From positions 9,417 through 47,444 of the forward strand of contig JAPLHK010000096.1 in assembly GCA_026389715.1 (NCBI GenBank): DNA of 38,028 nt, written 5' to 3'. The notes beneath the pieces were generated by a model that worked only from the letters and a program-made list of their open reading frames with translations, ran no database searches and had not been told where the DNA came from. Of the stretch, positions 1-38,028 are shown piece after piece (the first letter of the stretch is position 1; each line of letters begins with the position of its first letter). This DNA is from Chloroflexota bacterium (lineage in GTDB: Bacteria; Chloroflexota; Dehalococcoidia; GIF9; UBA5629). The position numbers and the translations under genes were made by a program.

Positions 1-40
1 CAGGCCAGCTATAAAACAAGCATGATGCTAAATTTTTCTG

Positions 41-844
41 CTATCCGGTGATCCTGCTAAGCCTGTAACCGCTCAGGGCAGGTAGCACCAACCCGGGCGT
101 ATAGAAAATCCAGGTTAAATATATGGCGAAGGTCTGATCCCTGCCCGGTTGCGTGGCAAAATGCACGCCGACCAACAGATCGCTGACAAAGAAACAGCTC
201 AGGCCGATGGCCGCCAGCCAGGCATTGCCCTTCGGCATATAACCGATCCTGACGGCAGCCCAGGCCATCCAGAGCGAGACACCCAGAAATACGCTGTAAC
301 CCAGCAGCATATAAAACATTAGTCCGCCACCCATAACAGGCAGGAAAAAGCCACCCATGATGCCGCCCGCTATGGCAAGGATAATGAAAGCCGTGACAAT
401 ATCCCAAAACCTGTTTATGCCTGATTTAGCGGTCAGGTAAGCTCTTAAACCCCAGCCATTGCGGATAATAAAAAACACGTGGGCAACAGCAAACACCAGC
501 ATCCCCACCATATTGATATCGAAGACCAGGAAGATATCCCCGATTGCAATGGCAGCATAGACGAGTATCAGACGGATGGTATCCTTCCTGTCAAAACCAT
601 CCCTCCCGATGATAAAGACGAGTATGGCCGAAAGGAAAGACACTGCCACTTTAGTAGCACGCACATACGGTAATTCAGGCCTGGCAAAATTGGCGATGCC
701 CGTGATGAACTGAAACCAATCAAGCGTAATGTATCCACCAAATAAAAACAGGATAACGCCCAATAGGAAGATAACTGCGCCACGTGTCACGGCTGAACCT
801 CCCTGCATCTTCAAGAGTATTGAAGATCTAATACTGCTGGCCAT
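41..844 (-). CDS. polytopic membrane protein, YhhN/lysoplasmalogenase-like (tentative)
   Basis: 267-aa ORF with ATG at 844 and about eight hydrophobic spans. Two Asp-containing motifs (AIAIGDIFLVF, CFFVSDLLVG) resemble the YhhN/TMEM86 family. No clear SD, so the start (Met1 vs Met13) is uncertain. Confidence 0.45.
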   Translation of the reverse strand: MASSIRSSILLKMQGGSAVTRGAVIFLLGVILFLFGGYITLDWFQFITGIANFARPELPYVRATKVAVSFLSAILVFIIGRDGFDRKDTIRLILVYAAIAIGDIFLVFDINMVGMLVFAVAHVFFIIRNGWGLRAYLTAKSGINRFWDIVTAFIILAIAGGIMGGFFLPVMGGGLMFYMLLGYSVFLGVSLWMAWAAVRIGYMPKGNAWLAAIGLSCFFVSDLLVGVHFATQPGRDQTFAIYLTWIFYTPGLVLPALSGYRLSRITG

Positions 845-961
845 TTTATCAACGGAAATGCATTATATCAACTGCTTATGCCAGCAATTTATGTTTCATT
901 TCAATTCCGCGCCGGCTTCGGTAAAATTCAAAGAACATCCGTACACAAGGAGGTTGGAAAC

Positions 962-1738
962 ATGAAACTGCAATGGCTGGGAACTGCCGGATTCAAGGTT
1001 GAAACAGGTGATCAATTATTTCTGATAGATCCCTATCTTAGCCGCAACGAAAAGGCCAGGCCGGTACAGACTATGCAACCGCAGGAACTCTCGGGTGAGG
1101 GACAGATCTTTATCACGCATGGCCACTTCGACCATCTTTACGATGTACCGGCTATTATGGCCCAGGGCAAATCCACTGTTTACTGCTCGGAGACAGCCGC
1201 CGAGACGCTGGTCAGGGAGGGGGCCGACAGCAGCCGCATAACCGCTGTTGGGGTTGACGGATATGCTGCTGATTTCGGCGGCTACAAAGCAGAAGCTTTT
1301 TTCAGCCGGCACGTTAAATTCGATATCCCGCTGGTTGCCCGCACCCTCTGGCGCGTCGGCCTCAGTTACGGCCGTTTGTCCGCAATCGGCCGCAGCTACC
1401 CTGCAGGCCAGGTGCTGAGCTGGCGGTTTACCATCGACGGTTACACGATGCACCATTTCGGCAGCGGAGGGTCCACTCCCGAGGAACTGCAACGGCTCGC
1501 CGCCCGCCCGATAGACCTACTGCTCGTGCCGCTGCAGGGACACACGCACATCTGCGACATAGTACTGGAATACGTCCGCGTGCTGAAGCCGCGCCTGGTC
1601 ATACCGCACCACCAGGACGACTTCTACCCGCCCATCTCAACTTACGTGGATATCGCCCCCTTCGTCGCACAGGTAAAGGAGAAATGCCCCGACACCGAGG
1701 TGCGTGTTATGGATTTCAACGAGGTAATTAGCCTCTGA
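962..1738 (+). CDS. MBL-fold metallo-hydrolase
   Basis: ORF 878-1738 trimmed to ATG 962, which lies 8 nt after AAGGAGG (947-953). The N-terminus MKLQWLGTAGF and metal motif ITHGHFDHL are typical of the metallo-beta-lactamase fold. Confidence 0.8.
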   Translation: MKLQWLGTAGFKVETGDQLFLIDPYLSRNEKARPVQTMQPQELSGEGQIFITHGHFDHLYDVPAIMAQGKSTVYCSETAAETLVREGADSSRITAVGVDGYAADFGGYKAEAFFSRHVKFDIPLVARTLWRVGLSYGRLSAIGRSYPAGQVLSWRFTIDGYTMHHFGSGGSTPEELQRLAARPIDLLLVPLQGHTHICDIVLEYVRVLKPRLVIPHHQDDFYPPISTYVDIAPFVAQVKEKCPDTEVRVMDFNEVISL

Positions 1739-1759
1739 CTTGAGGGCTCAGATAGGAAT

Positions 1760-2965
1760 TCATAGGCCGTATGCGCGGCGCAGCAGCGTAACAGGATGAA
1801 CTGTTTTCCAGCGTTTGCCCAGCCCGGCTGACAGGTAAGAACGGCAGCCCGGGCACTGCGATATCAACACAGCAGCGCCGGTGCCGGTTATATCATCCAG
1901 TTTTCGCTTCCTGATTCCACGCGAGAGGCCGGAATAGTCCATGAAAAAGGCCCCTCCCGCACCACAACACTTCTCCGGCTCTTCCATGGCGCTGTATTTT
2001 AAGCCGGGTATACCGGCCAGCAATTGTAAGGGGGCATCATTAAGTGTTGGAGTCCAGCCACGATGGCAGGGCACGTGGTAAGTGAAGCTCTCCGCCAGTG
2101 GCCCCGGCTCAACGGCCAGTCCGATGGTATTCAGGTAATCGCTGACCTCGAACACTTTAGGCGAGAGGGCAACGGCTTTAGCGAGCAGCGGGTCATCGGC
2201 GGGCAGCAATTTGGCTGTCTCGGAGCGCAGCATCATACCGCAGGAAGTGCAATCAACAATAATCGCATCAACCTCCTGTTCCGCCAGTATGGCGATATTA
2301 TTGCGCACTATCTTCTGCGCAGTTTTGATATCCCCCTCTCCCAGGGCGCGGATGCCGCAGCACATCAGCTTATCCGGTATCACAACCTCAATGCCGTTAT
2401 GGCCCAGCACCTTCATTACCGCTACACCGGTTTCCACATCCATGGTATTGGTCGCACAGCCCGTGAAATAGGCCACTTTGGCACGCTTTTTGCCCGTGGG
2501 CGGGTATCTGCCATGATACAGGCTGTCAAAGGTACGCAGGCTGACCTTCGGGAAGCCCCCGGGCGCGACATGCAGCTTCTGCGCCGCAGCCAGCATCAAG
2601 GCCGGGAACCCTTTGATGCCGCGCTTCTCCATCATCTCCCGGATAAAATAGTCCCGCAGCGGGTCATGCTTCCTGCCGCCGTAGAGGGCAGCCCGGGCAG
2701 TGATGATTATCTCGTGCACGGGCACGGCCCCCCCGCAGTCCTGCGTGCAGCTCGTGCAGAGCAGGCAGCGGTCGATAATCTCCCTTACGCGCGGGGTGAC
2801 CGGCATGGACTTTTTATACAGTGTCTGGTAGATGATATCGACGCGGGCGCGGGCCACATGCGTCTCCAGCATGTCCTCCAGGTAAACCGGGCAGACCGCC
2901 TCGCACAGCGCGCAGTGAGAGCATTTCTCCACCAGCCCCTTATAGTAATCAAGGTCGCCGATCAA
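1760..2965 (-). CDS. (Fe-S)-binding subunit, GlcF/LutA-like with CCG domains
   Basis: 401 aa with a TTG start 7 nt after GGAGG. Two ferredoxin-type motifs (CSHCALCEAVCP, CLLCTSCTQDCG) are followed by two Cys-rich CCG-type regions (MCCG, KCCGAGG). It starts 2 nt after the upstream FAD subunit. Confidence 0.8.
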   Translation of the reverse strand: MIGDLDYYKGLVEKCSHCALCEAVCPVYLEDMLETHVARARVDIIYQTLYKKSMPVTPRVREIIDRCLLCTSCTQDCGGAVPVHEIIITARAALYGGRKHDPLRDYFIREMMEKRGIKGFPALMLAAAQKLHVAPGGFPKVSLRTFDSLYHGRYPPTGKKRAKVAYFTGCATNTMDVETGVAVMKVLGHNGIEVVIPDKLMCCGIRALGEGDIKTAQKIVRNNIAILAEQEVDAIIVDCTSCGMMLRSETAKLLPADDPLLAKAVALSPKVFEVSDYLNTIGLAVEPGPLAESFTYHVPCHRGWTPTLNDAPLQLLAGIPGLKYSAMEEPEKCCGAGGAFFMDYSGLSRGIRKRKLDDITGTGAAVLISQCPGCRSYLSAGLGKRWKTVHPVTLLRRAYGL

Positions 2966-2967
2966 GA

Positions 2968-4371
2968 CTATGCCTCCGTCCAGATCTTGCCGGGATTCAT
3001 GATTCCCTTGGGATCAAAAGCATACTTGATTCGCTTCATCAGCTCTATCTGGTCCTTGCCCAACTCCTTTTCTAGGTAGGCTGACTTATGCAGGCCGATG
3101 CCGTGCTCGCCGGATATAGTGCCGCCCAGCTCGATGCCCTTCTCGATCATCAGCCTGATGGCCTCCTCGGCCTTCTGCTCCATCTCGGGGGTAATCTCAT
3201 ACAACTGCACTCCGGGGTGGATATTACCGTCGCCGGCGTGCCCGCTCATACCCACCGGGACACCCAGTGAGGCGCCTATCTCGCGGACTGCCTTCACCAT
3301 CTCAGGTATCTTATCACGAGGCACGGTCACGTCCTCGGAAATGGATTTCTGGAAGATGCGCAGAACAAGCGGCGAGAGGTTCCTTCGCGCCTTCCAGATG
3401 CCCGCGGCTTGCTTTTTGTCGTCGATAATCTTGATCTCGCGGGCACCCATCTTCTCCGCTATGCCCTTAATGACTCCGATATCTTCGGCTACGATGGCCG
3501 CTGTGCCATCCACTTCGATCAGCAGGTACACCTGGCCGTCCTGTGCAACGGGGATGGGACTGTAGGTATTCATCAGCCAGATCGCACCGACCTCCAGGTA
3601 TTCCAGTACCGCCGGTACAACTCCCTCGTAAATAATGCGCGACACCATTTCAGCGGCAAGCTGCGCGCTATCACACACCACAATCATGGTCTGACGCTCG
3701 GGTGGAAGCGGCAATAGGCGCAGGTTGACCTTGGTGATGACGGCCAGCGTCCCTTCCGACCCTGTAAGTATTTGCGTGATGTTGTACCCGTTGGCCTGCT
3801 TGACGCTGATACCGCCGGTATTGATGACCGAGCCATCGGGCAGCACAGCTTCCAGGCCGAGCACGTAGTTGGGAGTGGTCCCGTATTTGACGCCGCGCGG
3901 GCCGCCGGCGCGGCAGGCCACGTTGCCGCCCAGTGTGCAGACGTCCATGCTCTGGGGATCGGGCGGGTAGAAAAGCCTCTCTTTCTCCACGGCCCGGTGG
4001 AAATTGGCCAGCACCACTCCGCTCTCGGTGCGGGCCGTCATATTGCCTTTGCTTATCTCAAGTATTTTGTTCATGCGCTTCATGTCCAGCACGATGCCGC
4101 CCTTGATCGGCGTTGAACCGCCGGAGAGGCCGCTGCCCGCACCGCGAGGTGTAACCGGCACTGCACACTGATTGGCATAACTGAGCACTTTACAGACATC
4201 GTCAACCGACTCCACCAGCACCACCGCCTCAGGTTTGCCCTGCGCATAGTAACGGGTGGCGTCGCTGGAGTAGGCCAGCAGGTCCTCCGGTTCGGTTCTA
4301 ACCTTGCCGCCCCCCAGCAGCCGGCTCAAATCTTTCCTCAACGATTCTATGCGTGATCCTTCAGTTTTCAT
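2968..4371 (-). CDS. FAD-linked oxidase, GlcD / D-lactate dehydrogenase-like
   Basis: 467 aa with an ATG preceded by AAGGGGA. It has a PCMH-type FAD-binding region (PRGAGSGLSGG) and a C-terminal SGEHGIGLHK motif typical of the GlcD family. Confidence 0.85.
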   Translation of the reverse strand: MKTEGSRIESLRKDLSRLLGGGKVRTEPEDLLAYSSDATRYYAQGKPEAVVLVESVDDVCKVLSYANQCAVPVTPRGAGSGLSGGSTPIKGGIVLDMKRMNKILEISKGNMTARTESGVVLANFHRAVEKERLFYPPDPQSMDVCTLGGNVACRAGGPRGVKYGTTPNYVLGLEAVLPDGSVINTGGISVKQANGYNITQILTGSEGTLAVITKVNLRLLPLPPERQTMIVVCDSAQLAAEMVSRIIYEGVVPAVLEYLEVGAIWLMNTYSPIPVAQDGQVYLLIEVDGTAAIVAEDIGVIKGIAEKMGAREIKIIDDKKQAAGIWKARRNLSPLVLRIFQKSISEDVTVPRDKIPEMVKAVREIGASLGVPVGMSGHAGDGNIHPGVQLYEITPEMEQKAEEAIRLMIEKGIELGGTISGEHGIGLHKSAYLEKELGKDQIELMKRIKYAFDPKGIMNPGKIWTEA

Positions 4372-4415
4372 AGCATTTCCCCTTTAGCGGTTAATTGCAC
4401 CCGGTGTTGCTGATA

Positions 4416-5156
4416 CTAAGTAAAAATATAGCCCGGGTAGAGATTTTTGAGGCTCACCAATGATGATACTTCATCATTAACCGGGTTGTTGAATACCATC
4501 TCCGGCCGGCCTGACTGCACGACCCGGCCGTTGGCATAGATGAGCACCCTCTCGGCGAGTGTGTAGGCTTCCAGGATATCATGCGTAACAAGTATGGTCG
4601 GAACCCGGACCTCCTCCCTGATCACCCGGGCCAGGCAGCGCCGCATCTCCAGGCGCAGCGGGTTATCCAGGGAAGAAAAGGGCTCATCGAGCAGCAGCAA
4701 CTCCGGTTTGCGCGCCAGCGCCCTGGCCAGGGCCACCCGTTGCTTCTGCCCGCCCGATATCTCGTGGGGGTACTTGCCGCAGTGAGCAGAAAGCTGGAAA
4801 AGCTCCATCATCTCGGCAGCCCTGTCTTTGGCTGCCCTCCTGTCCATTCCCCTGGCCCCGTAAACGATATTGCCCTGCACCGTCATATGGGGAAACAGCG
4901 CCAGGTCCTGGAATACGTAGCCCACCAGCCTCTGCTGCGGCGCCAGGTTGATATTCTGTCCGCTGCTGAAAAGCGGGCGGCCGTTGAGGCGTATGTAACC
5001 GCTGTCCTGCCGCTGGATGCCGGCAATGGTACGCAGCGTCATGCTCTTGCCTGAACCGGAGTAGCCGAAGAGCACGACAAGTTCGCTGCCCATACTCCAT
5101 TCTACGTCCAATTCAAAGCCGGGCAAGCGCGTCTCTATCTTAAGCTCTAAGCCCAT
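4416..5156 (-). CDS. modC: molybdate (or tungstate) ABC transporter ATP-binding protein
   Basis: 246 aa with Walker A GYSGSGKS, ABC signature ISGGQKQRVALARAL and Walker B LLLLDEP. The N-terminal half is ModC-like (LVGYVFQDLALFPHMTV). There is no C-terminal Mop/TOBE domain. It overlaps modB by 10 nt. Confidence 0.85.
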   Translation of the reverse strand: MGLELKIETRLPGFELDVEWSMGSELVVLFGYSGSGKSMTLRTIAGIQRQDSGYIRLNGRPLFSSGQNINLAPQQRLVGYVFQDLALFPHMTVQGNIVYGARGMDRRAAKDRAAEMMELFQLSAHCGKYPHEISGGQKQRVALARALARKPELLLLDEPFSSLDNPLRLEMRRCLARVIREEVRVPTILVTHDILEAYTLAERVLIYANGRVVQSGRPEMVFNNPVNDEVSSLVSLKNLYPGYIFT

Positions 5157-5824
5157 CGCTGTTTTCCCACCAGTTTATTAGCCGTGTAAAGAAACACAGC
5201 GGAGATAAGCGTGAAAAGCAGCACCATGCCCCAGGCCCTGTTCCAGTCGCCACCGGCAACGTCGGCATAAATCGCCAGGGGCATGGTATCCGTTTTGCCC
5301 TCGATATTGCCGGCCAGCATGAGCGTGGCCCCGAATTCGCCCAGCGCGCGCGCGAAGGCCAGTATAGCCCCCGCGTACAAACCCCTGCGCGAGAGAGGCA
5401 GCAGTATACGGAAAAATGTGTGCAACTCGGAATAGCCCATGATATACGAGGCTTGCAGTAGCTTCTCATCCACAGATTCGAAAGCCGCGCGGGTGGTTTT
5501 GATCATCAGCGGCAGGGAAACTATAAATGAGCAAAGCACCGCCGCCTGCCAGGTGAACATCAGTGTATAGCCCGTGAGGCTGTATATATAACCACCCAGC
5601 AGCCCCCTGGCGCCAAAGAGCACCAGCAATATGTAGCCGGTGACCGTGGGCGGCAATACCAGCGGCAGGGTCAGCACGACATCGACGAGTTCCTTACCGT
5701 AAAAATTCCTGCGCGCCAGCAGGTAGGCGAAGACGCAACCGAAGACGACGGAGAATATGGTCGCGATGATGGCGACCTGGAACGACAACCTGACTGAAAA
5801 AAGCACCTGTTCCATATCCGTCAA
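5147..5824 (-). CDS. modB: molybdate ABC transporter permease
   Basis: 225 aa and multi-TM, with the EAA-loop ARALGEFGATLMLAGNIEGKTDT characteristic of ModB. The TTG at 5824 overlaps the modA stop; an alternative ATG lies at 5815. Confidence 0.9.
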   Translation of the reverse strand: MTDMEQVLFSVRLSFQVAIIATIFSVVFGCVFAYLLARRNFYGKELVDVVLTLPLVLPPTVTGYILLVLFGARGLLGGYIYSLTGYTLMFTWQAAVLCSFIVSLPLMIKTTRAAFESVDEKLLQASYIMGYSELHTFFRILLPLSRRGLYAGAILAFARALGEFGATLMLAGNIEGKTDTMPLAIYADVAGGDWNRAWGMVLLFTLISAVFLYTANKLVGKQRWA

Positions 5825-6633
5825 TTGCCTGCGGTCACGGTCTTAAATCCGTAACCGGACAGTATTTTGCCACATTTCTCCGAGCATAAAAAACTGACGA
5901 ACCTAATTGCATAGCCTTTATTGACACTGTTGTTCATAACCGCGGCAGGGTATTCGATCTTGCTGTGCGCTGCCTCCGGGGCCTGCTCAATCAAAGCCAG
6001 CCCGCTCTTCCTGGCCATGTAATCGGTAAGGTAAACCACCCCTGCATCGACTTCCCCGCGAGCAGTGTAATCGCATACCTGGGCCACCTGGGCGCTGGGG
6101 ATAAGCTTGCCAGAGATATTGTCCCCTATCCCGTAATATTTAAAAGCTTCATCGGTATACAGGCCGGCCGGCGCCAGCCTGCTGTCGCACACGGCGATGC
6201 GCCTGACCTGCGGTAGCACCAGGTCGCTAAAGCCATGTAAAGCCTCACTGTGATCAAGCGGGGCGATCAGAACCAGCGAATTAGCCGCGAAGACCCGCAT
6301 GGTATCCCTGTCAACCAGGCCCTTTTCAGCAAGCATATCCATCTCTTTCATGCCGCCGGAAGCGAATACGTCAGCCGACGCACCGGAGGCAATCTGATCA
6401 GCCAGTGTTCCGCTGCCGCTATAGTTGAATTGTAGGACTGCCCCGGGGTTTTCCGCCTCGAATAGCGGGGCCGCCTGGCTGAACGGCTGTTTTAAGCTCA
6501 TGGCGGCAAAGACCATAATCTCGGTTTTTGCTGGTGACGCCGCTGGTGTGCACGCAGGCAATAAGGCGCCCGCGAAAACCAATGCCAGCAAGGCCGGGGC
6601 AGCCACTTTTCCAATAAAATACTGTATATTCAA
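5821..6633 (-). CDS. modA: molybdate-binding periplasmic/lipoprotein component
   Basis: 270 aa with a signal peptide and lipobox (ALLPAC). The ModA-like motif is NYSGSGTLADQIASGASADVFASG. The TTG start is as in the ORF track, but the exact start is uncertain. Confidence 0.85.
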   Translation of the reverse strand: MNIQYFIGKVAAPALLALVFAGALLPACTPAASPAKTEIMVFAAMSLKQPFSQAAPLFEAENPGAVLQFNYSGSGTLADQIASGASADVFASGGMKEMDMLAEKGLVDRDTMRVFAANSLVLIAPLDHSEALHGFSDLVLPQVRRIAVCDSRLAPAGLYTDEAFKYYGIGDNISGKLIPSAQVAQVCDYTARGEVDAGVVYLTDYMARKSGLALIEQAPEAAHSKIEYPAAVMNNSVNKGYAIRFVSFLCSEKCGKILSGYGFKTVTAGN

Positions 6634-6643
6634 AATATCTTAA

Positions 6644-7807
6644 TCAGGGGACGGATTGCCCATGGATTGCTTCGTCGCCTGCGGGCTCCTCGCAATGACT
6701 GTTTTGGAGCGGCCGGCCCGCCCTGGCCTCGATACGCTCCTGTATGAGCCGGGCATTATTATACCTGGTCCCGATAGCATCGAGCGCGTCCCTGTCATCA
6801 CCATACCTGGCCGTTGCCTGCGCAAAGCGGTCAGCAAGACTTACGGGCCTGTCCCCGCTCACCAGCTTGTCGGCCAGGAAAAGGATTTCCCCGGCGCTGA
6901 TATCCTTACCATGACCCGGTTCGATGTCCATATGGGTGATAATAGCTTCCGCAATCCCATGAAATCCGGCCTCCCTGACTATGCGGGCGGCCTCGCGGGC
7001 GTGGCCCGGCTTTCCCCTGGCCAGGTCGTGCAGCAGCGCTGCCGCCAGCACGATCTCCCTGTCGATACCCGCGCCGGCACTATTGAGACAATCTGCGATA
7101 CGGCAGCCTATTTTAGCCACGGCCCGGCAATGCTGCCTTGTGTGTTCGTCCATGCCCGGCATCAGCTCCATCAGGGCTTCGCACTCAGGCTCAGACGGGA
7201 TTTCACGCCGCTTCCATCTCTCCTTCAGTTCCCCGTAATCTGCAGGATTATCGATATCGAAGAGTATATTGCCATCGGGCACCTCCACTTTCACTGTCTC
7301 TGATTCCAACTTCTCCAGCGCGCCTTTAAGGCCGTTTTCGCCTGTGAACCCCATTATCGCCCCCTGTAGCCCGGCGGAGATAAGCGGAGGATGCCCTTTG
7401 CGCCCCCGGAATGATGGTACCAGAATCCTGTTTTTCCCCTCCATAAACCTGTTGACCAGGCTGCGGATAGTTGCAGCGCGCACCAGGGGGATATCGGCGG
7501 GCAAGACGATAAAGGCCTGTGGCCCCTGTTCCATCGCCGATATACCGGCGATAACAGAGGAAAACATGCCTTCTTCATAACGGTCGTTGACGGCCGACCG
7601 CGCGCCTGCCCCTTCAATGACCGGGATTATCAGCTCTTTGCGGTAACCTGCTACAACGATAACCTCATCGATACCGGCCTGCCTGCATGTTTCCACTATG
7701 CGGGTCACTACAGGCCGTCCTCCCAGGTCGAGCAGCGGTTTGAATACACCCATCCGGCTGGAATGGCCGGCCGCCAGTATTATTGCCGTGATGCCTGGTT
7801 TTTCCAT
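6644..7807 (-). CDS. MobA/MocA-like molybdenum-cofactor nucleotidyltransferase fused to an HD-domain
   Basis: 387 aa. The N-terminus AIILAAGHSSRMGVFKPLL is the MocA/MobA NTP-transferase signature. The C-terminal ~170 aa carry HD-type residues (HCRAVAKIG ... LLHDLARGK). The ATG at 7807 overlaps the upstream xdhC-like gene by 28 nt. Confidence 0.75.
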   Translation of the reverse strand: MEKPGITAIILAAGHSSRMGVFKPLLDLGGRPVVTRIVETCRQAGIDEVIVVAGYRKELIIPVIEGAGARSAVNDRYEEGMFSSVIAGISAMEQGPQAFIVLPADIPLVRAATIRSLVNRFMEGKNRILVPSFRGRKGHPPLISAGLQGAIMGFTGENGLKGALEKLESETVKVEVPDGNILFDIDNPADYGELKERWKRREIPSEPECEALMELMPGMDEHTRQHCRAVAKIGCRIADCLNSAGAGIDREIVLAAALLHDLARGKPGHAREAARIVREAGFHGIAEAIITHMDIEPGHGKDISAGEILFLADKLVSGDRPVSLADRFAQATARYGDDRDALDAIGTRYNNARLIQERIEARAGRPLQNSHCEEPAGDEAIHGQSVP

Positions 7808-8844
7808 CGCCTCATCTGCGCCCTTATGTCGATAAGCTCCCCGACTATGCTCACCGCTATTTCCTCGGGTGTTTCGGTGTCTATCTTGACCCCGATGGGG
7901 CAGTGCACCTGCTCAATCTGTTGCGCGCTGACCCCACCCTCCATTAACGCGCGGTAAATAGTATCACGCTTGCGCGCGCTCCCTATCATGCCGATATAGC
8001 CGGCGCCGCTTTTCAGCGCCTGCTCCAGCACCACCTTGTCGCAAAGGTGTCCGCGGGTGACTATTACTATATAGCTCCCGGCATCGACAGGCAGGCCGTC
8101 GAAACATTTATCGAACGATTTCAATACAACTACTTCAATAGGACTGGCGAACCTTTGCGCATTAGCATACTCATCGCGGTCATCCAGCACCACAACGTTA
8201 AACCCCACGCGCAGCGCCAGGTCGGCCACCTCCCTGGAGATATGCCCTGCCCCGAAGATATAAACCGTCCCGCCGTTTATGATAACGTCGGCCCAGTACC
8301 TCTTCCCGTCATACTCGACCAGCGATGAACCGGTCAGCTCGCGGACGCTGTCCTTGAGCCTGGCCAATACCTCTGTATCTTCCCCCTCGTTTCCCACCGG
8401 CGAATCGTGGCCGCTCAACAACCAGTGCCGCCCCCCCACACCCCCATGGCCCGGAAGGGGCGTGACCAGGAAGCACTTGCGGTTATCCCGCCTGTGCTCT
8501 GCGATAGTTTCAAAGATACTTAACGTGCCGGTATCGGCCGGAATAAACTCGAGCAGAAGCTCAACCTTGCCGCCGCACACCATTTTGCCTTCCAGCAAAT
8601 CCCCGGTCATATCAAAGGCAAAAGTGGTTGAATGTTTCGATTTGAACAACTCCCGCGCATTCTGCATTGCAGCAGCCTCAACCAGGCCGCCGCCTACAGT
8701 GCCGTATATTTCACCGCTCTGCCTGATGAGCATACTGGCCCCTGTACCGCGCGGCGCCGAGCCTTTATCGCTTATCACCCTGGCAAATACGACATCTTCA
8801 CCCTGCTGCAACAGCCCGTGAATTGTGTCATAGATATCCGGCAT
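7780..8844 (-). CDS. XdhC/CoxI-family molybdoenzyme maturation factor
   Basis: 354 aa with an ATG 5 nt after GGGAGGA. It has an XdhC N-domain (VFARVISDKGSAPRGTGASMLI...GTVGGG) and a Rossmann-like C-domain (VYIFGAGHISREV). Confidence 0.8.
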   Translation of the reverse strand: MPDIYDTIHGLLQQGEDVVFARVISDKGSAPRGTGASMLIRQSGEIYGTVGGGLVEAAAMQNARELFKSKHSTTFAFDMTGDLLEGKMVCGGKVELLLEFIPADTGTLSIFETIAEHRRDNRKCFLVTPLPGHGGVGGRHWLLSGHDSPVGNEGEDTEVLARLKDSVRELTGSSLVEYDGKRYWADVIINGGTVYIFGAGHISREVADLALRVGFNVVVLDDRDEYANAQRFASPIEVVVLKSFDKCFDGLPVDAGSYIVIVTRGHLCDKVVLEQALKSGAGYIGMIGSARKRDTIYRALMEGGVSAQQIEQVHCPIGVKIDTETPEEIAVSIVGELIDIRAQMRRWKNQASRQ

Positions 8845-8929
8845 TCATGTCCTCCCACAAGTGCCCATATCGATTATTTTTTCGCATCGAAAGGCAATGA
8901 TACAGGACAATAACAGGCCCCTGTCAATA

Positions 8930-11038
8930 TTAATCATAGACAAACATGGTCTTGACAGCCTTGTATTTGCCCTTGTGGATATTAACATCCATCATTTTCT
9001 TATATTCATCCAGCTTGAACTTATGCGTGACCATGTCCTGCAGCTTCAAATCTTTTTTGCTGATAAGGTCGATGGCTATCTCAAACACATGTTTCGTTTG
9101 GCCTTTGCAGTCATGAAACCCGTAATAAAGGCTGCCCTTGAGTGTAATCAGCTTCACCCAGACCATGGTAGGGTCGAATTTAACCTCGCTGGATAAACCG
9201 ATCAGCGATACCACGCCTCCCGTCCTGACCGCCCTCAGCGCCATCGTCACGCTGTCTGATTTGGAAAGGCAATCATAAACGCGGTCGAACCCGCGCATCA
9301 TGGTGGTGGGCCCGAGCAGCGGCTTATAACATTTGCCGCCTGTTATCTCCGCTGCCTCCTCCAACTGATATTTGCCTGAGATTGTGTGATCGGCGCCGGA
9401 TTTCGTTGCCAGTGCCGCGGTGAAATTCGAGCTCACGGCAGCGGTTATTTTGCAGGGGATATCCAGAGCGCGTATGGCATGGATGACCATATTACCGATG
9501 ACGCCTCCGCCGATGACTAATACCTGCTCATCTTTCTGCGGTTTGTTGGAAAGCACGGCCTCCAGGGCGATGGCGAAGGGCTCAATCAGGGCCGCGGTTT
9601 CGGGGTTGATGCCCTGCGGTATTTTATAAACCTGGCTTTTATGAGCGATAATGTATTCGCCAAACCCGCCCGATGTCCCTGCACATACGTCCAGCGCCGT
9701 GCCAGGCGGCAGCTTACCCTCCGCGAAATTCTCGCAGCTGGACAACCCCAACCGGCATGCGCTGCATTCCGCTTCGATGCCCCTCACCTTACAGTTAAGC
9801 ACCGGGCAGACGGTTACAAGGTCACCGGCCTGCAAACCCGGTACACCGGCGCCGGCCCCGGCGATAGTCCCCGCAATCTCGTGCCCCAGGACCGAGGGGA
9901 ATGAGGTATAGGCTGACCAGGCCGGCGAATTCTTCAACATGACGGTATTGACATCACTGGCGCAGACCCCGCAGCGCCTGACTTTTATCTTTACCCAGTC
10001 GCCCGAGGGTAACTTCGGTTCCGGGATATCCACCATACGCACCGCGGAGATCGGCCCCGAAATATCCATGGCCTCAGCATAACTCATCCGTGTTTTCCAG
10101 CCAAGCTCTTTCTGTGCCCTCGATGTGTCTACGTCGTTGGCGCGGCCGACCAGGCCGACGGTATTCCGGCATATCTCGAATTTAGCGTCCAGAGGACGCA
10201 GCAATTTGTCATTGATAGTGCCCAGACCCCAGGCCGCGCTAAAAGGGATGTCGGAGATATTGATCTTCTTCCCGGCTATGGCAGCCAGGTCAAGAGTATA
10301 CTTGCGCCAGGTAACTGTGTAGTCATCGCGGAAATGGTAAGTCCGTCCCCGCGCGGCGTCCTTCTGCAGCGTCAGCATCACGCCGTCCACCAGGTTTTCC
10401 ACATACACCAGGCTGGCATTATATACACCACTGTCGATCATAGGGTATTTTGTGCTCTTCTGCATGACATCGATAGTATTGGTTACCCAGATGCTGCCCG
10501 GGCCGATGACATTGGACGGACGGATGACCGTGGCCGAAATCTTCCCTTTATCATGGTACTGATATACGAGCTTCTCCGTATCATATTTATAGTCACCGTA
10601 ATAGGAATTGCCCGTCCTGAACTCGTAATCGTCCTCCCGGTGGTAGCGCAGGTGGTCGGTCCTGCCACCGGCCCCGGCCGCACAGAAGGAGCTGAAATAT
10701 ACAAAGTGCGGCCGATTATCTTCTATCGCATCCAGCAAGTATTGTGTGGATACGTAAATGCCATCGTAAAACCTCTTCTGTTTTCCCCAGGGACCCAGCC
10801 AGGCCGCCAGGTGGATGATGATATCCATATCCTTGCAGATACCCTTGATCGACTCCGGCCTGGTGAGGTCAGCAATGACCACCTTAATGCCCTGGTCACG
10901 CAGGCGCTGCGCGTTAGTTTCAGATATATCAAGCGCCGTGACCGCATACCCCTCCTTGACCAGCCGCGGGCACAGGAACGACCCGATAAAGCCGCCGGCG
11001 CCGGTTACCAGCACCTTCTTGCCTGTCGCACTATCCAT
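8930..11038 (-). CDS. fusion protein: extended-SDR (NAD-dependent epimerase/dehydratase/reductase-like) + zinc-type medium-chain alcohol dehydrogenase
   Basis: 702 aa with an ATG preceded by AGGAGGGA. Residues 1-325 carry VTGAGGFIGS and a YGDYK (YxxxK) motif. Residues ~328-702 carry RCGVCASD and GHEIAGTI (catalytic Zn ligands), a structural-Zn Cys cluster (CPVLNC...CSACRLGLSSC) and VIGGGVIGN. An in-frame Met lies at the junction (ATG 10069-10067). Confidence 0.75.
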   Translation of the reverse strand: MDSATGKKVLVTGAGGFIGSFLCPRLVKEGYAVTALDISETNAQRLRDQGIKVVIADLTRPESIKGICKDMDIIIHLAAWLGPWGKQKRFYDGIYVSTQYLLDAIEDNRPHFVYFSSFCAAGAGGRTDHLRYHREDDYEFRTGNSYYGDYKYDTEKLVYQYHDKGKISATVIRPSNVIGPGSIWVTNTIDVMQKSTKYPMIDSGVYNASLVYVENLVDGVMLTLQKDAARGRTYHFRDDYTVTWRKYTLDLAAIAGKKINISDIPFSAAWGLGTINDKLLRPLDAKFEICRNTVGLVGRANDVDTSRAQKELGWKTRMSYAEAMDISGPISAVRMVDIPEPKLPSGDWVKIKVRRCGVCASDVNTVMLKNSPAWSAYTSFPSVLGHEIAGTIAGAGAGVPGLQAGDLVTVCPVLNCKVRGIEAECSACRLGLSSCENFAEGKLPPGTALDVCAGTSGGFGEYIIAHKSQVYKIPQGINPETAALIEPFAIALEAVLSNKPQKDEQVLVIGGGVIGNMVIHAIRALDIPCKITAAVSSNFTAALATKSGADHTISGKYQLEEAAEITGGKCYKPLLGPTTMMRGFDRVYDCLSKSDSVTMALRAVRTGGVVSLIGLSSEVKFDPTMVWVKLITLKGSLYYGFHDCKGQTKHVFEIAIDLISKKDLKLQDMVTHKFKLDEYKKMMDVNIHKGKYKAVKTMFVYD

Positions 11039-11069
11039 GGATAACCATCCCTCCTATGAAGTACTGAAC

Positions 11070-12200
11070 TCAATAGCCGTGCTCCCCGTTCCATTTGCGC
11101 GTTTCGTCCAGCATGGCATAGTAGTTCTCGATTTTAACGTAATTAGCCACGGAGTTGACGGTACCCATGCAGTAGCCGCCACCCGGCGCGCAGTGCTTCA
11201 GTATCTGGCGCGTGCGCTGTCTCACTTCGTCTACCGTCCCGCGCGCCATCAAGTCCATGTCTACGCCTCCCAGGATGGCAATACGGTCATGGAATTTGTC
11301 ATACCATTGTTCTACCGGCAGGATGGCATCCTCGAAGCTATGCCTGGCATCAATGCCCACCTCGATGAGGTCTTCCATAAGGGCCATGACCTGCCCGCAG
11401 GAATGGAAAAGGAACAGTTTACCCTTTTTGTGACAGGCATATGCAATGCGCTTCAGTCTGGGGATATAGTACTTTCTCAGGAAACGTGGAGACAGGGTCG
11501 TCCCCCCCTTAAAACCCAGGTCATCCGAATAAAAAATGGCCCCGGTACCTGCATGCGCCGCAGACATGTCGATAGCACATTCAGCAATACGGGTGAGTTG
11601 CTCAAGTATATCCTCCACCAGCTCCGGTTCCTCTATGCTTTTAATAGCCATGTGCTGGGTACCCATGAGTTCACTCAGGTCTTCATAAATTCCGTTGTAC
11701 ATGACCATGATTTTCATGCCGTCGGGCATAACTCCCGCTGCGTAATCAAGGGCAAGCATGCTTATCTGTTCAAGAGAAGGCCATTTATAGGCTTCATATT
11801 CTTCGCGCGTGGTGATAATACCCTGGCCCTCTTCCTTCCAGGCCCGTTTCTGTCTGCGCCGGTCTGTATCGGTGGCCAATTCCCTGCGGGTCTTGGTCAT
11901 CGGAATCACCGGTATCATTGTGACATAATCGTATCCAACTGCTTTGCTGAAAGCTACATTAAGCTCAATCAGCCTGATGCCCATTTCCAGCGCTTCCTGA
12001 TCATCGATCAGTTGACCCGCATTGGTGAAAAGCTCGACTGCCCTGGCGGCCGGATAGTCGATGCCCGTGACCTCGGACATAATCTCGGCATCGGGAAATA
12101 ATTCGATGATAGGTACCGGCCCTTGCGTGACTTGACGCCTCAGCACCTTTTCCAGGTATTCCCAGTTGTACGTAGTCTTGAACGGCCTCTCAATGGGCAT
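11070..12200 (-). CDS. uroporphyrinogen-decarboxylase (URO-D)/MtaA-like family protein
   Basis: 376 aa with an ATG 5 nt after AGGAGG. The C-terminal half (FYSDDLGFKGG, LFLFHSCGQV, ILGGVD) resembles the URO-D/methylcobamide methyltransferase TIM-barrel family. It lies 31 nt upstream of the fusion gene. Confidence 0.6.
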   Translation of the reverse strand: MPIERPFKTTYNWEYLEKVLRRQVTQGPVPIIELFPDAEIMSEVTGIDYPAARAVELFTNAGQLIDDQEALEMGIRLIELNVAFSKAVGYDYVTMIPVIPMTKTRRELATDTDRRRQKRAWKEEGQGIITTREEYEAYKWPSLEQISMLALDYAAGVMPDGMKIMVMYNGIYEDLSELMGTQHMAIKSIEEPELVEDILEQLTRIAECAIDMSAAHAGTGAIFYSDDLGFKGGTTLSPRFLRKYYIPRLKRIAYACHKKGKLFLFHSCGQVMALMEDLIEVGIDARHSFEDAILPVEQWYDKFHDRIAILGGVDMDLMARGTVDEVRQRTRQILKHCAPGGGYCMGTVNSVANYVKIENYYAMLDETRKWNGEHGY

Positions 12201-12403
12201 GCTAACCTCCTGCCTATGTGATGAACTTTAAGCAGACAGACCCTGTTAAATTTATGGGATTTCGCCGTTTTCGCCGTCCAGCCTTATAATCCCGACGATT
12301 CACTATTCTAAAGCTTGTTATTCAGCTTACAGATAACCTTGACTTCATTGTAAATACATTCGCTATGAATTCTTGATTATCACTACAACGGGCAGCAGGG
12401 GCA

Positions 12404-13951
12404 TTACTTGGCTGTTATATCCCGTATCACCTTATAGAGCGGCTTCAGCCTGTCGTACATCTTGAGGTAGACCTCGTTATACAGCCTGTCGTATATGCGC
12501 CGCGTATCCTGGTTGGGCTCGAAGACATCCCCCAGATGGGTCATCTCGCCAACGGCAGTCTTGAAATCGGGATGCACCTTCACACCTACGGCTGCATCGA
12601 TGGCGGCGCCCAACCCGGAGGCCTCGTAAACGTGCGGCCTGGCGGCCGGCAAGCCGAAGATATCAGCGGTCAACTGCATGGCGGCGTTGCTCTGGCTCCC
12701 TCCTCCCGCGATGCGCAGGTCGGTCACCTTGACACCACTGCGTTTTTCCGTCTTTTCGCGGCCCTCGCGCAGGGCATAGGCCAAACCCTCAAGCATGGCG
12801 CGGTAGATATGCGCCCTGGTGTGGTTATCGCCGAACCCCACGATGGCGCCGCGCGCCTCGGGACCGGGGAAGCGCAGGCCGGGCGACCAGTAAGGCTGCA
12901 AGACCAGCCCGTCCGAGCCGGGCGGAACGGATTTCACCAGGTCGTCGAAGAGCGTTTCCGGCTCAACGCCCTTTTCGGCTGCGATCCGCTCTTCGCGCAG
13001 GCCGAACTCCTGCTTGAACCAGCTTACCATCCAGTACCCGCGGAATATCTGTATCTCGAAGTTGTAAAGCATGGGCACCGCCGCCGGGTAGGGCGGGATA
13101 AGGGGGATGACCTCGATGTACTTGCCGTGCGTGGTGTTGATAGTGGCGGTTGTGCCGTAGCTGAGGCAGGCCACGTTCGGCTCCAGCGCGCCCGACCCCA
13201 GCACCTCGCAGGCTTTGTCAGCCGCAGCGGCAATCACGGGCAGCCTGGCCGGTATGCCCGTCGCCTCGGAAGCTTTAGCGGATATCTCGCCCATCACCTG
13301 GCCTTGGGTTATCAGGTCGGGCAGCATCTTCGGGTCAACCGGTATGGCCTGCCACTTCCAGCCGCTCTTGCCCTCCCAGTCCTGGCTCTTGTAGTCGAAG
13401 GGCACGTAACCCACCTGGCTCCCCTTTGAGTCAACGAATCTACCGGTCAAAAGATAGGACAGGTATCCGGAAAGAAACAAATATTTGTAGGTTTTATTCC
13501 ATACCTCGGGCTGGTGCGTACGTATCCAGTTGGCCTCGGCCTCGGCCTGCAGGTAACCCACGGTCTCGCTGGCGCCGGCCACGGCGAACAGCGCGCCCCA
13601 AACCCCACCCAAAGGAGGAAGGCCCTCGGTGCGGCGCTGGTCAAGCCAGATGATGGCCGGCCTGAGCGGTTCACACTTATCGTCCACGTTAACCATGCTG
13701 GCGCGCTGCGTGGTAAGCGCTACCGCGGCGATGCTTTCTTTCTTGACCTCCGGCTTCTCCCACAATGCCCGGCAGGCCTGCGCGATGGATTCCCAGTATA
13801 GCTGCGGCCTCTGCTCGGCCAGACCCGGGGCATCGGAATAATAGGGCTCGTAGGCCACCCTGGATTTGGCGATCAGTTTACCTTTCGGATCGAATAACAG
13901 CACCCGGACGCTCTGCGTCCCAACGTCGATAGATAGCAAGTTTTCTGCCAC
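12404..13951 (-). CDS. FGGY-family carbohydrate/polyol kinase
   Basis: 515 aa with a GTG start 6 nt after AAGGAGG. It has an N-terminal [11 protein letters not shown] phosphate-1 motif and a C-terminal [27 protein letters not shown] signature. It lacks the canonical GlpK DQGTTS motif. Confidence 0.85.
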
Positions 13952-14009
13952 GGTCAGCCTCCTTTCAATATTAATATTTCAATCAACTGGCTCAGTTAAA
14001 GCTACACGT

Positions 14010-15743
14010 CTACGGTCTGAATCCCCAGCGTTTTTCCATCTGCTCGGCTGTCATATCCAGTCCCAGCGTGCCGCCGGGGTTCATCACATGATGCGGGTCG
14101 AAATGATCGCGCAGGGCGCGAATTAATTCGAATTGCTGCTTGCCTATCTGCCCCTCAAGCCAGGGCCCCGTTTGCTTGCCGATGCCGTGGTGGTGGCTCA
14201 TGGCCGCCCCGGCCTTCTGGATAGCGTCGAGTACACCGTATTGCAGCTCGAGGTACTCATTGATCTCCTTCATTTTGGCCAGGAAAATAAAATACAGGTT
14301 GCCACCCTGCGGATAGGCATGCGACAGGTGGGTCATGCAAATGGTGCGCGGGCGCGACTTGATATATGCTCTGACCTCGCTGTGCACACTGGCCAGGTTT
14401 TCCCACCTCACAGCACATTCCAGCGTGTCTATCAGTACGCCATAATCCATCAGGTCCTCGCGCATGAAGGGATCGGTGTAACGGCTCTTCTCCCACGATT
14501 GCGTGACCTTAGCCGCCGTCAGGCTGAATGCATGGTATTTCTTGAAGATGCTGTTGACCTTCTTATCGATCAGCCTGGCTAAATCTTTATCACCATCCGC
14601 CAGTCCGATGAACATACAGCGCTGCATAGGCTTGTATCCCAGCAACTGCAAGATCGAATCGACCGGGGTGCCGTGCACGTGATACATGCGCATGGCCACG
14701 TCCGTCTCTTCAGGGTCGGAGAGGCGGAATACTGACGGGAAGCCGAACTCGCCCTGCATCACCTCGCGGCAGGCCTCAAGCCCATCCTCCCAGGTCTTGA
14801 AGAGGTAGGAAAACCGGCGTCTATTTTCCGGTTGGTAACGGCACAGCCTCAGCGTGCAGCTTACCAGTATGCCAAAGGTGCCTTCGCTGCCTATCATGAT
14901 CTGGTCGAAATCCGGCCCGGTGGCCGAGCGCGGGAAATCCGCAGTTTTAAAATCCCCGATCGGCGTCACATACTCCTGCGAGATGACCATGTCTTCTATC
15001 TTGCCGTAATAGGTGGAGTTCTGGCCCGCCCCCCGCGTCACCACCCAGCCGCCCACGCTGGAATGCTCGAAAGACTGCGGGAAATGGCCCACGGTGTAGC
15101 GGCGTTTCGCACCCAGCGTTTTCGGAGCATTGTTCAGGATACGCTCCAATTCAGGACCCATGATGCCGGGTTGCACCGTGACAGTCTGGTCGGTCTCGTT
15201 GATGCTGACTACCTTGTCCATGTGTGCATTCATATCCAGGCAGACTCCACCCCTGACCGCCTCCTTGCCGCGTGTCACACTGGAATTGCCGCCGGCAGCG
15301 TACAGCGGCAGCCGGTTTTCGTCACAGTACTTGACTAATGCTTCAACATCACGCCTATCGCGGGGGTAGACAACGGCATCAGGAAGGTTCTCCACGATAT
15401 GATAGCGGAGGCGCAGGACATCTATGATGGCAGCGCCGTAGGAGGCGCGTGTCCGGTTATAGGTATCGGTGAGAACATTATCCGCGCCGGCCATATCCTT
15501 TAAAGCCGCTATCTGGCCGGACGATAATTTGCAGGGGACATCTATATCCAGCTCCTCCACGCAGAGGCTGGGCTTTTGAAATTCCTCATCCTTCATGCCG
15601 AAAGCGTCTTTGAGCAGGTGGAACATGCCGGGGTTGGGATGTTTGAAGCCCTTCGGATCACCGTATTTAATCAGGCTGCGGTAGGAGCGCGCCGGCGCTT
15701 CCTCCTCACACCACTGCGGGTAGAATCCATGCTTGCTTGCCAT
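14010..15743 (-). CDS. FAD-linked oxidase, alkylglycerone-phosphate synthase (AGPS)-like
   Basis: 577 aa with an ATG 4 nt after GGAGGG. It has a PCMH FAD domain (LYAAGGNSSVTRG), an ~100-aa N-terminal extension and SHHHGIGKQ (HHH loop) in place of the GEHGIG of GlcD-type enzymes. Confidence 0.7.
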   Translation of the reverse strand: MASKHGFYPQWCEEEAPARSYRSLIKYGDPKGFKHPNPGMFHLLKDAFGMKDEEFQKPSLCVEELDIDVPCKLSSGQIAALKDMAGADNVLTDTYNRTRASYGAAIIDVLRLRYHIVENLPDAVVYPRDRRDVEALVKYCDENRLPLYAAGGNSSVTRGKEAVRGGVCLDMNAHMDKVVSINETDQTVTVQPGIMGPELERILNNAPKTLGAKRRYTVGHFPQSFEHSSVGGWVVTRGAGQNSTYYGKIEDMVISQEYVTPIGDFKTADFPRSATGPDFDQIMIGSEGTFGILVSCTLRLCRYQPENRRRFSYLFKTWEDGLEACREVMQGEFGFPSVFRLSDPEETDVAMRMYHVHGTPVDSILQLLGYKPMQRCMFIGLADGDKDLARLIDKKVNSIFKKYHAFSLTAAKVTQSWEKSRYTDPFMREDLMDYGVLIDTLECAVRWENLASVHSEVRAYIKSRPRTICMTHLSHAYPQGGNLYFIFLAKMKEINEYLELQYGVLDAIQKAGAAMSHHHGIGKQTGPWLEGQIGKQQFELIRALRDHFDPHHVMNPGGTLGLDMTAEQMEKRWGFRP

Positions 15744-15804
15744 GTCACCCTCCTCTGATCAGGATTTCTCAGATTAGTATTTATGCACTGCAATCCAGCA
15801 GGCT

Positions 15805-17391
15805 TCAACCGGGTTTGGGGCTGTAATACGTCTGCCAGGTATTCAAATAGGCCGTTGATTCCTGCTGCCAGCGCTCGTCACTCCAGCCCAGTTCCCCCTG
15901 CGTAATAGTGCGGATGCGCTCGAGGTGCTCCTTGGCCCCGTTGGGCAGCAGCATGCCTATTCTGACCCGCCGCATGAGCAAATCGGCCAGGTGCACCACA
16001 CCCTCCTCGCGCGCCGCCCAGCGCAGCTCTGCCCAGATATTCGGCAGGCTGCCGATGCGCTCCAGTTCCCCTGCGCCGGCGGTCTTGATAAGTTCCGCTG
16101 TTTCGCCTCCGTGGCGCCCTTTGATGTAGGCCAGGGTGGCCGGGTTGATATTGGGCGCCTTGATATCCGGCTGCCGGGGGAAAACACGCTTCAACTTGAT
16201 GACCGGAAGCTTGCCCAGCTTGGCCAGCACGACCATCACCGTCTGCTTGGCCATGATGCGGAAGGTGGTATATTTGCCGCCGGTGATAGTTATCAGGCCA
16301 TCCTCCTGCCAGAGAGCGTGCCCCCGCGATTCCTTTCCCGGGGTGTCGGCGCCTCCCTTGATGATCGGGCGCACGCCTGAGAAAGAAGATATCATGTCGC
16401 TTTCCTTAAGCCCTAGGGTGGGGAATAGGAATGAAGCCGCCTCCATCATGTAGCTTATCTCGTCGCCGCTGGCAAAAGGCTCGGAATACCTGCTGTCCAG
16501 CGCCGCGTCGTGGTCGATATCGGTTGTCCCGAGGATAGTGGCGCCCTCCCAGGGAATGACGAACATGGCGCGGTTATCCTTGGGGTGCAGCAGGGTCAGG
16601 GCGTCTTTCATCGGCAGCCGTTCCCGCGGGAAAATGAGGTGGCTGCCGCGCAACCTGCGCAGCCTGGCGGGTTGCGAGATCTGGCCACGGACGATATCCG
16701 CCCAGGGGCCCGAGGCGTTTACCACTACCCCGGCTTTTATCTCAACCGTTTTGCCGTCCTGGGAAGAGGTATCTTTCAGCGCAACACCGCATACCTGGCC
16801 CTTGCTGTCCTTAAGCAGCTTCTCCGCCTTAGCGTAGTTGAGAACCGTACCGCCTGCCCTGACCGCTTCCCAGAGGACCCGCAGTACGATGCGGCTGTCA
16901 TCCATGGCGGCATCGTAATACAGGTACCCATCCAGCATCCCATCCGCCTTCAATACCGGGTACTCTTTAAGTATCTTCTCTTTGCTGTAGGGATGATGAT
17001 CCCACTTGGGGGCAAGGAGGTCGTAAATGGCAATGATAGTGCCGAGCTGCTTGGTTTTTATATGGTAACGCTCGAAATTGGGAAAGATGAAGCCCAGCTT
17101 GGTGACCAGGTTGGGCGCCTCTCTAAGTATCCATTCCCGCTCGCGCACCGACTCCTGCGTGACCTTGTATTGCTTGTTGAGGATATAACGCAGGCCGCCG
17201 TGGATCAGTTTGGATGAGCGGCTGGACGTGCCCGAAGCAAAGTCGTTGGCTTCCACCAGCAGGGCCTTCAACCCGGCCGCCACCGCGTGGCGCAGCACCC
17301 CTGCACCTGTTATACCTCCGCCGATAATAATCAGGTCCCACGGCTGATCAAGGTTTGACCAGGTCTGTTCGCGCCATCCTTTACGCCACAT
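15805..17391 (-). CDS. FAD-dependent glycerol-3-phosphate dehydrogenase-like (GlpD/GlpA family)
   Basis: 528 aa with an ATG 5 nt after AAGGAG. It carries DLIIIGGGITGAG and the FASGTSSRSSKLIHGGLRY signature, and has a C-terminal helical domain. Confidence 0.85.
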   Translation of the reverse strand: MWRKGWREQTWSNLDQPWDLIIIGGGITGAGVLRHAVAAGLKALLVEANDFASGTSSRSSKLIHGGLRYILNKQYKVTQESVREREWILREAPNLVTKLGFIFPNFERYHIKTKQLGTIIAIYDLLAPKWDHHPYSKEKILKEYPVLKADGMLDGYLYYDAAMDDSRIVLRVLWEAVRAGGTVLNYAKAEKLLKDSKGQVCGVALKDTSSQDGKTVEIKAGVVVNASGPWADIVRGQISQPARLRRLRGSHLIFPRERLPMKDALTLLHPKDNRAMFVIPWEGATILGTTDIDHDAALDSRYSEPFASGDEISYMMEAASFLFPTLGLKESDMISSFSGVRPIIKGGADTPGKESRGHALWQEDGLITITGGKYTTFRIMAKQTVMVVLAKLGKLPVIKLKRVFPRQPDIKAPNINPATLAYIKGRHGGETAELIKTAGAGELERIGSLPNIWAELRWAAREEGVVHLADLLMRRVRIGMLLPNGAKEHLERIRTITQGELGWSDERWQQESTAYLNTWQTYYSPKPG

Positions 17392-17503
17392 AATTGCTCC
17401 TTTGAAACGAATTTAACAGTTAGCCGGCACCGCATTGTGGGCGCCGCAATTGCATTGCTTAGATTATTGCTAAACGGGACTGTTGTCAATACTTCGGCAG
17501 GAT

Positions 17504-18316
17504 TTACCCTACATCCACCAGTGACCTGATGTTCCTGGTTGCCAGATCTACCGCGCCTGCACTGTATTCAACAACGATGGCGTCGAGCGGGCAGGCCAGT
17601 GAGCAACGTCCGCAGCCCCGGCAGGCATTGCTAAGCACGGCTGCGCCATTTACCATTGAAATGGCATTGACAAAGCATACTCCTTCGGCGCATATGCCGC
17701 AGCCGCTGCACCCTTCAGTTACCCTGACATTGACGCCCGGCATCTTTTTAACCGTGGCGCCGATATCCTCAGAAACGACTGGCAGCATCCTCCACAGGCA
17801 GCAGCAGGGGCAGCAATTGCATATAGTGAGAAGCTTATTACCGGGTCCCACGCCCAGCCAGACTGCGTCCAGCTTATTGCGGCCGATGAGGTGAACCAGT
17901 CCGGCCTCCCTGCACTTCCTGGCATGCTCCAGCGCCTCGTCACGGGTTACCCTTCTGCCCAGCGCGGGGTTAATGCCCAGCGCTGCCTCTCCCAGGAAAA
18001 TGCAGCCCAACCCTATCGGGTAATCTGCGCAATGCGAGGCCTGGCGGCAGATGCAGTTATCCATCACCCAGTGATAATTGGCCTCGTTGATGAAACGTTC
18101 CACCAGGATGGAGGGGAGCACCACCTGTTCCGGCGCATCAACATCCAGGCCAACCTGCACCACGCGGTCCGATGGCAGGAAAACCAGGTCATCCCCGTCA
18201 AAAAGCCACTTCTGCAGTGCTTTCCCCACAACCGGCCAACGCGTTACCCCGGCCAGCACGAACCTTCCGGGGAAACCGGCCCTGATCAAGGCTACCAGCC
18301 ATGTTGGCCTTGCCAT
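17504..18316 (-). CDS. Fe-S protein: unknown N-domain with CNCCPCCC cluster + 2x[4Fe-4S] ferredoxin domain
   Basis: 270 aa. The C-terminus has CSGCGICAEGVC and CRGCGRCSLACP motifs. An unusual TICNCCPCCCLW run and further Cys (NCICRQASHC) lie upstream. Confidence 0.7.
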   Translation of the reverse strand: MARPTWLVALIRAGFPGRFVLAGVTRWPVVGKALQKWLFDGDDLVFLPSDRVVQVGLDVDAPEQVVLPSILVERFINEANYHWVMDNCICRQASHCADYPIGLGCIFLGEAALGINPALGRRVTRDEALEHARKCREAGLVHLIGRNKLDAVWLGVGPGNKLLTICNCCPCCCLWRMLPVVSEDIGATVKKMPGVNVRVTEGCSGCGICAEGVCFVNAISMVNGAAVLSNACRGCGRCSLACPLDAIVVEYSAGAVDLATRNIRSLVDVG

Positions 18317-18348
18317 CTATACAGGCAAACTCCTCGATTAGAACAATT

Positions 18349-18888
18349 TTACTTGTACGGGAAAAGGGCCGGCCAGATGAAGGCGTCGATCATGCCGGTC
18401 TGGACAAAAAACATGGCGGCCCCACCAACGGCCAACCAGTAATTCAAAGCCGGCTCTTTCTGAGTAATGACCAGCAGTGAATATAGTAAGGCCAGTGAAG
18501 CCAGGCCGACTGCAAAAAGCACCAGGCGTATATAGAACCGCCAGCCCGGCCACTGCGTCTCGATAAGTTTATAGGTGAGCGGCATCCAGAACGCGGAGAA
18601 GACCAGAATGACCATGAATATCATGTCGAGCACCAGAAATCCATCGAAACCACCGATGTGCACGGTCTTGGCATCGAGATGAAAGAAGATAAAATGAAGG
18701 CAAAGCAGGTAACCCACAGCAGCCATCGGCATGCTCACCAGATAAATCGATTTGAGAGCCGGGGTGATGCGCCCCCACAGAAGCTCTTCCGTGTTGGGGT
18801 GGCTGATTAGTCCCGCCGCGTAGCTGGCAACAACCGCGAGGCCCCCCAGCACATTTATAATGAGGAACCAGATCTTCTGCTCGTCCAT
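18349..18888 (-). CDS. small integral membrane protein, unknown family
   Basis: 179 aa with an ATG 7 nt after GGGAGG and about five hydrophobic helices. It is the first gene of the operon and ends 32 nt before the Fe-S gene. Confidence 0.6.
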   Translation of the reverse strand: MDEQKIWFLIINVLGGLAVVASYAAGLISHPNTEELLWGRITPALKSIYLVSMPMAAVGYLLCLHFIFFHLDAKTVHIGGFDGFLVLDMIFMVILVFSAFWMPLTYKLIETQWPGWRFYIRLVLFAVGLASLALLYSLLVITQKEPALNYWLAVGGAAMFFVQTGMIDAFIWPALFPYK

Positions 18889-18953
18889 GCTGATACCTCC
18901 CGGTCTTTCTATTTACAGGCCGGTTACGCCGACTGGCCGCATTACGGCATTAT

Positions 18954-20334
18954 CTATTTCCAGCTGCCGTCTCTCAGATTGATGGTAATATTGTTGTCTG
19001 CCGGCGGCAGGTCGTTCCACAGGCCGATAATCAGGTCTTTGCGGTACTGTATAACTGCCCAGGCCAGCGGACTGAGTCCCGTCTCAATAACCGGCTGCTG
19101 TCCCGGAGCCAGCTTTTCATCGCCGGCAAAATGCGCAACGAAAGCCGGGGCTATCTGCTTGGCTATGTTCTCGGATTCGGCCTGGCCTATCCCGTAGCCC
19201 ATCAAAGTCCTGGTGGCCATGCCGGCTACCTGGTCAAACAGGTATTGCCTGCCGAACTGAGGGAAATCGCTGGGATGCGATTTGATAGAGGTCACCATCC
19301 CCTCGGTGATAGCGGCCTGCTGATCCTTGCTTATATTAACGATGCGATACGGACAAGGGTAGGTGACCAGCGAACCGGTTTCGATATCATACACGAACTT
19401 GCCACTGTCGGCATAATTTTTCATGGTGATATCCTGAGCGTGAAAATGGCCGGTGAAGACCATGCGCGCGTTGTAGCTGGCGAACAGCTTGGCAACCCGC
19501 TTCGTAATCATCCACGATCCATGCGCCGTAGTTCTTCTCCTGGCCTGCGTAATGCTCCATGATGCCGTGGTGCATCATCACTATGACGGCCTTGTTGTTT
19601 TTAGCCGCCTGTCCCAGCATACTCTCGATCCAGGCCAGGGTCTTAGGGCTGAATTTACCGTCTGTGATCGTTTCCTTGTCCTCCACGTTCTCCTTCCAGC
19701 GGCAGGAATCCAGTGCCAGCAGCCATAACCCGGGCTGAGGCTCGGCGACATAGCTGACAGAATCGGTGTCGCGCTGCAGGGCATCCTTGTAGCCGTAATC
19801 AGCGTATATCTGCGTGAACTGTTCGGCGGTTATGTTGGGGACGCGCTTCTTGCCATCGCCCACATAACCATAAGAGAGGCCGTTCTTAATGTCATGGTTG
19901 CCCGGTACCACGTACACTTTCTTGCCGGCGGCCTTCAACTGGGCCAGGTAGCTGGCCGCCAGTTCATGCGATGCCTTCTCCCCGTCCTTGGTCAGGTCAC
20001 CATTCACCAGCACGATATTGGCCTTGAGATCCTTTATGGCAGCAAGGGCTGATTCAGTAATCTCCGAGCTTTCCCTTATCAGCTTGTTATCATTAGCTAC
20101 ATAGGCCTCGAAGGCCTTCCCCGTCGTTCCCAGCGACGTATCAAAGACATGCGGATCGCTAAAAACCACGAAACTTGTTTCCGGGTAGTCCGGGGCCTTG
20201 GCCAGCAGCGAAACCAGTGATTTGTCGTTTTGGTACTTGAAGGATGGTTGGGATGCACAGGCTGCCAGACTTGCAATCAATATGAGAGCAAAAACTATTT
20301 GGACGATTGCGGGAAATTGTTTTACCGCCTTCAT
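18954..20334 (-). pseudogene. lipoprotein calcineurin-like metallophosphoesterase, split by a 1-nt frameshift
   Basis: Two overlapping ORFs (19387-20334 and 18954-19511) together carry all five phosphoesterase motifs. VVFSDPH, VNGDLTKDG, VVPGNHD and VMMHHG are in frame 1; FTGHFHAQD is in frame 2. Deleting one C of the CCC run at 19496-19498 restores ...DDYEAVAKLF.... The signal peptide has lipobox SLAAC. Confidence 0.7.
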
Positions 20335-20381
20335 AACCTTGTCACCTCCAGTGTTAATACCGCGTAATGTTTATTGGGCCT

Positions 20382-20411
20382 ACTATACAACATGGCGGCT
20401 ATTTGAGGCAA
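20382..20411 (-). promoter_or_regulatory. putative promoter for metallophosphoesterase gene (and possibly downstream operon)
   Basis: On the minus strand: TTGCCT (20411-20406), 18-nt spacer, TATAGT (20387-20382), about 48 nt upstream of ATG 20334. Confidence 0.4.
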
Positions 20412-20463
20412 GCTTATGCACAGTTAACCGTTATTCTGTTTCAACACAACATGATAACCCGGC

Positions 20464-21741
20464 CTACAATAGCGGATTCATCACTCTTCCCACGAAGATG
20501 ACCGACCCTGTCTTGATATCCCTGATAAGAAAGATGAAGGGATGGTCCACCGTTACCTCCAGCGGTATTACCGGCATGGCGGTAGCCCGCATGATGACGG
20601 CTGTGGCAGCCGCGGCCTCGGTGCCGGATTCATCGACCGACACGAAGGCCTTGTGTACCACCTCGGATATGGAGAGTTCCCGGTTTCCCGTCATTCCGGA
20701 GAAATCAGCCTGCCCCGAGAAGGCGATGGGCATGCCCATGTCCGCCAGTACCTTGCCCAGGCTGAACTCGGACTCATATTTGAAGCTCGGCAGGCTGAGC
20801 GCAACCTGTTTAGGAGTAATCCCGTTTATGATTGAGGCCACTTTTCCTGCGTCCAACGACTTTTCGAATTCGGCGAATTTACCCTCTTCGGGCAGTAATA
20901 CCACCATCTCGAGCTCACGCCCGTCATAAGGAAGCGTCACCGCCTGGAAACCGCTGCCTCCGGCGTATCCCAGGCGCTCGGTCTGGTGCATCATCGGCAC
21001 CTTGACGGCAGATCCATCGGCCAGGTGGAAATCGGCCGGTTGCGTAGCGTTTTTCTCGAAATTGTTGGCCCAGGCGGCATTGAAATAGATAGCATTGGTC
21101 AGCACCAGCCTGGTCAGAGGATCGATGGCGCCGGGTGGTATCAGGTCCTTGATGCGCTGCTCTGTCTGGTCTTCGACCCACTTGTTGATGGTTATGCGGG
21201 AATCATCCGGCGCCGTGCGGAAATCCAGCGTCCTGAGTCCCGTGCCGTAGTCCTCTGCCAGCAGATCGAGATATTGCGCCAGGAAAGGATATCCTGTCTG
21301 CCCCCAGATGGCATTGACGATATTTAAGCGGAAGCCTTTACCATCCTTGCCTTTGGCTCCCTGACCTCGGGCCGATAGTTCCTGGTCAAGGCCGTTAAAG
21401 GCCGGGTGCAGGCGGTCCTGCGGCAGGGTGTAGTGCAGCGTTGTCGCCATCTGTTTTTCCGTAGTATCACGCGCACCGGCATAGGTCGTGGCCAGGGCGA
21501 GAGAAATCGAATACGGAGAATAAAAGAGGTTGCCCTGCGTTCCATTAAGCGCCTGGTACAGGTCCAGTGCAAAGGCGTTGTTGCCGTCAACCAGAGCGGC
21601 CAGGTCGGCCTGGCTCACGGCCGGGGCTACCCTCGGCTTGTCCGACCTCTGCACGTCACTTGATGACGGCTGCGCGCAAGCCGCCAGGCCGGTCAGCAAA
21701 ACAAGGCCCAAACTTGTCACGTACAACCATTTTGATTTCAT
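20464..21741 (-). CDS. serpin-family protease inhibitor, lipoprotein
   Basis: 425 aa with an ATG 7 nt after AGGAGG and lipobox LTGLAAC. It has the serpin hinge/RCL ESGTEAAAATAVIMRATAMPVIP and a C-terminal VDHPFIFLIRD...GRVMNP. Confidence 0.9.
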   Translation of the reverse strand: MKSKWLYVTSLGLVLLTGLAACAQPSSSDVQRSDKPRVAPAVSQADLAALVDGNNAFALDLYQALNGTQGNLFYSPYSISLALATTYAGARDTTEKQMATTLHYTLPQDRLHPAFNGLDQELSARGQGAKGKDGKGFRLNIVNAIWGQTGYPFLAQYLDLLAEDYGTGLRTLDFRTAPDDSRITINKWVEDQTEQRIKDLIPPGAIDPLTRLVLTNAIYFNAAWANNFEKNATQPADFHLADGSAVKVPMMHQTERLGYAGGSGFQAVTLPYDGRELEMVVLLPEEGKFAEFEKSLDAGKVASIINGITPKQVALSLPSFKYESEFSLGKVLADMGMPIAFSGQADFSGMTGNRELSISEVVHKAFVSVDESGTEAAAATAVIMRATAMPVIPLEVTVDHPFIFLIRDIKTGSVIFVGRVMNPLL

Positions 21742-21904
21742 GTCGCTGCCTCCTGTATACTCAATTCACACCAGTTATAACGTTTCCCCGTGCAGTTAAG
21801 TTTAGCAAACCGGCGGGCTTCGCATTGATGGCATGGATAGCTGCGGACGCGCTGTGCGAACTAACTTCAGAAAAGACGTTGGGCAGAATTAAGGGCTAAT
21901 ACGG

Positions 21905-22261
21905 TTAAGAGCAGGTCTTGCCCTCATCTCCGCAGCAGGTCTGTTGCTTGCCGCCGCACGAACCGCCCCCGCAGGTTCCCCCGCCACATCCCTCCTGCCT
22001 CAGCATCAGCATCGGCCCCTCAGGTGTCTCTTCGACATCCAGGGTTACACCGTTAAGATGGCCGGCGAGATCGCCTTCAATAGCAAATACCTTTGTTCCT
22101 TCATGCTCAACTACATTATCCCCGGGCTGCTCGCGATCGAGTATCAGCCCGAGCTGTCCTTCTTCATTGGCTGTCAGCCTGAGCAGGGCATCGCTTTCCC
22201 CGGAATTCTCACTCAATAATTTTTTCAGTTCAACCCTGGCGTTGTCCGTAACTACAATCAT
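21905..22261 (-). CDS. HesB/IscA-fold-like small protein with Cys/Gly-rich C-terminal tail
   Basis: 118 aa. The N-terminal ~90 aa (MIVVTDNARVELKKLL...LRLTANEEGQLGLILD) resemble the IscA/HesB fold but contain no Cys. The last 27 aa are CGGGTCGGGSCGGKQQTCCGDEGKTCS (6 Cys). The stop codon is TAA. Confidence 0.5.
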   Translation of the reverse strand: MIVVTDNARVELKKLLSENSGESDALLRLTANEEGQLGLILDREQPGDNVVEHEGTKVFAIEGDLAGHLNGVTLDVEETPEGPMLMLRQEGCGGGTCGGGSCGGKQQTCCGDEGKTCS

Positions 22262-22414
22262 TTTTTCTCCAATAACTCATGTATTTGTATCGAATTCAAT
22301 CAATTATAAGGTAAAACCCGCCACCGTGCATAAACCGGATTGTGATTAAAGTCGTTGGGCCCAAAACCGGTATTCCGTACAATTGATGCATCTTATAGCA
22401 GGGAGAGATAGTTA

Positions 22415-22894
22415 ATGAATAAAATATTACGGTTGTTTGGGGTACTGATAGTAGTTTTTGGAGTTATCAGCCTTATAGTCGGCGTTACTGTCGCCGCCCT
22501 GGCCTATGATAAGCAGGTCTGGATGACGGACGCCATGAAGCAGGAAAAAGTTCCGCTGGCAGCGCTGGGGGTCAAGGGAGCAGGAGCGGATGAAATTATC
22601 GATAATGCTGCTGCTGCGCAGGTTGCAGCAGATACTGTCAGGACACACCGGCATAGCATTGCGCCCACATACAGCGATCTCATGGCAGGCGGCAAATACG
22701 ACCCTACCAACACCAAACACCTTCTTTATGCCCAGGCTTTGAACCTGGAAAACTACCTTTACCTGGGCGTGCTCGGCTTCGGCGTTGCGCAACTGGCCAT
22801 GGGCATGGGCGCATTCATGGTACTGACCGGCCTGGCACTGGGTATCACTGGCATAACCTTATTCAGGCTGGCCGGCCAGTTGAAAACTTGTTAA
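22415..22894 (+). CDS. membrane protein, unknown function
   Basis: 159 aa with an ATG 7 nt after GGGAGAG. It has an N-terminal TM helix, a soluble middle and two C-terminal TM helices. Confidence 0.55.
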   Translation: MNKILRLFGVLIVVFGVISLIVGVTVAALAYDKQVWMTDAMKQEKVPLAALGVKGAGADEIIDNAAAAQVAADTVRTHRHSIAPTYSDLMAGGKYDPTNTKHLLYAQALNLENYLYLGVLGFGVAQLAMGMGAFMVLTGLALGITGITLFRLAGQLKTC

Positions 22895-22910
22895 GCCTGA
22901 TTAATTGAGG

Positions 22911-24125
22911 TCACGCCGCCTGAGGGTGCGTATCCTTAACCCATAGCGATACGAGGAACGCTCCCACAAAAAGCACAACCAGCATTGCCAGTGGAGCAAT
23001 GAACTGGCCGGTTGAGGATTCCAGCGCTTCCATAGAAGGCACTATTGCCACAGCCGCCAGGTTACCCAGCAATTGCAAGTATCCGACTGAGACGCCGGCA
23101 TATTGGGCCCCGGTCACCTCGGCTGACATGGTGAGAACGATCGGAAACGTCGAAAGAAGGAAGAAGCCCAGTACTATGCCATTGATCATATTTGCCGTAT
23201 AGCCCCGGACGAGGATCAGGGCTGTGATGCAAATTGCGCCCGCCAAGGTCCCGATCAGCAGGAATGGCTTACGTCTCCTGACCTTGTCCGAAATAAGCGG
23301 TATTACAATACAGCCGATCATACCAGCGAATATCAGGACTGTCGATATGGTACTGCCCTCGGTCATCGGTATATTGTGCAGATCATGCAGTATTTTCTCC
23401 AGCCAGGTGGCCAGCCCATTGAAAGCGCCCAGGCCGACGAACGTCACAAAGCCCAGCAAAATAAAATTCCTGTTCCTGAGAATGACCCCCAGGCCTCCCC
23501 AGCTCGACGTTGAAAGATCGGCTTCTGGCGCCCGCGATGGAGTGGGTGGTTTAGACCTGACAACCAGAATAAAAACAAGAGCGCCGAGGAGTCCGGCTAT
23601 GGCGTAAATCCAGAGCATTGAACCGTAACTGAGGCCCTCAACTAATGCCGGCGTAGCTCCCAGCGCCACCATCATTCCTATAAAAACCGCCAGAGTACCC
23701 AGGCCGACCGCAGTACCCTCCTCCTTGGGAGAAAACCACTCTGTAGCCAGCTTGGTTACCCCGTTCAAAACGAAAGGCTGCCCCAGAGAGATCCCTATCT
23801 GTGAAATGAGCAGATTATCAAACGAACCCGGCGCCGCCAATCTCAACAGCGAAAAGGCGCCGGTGAGGATGGCCCCGATCCCTACACCCCATTTAAACCC
23901 GATTTTATCTATGATTATGCCCGCGGGAATGGTTAGTATGACCTGTACCAGAGGGAAGACCAGAGTTAACCATTGAACGCTGCTGGCCGGTATATGCAGC
24001 ATATCTTCGATATAAGTATCGATAGCTGCGAAATTCAACCAGTAAAGTTGTGTCAGCGCCGAAACGTACATGTAGATGGCCAGCACCACCCACCTGTACC
24101 TGTAAACCCTGTACTGTTGTTCCAT
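22911..24125 (-). CDS. MFS transporter
   Basis: ORF 22911-24164 trimmed to ATG 24125, which is preceded by GGGAGGGG. It has ~12 hydrophobic helices in two halves separated by a charged loop (RSKPPTPSRAPEADLS). Confidence 0.8.
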   Translation of the reverse strand: MEQQYRVYRYRWVVLAIYMYVSALTQLYWLNFAAIDTYIEDMLHIPASSVQWLTLVFPLVQVILTIPAGIIIDKIGFKWGVGIGAILTGAFSLLRLAAPGSFDNLLISQIGISLGQPFVLNGVTKLATEWFSPKEEGTAVGLGTLAVFIGMMVALGATPALVEGLSYGSMLWIYAIAGLLGALVFILVVRSKPPTPSRAPEADLSTSSWGGLGVILRNRNFILLGFVTFVGLGAFNGLATWLEKILHDLHNIPMTEGSTISTVLIFAGMIGCIVIPLISDKVRRRKPFLLIGTLAGAICITALILVRGYTANMINGIVLGFFLLSTFPIVLTMSAEVTGAQYAGVSVGYLQLLGNLAAVAIVPSMEALESSTGQFIAPLAMLVVLFVGAFLVSLWVKDTHPQAA

Positions 24126-24240
24126 GAACAGCCCCTCCCTGAAAGTTATTTTAAGCCGTGGCAACTTGCATAACCGTCCTATTATAAACCAGGCGTCAAG
24201 GCGCAGGTATAACCCAAATCAAAACTGACAAGGCCTTTCC

Positions 24241-24269
24241 TTGCCCGTCCTTATTGCTTGAAGTACAAT
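24241..24269 (+). promoter_or_regulatory. putative sigma70-like promoter for hypF
   Basis: TTGCCC (24241-24246), 17-nt spacer, TACAAT (24264-24269). The ATG lies only 13 nt after the -10 element, so the leader would be very short. Confidence 0.3.
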
Positions 24270-24282
24270 TCAGCCTGGATAT

Positions 24283-26580
24283 ATGGCAGACAGTAATAAA
24301 ATCGAACTTGCCCGCATCAGCGCGAAAGGTGTGGTGCAGGGAGTGGGCTTCCGTCCCTTCATATACGGGCTGGCAAAGAAATACAGGTTGAACGGCTGGG
24401 TTTGCAACACGTCCGAGGACGTGAAAATAGAGGTGGAGGGTGAAAGGGAATCTCTCGATTCATTTATATCCGCCATCAAAAGCGAGGCTCCGCCATTGGC
24501 ACGTATAGAAAACTTAACCGTGAGCTTCGGCTCTTCTGTCGGCCATGGCAACTTTGAAATCCGTGAGAGCGAGGCGCTGCCGGGTAAATACCAGCTCGTA
24601 TCCCCGGATATTGCCACCTGCAACCTCTGCCTGAATGACGTTTTCACAGCCGGCAACCGGCGCCGGCATTACCCTTTCACCAACTGCACCAACTGCGGTC
24701 CGCGCTTCACCATCATCAAGGATATCCCCTACGACCGGCCGCTCACTACCATGTCCTCTTTCAAGATGTGCCCCGATTGTCAGCGCGAGTATGATGACCC
24801 GCTCGACCGCCGCTTCCACGCTCAGCCCAACGCCTGCCCCGTCTGCGGTCCCCAGCTTGAGCTTACCGACAAAATGGGTAAGCCTGTAGATTGCAGAGAC
24901 GTCATAAATAAAACGGCGGAATTCCTCAGGGAGGGCAGGATAGTGGCCATCAAGGGATTGGGAGGCTTCCTGCTGGCCTGTAACGCCGAAAATGTGGAGG
25001 CTGTCACACTACTGCGCCGGCCCAAGCGCAGGCCCTCCAAGCCTTTCGCCGTCATGCTCAGGGATATTGAAGAAGCCCGCAAACACTGCGTAGTCTCATA
25101 CACAGAAGAGAGTCTGCTGGCTTCGCCGCAGGCGCCTATTGTGCTGCTCGAATGGAATAGCTCCTCTTCTATCTGCCGGGAAACAGGCCCGGGTCTGAAA
25201 TACCTGGGCGTGATGCTCCCCTATACCCCACTCCACCATCTCATCCTGCAGAAAACCAACCTGCCTCTGGTGATGACCAGCGGCAATATCAGCGAGGAAC
25301 CCATCGCCGGGCAGAACGGTGAAGCTTTGCGAAGGTTGGGAGATATTGCCGATTATTTTGTTTTGCATGACCGTGACATACACTCTACCTACGATGACAG
25401 CGTAGCCATAGTCTTTGACGGAGAACCGCGGCTCATCCGCCGCTCCCGCGGGTATGCCCCTTTTCCCATCCATCTCGCCTTCACTGCGCCTCAAATCCTG
25501 GCCTGCGGCGCCGAAGAGAAAAACAACTTTTGCCTCACGCGCGACAACCACGCCTTCGTGAGTCAGCATATCGGCGATATGGAGAATATCGAGACGATGG
25601 ATCACTACGAGAGAACAGTGGAACTGTATAAAAAGCTCTTCCGCATCCGGCCGGAGATTATTGCTTACGATATGCACCCCGAGTACCTGCCCAGCAAGTA
25701 CGCTCTGGAACAGGCGGAAAAACTCGCGTTAAAGTCTGTTGCCGTTCAGCACCACCACGCACATATAGCCTCCTGCCTGGCGGATAACTGTAAAGAGGGT
25801 CCGGTTATCGGCGTGGCTTTTGACGGCACAGGCTACGGGAACGATGGGCATATCTGGGGCGGCGAGTTCCTGGTAGCCGATTACAAAGGTTTCAGGCGTG
25901 CGGGGCAACTGGAATACCTCCCCCTTCCCGGCGGCTCACTGGCAATTACAAAACCTTACCGCACCGCGCTGGGCTATATCCTGGCCCTCTTGGGCGAACG
26001 GGCACTGGATAGCAGGCTGGGTTTCCTGGGCAAGATCGATTCGGTTGAAAGAGCACTGGTGCTCAGGCAGGTCGAGCTCAACCTCAATTCCCCGCTTACC
26101 TCCAGCATGGGGAGGCTCTTCGACGCCGTATCCGCCATGGCCGGCGTACGTTCCGCCATCGACTATGAAGCCCAGGCCGCCATCGAGATGGAGATGATCG
26201 CGTACGATGCGGCAGGCGAAGCGGGCTCCTATCCTTTTTCACTGACCGGCGACAACAGCTATACGATCGTCCTGCTCCACGAGCTTGTCGCAGCCGTCCT
26301 GGACGACTTACTGAAGGGCTGCCATGCCTCCACGGTGGGCATGAGGTTTCATAACACCGCCGCTGCCATGACGCGCGACGTCTGCGTGAAAATAAGGGAG
26401 GGATCAGGGTTAAATTCGGTGGCACTCAGTGGCGGGTGCTTCCAGAACCGGCTGCTATTGACAAAGGTTACGGGCCTGCTCAGCCAATCCGGTTTTGATG
26501 TGCTCAATCATAAGAACGTGCCATCCAATGACGGCGGCATCTCACTTGGCCAGGCCGTGATAGCTGCGAACGCAGCTTAG
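24283..26580 (+). CDS. hypF: [NiFe]-hydrogenase maturation carbamoyltransferase HypF
   Basis: 765 aa. It has an acylphosphatase-like N-terminus (VQGVGFRPF), two Zn-finger pairs (CNLC...NCTNCGPRF; CPDC...ACPVCGP), a YrdC-like domain and a Kae1-like C-terminal domain. Confidence 0.97.
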   Translation: MADSNKIELARISAKGVVQGVGFRPFIYGLAKKYRLNGWVCNTSEDVKIEVEGERESLDSFISAIKSEAPPLARIENLTVSFGSSVGHGNFEIRESEALPGKYQLVSPDIATCNLCLNDVFTAGNRRRHYPFTNCTNCGPRFTIIKDIPYDRPLTTMSSFKMCPDCQREYDDPLDRRFHAQPNACPVCGPQLELTDKMGKPVDCRDVINKTAEFLREGRIVAIKGLGGFLLACNAENVEAVTLLRRPKRRPSKPFAVMLRDIEEARKHCVVSYTEESLLASPQAPIVLLEWNSSSSICRETGPGLKYLGVMLPYTPLHHLILQKTNLPLVMTSGNISEEPIAGQNGEALRRLGDIADYFVLHDRDIHSTYDDSVAIVFDGEPRLIRRSRGYAPFPIHLAFTAPQILACGAEEKNNFCLTRDNHAFVSQHIGDMENIETMDHYERTVELYKKLFRIRPEIIAYDMHPEYLPSKYALEQAEKLALKSVAVQHHHAHIASCLADNCKEGPVIGVAFDGTGYGNDGHIWGGEFLVADYKGFRRAGQLEYLPLPGGSLAITKPYRTALGYILALLGERALDSRLGFLGKIDSVERALVLRQVELNLNSPLTSSMGRLFDAVSAMAGVRSAIDYEAQAAIEMEMIAYDAAGEAGSYPFSLTGDNSYTIVLLHELVAAVLDDLLKGCHASTVGMRFHNTAAAMTRDVCVKIREGSGLNSVALSGGCFQNRLLLTKVTGLLSQSGFDVLNHKNVPSNDGGISLGQAVIAANAA

Positions 26581-27770
26581 ATGACTTCTTTCTCCATCAG
26601 TTCGGCGATCCTGTCTTCGCTGTATCCCAGCAGTTCGCTGTAGACCTCGCTGTTGTGCTCACCCAGGAAGGGAGCAGGCGGAAAGGGGTCGCCGGGCGTC
26701 TGAGAAAGCTTGAAGACCGTCCCCGGCATCTTGAGTGTGCCTGAGAGCATCTGCTCGACTTCCACGGTCATCCGGCGGCTGTTCATATGCGGGTCAGCCA
26801 CGATCTGGGCAGTATCCATAACCCGAGCGAAGGGCAGCATGGCGTCATCCATTATCTTTTGCAGGTCTGCCATGGTCTTATCCTTCACCCAGGCCGCTAC
26901 TATGCTGTCCAATTCGGCCCTCCGCTGCACGCGCGAAACAAGGGAAAGTGAGTCCTGGTCCTGGATGAGGTCTTCCCGTCCCATGACCTGCGCCATCTTT
27001 TGCCACTGGCCGATGGTCACGATGCAGATTACCACGTAACCGTCCCTGGCATGGTAAGTATTCCAGGGGACAATGCCGGGGTGCATGTTGCCCAGCTTGA
27101 TGCCCGATTCACCGCTTAGCACGTAGGCCCCCAGTGTCTCAACAGCGGTAAGCAGCCAGATGCAGTCCTGAAGGGAGACATCCACCCGCTGCCCCTCACC
27201 ACTGGCGTTGCGGTGTTGGAGCGCAGCCAGGATCGATATCACCGTGAAAGCGCCGCCGCCTAAATCGGCGATGGCCGGCCCGCACTTGGTAGGCGGGTTA
27301 TCTGGGAACCCGGTCACGCTCATTAACCCTCCCATAGCCTGGGCTATCGAATCAAAGGCCATCCGGCCTGCGTTCGGCCCCGTCTGGCCGAAGCCGGAAA
27401 GCGACGCGTAGATAAGCTTCGGGTTGTTTTTTTTCACTTCGTCATACCCCAATCCCAGCCTGTCCATCACGCCTGCTGAGAAATTCTCCAGCAGCACATC
27501 CGACCTGGAAATCAGGTCGCGCGCAATCTCAATGCCCTCCGCCCTTTTAAGCTCCAGGGTCACGCTCTTTTTGCCGCGGTTGAGTATAGTAAAAGTATAA
27601 CCCTCCCCACCCTCGGTGATGGGAGGGATCGTCCGGCAGGCATCCCCACTCTCCCTGAACTCCACCTTGATTACCTCCGCACCCAGTTCCCTCAGAAGCA
27701 TGGAACAAAATGGACCTGCGTACATTCGGCTGAAGTCCGCCACGCGGACTCCTGATAGTGCTCCGGGCAT
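26577..27770 (-). CDS. family III CoA-transferase (CaiB/BaiF/Frc type)
   Basis: 397 aa with an ATG 4 nt after AAGGAGG. It carries LSGVRVADFSRMYAGPFCSMLLRELGAEVIKVE and IADLGGG motifs. Its stop codon overlaps the hypF stop (TTAG, 26577-26580). Confidence 0.85.
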   Translation of the reverse strand: MPGALSGVRVADFSRMYAGPFCSMLLRELGAEVIKVEFRESGDACRTIPPITEGGEGYTFTILNRGKKSVTLELKRAEGIEIARDLISRSDVLLENFSAGVMDRLGLGYDEVKKNNPKLIYASLSGFGQTGPNAGRMAFDSIAQAMGGLMSVTGFPDNPPTKCGPAIADLGGGAFTVISILAALQHRNASGEGQRVDVSLQDCIWLLTAVETLGAYVLSGESGIKLGNMHPGIVPWNTYHARDGYVVICIVTIGQWQKMAQVMGREDLIQDQDSLSLVSRVQRRAELDSIVAAWVKDKTMADLQKIMDDAMLPFARVMDTAQIVADPHMNSRRMTVEVEQMLSGTLKMPGTVFKLSQTPGDPFPPAPFLGEHNSEVYSELLGYSEDRIAELMEKEVI

Positions 27771-27903
27771 GTTACCTCCTTGTTATTGGCTGATTAACCA
27801 ACCGGACATTATCCTTTTTTTTCACACGGATGGCAAGCCGGATTCCGGCCGCTCAACACATGCGCGCCAGGCGGGCGCCGATTTATCCCGATGTGGCTTC
27901 CGC

Positions 27904-27932
27904 TTGTTCAGGTACCCGTTTTTAGCTATACT
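27904..27932 (+). promoter_or_regulatory. putative sigma70-like promoter for hypC operon
   Basis: TTGTTC (27904-27909), 17-nt spacer, TATACT (27927-27932). The hypC ATG lies 8 nt after the -10 element. Confidence 0.35.
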
Positions 27933-27940
27933 TCTTGCAC

Positions 27941-28168
27941 ATGTGCCTCGCAGTTCCGGTCAAGATAACGTCGATCGAAGGCGACCAGGCCGATGTAGAT
28001 ATCGGCGGGGTGAGCCGCAGGGTAAGCATCGCGCTCACACCGGAAGCCGAGGTCGGCAATTACGTCCTGCTGCATACAGGATACGCCATCAACGTGCTTA
28101 ACGAGGAGGAAGCGCAGGAGACGCTCGACCTCCTTGAACGCATGGTTGAAGCTGGCGAAGGGGAATGA
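27941..28168 (+). CDS. hypC: hydrogenase maturation chaperone HypC/HupF family
   Basis: 75 aa beginning MCLAVP, the invariant N-terminal Cys after Met. The ORF-track TTG at 27935 was rejected in favour of ATG 27941. Confidence 0.9.
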   Translation: MCLAVPVKITSIEGDQADVDIGGVSRRVSIALTPEAEVGNYVLLHTGYAINVLNEEEAQETLDLLERMVEAGEGE

Positions 28169-29181
28169 TGAAAATAATCAGGCCGGTATTTATATCTATT
28201 TTCTTATTTGCGGTCATTGCAGCGATAAGCCTGTCATGCGCAGCCCAACCGCAGGGCTCACCGCCGGCTGCGCCGCCGGATATACCAAAGCAGTCTCCGA
28301 TCCTGCCCACGCCTGCTGCCGAAAATGTGACCCCTGCTGCGGTGCCACAAACAGGGAAAACCGCCGTCAACCTGGGGAAACTGGTGTTTGTTTCCGGGAC
28401 AAACGACCCTGGCGGGCCGCAGATATATACGGCTAACATAGACGGTACTAATTGGATTCGGTTGACCAAGAGTAAAACGGGCGGCGACCGCTTCCCCAAA
28501 TGGTCGCCTGACGGAACCAAGATCGTCTTCTATACTGACCGTGACGGCAATTACGAAATCTACTTGATGAACGCCGACGGCAGCAATCCTACCAGGCTGA
28601 CCAAAGACAATGGCAATAACGAGATGCCGGCCTGGGCTCCGGACAGCCGGAAAATCGCCTTCACCTCCGACCGCGATGGGAACGAGCAGATTTATACGAT
28701 GGATGCGGACGGCGCCAACCAGGTACGGATTACCAGCAACACATTCAATGACGCCGCCCCCTGCTGGTCACCGGACGGCAACAGGATAACCTTCCAGAGC
28801 GACCGCGACGGCAGCCCCGAGATTTACACCATGCGTTCGGACGGCAGCAACCAGGTGAGGATTACCAGCAATCTGCAGGTTGATACCTTCCCGTCCTGGT
28901 CGCCGGACGGCAACAAAATCGCCTTCCAGTCCAACGAAAACGGCAATTTCGAGATATATACGATGTACCCCGATGGCACGGAGCGCAAGCGCCTTACTAC
29001 GGGCACAGTTGACAATAAGTATCCCGCCTGGTCACCGGACGGCATCAAGATAGTTTTCTACTCAAAACGGGATTGCTCCAACGACAACGGCGAGATTTAC
29101 ATTATGAATGCCGACGGCAGCGGCCAGGTGCGAGTGACGCGCAGTGAGTGCACGGACTCCGGGTTAGCCGACTGGCGGTGA
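28165..29181 (+). CDS. PD40/TolB-like beta-propeller lipoprotein
   Basis: 338 aa with its start in ATGA overlap with the hypC stop. It has a signal peptide plus lipobox (ISLSC), a Pro/Ala-rich linker, and six ~44-aa PD40 repeats (W[SA]PD[GS]xxIxFxSDRDGNxEIYxMxxDGS). Confidence 0.85.
   Translation: MMKIIRPVFISIFLFAVIAAISLSCAAQPQGSPPAAPPDIPKQSPILPTPAAENVTPAAVPQTGKTAVNLGKLVFVSGTNDPGGPQIYTANIDGTNWIRLTKSKTGGDRFPKWSPDGTKIVFYTDRDGNYEIYLMNADGSNPTRLTKDNGNNEMPAWAPDSRKIAFTSDRDGNEQIYTMDADGANQVRITSNTFNDAAPCWSPDGNRITFQSDRDGSPEIYTMRSDGSNQVRITSNLQVDTFPSWSPDGNKIAFQSNENGNFEIYTMYPDGTERKRLTTGTVDNKYPAWSPDGIKIVFYSKRDCSNDNGEIYIMNADGSGQVRVTRSECTDSGLADWR
28378..29178 (+). repeat. tandem 132-nt (44-codon) intragenic PD40 blade repeats
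   Basis: The TGG codons of the WSPDG anchors fall at 28501, 28633, 28765, 28897 and 29029, exactly 132 nt apart. One degenerate blade lies upstream. Confidence 0.85.
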
Positions 29182-29258
29182 ACGCTACGGGTAGCAGCCG
29201 GCCGGCGTTTCAGCGGCGTTTGTACGTTGCGTTCTAATTCAAGTAGAATAACTATCTG

Positions 29259-30350
29259 ATGAGGTTCATCGACGAGTTCCGCAATGCCGAACTGGTTCGC
29301 AGGCTGGCCGATAAGATCGCCAGGGTTTCCACAAGACCGGCCAGGCTGATGGAATTCTGCGGTGGTCACACGGTCGCCATTATGCGCAACGGCATCCGCC
29401 AGTTGCTGCCGCCCACCATCGAGATGCTCTCAGGCCCCGGTTGCCCTGTTTGTGTCACAGCCAACAGCGACATCGATAAAGCCATTGCGCTGGCCGGCCT
29501 TCCGGATGTAATCATTACCACCTTCGGGGATATGCTTAAGGTCCCCGGCAGCTACTCCAGCCTCCAGAAAGCGCGTGCCGAAGGCAGTGACATACGCATC
29601 GTTTACTCCACGCAGGACGCACTGCAGGTAGCCCGCGATAACCCGCAGCAATCAATTATCTTCATCGGGGTCGGCTTCGAGACAACCGCGCCCACCATCG
29701 CCATGGCAGTCGTACAGGCCGAAAAAGAGGACCTGCGTAATTTCTACGTGCTCTGCCAGCTCAAGACAACTCCCCCCGCTATGAGGGCACTGCTCGACCT
29801 GGGTGAAATCAAGATCAACGGCATCATCTGCCCGGGGCATGTTACCACGATTATCGGCACCGGCGCCTACCAGGCTTATGCCCGCGATTACGGCGTGGCC
29901 TGCGTGGTCGCCGGCTTCGAACCTGTCGACATCCTTCAGTCCGTGGAGATGCTGGTGCAGCAGATTGAGCGGGGTGACCCCCGCGTTGAAATCGCCTACA
30001 CCCGGGGTGTCAGGCCCGATGGAAACCTGAAAGCGCTGGAACTGATGCACAACGTCTTCGATACCGCCGGCGCAAGCTGGCGCGGCCTGGGCGAGATACC
30101 CGGTAGCGGCCTCAAGTTGAAGGTGAAATACGCCCGCTTCGATGCCGGCCGCGCATTCGACGTTGTGCTGCCCCCTGCCAGGGAGGCGCCCGGCTGCCGT
30201 TGCGGCGAGGTGCTGCGCGGGGTTATCGCTCCGACCGGCTGCAAGCTTTTCAGAAAAGCCTGCTCTCCCGAGAACCCTATCGGGCCCTGCATGGTTTCCT
30301 CAGAGGGCAGCTGCGCCGCCTATTACCAGTACGGAGAGTCCGATGGGTGA
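29259..30350 (+). CDS. hypD: hydrogenase maturation Fe-S protein HypD
   Basis: 363 aa with motifs EFCGGHT, GPGCPVCV and PGHVTT. Confidence 0.97.
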   Translation: MRFIDEFRNAELVRRLADKIARVSTRPARLMEFCGGHTVAIMRNGIRQLLPPTIEMLSGPGCPVCVTANSDIDKAIALAGLPDVIITTFGDMLKVPGSYSSLQKARAEGSDIRIVYSTQDALQVARDNPQQSIIFIGVGFETTAPTIAMAVVQAEKEDLRNFYVLCQLKTTPPAMRALLDLGEIKINGIICPGHVTTIIGTGAYQAYARDYGVACVVAGFEPVDILQSVEMLVQQIERGDPRVEIAYTRGVRPDGNLKALELMHNVFDTAGASWRGLGEIPGSGLKLKVKYARFDAGRAFDVVLPPAREAPGCRCGEVLRGVIAPTGCKLFRKACSPENPIGPCMVSSEGSCAAYYQYGESDG

Positions 30351-31347
30351 AAAAATATTGCTGGCTCACGGCAGCGGCAGCAGGCTCAGCCACGACCTTA
30401 TAGACAGGATACTTGCGCCACCTCTCAACAACCCTATCCTCTCCCGCATGGACGACTCGGCCGTCTTCGACCTCTCCGGCAGAGTGGCTTTCTCCACCGA
30501 CAGCTACGTGGTCAGCCCGATTTTCTTCCCGGGCGGGGATATCGGCAGACTGGCGGTCTGCGGCACGGTTAATGACCTTTCCATGAGCGGCGCCCGGCCT
30601 CTCTACATCAGCCTAGCCTTGATTATCGAGGAAGGCCTGGAATTGGAAGATTTGCGCAGGGTTGTCGAGTCCGTCGCGGAGACCGCTGCAGAAGCCGGCG
30701 TAATAATCGTTACCGGCGATACCAAGGTAGTCAACCGCGGCAAGGCTGACAGCCTTTTCATCAATACTGCCGGTATAGGCCTTATCGAAGGTGAAGCGGA
30801 CATCTCGGGCTCTAACGCCAGGCCGGGCGACAGGATAATCCTGAGCGGCGGCATCGGCGAGCACGGTATGGCCGTCATGAGCAAGCGTGAAGGTCTGCAG
30901 TTCAACCTTCCCGTCACCAGCGACTGCGCCCCTCTTAATCACCTGACAGCCGTTATGCTGGCTGCCAGCCGCCGGATACATAGCCTGCGCGACCCCACAC
31001 GGGGAGGCCTGGCCTCCACTCTCAACGAATTCGCCCGTCAATCCGGAGTGGGGATTAGCATCGAAGAGGCAAAAATACCCGTCCATGACGGTGTACGGGG
31101 CGCCTGCGAGCTGCTGGGACTGGACCCGCTTTATATAGCCAACGAGGGCAAGCTGGTAGCGGTCGTTGATCCGGGAGACGCGGACACGGTGCTGGCCGCG
31201 ATGAAAAAGAATAGATACGGGGTACAGGCCGCCATAATAGGCGAAGTCACTACTGAACATAAAGGCCGCGTGGTGATGAAAACCAGGATAGGCTCTTCTC
31301 GCATCGTCGATATGCCGGCAGGCGAGATATTGCCGCGTATTTGCTGA
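30343..31347 (+). CDS. hypE: hydrogenase maturation protein HypE (carbamoyl dehydratase)
   Basis: ORF 30142-31347 trimmed to ATG 30343, which overlaps the hypD stop by 8 nt (ATGGGTGA). 334 aa with a PurM-like fold and the invariant C-terminal PRIC. Confidence 0.95.
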   Translation: MGEKILLAHGSGSRLSHDLIDRILAPPLNNPILSRMDDSAVFDLSGRVAFSTDSYVVSPIFFPGGDIGRLAVCGTVNDLSMSGARPLYISLALIIEEGLELEDLRRVVESVAETAAEAGVIIVTGDTKVVNRGKADSLFINTAGIGLIEGEADISGSNARPGDRIILSGGIGEHGMAVMSKREGLQFNLPVTSDCAPLNHLTAVMLAASRRIHSLRDPTRGGLASTLNEFARQSGVGISIEEAKIPVHDGVRGACELLGLDPLYIANEGKLVAVVDPGDADTVLAAMKKNRYGVQAAIIGEVTTEHKGRVVMKTRIGSSRIVDMPAGEILPRIC

Positions 31348-31351
31348 TCTC

Positions 31352-31810
31352 ATGGAAACCCGAGTGCGTATCACTGTGCTGGGCATCGGCAACCCCCTGT
31401 GCCGCGATGACGGCATAGGTATCCGTGTTATCGGGGAGCTGCGGGAAAGCGGAAAATACCCGGAAATAGCTATCCTCGACGGCGGAGCCGCGCCTGATCT
31501 CTTTTCGCTGCTGGACCCGGACTCCGGCAAGCTGATTATCGTGGATGCGCTGCGGGGCGGGGGCCGGCCGGGGGATATCTACCGGCTCAAACTCGGCGTG
31601 GAAAATATCGCGGATGAGATTCCCGCTTCCCTGCACGGTATGGGCATCCTCGATAGCCTGAAACTGATGAAGCAACTGGGCAGGCGCCTGCCCGCCGTGA
31701 TTATTATAGGCATTGAACCGGCCGATGTTTCGCACGGCCTCCGGTTGTCACCTGCCATAGAAGCCCTGGTCCCGGACTTGATCAAAGCCGTGGAAGAGGA
31801 ATTGTGCTAA
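31352..31810 (+). CDS. hydrogenase maturation endopeptidase (HyaD/HycI/FrhD family)
   Basis: 152 aa with ITVLGIGNPLCRDDGIG and GIEP motifs. It starts 4 nt after hypE. Confidence 0.9.
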   Translation: METRVRITVLGIGNPLCRDDGIGIRVIGELRESGKYPEIAILDGGAAPDLFSLLDPDSGKLIIVDALRGGGRPGDIYRLKLGVENIADEIPASLHGMGILDSLKLMKQLGRRLPAVIIIGIEPADVSHGLRLSPAIEALVPDLIKAVEEELC

Positions 31811-31881
31811 TATCATTGAAATAAGGTGTGCATTATGCTTAAATTAGATAACGCTTACCCGATTAATGAGTACCTGAAATT

Positions 31882-32151
31882 ATGAGTCCAAAGGAATTTG
31901 CGCAGGATGTAAAAGACAGGGCCTATATCAGGCAGAAGCAGGCCTGCGCGCACTGTGGTGAAAAACTGGAGGTGGCTGCGGGCTTCGCCCACTTCAAAAA
32001 GCCGGCTGAACTGGGTGGGGATAATTCGCTGCAAAACTGCGTAATCCTCTGCCAGAGGTGCCACCTCGAGTACGGCCATATCGGCAAGTGGAGCAAATTC
32101 GTAATTACGCAGGATTACCCCCACTTCGCCTCCGACGGCATGCCTCATTAG
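31882..32151 (+). CDS. small stand-alone HNH endonuclease-domain protein
   Basis: 89 aa with CAHCGEKL...FAHFKKPAELGGDNSLQNCVILCQRCH, matching the CxxC...HxxPxxxGG...N...CxxCH HNH pattern. The SD is weak and the upstream spacer is AT-rich. Confidence 0.6.
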   Translation: MSPKEFAQDVKDRAYIRQKQACAHCGEKLEVAAGFAHFKKPAELGGDNSLQNCVILCQRCHLEYGHIGKWSKFVITQDYPHFASDGMPH

Positions 32152-32218
32152 CACTTTTCAACGAAGCCGGCAGGTTGCGCAACCAGTTGCACGATAAGTT
32201 GGAACTCGGAGTCGCGAA

Positions 32219-33400
32219 CTATTTCGGCTTCAGGAAGTTGACTGACTGGCCGGTTATCACATACTGGTACTGGGTGCCCTTCATTTCCACTTTCCATATG
32301 CCGTAAAGGCCGGCGATACGCTCTCCCGAACGGTCAAAGGTGATATTACCGCTCACCCCCGGGTAGCCCGTTCCCACCACCGCCAGCGCTTCCCTGATCG
32401 CATTCCCGTTATATGCATTGGCCTTTTCCATTGCCGCCGCTATGAGATAAACTCCATCATACGTGGTATCGCAGTACACGCTGGGCGCGATGCCGTAAGC
32501 TTTCTCATAGCCGAGGGCAAAGCTCTTATATATATTGGAGTTGCTGTCAGGAACCGGCGCGGTGCCGGTAACCGCCTTCTCCATGAATTTGGCCGCATCG
32601 AGGTATTTATCCAGCGGCATACCGTAGGATCCGTCAACCGCTATCCAGGGTATATTATCCATCCCTGACTTAAGTGCCTGCTCATAGATAACCGCCCCGT
32701 CGCTGTAAAGCCCGGCATGCAGGATGCATTCAGGCTGCTGATCTTTGATAGAGTTGAGTTCCGATAGATAACTCAGTTTGGCGGGATCGTACCTCAAAGA
32801 GATTACGATATCGGTTGTCCCCTTAAGGTATTCCCTGGCGGTTTCTTCTATCCCCCTGCCGTAAACCGTATCCTGTACGAGGGTGGCCACTTTTTTATAT
32901 CCCTTGTCTTTTATCAATTGCGCTGCCACGCCTCCCTGCAGCGAATCGCTGGGGCATACACGGTATGTCCATCCGGACCACTCCTGACCGGATAATGAGC
33001 CGGAAGTCGCAGATGGGGAAACCAGCAGCACCCCCTTGCTCTTTATATAGGGCCCGGCGTTCATCACCGCTTCACTGGTAGTGCAGCCAATTATAACCTG
33101 TACTTTCTGCTCATCGATAAGTTTGTGTACCGCGTATAAAGCCGTCGCTGCCGTTGGACCTTCGTCCTGTGTAACCAGCAACAATGTCTTGCCGTTTATA
33201 CCGCCTTTTTCGTTTATCTCATTAACGGCGAGCTGAGCCGCCTTGATCAGGTTCGGCCCCTGCGCCGGCGCACTGGAAACCGCCATCACGCATCCTACGG
33301 GTATCTCGGCCGGCAATGGCGGAGAAACCGGTGCGCAGCCCGGCAGCCAACACGCTATTAAAAAAGAGGCTAAGGCCACAAACAAATATACTGATCTCAT
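32219..33400 (-). CDS. ABC transporter substrate-binding protein, type-I PBP (Leu/Ile/Val-binding-like), lipoprotein
   Basis: ORF 32219-33430 trimmed to ATG 33400, which is preceded by GGGAGAGAG. It has a signal peptide plus lipobox (WLPGC) and LivK-like features (GINGKTLLLVTQDEG, GVLLVSPSATS). No permease or ATPase genes are adjacent. Confidence 0.8.
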   Translation of the reverse strand: MRSVYLFVALASFLIACWLPGCAPVSPPLPAEIPVGCVMAVSSAPAQGPNLIKAAQLAVNEINEKGGINGKTLLLVTQDEGPTAATALYAVHKLIDEQKVQVIIGCTTSEAVMNAGPYIKSKGVLLVSPSATSGSLSGQEWSGWTYRVCPSDSLQGGVAAQLIKDKGYKKVATLVQDTVYGRGIEETAREYLKGTTDIVISLRYDPAKLSYLSELNSIKDQQPECILHAGLYSDGAVIYEQALKSGMDNIPWIAVDGSYGMPLDKYLDAAKFMEKAVTGTAPVPDSNSNIYKSFALGYEKAYGIAPSVYCDTTYDGVYLIAAAMEKANAYNGNAIREALAVVGTGYPGVSGNITFDRSGERIAGLYGIWKVEMKGTQYQYVITGQSVNFLKPK

Positions 33401-33489
33401 ATCTCTCTCCCGCGGAAATTTTATCATCACTGCCGCTGATTTTGCATACCAATTATATCACTTCCCAAGTTGTGCCATGGCGATCGGTT

Positions 33490-33518
33490 TTTACTGTTTG
33501 CACCAATCAATGTAAAAT
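33490..33518 (+). promoter_or_regulatory. putative promoter for PAS/HD-GYP gene
   Basis: TTTACT (33490-33495), 17-nt spacer, TAAAAT (33513-33518), about 68 nt upstream of the GTG start. Confidence 0.3.
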
Positions 33519-33586
33519 ACTCAGGTAACAACCGGCCGGCGCCGGCAATTCTTACTTGATATTACGCATTAACGAGGTGGGCGCAG

Positions 33587-35818
33587 GTGATACGGAGCGA
33601 TTATATGGATGTTATCTCGGACAGGACGGATGTCCTGAGGATATTGCCTGAGGCGGCAGCAGATCTCTGCACCGCCCTTTTCAGGAACTCGCCCGCGGGA
33701 ATATACATTACGCGCGATGGCAAGTTCATTTATACCAATATTGAGTTCCGCCATATCACGGGCTACAGCCAGGACGAACTCTCCGGCAAGGACTACCAGC
33801 GTCTGATCAACCCGCGCTACCGGCAGATGTCCAAGCAGAACATTGCATCCCTCTTTGAAGAGGATGAAGACACCAACCACGAATTTAAAATAACCACCCG
33901 TGAAGGCAAGAAAAAATGGATCTCCGAGAAGATCACCTACTTCAAATACGGGGGCACCTGGCTTACTTTGGGGCACTGGCTGGATATCAGCGGCCACCAT
34001 TCAGTGGAGAAGGCCTGGCGGGAGGCTGAAAGGCGCTTCCAGCTGGCTTTTGAGGACCTCTCCACGGGCCTCGCTATCATCGGCACCGACGGCATCTTTC
34101 TCAAGGTAAATAAGTCTTTCTGCGACCTGGTTGGCTACGAGGACAGGGAGATACTCGAGAGCCGCTTCGACGAAGTCCTGCCGCCGGGCGACCGCGAGAC
34201 TACCGGTGATATCATGGCACTCTTCCTCTCGCTGGATAAGCCCGAATTGCCTGTGCAAAGGCAGCTGCAAACAAAGGATGGGAGTACTATCTGGACTGCC
34301 ATGAGCATATCGCTTATCGGTGATTCCGAGGCCGGGCCGTCCTATTTTATCGTCCATTTCCAGGACATCACCGAGCAAAAAAGGATAGAGGATGGTTTGA
34401 AGGAGGAGGAAAGGCTTTACCGCTCTGTGGTGGACCTGTCGCTCGACCCGGTGGCCATAGCCGACCTTGACTGCCGGCTGACTCATGTATCGCAAAAATT
34501 GCTGTTGCTACTGGGTTATGAGAAGGCTGACCTGCTGGGCAGGGACGCAGGCTGCCTTGTGATAGCAGGGGAAAGCGGAAAGCTTCAGCCACAGGTCACG
34601 GATATCGTCAGGCAGGGCATCACGGGCGAAATTGCCTGCAGCCTGCAAAAAAAGGATGGGACAGCATTACCTGCAAGTATGAATGTCTCGTGGATCAGTG
34701 GCGAAACGGGCGCGCCTGCCAGCATTGTGCTCAGCTTGCGGGAGGCTCCCGTTGCGGCTCCGCCGGCAGAAGAGCGCCCCCTGCAGGCCGGTACAATCGA
34801 GAACAGCCCGACCGCCATCATACTGGTTAACGAGGATACCACTATAGCGGCGGTGAATGCCGCTTTCGAGCTGCTGTCCGGCTATACCAGGGAGGAAATT
34901 GAAGGCAGGAAAAGCTGGATAGAATTCGTCGCTATAGAAGACCAGCCAAGGCTGAAACGCTATTACCTGCTGCGCCGCATCGATCCGGGGTCGGCGCCCG
35001 ATACATATGAATTTAAGTTTATTGGCCGCGATGGAAACGCCAGGGACGTCGTCGTTTATGTAAGCCCCCTGCCCGGTAGCGGCGGGCAGCAATCTGCCAC
35101 CCTGATTGACCTGGCGGGATACAGAAAGGCCGCGGTAGAAGAAAACGGGCAGCAAGAACCGGAAAAAGTTGAACCCGTGGACCTACCGGGCGAGGAGAAA
35201 GCCGGGCAAAGCCTGGAACATCTGCAGAGGACGCTTCATAACGTGATCACAGCCATGTCCAAGATCATCGAGATGCGCGACCCGTATACTTTCGGCCATC
35301 AGGCGCGTGTTGCGGCTCTTGCCTGCGCTATCGCCGTGGAAATGGGGCTATCTGCAGACCAGTTGCAGGGCATTGAAATCGCCGCCAAAATCCACGATAT
35401 CGGTAAAGTTTACGTGCCAATGGAGATACTCAGCAAACCCGGCCAGCTCAGCAGCGTCGAGCGACAGATTATCCAGGCGCATGCTCAGGGCAGCTACGAT
35501 ATTCTCAAATCCGTCGAGTTCCCCTGGCCGGTAGCCGAGATAGCGCTTCAGCACCACGAGAGGATTGACGGTTCCGGATACCCGGCCGGGCACAAGGGCA
35601 ATGAAATCAGGATTGAAGCAAAAATACTTATGATTGCCGATGTCGTTGAAGCCATGGTCTCGCACAGGCCTTACCGCCCCAGCCTTGGCATAGAAGCTGC
35701 CTTAAATGAGATAAAAGCTAACAGCGGCACGCTGTACGATGCTGAAATCGCAGGTATCTGCATAAGGCTTTTCGGCGAAAAGGGCTTTTCTTTTGAGGAA
35801 CAGGACCGCAGTGCCTGA
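33587..35818 (+). CDS. multi-PAS sensor with C-terminal HD-GYP domain (putative c-di-GMP phosphodiesterase)
   Basis: 743 aa with a GTG start 6 nt after GAGGTGG. It has four PAS-like modules (aa ~20-130, 150-265, 275-385, 400-515). The HD-GYP core is KIHDIGKVYVP ... HHERIDGSGYPAG. Confidence 0.9.
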   Translation: MIRSDYMDVISDRTDVLRILPEAAADLCTALFRNSPAGIYITRDGKFIYTNIEFRHITGYSQDELSGKDYQRLINPRYRQMSKQNIASLFEEDEDTNHEFKITTREGKKKWISEKITYFKYGGTWLTLGHWLDISGHHSVEKAWREAERRFQLAFEDLSTGLAIIGTDGIFLKVNKSFCDLVGYEDREILESRFDEVLPPGDRETTGDIMALFLSLDKPELPVQRQLQTKDGSTIWTAMSISLIGDSEAGPSYFIVHFQDITEQKRIEDGLKEEERLYRSVVDLSLDPVAIADLDCRLTHVSQKLLLLLGYEKADLLGRDAGCLVIAGESGKLQPQVTDIVRQGITGEIACSLQKKDGTALPASMNVSWISGETGAPASIVLSLREAPVAAPPAEERPLQAGTIENSPTAIILVNEDTTIAAVNAAFELLSGYTREEIEGRKSWIEFVAIEDQPRLKRYYLLRRIDPGSAPDTYEFKFIGRDGNARDVVVYVSPLPGSGGQQSATLIDLAGYRKAAVEENGQQEPEKVEPVDLPGEEKAGQSLEHLQRTLHNVITAMSKIIEMRDPYTFGHQARVAALACAIAVEMGLSADQLQGIEIAAKIHDIGKVYVPMEILSKPGQLSSVERQIIQAHAQGSYDILKSVEFPWPVAEIALQHHERIDGSGYPAGHKGNEIRIEAKILMIADVVEAMVSHRPYRPSLGIEAALNEIKANSGTLYDAEIAGICIRLFGEKGFSFEEQDRSA

Positions 35819-35897
35819 TATAATATCTGCTCTCACCTGAGGCAGGAACGGGGCTATGCTTTGCCCCTGCAGATGTCCGGGCGGATTACTGTCGATA

Positions 35898-36353
35898 TTA
35901 AGCTTCGATTTTCAGCTCTACGACTTCCTGGAAATTGCGCACGATATAGTACCTTTTGACCCTGATCCTGAATAGTGCTGAATCCGGGGAATGGACGAAT
36001 TTCTCCAGGTTATGGTGCTTGACCAGGTAAAGCTGAAGCAGGCCCTCTTTCTGATCCTTTTTGACCTCTTCCGCCGTTCCGGTAACTGTGACGGCCACAG
36101 CGGTGCGTAAATCGGAGTCGCGGTTGGTACGGTTATCGATAAGCACCGAGACCGAGTTATTGGACAGCAGGTTGGCGTATTTATTGGTCTGGCGCCTGGT
36201 GGCAAAAACTATGCTTTTCAAGTCGTCGGTCGCGGCAAAGGCTACAAGGTTAGCATAGGGACGCGCAAGCTGCTGAGTAGCCAGCGCGGCAAAAAGCTGG
36301 CTCCGGAAAAGCTCTTTTAGCAGTTTTTTCAGCTGAATTTCGTCTTCGGCCAT
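35898..36353 (-). CDS. pyridoxamine 5'-phosphate oxidase-like FMN-binding split-barrel protein (tentative)
   Basis: 151 aa. The pattern LFAALATQQLARPYANLVAFAATDD...VFATRRQTNKYANL...VSVLID resembles the PNPOx-like family. No SD is seen, and it lies 27 nt after the upstream gene. Confidence 0.5.
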   Translation of the reverse strand: MAEDEIQLKKLLKELFRSQLFAALATQQLARPYANLVAFAATDDLKSIVFATRRQTNKYANLLSNNSVSVLIDNRTNRDSDLRTAVAVTVTGTAEEVKKDQKEGLLQLYLVKHHNLEKFVHSPDSALFRIRVKRYYIVRNFQEVVELKIEA

Positions 36354-36380
36354 AATACGCTCAAGAAATCAGGCTGAAAG

Positions 36381-36941
36381 CTACCGCCCCGGTGATTCAC
36401 AGATGCTTATGATATGATCCTTATTGAGGGCGACAAAATCGAACCTGGAACCCGCGCCCGGCAGCGGCGGATTAATCTCAACCTGTGTTAACGGCACAAA
36501 ACGAGCTTCAGACTCAACCGTATCGATAACCTTCCCCCAGGTTTCTACGTAAATCCGGCCATCCAGCGCATATTGCACGTCTGAAACCCGGGCCGCGTAA
36601 GCCATCACAACCACGGGTAGTTTTTCCCGGAACGGATAAGCCCTGAGCGGCTTCTCCGTGTTGTCGCCGGAAATCTGGGCTACAAACACGATATTACTTT
36701 TAGCTATATAGATACTGGGGAATTTTTTTTCGCCAACCCCGGTCCCCGTCATTGTGACATCCAAGATAGGCAAAAATTTGACCACTTTTACCCATGTATC
36801 AGTACGTACGCCCTCGTTAAGGGCATCTATCAGTCGCTGGCTGAAATCGCACCTCAAAGTACCTCTGAACGATAGTGCGCCGGTACACACCAGCACCTCG
36901 AATTGCTTGTACAGTTCCGGACCTTCGTTTTCTGGCATCAT
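36381..36941 (-). CDS. hypothetical protein with internal two-fold repeat
   Basis: 186 aa with no recognisable family. The two halves align to each other: RLIDALNEG/KVIDTVESE, FLPILDV/FVPLTQV, IYIAKSNIVFV/FVALNKDHIISI. Confidence 0.55.
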   Translation of the reverse strand: MMPENEGPELYKQFEVLVCTGALSFRGTLRCDFSQRLIDALNEGVRTDTWVKVVKFLPILDVTMTGTGVGEKKFPSIYIAKSNIVFVAQISGDNTEKPLRAYPFREKLPVVVMAYAARVSDVQYALDGRIYVETWGKVIDTVESEARFVPLTQVEINPPLPGAGSRFDFVALNKDHIISICESPGR

Positions 36942-36990
36942 TTATTTTCTGCCTGCCTTATACTATATTCCACTACCCCGTCATTTATAT

Positions 36991-37019
36991 ACTATGTTAG
37001 GCGTTGGTTGCCCTGTCAA
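36991..37019 (-). promoter_or_regulatory. putative promoter for the 186-aa unknown/PNPOx-like gene pair
   Basis: On the minus strand: consensus TTGACA (37019-37014), 17-nt spacer, CATAGT (36996-36991), in an AT-rich 123-nt spacer. Confidence 0.4.
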
Positions 37020-37064
37020 GCTAACTGCCGCCGTTCCTCGCAAAAACAACCCGGATGTCAACAG

Positions 37065-37364
37065 CTAAAATTCCACCACGGTGGCGCCGGTGCTTCCTTC
37101 GAAGCGGCCGCCGCTGCGGAACGATTTCACCAGCGGATGCTTGCTGAGTTCCCGCATAACTGCCTGCCTCAGAATACCCGTTCCTTTTCCATGCACGACG
37201 CGCACCTCCTTCAGTCCGGCCATGAAGGCATCATTCAGGTATTCCTGTACCAGTGGTATGGCTTCATCCACCGTCATGGCATGCAGGTCAAGCTCCGGGT
37301 TTATATCCGGCTTCCTGGATTTAGCCGTACGGGTATCGGCCTTCTGCACTCTTTTCCTGTTCAT
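37065..37364 (-). CDS. Smr (small MutS-related) domain protein
   Basis: 99 aa with LDLHAMTVDEA...VRVVHGKGTGILRQAV, the Smr signature. It starts 6 nt after the tilS stop. Confidence 0.8.
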   Translation of the reverse strand: MNRKRVQKADTRTAKSRKPDINPELDLHAMTVDEAIPLVQEYLNDAFMAGLKEVRVVHGKGTGILRQAVMRELSKHPLVKSFRSGGRFEGSTGATVVEF

Positions 37365-37370
37365 TTAAAA

Positions 37371-38028
37371 TCATTCCGCACGATGAAACTCCAGGCGCAG
37401 CACACCTTCTGTGCCGTTGCTTACCTTTACCCTGTCATCGATGCGCCAGCCGACTACCCAGATTATCTGTTCACCTGAACAGACAATGGGAACGCTGTGA
37501 CGCCACGAGCGCGGTATGGCCGAGTCAACCATGAAGTCCTGCAGTTTGCGGCTGTGCGTCATGCCCAGCGGATGGAAGCGGTCCCCGGGATATCGCCCCC
37601 TCACAGTCAGCTTACGGCCTGTCTTGCTCATATCAAAGCTGGCACTGAAGATATCATCCTCGCGGAAAAAGTTCTCGCCCATCATATCGGCCGTCACGCG
37701 CCATCCGGGCAGCCTGGTTTCCCCCGGGATATTCAGCGTGTAAGCCTGCTCCAATACCGGCCAGGGACAGGCGCCGGCGCCGGGACCTTCCACTACTATG
37801 CGGTTGCGTTCGTTGGTGGCCATGATGCCGCCGGGCAGGTGCAAGCATTTGCCCGTATTGCCGAACAGTAACCTGACCAGCGCTTCTATATGCGTTGCCT
37901 CGATATCCCTGAGGCTGCCGTAAGATTGCTCCAGCACTATGCGGAAGACCCGCCTCTGCAGGGCCAGCGGCAATCCGCGCAATTTGCCCGAGTCGAGGCA
38001 GGTCAGACAACCTTCCCGGGTAGCGACG
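37371..38028 (-). CDS. tilS: tRNA(Ile)-lysidine synthetase, C-terminal part (5' end lies beyond the window)
   Basis: The frame stays open from 37371 to the window edge, so the TTG at 37982 in the track is internal. The TilS C-terminal domain motif is GDRFHPLGMTHSRKLQDFMVDSAIPRSWRHSVPIV...IIWVVGWRIDDR. Confidence 0.75.
   Translation of the reverse strand, partial: VATREGCLTCLDSGKLRGLPLALQRRVFRIVLEQSYGSLRDIEATHIEALVRLLFGNTGKCLHLPGGIMATNERNRIVVEGPGAGACPWPVLEQAYTLNIPGETRLPGWRVTADMMGENFFREDDIFSASFDMSKTGRKLTVRGRYPGDRFHPLGMTHSRKLQDFMVDSAIPRSWRHSVPIVCSGEQIIWVVGWRIDDRVKVSNGTEGVLRLEFHRAE

What the first reader, a model, noticed from the sequence alone, without database searches (positions are those of the whole stretch)
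8930..11038. Seamless fusion of an extended-SDR reductase/epimerase domain to a zinc alcohol dehydrogenase (702 aa)
Seen in sequence:
- One uninterrupted ORF. Residues 1-325 have TGAGGFIGS and YGDYK (extended SDR).
- Residues ~328-702 have all catalytic and structural Zn ligands plus the GxGxxG of a medium-chain dehydrogenase.
- There is no linker. An in-frame Met (ATG 10069-10067, ...AEA-M-DISGPISAVRMVDIPEPKL) sits exactly where a separate ADH gene would start. This suggests fusion of two adjacent genes, or possibly an internal start.

Inference: two sequential NAD(P)-dependent reductions on one polypeptide would fit acyl-CoA or acyl-ester to aldehyde to alcohol chemistry. That chemistry would supply the fatty alcohol an AGPS-type enzyme (14010-15743) needs. 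A nucleotide-sugar or polyol two-step oxidoreduction is equally possible.

I do not recall this domain pair as a described architecture.
Basis: partly seen in the sequence, partly recalled or inferred. Interest (0 to 1): 0.6.

Follow-up and report, generated by a model that had tools for sequence, protein, structure and literature searches.

The report
Deletion-made SDR–zinc dehydrogenase gene fusion
The 702-residue two-domain reading frame is real in this assembly, but it exists only because 133 bases spanning the boundary of two neighbouring dehydrogenase genes are missing, so it is a young, single-genome fusion that may be damaged, not an established new enzyme architecture.

Summary
The ORF at 8930-11038 (-) and its motifs are confirmed: an extended SDR (residues 1-326) joined to a zinc medium-chain dehydrogenase (327-702).

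How it arose is now clear. The nearest relatives (SDR half 94-95% nt identity, MDR half 86%) carry two genes. These are a 341-aa SDR and a 404-aa MDR, joined as TGAcATG. The window lacks exactly 133 nt: the SDR's last 15 codons, its stop, one spacer base and the MDR's first 28 codons. This puts the two frames in register.

The "in-frame Met" (M324) belongs to the SDR's conserved C-terminal helix. It is not the MDR start.

The deletion removes conserved, confidently folded elements of both enzymes. No fused form was found in the other 16 genomes of the genus or in public proteins and contigs. Two distant lineages carry full-length SDR-MDR fusions with linkers, so the two enzymes are probably partners.

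The MDR's most conserved neighbour is a ThDP enzyme, not the AGPS module. The AGPS-like gene is in 15 of 16 genus genomes, but this SDR is in only 2. The fatty-alcohol-for-AGPS idea is therefore unsupported.

Reads could not be checked.

The scan had noted the ThDP/Zn-ADH pairing before, on other DNA.

The parts
8930..11038 (-). Fused ORF, 702 aa (P0001)
10061..11038 (-). SDR-derived part, codons 1-326 (ends ...AEAMDI). Extended SDR with TGAGGFIGS and S116/S117...Y147xxxK151. It lacks the last 15 residues (IADWVKNVYLKKQGG) present in relatives.
   Evidence: 94-95% nt identity to the 341-aa SDR genes of L001 and G003
8930..10060 (-). MDR-derived part, codons 327-702 plus stop (starts SGPISAVRMVD...). 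Zinc dehydrogenase of the polyol-dehydrogenase type. It lacks the first 28 residues (MKALQFNVSVPQFLALKIFGSVNKTAHY) of the 404-aa relatives.
10058..10063 (-). Deletion junction (GATATT|TCGGGG). 133 nt are missing here relative to L001, G003 and G004, with only about 3-5 nt of microhomology.
10067..10069 (-). ATG of M324. This is a conserved SDR helix residue, not an MDR start codon.
11050..11055 (-). AGGAGG Shine-Dalgarno-like motif, 11 nt upstream of the fused ORF's ATG
   Evidence: read from sequence
11070..12200 (-). Context: URO-D/MtaA-like gene, 31 nt upstream on the same strand. It is also directly upstream of the SDR in G003, and of the MDR in L027.
7780..8844 (-). Context: XdhC-family aldehyde-oxidoreductase maturation factor, 85 nt downstream on the same strand

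Best explanation
The ORF is a lineage-specific chimera. A single 133-nt deletion removed four things: the last 15 codons and the TGA of an extended-SDR gene, the one-base spacer, and the first 28 codons of the downstream 404-aa zinc MDR gene. In relatives the two genes are joined as TGAcATG, which suggests translational coupling. They lie in frames offset by +1, so a deletion of 3n+1 bases joined them in frame.

The two enzymes are probably pathway partners. If the product folds, it is a two-headed NAD(P)-dependent oxidoreductase. It would carry out two hydroxyl/carbonyl steps on one small, still unknown substrate. I infer an aldehyde, alpha-hydroxyketone or diol type, because the MDR is associated with a ThDP acetolactate-synthase/2-hydroxyacyl-CoA-lyase-like enzyme and, in this genus, with aldehyde-oxidoreductase genes.

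The deletion took away conserved structural elements of both halves. I therefore rate the protein as about equally likely to be impaired, especially the MDR half, or still active.

Shown: the deletion origin, the split state in relatives, and the loss of conserved elements. Inferred: the partnership, the substrate class and the activity state.
For: Deletion origin:
- L001 has an SDR at 6974-7999 (341 aa) and an MDR at 8001-9215 (404 aa) as separate called genes.
- The DNA alignment shows one clean gap of 133 nt in the window.
- The arithmetic fits: 326 + 376 = 702.
- G003 and G004 (same genus) have the two genes at 94% and 87-88% protein identity, with no fusion.
- All 13+ protein clusters at 85-90% identity to the MDR half are 404 aa long and start with MKALQFNV.

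Lost elements are conserved and structured:
- M1/K2/A3 of the MDR are at least 90% conserved in 31 family members.
- The AF2 model of the intact MDR (pLDDT 90.6) places a strand at 2-6 and helices at 10-19 and 24-27, at pLDDT 88-93.
- In the fused model, residues 326-347 become coil at pLDDT 64-69, and the strand equivalent to 35-39 is lost.
- The SDR C-terminal 'I..WVK..Y' helix is present in nearly all of the 22 orthologues aligned.

Partnership:
- An orthologous SDR (41-47% identity) lies within a few genes of the MDR in about 12 loci from Desulfobacterota, Spirochaetota and others.
- Two other fused proteins differ widely in sequence and linker, and I infer independent fusions. P0002 (751 aa) and P0133 (765 aa) keep both termini and have linkers.

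Residual function is possible:
- All catalytic residues are intact.
- Pairwise dN/dS of the MDR half is about 0.10, the same as among relatives.
- The half has only one extra deviation from the conserved columns, P423A.
- This is the only close copy in the genome, and the MDR is found in 16 of 16 genus genomes.
Against:
- The exact protein and the junction were not found in any other public assembly or metagenome contig.
- The genome is a scaffolded short-read MAG with 60 N-runs.
- Its aldehyde-oxidoreductase orthologue on another scaffold carries a clean 46-nt frameshifting deletion next to an N-gap. Assembly-made deletions therefore cannot be excluded.
- An in-frame outcome has a 1 in 3 chance even for a neutral or harmful deletion.
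- dN/dS cannot date the deletion.
Confidence: 0.78

Rival explanations
1. Assembly artefact or minority variant. The organism really has two separate genes. The 133 nt were lost when contigs were joined, or the assembler followed a rare deletion allele.
For: - G000 is a scaffolded short-read MAG with 60 N-runs of 1-109 nt.
- Another gene (the AOR orthologue on C14) shows a 24-N gap, a clean 46-nt frameshifting deletion and a 118-nt shortfall within 3.5 kb, while it is intact in G003, G009, G011 and G012.
- Contigs of G011 and G012 end within 3-16 nt of the equivalent point of their MDR genes, so this spot is hard to assemble.
- The fused form was seen nowhere else.
Against: - The junction lies about 9-10 kb inside a 38-kb N-free stretch.
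- Microhomology is only about 3-5 nt. By inference from how de Bruijn assemblers work, a k-mer path across the junction needs real reads that contain it.
- Medium indels between G000 and G003/G012 occur in both directions, not only as deletions in G000.
- Every other gene in the window is intact.
Confidence: 0.15
2. The fusion is an adaptive bifunctional reductase: the SDR reduces acyl-CoA or ester to aldehyde, and the MDR reduces aldehyde to alcohol. This supplies fatty alcohol to the nearby AGPS-like enzyme for ether-lipid synthesis.
For: - The pair lies 3 kb from the AGPS-like/FGGY/GlpD-like genes on the same strand in the window and in L001.
- There is a Pfam NAD_binding_4 ('male sterility') hit of 43 bits on the SDR half.
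- Orthologues show weak thioester-reductase similarity (55 bits vs a 213 cut-off).
Against: - The AGPS-like orthologue is in 15 of 16 genus genomes, but this SDR in only 2.
- Among 71 MDR loci, the AGPS module is adjacent only in the window's own lineage. Elsewhere there are only 22-25% FAD-oxidase hits in two loci.
- The NAD_binding_4 hit lies under a much stronger Epimerase hit.
- The MDR groups with secondary-alcohol/polyol dehydrogenases.
- The deletion removes conserved parts rather than adding a linker.
Confidence: 0.05
3. The fused ORF is transcribed, but the MDR half is made separately from an internal start: M324 or a downstream GTG/ATG such as '...AVRMVD'. The cell would then still have two proteins, a truncated SDR and an N-terminally shortened MDR.
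For: A GAGG lies 2 nt upstream of the M324 ATG (read from the sequence).
Against: - The same GAGGCCATG is inside the intact SDR gene of G003, where it is not a start.
- The spacing is too short for a typical Shine-Dalgarno site (established knowledge).
- Any such product would still lack the conserved strand and helix of residues 1-28.
Confidence: 0.03

Closest known systems
Split SDR (341 aa) + MDR (404 aa) gene pair of same-genus Dehalococcoidia MAGs (L001/L026 = CAVWAG010000011.1; G003:C283; G004:C11)
   Same: - Same genes and same order, with the same XdhC gene directly downstream. The same URO-D-like gene lies upstream: directly in G003, and with a GH13 gene in between in L001.
- SDR part 94-95% nt identical, MDR part 86%.
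   Different: - Relatives keep the stop codon, the 1-nt spacer, the SDR C-terminal helix and the MDR N-terminal strand and helices. The window lacks these 133 nt.
- L001 also has a GH13 gene and a PIN gene that the window lacks.
Full-length SDR-MDR fusion proteins P0002 (751 aa, Logan SRR27069943) and P0133 (765 aa, ENA ERZ27297438)
   Same: - Same domain order: Epimerase-type SDR, then ADH_N + ADH_zinc_N of the same 404-aa MDR family.
- P0002 is 52% identical over 99% of the query.
   Different: - Both keep the complete SDR C-terminus and the MDR 'MKA...' N-terminus, joined by a linker of about 10-35 residues (read-through type). The window's fusion lacks 43 residues and has no linker.
- Their genomic contexts differ.
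Polyol-dehydrogenase branch of zinc MDRs: L-threonine 3-dehydrogenase (2dfv, 2d8a), (2R,3R)-butanediol dehydrogenase (6ie0), sorbitol dehydrogenase (1e3j, 1pl6)
   Same: - Same fold (Foldseek E about 1e-25 to 1e-27, TM to target 0.77-0.81).
- Both zinc sites and the Rossmann motif are present.
   Different: - Only 21-26% identity, and below every NCBIfam cut-off (TDH 124 vs 458 bits).
- The family has an extra N-terminal helix insert, giving 404 aa against about 345.
Extended SDRs HpnA, OleD and 3-beta-HSD/sterol-4-alpha-carboxylate dehydrogenase type
   Same: Best-scoring named families for the SDR half. The Rossmann motif and the S...YxxxK catalytic residues are present.
   Different: - Scores are far under the cut-offs (HpnA 94/368, OleD 88/580, SdmB 39/600, GalE 45/262).
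- No hopanoid, olefin or sterol genes are nearby.
Debia-MDR of Desulfococcus biacutus (acetone-induced zinc ADH, PMC5123277)
   Same: A zinc MDR induced together with a ThDP enzyme in an anaerobe. It reduces C3-C5 aldehydes.
   Different: It is a 38-kDa MDR of another subfamily (cd08285), and it is not adjacent to the ThDP gene (loci 04514 vs 04566). I rejected it as a functional model.

Membership tests
Extended SDR (Pfam PF01370 Epimerase) | Score above the Pfam gathering cut-off | tested here: met
   113 bits vs 20.9
Extended SDR (Pfam PF01370 Epimerase) | N-terminal TGxxGxxG dinucleotide motif and Ser...YxxxK catalytic residues | tested here: met
   TGAGGFIGS at 12-20. S116/S117, Y147 and K151 fall on invariant columns of 22 orthologues.
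Extended SDR (Pfam PF01370 Epimerase) | Complete C-terminal substrate-binding domain, including the last helix | tested here: not met
   The 15 residues IADWVKNVYLKKQGG are absent. The conserved 'I..WVK..Y' helix is cut after 'AEAMDI'.
UDP-glucose 4-epimerase GalE (TIGR01179) | Score above the curated cut-off | tested here: not met
   45 vs 262.3 bits
HpnA (TIGR03466) / OleD (NF042422) | Score above the curated cut-off | tested here: not met
   93.6 vs 367.65 and 88.4 vs 580
Fatty acyl-CoA / thioester reductase (PF07993, TIGR01746) | Specific family match that is not explained by a general SDR match | tested here: inconclusive
   - PF07993 scores 43 bits (cut-off 20.1), but it lies under the 113-bit Epimerase hit.
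- TIGR01746 is not among the best 25 of 55 listed for the window's protein, and scores 37-55 vs 213 in orthologues.
Zinc-containing MDR alcohol dehydrogenase (PF08240 + PF00107) | Both domains above their cut-offs; catalytic Cys/His/Glu, four structural-zinc Cys, and GxGxxG | tested here: met
   71.9 vs 23.5 and 61 vs 31.8 bits. C359, H386, E387, C416, C425, C428, C435 and G510/512/515 are present.
Zinc-containing MDR alcohol dehydrogenase (PF08240 + PF00107) | Complete GroES-like catalytic domain, including the first beta-strand | tested here: not met
   Residues 1-28 of the 404-aa family (strand 2-6, helices 10-19 and 24-27, pLDDT 88-93) are deleted.
L-threonine 3-dehydrogenase (TIGR00692) / sorbitol, butanediol and galactitol-1-P dehydrogenases | Score above the curated cut-off | tested here: not met
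   123.6 vs 458.35 for TDH and 93 vs 550 for galactitol-1-P DH. PDB relatives are 21-26% identical.
Natural read-through SDR-MDR fusions (P0002/P0133 type) | Both parental termini retained and joined by a linker | tested here: not met
   43 residues are missing and there is no linker.

The most novel reading that the evidence does not exclude
The deletion-fused protein is active, and its two sites hand a substrate from one to the other. It would belong to an undescribed, widely distributed module: extended SDR, a 119-aa hydrophobic protein, a ThDP ALS/HACL-like enzyme and the 404-aa MDR. This module would make or break an acyloin- or diol-type metabolite. In this Dehalococcoidia lineage it would have been recruited next to the AGPS/FGGY/GlpD-like ether-lipid module, and a one-step deletion would have created a working bifunctional enzyme.
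Probability: 0.1. Interest if true: 0.55.

Novelty: new member of a known kind. Interest (0 to 1): 0.25.

Why it matters
On its own this is a small evolutionary event. It shows how one deletion across a TGAcATG gene boundary can create a two-domain ORF.

It also carries a warning. 'Seamless' fusions in MAGs should be compared with close relatives before they are read as new architectures.

The more useful by-product concerns the 404-aa zinc MDR family. It is uncharacterised and spread over many anaerobe phyla. It is strongly linked to a ThDP enzyme, an extended SDR and a small hydrophobic protein, and three fusion forms with an extended SDR support an SDR-MDR partnership. That module is a better target for biochemistry than this particular truncated fusion.

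Tried and rejected
- Junction scan: a scan of metagenome contigs with a degenerate 23-nt pattern gave 17 hits. All were chance 'AMDISGP' matches in unrelated sequence.
- Exact-protein look-up of P0001: not on record.
- Complex prediction with the intact SDR (A7) and MDR (A4): verdict 'no answer', score 0.00. This is evidence neither for nor against binding.
- Acetone-pathway lead (ThDP enzyme plus zinc MDR in Desulfococcus biacutus): the characterised Debia-MDR is a 38-kDa enzyme of another subfamily and is not adjacent to the ThDP gene, so I rejected it.
- The protein-atlas search: only generic 'sorbitol/zinc dehydrogenase' names.
- Alignment A5 misplaced the distant SDRs onto the MDR half and was discarded. 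A6 was used for the fold instead.
- Relaxed selection: pairwise dN/dS of the MDR half (0.09-0.12) is no higher than among relatives (0.10-0.16), so no decay signal was found.
- Recombination breakpoint at the junction: identity to G003 already falls about 290 nt upstream and is mosaic throughout, so there is no specific link.
- One DNA search of relatives failed and was repeated.
Full report
OBSERVATION

The ORF at 8930..11038 on the minus strand is real. It starts with ATG, is 702 aa long and has no interruption. An AGGAGG motif lies 11 nt upstream of the start.

Pfam places an extended-SDR 'Epimerase' domain at residues 9-234 (113 bits). The longer GDP_Man_Dehyd model reaches residue 323. 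ADH_N lies at 347-475 and ADH_zinc_N at 514-646.

TGAGGFIGS starts at residue 12 and YGDYK at 147. The catalytic zinc residues C359/H386/E387, the four structural-zinc cysteines 416/425/428/435 and the G510xG512xxG515 motif all fall on invariant columns of the MDR family alignment.

HOW THE ORF AROSE

A protein search returned many hits at 85-90% identity. All of them are 404-aa stand-alone MDRs covering only the second half of the query. They begin MKALQFNVS(I/V)PQFLALK... and align to the query only from about residue 327.

The contig of one such protein is L001, identical to CAVWAG010000011.1, a Chloroflexota MAG. It has the same gene order as the window, but with two genes:
- an SDR of 341 aa at 6974-7999;
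- an MDR of 404 aa at 8001-9215.

The SDR stop and the MDR start read TGAcATG.

BLASTN of the window's gene against L001, G003 (L010) and G004 (L011) gives two blocks. Gene nt 1-978 match at 94-95%, and nt 980-2109 match at 86%. Between them the relatives have 134 nt where the window has 1.

Read against G003, the window's '...AEAMDI' is the SDR sequence. In G003 the SDR continues '-IADWVKNVYLKKQGG*'. The window's 'SGPISAV...' is MDR residue 29 onward.

The missing piece adds up as follows:
- 15 codons of the SDR;
- the TGA stop;
- 1 spacer base;
- 28 codons of the MDR.

This totals 133 nt, and 326 + 376 = 702. The MDR frame is +1 relative to the SDR frame, so a 3n+1 deletion joins them in frame. 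Microhomology at the breakpoints is only about 3-5 nt (ATT/ATTT).

The 'in-frame Met' at 10069-10067 is M324. It belongs to the 'Y.EAM' motif that is conserved in the C-terminal helix of the SDR orthologues. It is therefore not a vestigial MDR start. The 'seamless' join has no linker because sequence was removed, not added.

HOW WIDESPREAD THE FUSED FORM IS

In 60 related genomes, the MDR was found in 16 of 16 genomes of the same genus, and never fused. The SDR orthologue was found only in G003 and G004.

The exact protein is not on record elsewhere. A junction-specific pattern found only chance matches in metagenome contigs.

An exhaustive HMMER search of 1.84 billion representative proteins listed one other two-domain protein among the best 150. 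This is P0133 (765 aa), with Epimerase + ADH_N + ADH_zinc_N. Together with P0002 (751 aa, 52% identity over 99% of the query), that makes two natural fusions.

Both keep the complete SDR C-terminus and the 'MKA...' MDR N-terminus, joined by a linker of about 10-35 residues. The two are only 30% identical to each other and sit in different contexts. I infer from this that they arose independently.

The domain pair is therefore rare but recurrent. The window's version is a third form, and the only one made by truncating both partners.

WHAT WAS LOST

The MDR N-terminus is conserved across 31 family members; M1, K2 and A3 are at least 90% conserved.

An AF2 model of the intact 404-aa MDR has mean pLDDT 90.6 and pTM 0.92. 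It folds residues 1-28 confidently (pLDDT 88-93) into strand 2-6, helix 10-19 and helix 24-27. Strand 35-39 follows.

In the AF2 model of the fused protein (pLDDT 87.5, pTM 0.65), residues 326-347 are coil at pLDDT 64-69, and that following strand is no longer formed. The low pTM means the relative orientation of the two domains is not defined. Whether the active sites face each other cannot be said.

On the SDR side, the conserved terminal 'I..WVK..Y' helix is cut in the middle.

Elsewhere the protein looks healthy:
- All catalytic residues are present.
- Only one further deviation from highly conserved columns occurs, P423A in the structural-zinc lobe.
- dN/dS of the MDR half against relatives is 0.09-0.12, no higher than the 0.10-0.16 seen among relatives.

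This means either that the deletion is recent or that the fusion still works. These data cannot separate the two.

REAL OR ARTEFACT

Reads could not be examined.

Points for a real deletion:
- The junction lies about 9-10 kb inside a 38-kb stretch without N.
- There is almost no microhomology, so a k-mer assembler could cross the junction only with reads that contain it (inference).
- Medium-sized indels between this genome and G003/G012 go in both directions.

Points for caution:
- The genome is a scaffolded short-read MAG with 60 N-runs.
- Its aldehyde-oxidoreductase orthologue on scaffold C14 has an N-gap, a clean 46-nt frameshifting deletion and a 118-nt shortfall. The gene is intact in four relatives.
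- Contigs of G011 and G012 end within a few bases of the equivalent point of their MDR genes.

I put the artefact or minority-allele reading at about 15%.

WHAT THE TWO ENZYMES DO

Neither half reaches the cut-off of any specific family.
- MDR half: closest to threonine, sorbitol, butanediol and galactitol-1-P dehydrogenases at 21-26% identity. This is the secondary-alcohol/polyol branch.
- SDR half: closest to HpnA, OleD and 3-beta-HSD-type enzymes. It is not GalE.

Neighbourhood analysis of 71 loci holding the MDR gave the following:
- A ThDP enzyme of the acetolactate-synthase/2-hydroxyacyl-CoA-lyase type is next to the MDR in 37 loci, in most of them directly upstream.
- A small 119-aa hydrophobic ORF with no Pfam match is present in 16.
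- An orthologue of this SDR (41-47% identity) is present in about 12.
- In Bacillaceae, a class II aldolase-like protein follows the MDR in 11.

Within Dehalococcoidia, the MDR sits beside aldehyde-oxidoreductase genes or their maturation genes. The window's genome has no orthologue of that ThDP enzyme; the best match is 32% identical.

The most economical reading is that the MDR interconverts an aldehyde or alpha-hydroxyketone and an alcohol or diol, and that the SDR performs a second carbonyl/hydroxyl step on the same small molecule. The substrate is unknown.

THE AGPS IDEA

The AGPS-like/FGGY/GlpD-like genes noted earlier by this scan (e1-4431097) are indeed nearby. But the adjacency to the SDR-MDR pair is confined to the window's own small lineage. 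The AGPS-like gene occurs in 15 of 16 genus genomes, while the SDR occurs in only 2.

The module clearly works without this SDR. Nothing ties the pair to acyl-CoA or fatty alcohol chemistry beyond a weak, overlapped NAD_binding_4 hit.

VERDICT

- 'Fusion of adjacent genes' is right, and the mechanism is now known.
- The internal-start and fatty-alcohol readings are not supported.
- The feature is a young, single-genome, deletion-made fusion that may be impaired. It is of low to moderate interest.
- The conserved ThDP/MDR/SDR module behind it deserves separate attention. Other windows of this scan have noted ThDP + Zn-ADH clusters (e1-1448463, e1-3838828).

Noticed in passing
L023:5766-10212; also L042, L045, L054, L056, L062, L063, L070: A conserved, apparently uncharacterised module occurs in Desulfobacterota, Spirochaetota, Leptospirales and Bacteriovoracaceae MAGs. 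Its order is extended SDR, a 119-aa hydrophobic ORF (no Pfam match; starts MRFSLLLF..., ends ...QWFNDGVKLVM), a ThDP ALS/HACL-like enzyme, then the 404-aa zinc MDR. A TetR gene is often nearby.
   Followed up: partly
L071-L073, L075, L076, L078, L083, L086 (Bacillaceae genomes): In cultured Bacillaceae the MDR orthologue (40-43% identity) is followed directly by a 362-aa class II aldolase-like protein. DAGK/YegS-type lipid kinase genes lie upstream. No ThDP enzyme or SDR is nearby.
   Followed up: partly
P0217, P0228, P0232, P0240, P0250, P0260 (597-901 aa): Members of the same MDR family carry long C-terminal extensions of 200-500 residues with no Pfam match.
   Followed up: no
P0095-P0112, P0181 (602-614 aa): Orthologues of the SDR half also occur fused to a classical SDR (Epimerase + adh_short), mainly in Thermodesulfobacteriota. 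In L021 and L030 the two SDR types are adjacent separate genes upstream of the MDR.
   Followed up: partly
G000:C103 (L004:1453-3594, minus strand): The same genome has a second, distant (26% identity) adjacent pair: an extended SDR (323 aa) followed by a zinc MDR (379 aa). It is flanked by an MFS transporter and a metallo-beta-lactamase-fold gene.
   Followed up: partly
G000:C14:9332-11744 (L126): The genome's best orthologue of the Mo aldehyde oxidoreductase is broken by a 24-N scaffold gap and a clean 46-nt frameshifting deletion. A 118-nt shortfall lies just downstream. The gene is intact (818 aa) in G003, G009, G011 and G012. This is either gene decay or an assembly problem.
   Followed up: partly
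G004:C4:10800-14400 (L125) and G004:C4:18353-20083, 82290-84560: G004 carries a second copy of the SDR-MDR pair (94% nt identity to L001) with many frameshifts. The AGPS-like and AOR genes on the same contig also contain stops. This is either a decaying duplicate region or an error-rich contig.
   Followed up: partly
window 11036-12392 vs L001:3133-6957: L001/G004 has a GH13 alpha-amylase-family gene (542 aa) between the URO-D-like gene and the SDR. It also has a PIN-domain gene between the FGGY and URO-D-like genes. Both are absent from the window, and G003 also lacks the GH13 gene.
   Followed up: partly
window 10430-11440 vs 8930-10360: Identity to G003 is mosaic. It is 96-100% across the URO-D end and the SDR start, but 79-93% across the SDR end and the MDR. 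dS is 0.16 for the SDR half and 0.56 for the MDR half. This suggests recombination within the genus.
   Followed up: partly
G012:C191 (L162/L169): In G012 one MDR copy (84% identity) lies about 240 nt downstream of the FGGY kinase, with no URO-D-like or SDR gene between them. The MDR's upstream neighbour therefore varies within the genus.
   Followed up: no
window 20464-21741 (-): A full-length bacterial serpin (Pfam Serpin, 395 bits) lies in this Dehalococcoidia MAG.
   Followed up: no
window 1760-4371 (-): A GlcD-like FAD-linked oxidase (467 aa) is followed by a CCG/4Fe-4S protein (401 aa). This is a lactate/glycolate-dehydrogenase-type pair, and it lies downstream of the Mo/W ABC transporter genes.
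   Followed up: no

Follow-up and report, generated by a model that had tools for sequence, protein, structure and literature searches.

A conserved FGGY kinase, glycerol-3-phosphate-type dehydrogenase and AGPS-family gene module in anaerobic bacteria, with a possible role in lipid ether-bond metabolism

We identified a conserved unit of three genes, encoding an FGGY kinase, a glycerol-3-phosphate (G3P)-type FAD dehydrogenase, and a flavoenzyme of the alkylglycerone-phosphate synthase (AGPS) family, in anaerobic bacteria from at least six phyla. It lies in the window analysed here, a 38,028-nucleotide stretch of contig JAPLHK010000096.1 from a Dehalococcoidia bacterium (Chloroflexota), where the initial annotation had described a five-gene operon that also included an Fe-S protein and a small membrane protein. 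Among 55 related loci with enough flanking sequence, a G3P-dehydrogenase-type gene was located beside the AGPS gene in 49 and an FGGY kinase gene in 47, the latter always together with the dehydrogenase. Carriers of the module are Dehalococcoidia, Anaerolineaceae, Thermodesulfobacteriota, Clostridia, Thermotogota, Spirochaetes, and Holophagaceae. The suspected linkage of kinase, dehydrogenase, and AGPS-like genes is kept far outside the source genome, and the arrangement is more than chance because the three genes recur jointly across phyla. This does not apply to the Fe-S and membrane protein genes, which are lineage-specific; the conserved unit thus has three genes and not five. No published description of such a module was found in the literature.

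All five genes are encoded on the minus strand, in the order membrane protein (179 aa, positions 18349–18888), Fe-S protein (270 aa, 17504–18316), GlpD-like FAD dehydrogenase (528 aa, 15805–17391), AGPS-family flavoenzyme (577 aa, 14010–15743), and FGGY kinase (515 aa, GTG start, 12404–13951), with gaps of 32, 112, 61, and 58 nt. GGAGG-type Shine-Dalgarno sequences (GGGAGG, GAGGAG, AAGGAG, GAGGAGGG, AAGGAGG) precede all five starts. Coordinates, gaps, ribosome-binding sites, and motifs of the initial annotation were all reproduced from the sequence. Read directly, the 112-nt gap before the GlpD-like gene (17392–17503, minus strand) has an exact TTGACA with an A/T-rich AATAAT/TAATCT stretch after it and might act as an internal promoter of the three-gene core; the hexamer was absent from the list of a consensus promoter scan, whose overall count did not exceed that of shuffles. 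An internal promoter at this site would be compatible with the Fe-S gene missing there in most relatives.

Judged by sequence and fold, the 577-aa protein is assigned as a genuine AGPS-family member. It has the Pfam domains FAD_binding_4 and FAD-oxidase_C and consists of an N-terminal AGPS-type domain, a FAD domain, and a cap domain. Its top solved relative is Dictyostelium ADPS (2uuu, E-value 1.6e-69, residues 56–557, ~32% identity), with E-values of 3e-50 to mammalian AGPS (4bby) and 1e-23 to D-lactate dehydrogenase (D-LDH), and the first 37 Foldseek matches were all AGPS chains (query-normalised TM 0.65–0.79). Arg340, Arg428, Tyr484, and His517–519 are invariant in 72 homologues (53–97% identity); the catalytic residues correspond to R352, R447, and Y508 of the Dictyostelium enzyme, which were subjected to mutagenesis (PMC3509576), and align with R419, Y578, and H615–617 of guinea-pig AGPS. 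The motif SHHHGIGK is present from residue 516, as first noted, and GEHGIG in the GlcD-type paralogue of the window (2968–4371); the reported N-terminal extension of ~100 aa is seen in the FAD domain starting at residue 121, compared with 47 in the paralogue. The protein falls into the AGPS clade with a conserved HHH loop and not into GlcD/D-LDH; nesting among lactate/glycolate dehydrogenases with a non-conserved HHH was looked for and not borne out, and the AGPS assignment stands. Many clade members carry the JGI label alkyldihydroxyacetonephosphate synthase. Eukaryotic AGPS/ADPS (2uuu, 4bby) share with the 577-aa protein the domain layout, the fold including the N-terminal domain, and the Arg/Arg/Tyr/HHH set, whereas the enzyme described here, with its predicted activity, is bacterial and occurs in strict anaerobes without FAR/GNPAT partners, its gene being linked to those for a kinase and a G3P-type dehydrogenase.

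The 528-aa protein (DAO and DAO_C domains) is predicted to be a GlpD/GlpO-like FAD-dependent G3P-type dehydrogenase, with matches to 3da1 (E-value 4.7e-68) and E. coli GlpD (2qcu, 9.6e-49) and a score of 254 bits to NCBIfam PRK12266, under the cut-off of 360. GlpD-type genes adjoin AGPS in 39 of the 55 loci and occur in Chloroflexota and Thermodesulfobacteriota. An unrelated dehydrogenase trio (DAO-BFD/Pyr_redox_2/DUF1667) is present in 11 loci, only one of which (L039) also has GlpD, and replaces the GlpD-type enzyme in Clostridia, Thermotogota, and Spirochaetes. This non-orthologous replacement shows that the activity beside AGPS is under selection, as opposed to inherited synteny.

The 515-aa kinase (FGGY_N and FGGY_C domains) is not a GlpK, as had been suspected from its motif: it scored 154 bits against a curated cut-off of 590 and lacks signature residues. 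Xylulokinase (XylB) was the best NCBIfam model (254 bits, below the cut-off of 380). At the five GlpK specificity positions (PMC3245297), R83 and D245 are kept, E84 and Y135 are changed to A and L, respectively, and F270 is missing; W103 is also retained. Across the subfamily, F270 is likewise missing, A, S, G, N, or D stands in place of E84, and 42 of 53 sequences have L instead of Y135. E84 and Y135 are polar glycerol-binding residues, here exchanged for small or hydrophobic ones. With 42–47% identity between phyla, the kinase is best described as a distinct FGGY subfamily that travels with AGPS. Glycerol operons (glpK-glpD) follow the same logic of a kinase and a FAD-dependent G3P dehydrogenase with a repressor gene in front, and use the same two dehydrogenase types (Firmicutes/Thermotogae combine glpK with DAO-BFD/Pyr_redox_2/DUF1667), but the module has a kinase that lost E84, Y135, and F270, no GlpF facilitator, and an additional AGPS-type enzyme.

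In 19 loci, all of them labelled Anaerolineaceae, Levilinea, Ornatilinea, or Chloroflexota, the module is immediately preceded by a same-strand FadR gene (203 bits against the NCBIfam cut-off of 189, FadR_C domain present), with a gap of 37 nt in Ornatilinea apprima; one spirochaete has a GntR-FCD/FadR_C regulator at this position. HutC/UTRA regulators occur in the operons of Clostridia, Thermotogota, and Spirochaetes, and proteins with an SCP2 lipid-binding domain are encoded downstream in nine Dehalococcoidia loci. The FadR and SCP2 neighbours point to a lipid link. In a survey of recurring neighbours at 80 loci, no recurrence was seen for FAR, GNPAT, or PlsC-like genes (FAR/GNPAT may be located elsewhere in the genomes), nor, beside the module, for transporter, isomerase, or aldolase genes; lipase, beta-oxidation, and fatty-alcohol dehydrogenase genes did not recur nearby either.

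Our favoured, though still tentative, reading is a salvage or catabolic ether-lipid route in which kinase, dehydrogenase, and AGPS act successively on 1-O-substituted glycerol. The analysis establishes the three enzyme families, the conserved AGPS catalytic residues, and the linkage across phyla; substrates, order of steps, and direction are inferred. The kinase would phosphorylate the free primary hydroxyl of a monoalkyl- or monoacyl-glycerol, and the dehydrogenase would oxidise C2 to yield the matching 1-substituted dihydroxyacetone phosphate, the only form open to AGPS chemistry. The Tyr of the AGPS-type enzyme would then deprotonate C1, a covalent flavin-N5 adduct would form, and the C1 substituent would be exchanged or removed. 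Scavenged ether or ester monoglycerides would thus enter, fatty alcohol or fatty acid would be released, and the C3 skeleton would exit as DHAP or acyl-DHAP. Repressor-type GntR regulators (FadR or HutC/UTRA) at the operon heads, FAD-dependent dehydrogenases of a catabolic kind, an ATP-consuming kinase that is always there, and the lack of recurring FAR/GNPAT genes give the module a catabolic flavour, and a recurring transporter would not be expected because the lipid substrate would be membrane-permeant. The proposed first step is also found in animal salvage, in which 1-O-alkylglycerol is phosphorylated by ACAD10, a protein unrelated to FGGY kinases. This 1-O-alkylglycerol kinase was described by its authors with separate kinase and phosphatase domains (PMC13596139), and alkylglycerol monooxygenase (AGMO) removes the 1-O-alkyl chain (PMC3617469), the outcome also proposed for the module, whose route would in contrast be oxygen-independent and flavin-based. 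Against a catabolic direction, every AGPS characterised to date acts in biosynthesis (PMC3509576, PMC9131029), the exchange of ester for ether is thermodynamically downhill, and canonical AGPS keeps out water and has a stable flavin adduct (PMC3509576), so that ether cleavage would require a functional shift. Recruitment of two unrelated, ordinary G3P dehydrogenase families is most simply explained by plain G3P, not 1-substituted G3P, as substrate. Nor is any FGGY kinase known to have a lipid substrate, which counts against the salvage route, as does the lack of recurring lipase, beta-oxidation, and fatty-alcohol dehydrogenase genes, and FadR/acyl-CoA sensing fits lipid synthesis as much as breakdown.

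The conventional AGPS direction, de novo or glycerol-fed ether-lipid biosynthesis, appears somewhat less likely, even if its enzymology has precedent in the characterised AGPS enzymes and the catalytic residues are fully conserved. Kinase and dehydrogenase would provide DHAP from a glycerol-type precursor, or the FAD dehydrogenase would run in reverse as an alkyl-DHAP reductase with low-potential donors; acyl-DHAP would come from an acyltransferase encoded elsewhere, and AGPS would swap the acyl chain for a fatty alcohol, yielding 1-O-alkyl-DHAP for membrane lipids. This direction is in accordance with the JGI annotation and with FadR-type control, which suits membrane-lipid homeostasis. Carriers moreover include groups with known or suspected ether lipids: sulfate reducers and Thermotoga-type ether-lipid producers have been discussed in a study that also detected distant agps homologues in some genomes with Ger homologues (PMC13159169), and brGDGTs correlate with Dehalococcoidia and Anaerolineae (PMC12383918). 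However, DHAP, as a central metabolite, would not depend on a dedicated kinase and FAD dehydrogenase for its supply, the kinase lacks the GlpK signature, and HutC/UTRA-type repressors are unusual at membrane-lipid synthesis genes. The lack of recurring FAR, GNPAT, and PlsC-like genes also differs from Myxococcus xanthus, where MXAN_1676-1675-1674 encode AGPS, a FAR-GNPAT fusion, and a NAD-dependent epimerase-family protein (PMC9131029) and have been linked by genetic evidence to the formation of alkyl ether lipids (PMC9131029, PMC13012113). Both systems have a bacterial AGPS homologue within an operon, but in the aerobic Myxococcus it is combined with an SDR and a fatty-acyl reductase/acyltransferase fusion, and in the anaerobic carriers of the module with an FGGY kinase and a FAD dehydrogenase.

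A pathway for polyols or sugar alcohols with no lipid link, raised in the initial annotation as erythritol-type (EryA/EryB) catabolism, is improbable. The kinase would phosphorylate a polyol, the GlpD homologue would form a keto-phosphate, and the AGPS-like enzyme would act on this water-soluble compound, possibly a non-lipid glyceryl ether. An FGGY kinase followed by a GlpD-like FAD dehydrogenase is indeed the logic of EryA/EryB, xylulokinase is the best model for the kinase, and HutC/UTRA regulators are typical of sugar catabolism. Downstream in the window, a 702-aa fusion has one polyol/threonine-dehydrogenase-like half, but neighbourhood comparison confined it to the closest relatives. EryC, isomerase, and transporter genes are not part of the module, recurring aldolase genes are likewise lacking, regulators of a lipid type and lipid-binding proteins are encoded next to it, and the third enzyme retains the full AGPS catalytic set as well as the entire fold, N-terminal domain included.

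The 270-aa Fe-S protein has 19 Cys, a C-terminal 2x[4Fe-4S] ferredoxin region, and an N-terminal Cys-rich domain with 10 of 11 Cys invariant; Pfam matches (Fer4, LdpA_Fe-S-bd) cover solely residues ~200–250, no CCG or GlpC-type domain was found by Pfam search, and the AlphaFold model is of low confidence (pLDDT 57). The protein is one of a large family in Chloroflexota (~270 aa), whose genes accompany the module in close relatives only, upstream of GlpD in L003–L005 and P0146 (67% identity) but not in P0176; no GlpD lies near a family member with 61% identity, and most module loci lack the gene. The 179-aa membrane protein has four clear hydrophobic segments, probably a fifth, and no Pfam or NCBIfam family match. 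Its family is small (128 matches), the gene lies beside GlpD or the module only in some Dehalococcoidia, and relatives at 43–44% identity are found elsewhere in unrelated gene contexts. The Fe-S protein may be a local electron partner of the dehydrogenase in the source lineage; the originally proposed electron outlet through both proteins is a local possibility outside the conserved system because both genes are lineage-restricted beside the module. That they form an obligatory membrane-bound outlet of the GlpD-like enzyme within a single redox/ether-lipid operon is the least probable account: the common strand, short gaps, individual ribosome-binding sites, and position of the Fe-S gene in close relatives would fit, and an alternative electron acceptor is plausible since quinones are commonly absent in Dehalococcoidia, but the distribution of both genes, the domain content of the Fe-S protein, and the -35-like hexamer in the 112-nt gap, which suggests a separate start for the three-gene core, argue against it. 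In the anaerobic bacteria that carry it, the three-gene module may form or cleave lipid ether bonds without oxygen.

The locus comprises five genes on the minus strand, in 5′ to 3′ order a 179-aa membrane protein (18349–18888) without a Pfam family, a 270-aa Fe-S protein (17504–18316) with ferredoxin-type Fer4 matches at its C-terminus only, a 528-aa GlpD-like protein (15805–17391) with DAO and DAO_C domains, a 577-aa FAD-linked oxidase (14010–15743) with FAD_binding_4 and FAD-oxidase_C domains, and a 515-aa FGGY kinase (12404–13951) with FGGY_N and FGGY_C domains. The genes are separated by 32, 112, 61, and 58 nt, and each start has a GGAGG-type ribosome-binding site. Positions, gaps, ribosome-binding sites, and quoted motifs were all found as the initial annotation had described them. 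None of the proteins reached an NCBIfam equivalog cut-off, and no membrane-spanning segments were predicted in the three enzymes of the module, i.e., kinase, GlpD-like dehydrogenase, and FAD-linked oxidase (the trio). The 112-nt gap 5′ of the GlpD-like gene holds a perfect TTGACA and, as a −10-like element, an A/T-rich stretch, which would fit, if weakly, a separate start for the trio; counts from a promoter and terminator scan were not above those of shuffles, and thus no operon boundaries were drawn from it. Judged by the 96–97% identity of the 577-aa protein to its counterparts in three MAG contigs (L001–L003), the source genome is a Dehalococcoidia-type member of the Chloroflexota.

By every sequence and fold criterion tried, the 577-aa protein is a real member of the alkylglycerone-phosphate synthase (AGPS) family, for which the AGPS reaction (EC 2.5.1.26; acyl-DHAP + fatty alcohol → alkyl-DHAP + fatty acid) is predicted. 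It has the VAO/PCMH-type FAD_binding_4 domain (PF01565, 3.5e-32, residues 121–267) and the FAD-oxidase_C cap domain (PF02913, 9.5e-32, residues 305–557) expected of AGPS. Its best sequence matches among solved proteins were Dictyostelium ADPS (2uuu, 1.6e-69) and mammalian AGPS (4bby, 3e-50), with D-LDH trailing at 1e-23. Since the alignment to 2uuu, which runs without a break through the cap region, spans residues 56–557, the N-terminal extension corresponds to the N-terminal region of AGPS. With the AlphaFold model (pLDDT 76) as Foldseek query, the first 37 matches were all AGPS chains (TM-score 0.65–0.79, normalised to the query), followed by D-LDH-type dehydrogenases (0.63–0.66). The Dictyostelium residues R352, R447, and Y508, shown by mutagenesis to be required for catalysis (PMC3509576), correspond to Arg340, Arg428, and Tyr484 of the 577-aa protein (guinea-pig counterparts of R352 and Y508: R419 and Y578). 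His517–519 align with the guinea-pig HHH loop (H615–H617), the positions of which are occupied by G-E-H in the GlcD-type paralogue of the same window (2968–4371). None of the six residues varies among 72 homologues (53–97% identity). With AGPS proteins as best matches and an invariant HHH, the protein does not nest in lactate/glycolate dehydrogenases with a non-conserved HHH, and the initial assignment as AGPS-like, closer to AGPS than to GlcD/D-LDH by sequence and fold, stands. AGPS has little phylogenetic signal (PMC13012113). As JGI already annotates the AGPS homologue as such, the 577-aa protein is counted as a new member of a known family.

The kinase and the dehydrogenase of the trio are, by their model scores, not the housekeeping glycerol enzymes. 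The kinase scored 154 bits on the GlpK model TIGR01311 (cut-off 590) and 254 bits on the XylB model TIGR01312 (cut-off 380), and identification as GlpK or XylB was rejected on these two curated cut-offs and on an incomplete GlpK signature. In GlpK, glycerol forms hydrogen bonds with R83, E84, Y135, and D245 and packs against F270 (Zhang et al., PMC3245297); mapped through an E. coli GlpK reference sequence, these positions read R, A, L, D, and gap in the window kinase. The 53 AGPS-linked kinases all retain R83 and the catalytic D245 and lack F270; E84 is replaced by A, S, G, N, or D, and Y135 by Leu in 42. The suspicion that the kinase is not GlpK-like was thus borne out by both its score and the loss of E84, Y135, and F270. 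With two polar contacts to the distal end of the substrate lost, a 1-O-substituted glycerol would be compatible with the site, though this is no proof. The linked kinases share 42–47% identity across phyla and therefore form a subfamily of their own. The GlpD-like protein has the DAO FAD domain (PF01266, 2.9e-48) and the alpha-glycerophosphate-oxidase C-terminal domain (PF16901, 2e-14) and matches solved GlpD/GlpO (EC 1.1.5.3) proteins (3da1, 4.7e-68; 2qcu, 9.6e-49), with equivalog scores below the cut-offs of PRK12266 (254 vs 360), PRK13369 (232 vs 352), and GlpO type 1 (250 vs 840).

A homology search with the AGPS homologue gave thousands of matches at E ≤ 1e-20. A scan for relatives, restricted to one genome per species, returned 80 loci (AGPS relatives of at least 53% identity) that span at least six phyla. 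Carriers include Dehalococcoidia, Anaerolineaceae (with the cultured Ornatilinea apprima P3M-1, L052), Thermodesulfobacteriota, Clostridia (with the cultured Oceanirhabdus seepicola, L056), Thermotogota, Spirochaetes, Syntrophales, and Holophagaceae. Fifty-five loci had enough flanking DNA for linkage counts; a G3P-dehydrogenase-type gene lies beside AGPS in 49 of these, both this gene and an FGGY kinase accompany it in 47, and neither is present in six. The order GlpD-AGPS-FGGY is that of Chloroflexota and Thermodesulfobacteriota. Clostridia, Thermotogota, and most Spirochaetes have, instead of GlpD, a BFD [2Fe-2S]-containing DAO protein similar to G3P oxidase type 2 (247 bits), together with Pyr_redox_2 and DUF1667 proteins, and then FGGY and AGPS. 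One spirochaete locus (L080) has GlpD, an inverted FGGY, and AGPS, and additionally a DUF1564 gene, a family that we take to be typical of Leptospira. Replacement of the dehydrogenase by a non-orthologous one argues strongly for functional coupling of the trio rather than inherited synteny.

Some individual loci deviate from this pattern. Two Chloroflexota loci, L032 and L033 (10001–17906), encode the AGPS homologue without kinase or dehydrogenase, next to a Zn alcohol dehydrogenase, an aldehyde:ferredoxin oxidoreductase, a xylose-isomerase-like TIM-barrel protein, a creatininase-family protein, and an Ldh_2 dehydrogenase; this alcohol-aldehyde-acid set could process a fatty alcohol either way. 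The MAG MFD03726.bin.2.102 carries the locus twice (L005 on CAVWAG010000004.1, L003 on CAVWAG010000011.1). The longest AGPS ORF of L005 has only 495 aa and its kinase matches form two overlapping pieces with 61 and 39% identity, pointing to either a second copy in decay or a mixture of strains.

Lipid-type regulators and lipid-binding proteins recur at the module. Nineteen loci, with the labels Anaerolineaceae, Levilinea, Ornatilinea, or Chloroflexota, have a FadR regulator immediately 5′ on the same strand; the FadR of O. apprima, 37 nt from the module, scored 203 bits (NCBIfam cut-off 189) and has the acyl-CoA-binding FadR_C domain. A GntR-FCD/FadR_C regulator occupies the same position in a spirochaete locus that has the non-GlpD dehydrogenase, and a HutC/UTRA-type GntR regulator heads the loci of Clostridia, Thermotogota, and a few others. 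Proteins with the SCP2 lipid-binding domain are encoded 3′ of the module in nine Dehalococcoidia loci. In L015 (8616–9662, minus strand) SCP2 is fused to a multi-pass membrane region, a kind found in nine loci, and in L019 (13289–14359, minus strand) to an FMN-reductase/flavodoxin-like domain, a kind found in three. No recurrent transporter was found beside the module in the 80 loci.

In the AGPS reaction, a Tyr takes the pro-R hydrogen at C1 and the carbanion forms an adduct with flavin N5, after which a new nucleophile takes the place of the departing C1 substituent; the substrate is always a 1-substituted dihydroxyacetone phosphate (DHAP) (PMC3509576). A kinase and then a C2 dehydrogenase acting on a 1-O-substituted glycerol would supply exactly this substrate, which is why the trio may be read as three consecutive steps on a monoalkyl- or monoacylglycerol. 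We tentatively favour salvage or catabolism of a 1-O-substituted glycerol, for which we infer both substrates and direction. [quoted passage not shown] In the most interesting version, the fatty alcohol would be lost from alkyl-DHAP and the C3 unit would enter glycolysis.

Several points speak against salvage or catabolism; conventional ether-lipid synthesis we regard as somewhat unlikely. Every known AGPS enzyme is biosynthetic, the ester-to-ether exchange is downhill, and canonical AGPS shields the adduct from water. The two dehydrogenase families recruited are ordinary G3P-dehydrogenase families, which makes plain G3P the simplest substrate, and control by FadR suits synthesis equally. In Myxococcus xanthus, the genes after AGPS (MXAN_1676) encode a FAR-GNPAT fusion and an NAD-dependent epimerase-family protein, and a deletion in this operon caused a minor loss of ether lipids (PMC9131029, PMC13012113). 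Whereas this operon, the one bacterial AGPS operon studied so far, combines AGPS with FAR-GNPAT, the trio loci do not: the cluster map of the 80 loci, which covers gene neighbourhoods, contains no recurrent FAR-, GNPAT-, or PlsC-type neighbour, and a Pfam survey of 197 non-recurrent flanking ORFs yielded no repeated acyltransferase or fatty-acyl reductase. FAR or GNPAT may, however, sit elsewhere in the carrier genomes.

The more specific proposal within the catabolic reading, that the trio is an O2-independent pathway consuming 1-O-alkylglycerols, is rather unlikely and faces the same objections. A new FGGY alkylglycerol kinase and the G3P-type dehydrogenase would turn an ether monoglyceride into alkyl-DHAP; the AGPS-type enzyme would then reverse the second half-reaction and expel the fatty alcohol from the flavin adduct, water or a carboxylate would replace it, and DHAP would enter glycolysis. 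A non-lipid polyol route would share with erythritol-type catabolism (EryA/EryB) an FGGY kinase beside a GlpD homologue, and the kinase is not GlpK-like, but neither EryC/isomerase genes nor a polyol transporter are present in the window flanks or recurrent in the 80 loci, and we consider this route improbable.

Very improbable is an obligatory redox unit of all five genes, as five closely spaced same-strand genes had suggested: of the linkage proposed initially, that of the trio is conserved (47 of 55 loci), not that of the Fe-S and membrane genes. The Fe-S gene accompanies the trio only in L003–L005 and in one context of 67% identity (Metallophos-Serpin-FeS-GlpD-HD-AGPS-FGGY), and a family member of 61% identity has no GlpD nearby; on these gene contexts, the Fe-S protein was dropped as a general GlpD partner and core feature. 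Only ferredoxin-type Fer4 matches and no CCG domain were found in it by Pfam, in contrast to the GlpC-type Fe-S subunit of the anaerobic G3P dehydrogenase GlpABC with its CCG Cys-rich domains, and its AlphaFold model (mean pLDDT 57) is too low in confidence for fold search or interpretation, including an assignment of its N-terminal Cys-rich domain. The membrane protein occurs with the trio only in some Dehalococcoidia and was dropped as a conserved partner because its relatives of 43–44% identity sit in unrelated contexts.

Other genes of the window were surveyed as neighbours of the module. Directly 3′ of the trio on the same strand (8930–12200) are genes for a 376-aa protein, the C-terminal half of which matches URO-D/MtaA-type methyltransferases, and a 702-aa protein in which an NAD-dependent epimerase/SDR domain (weak OleD, HpnA, and Male-sterility matches) is fused to a polyol/threonine-dehydrogenase-type Zn alcohol dehydrogenase. 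An epimerase-family SDR is likewise part of the Myxococcus AGPS operon. Both genes were rejected as fatty-alcohol or alkyl-DHAP steps because they are restricted to the closest relatives (L003, L005), and the fusion also because its alcohol dehydrogenase half resembles polyol/threonine dehydrogenases. Upstream, a metallophosphoesterase lipoprotein gene (18954–20334, minus strand) consists of two overlapping ORFs (19387–20334 and 18954–19511); its relatives are single proteins of ~460 aa and tblastn places a frame change near 19500–19523, hence the split is a frameshift, due either to decay into a pseudogene or to an assembly error. This gene precedes the trio in ~20 Dehalococcoidia loci. Its only solved relative is Listeria Lmo2642 (2xmo), presumably a cyclic-nucleotide phosphodiesterase; a role as lipid phosphodiesterase was rejected and the gene treated as an unrelated conserved neighbour. 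A 425-aa protein with a Serpin-family match (20464–21741, minus strand, 5.8e-118) starts with a lipoprotein-like hydrophobic stretch ending in Cys, and a serpin homologue lies a few kb 5′ of the module in many Dehalococcoidia loci. The hydrogenase maturation genes at 24283–31347 (plus strand), i.e., hypF (24283–26580), hypD (29259–30350), and a hypE-like AIR-synthase-family gene (30142–31347) that overlaps hypD at its listed start, are in keeping with an anaerobic host that metabolises hydrogen. The region 1760–8844 (minus strand) encodes XdhC, a MobA-like nucleotidyltransferase-HD fusion, a three-gene ABC transporter with an SBP_bac_11-type binding protein, possibly for molybdate or tungstate, and then the GlcD-type flavoprotein and a CCG/Fer4 Fe-S protein (1760–2965); the region resembles a gene set for a molybdenum/tungsten cofactor with a dehydrogenase pair of the lactate/glycolate type after it. 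A 267-aa membrane protein encoded ~11.5 kb from the trio (41–844, minus strand) belongs to the YhhN family, which we take to include TMEM86-type lysoplasmalogenases that hydrolyse vinyl ethers, making it a possible second ether-lipid gene.

AGPS is known as an aerobic, eukaryote- or myxobacteria-type enzyme of ether-bond formation. The well-conserved AGPS clade described here occurs widely among strict anaerobes, and its linked partners are a kinase and a G3P-type dehydrogenase rather than FAR/GNPAT. What is new is this conserved module of kinase, dehydrogenase, and AGPS, with its alternative dehydrogenases and regulators of lipid type; the searchable literature contained no paper that treats AGPS together with an FGGY kinase or glpD, and no description of anaerobic alkylglycerol cleavage. 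Anaerobes are thought to build ether lipids otherwise, by PlsA/R and Ger (PMC13159169). The O2- and tetrahydrobiopterin-dependent alkylglycerol monooxygenase (AGMO) has been described as the sole known enzyme cleaving the saturated lipid ether bond (PMC3617469, PMC9192799), and only recently was ACAD10 recognised as the animal alkylglycerol kinase (PMC13596139). If biosynthetic, the module would make Chloroflexota, Thermodesulfobacteriota, and Holophagaceae of peat and sediments new candidate producers of 1-O-alkyl glycerol lipids, and would bear on the question of which bacteria make ether-lipid biomarkers. Were it catabolic, the module would be the first O2-free system to break or salvage alkylglycerol ethers and would include a bacterial alkylglycerol kinase. 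Should consumption of alkylglycerols prove true, the trio would represent the first anaerobic cleavage route for the saturated lipid ether bond and would account for ether-lipid recycling by fermenters such as Anaerolineae and Dehalococcoidia in anoxic sediments.
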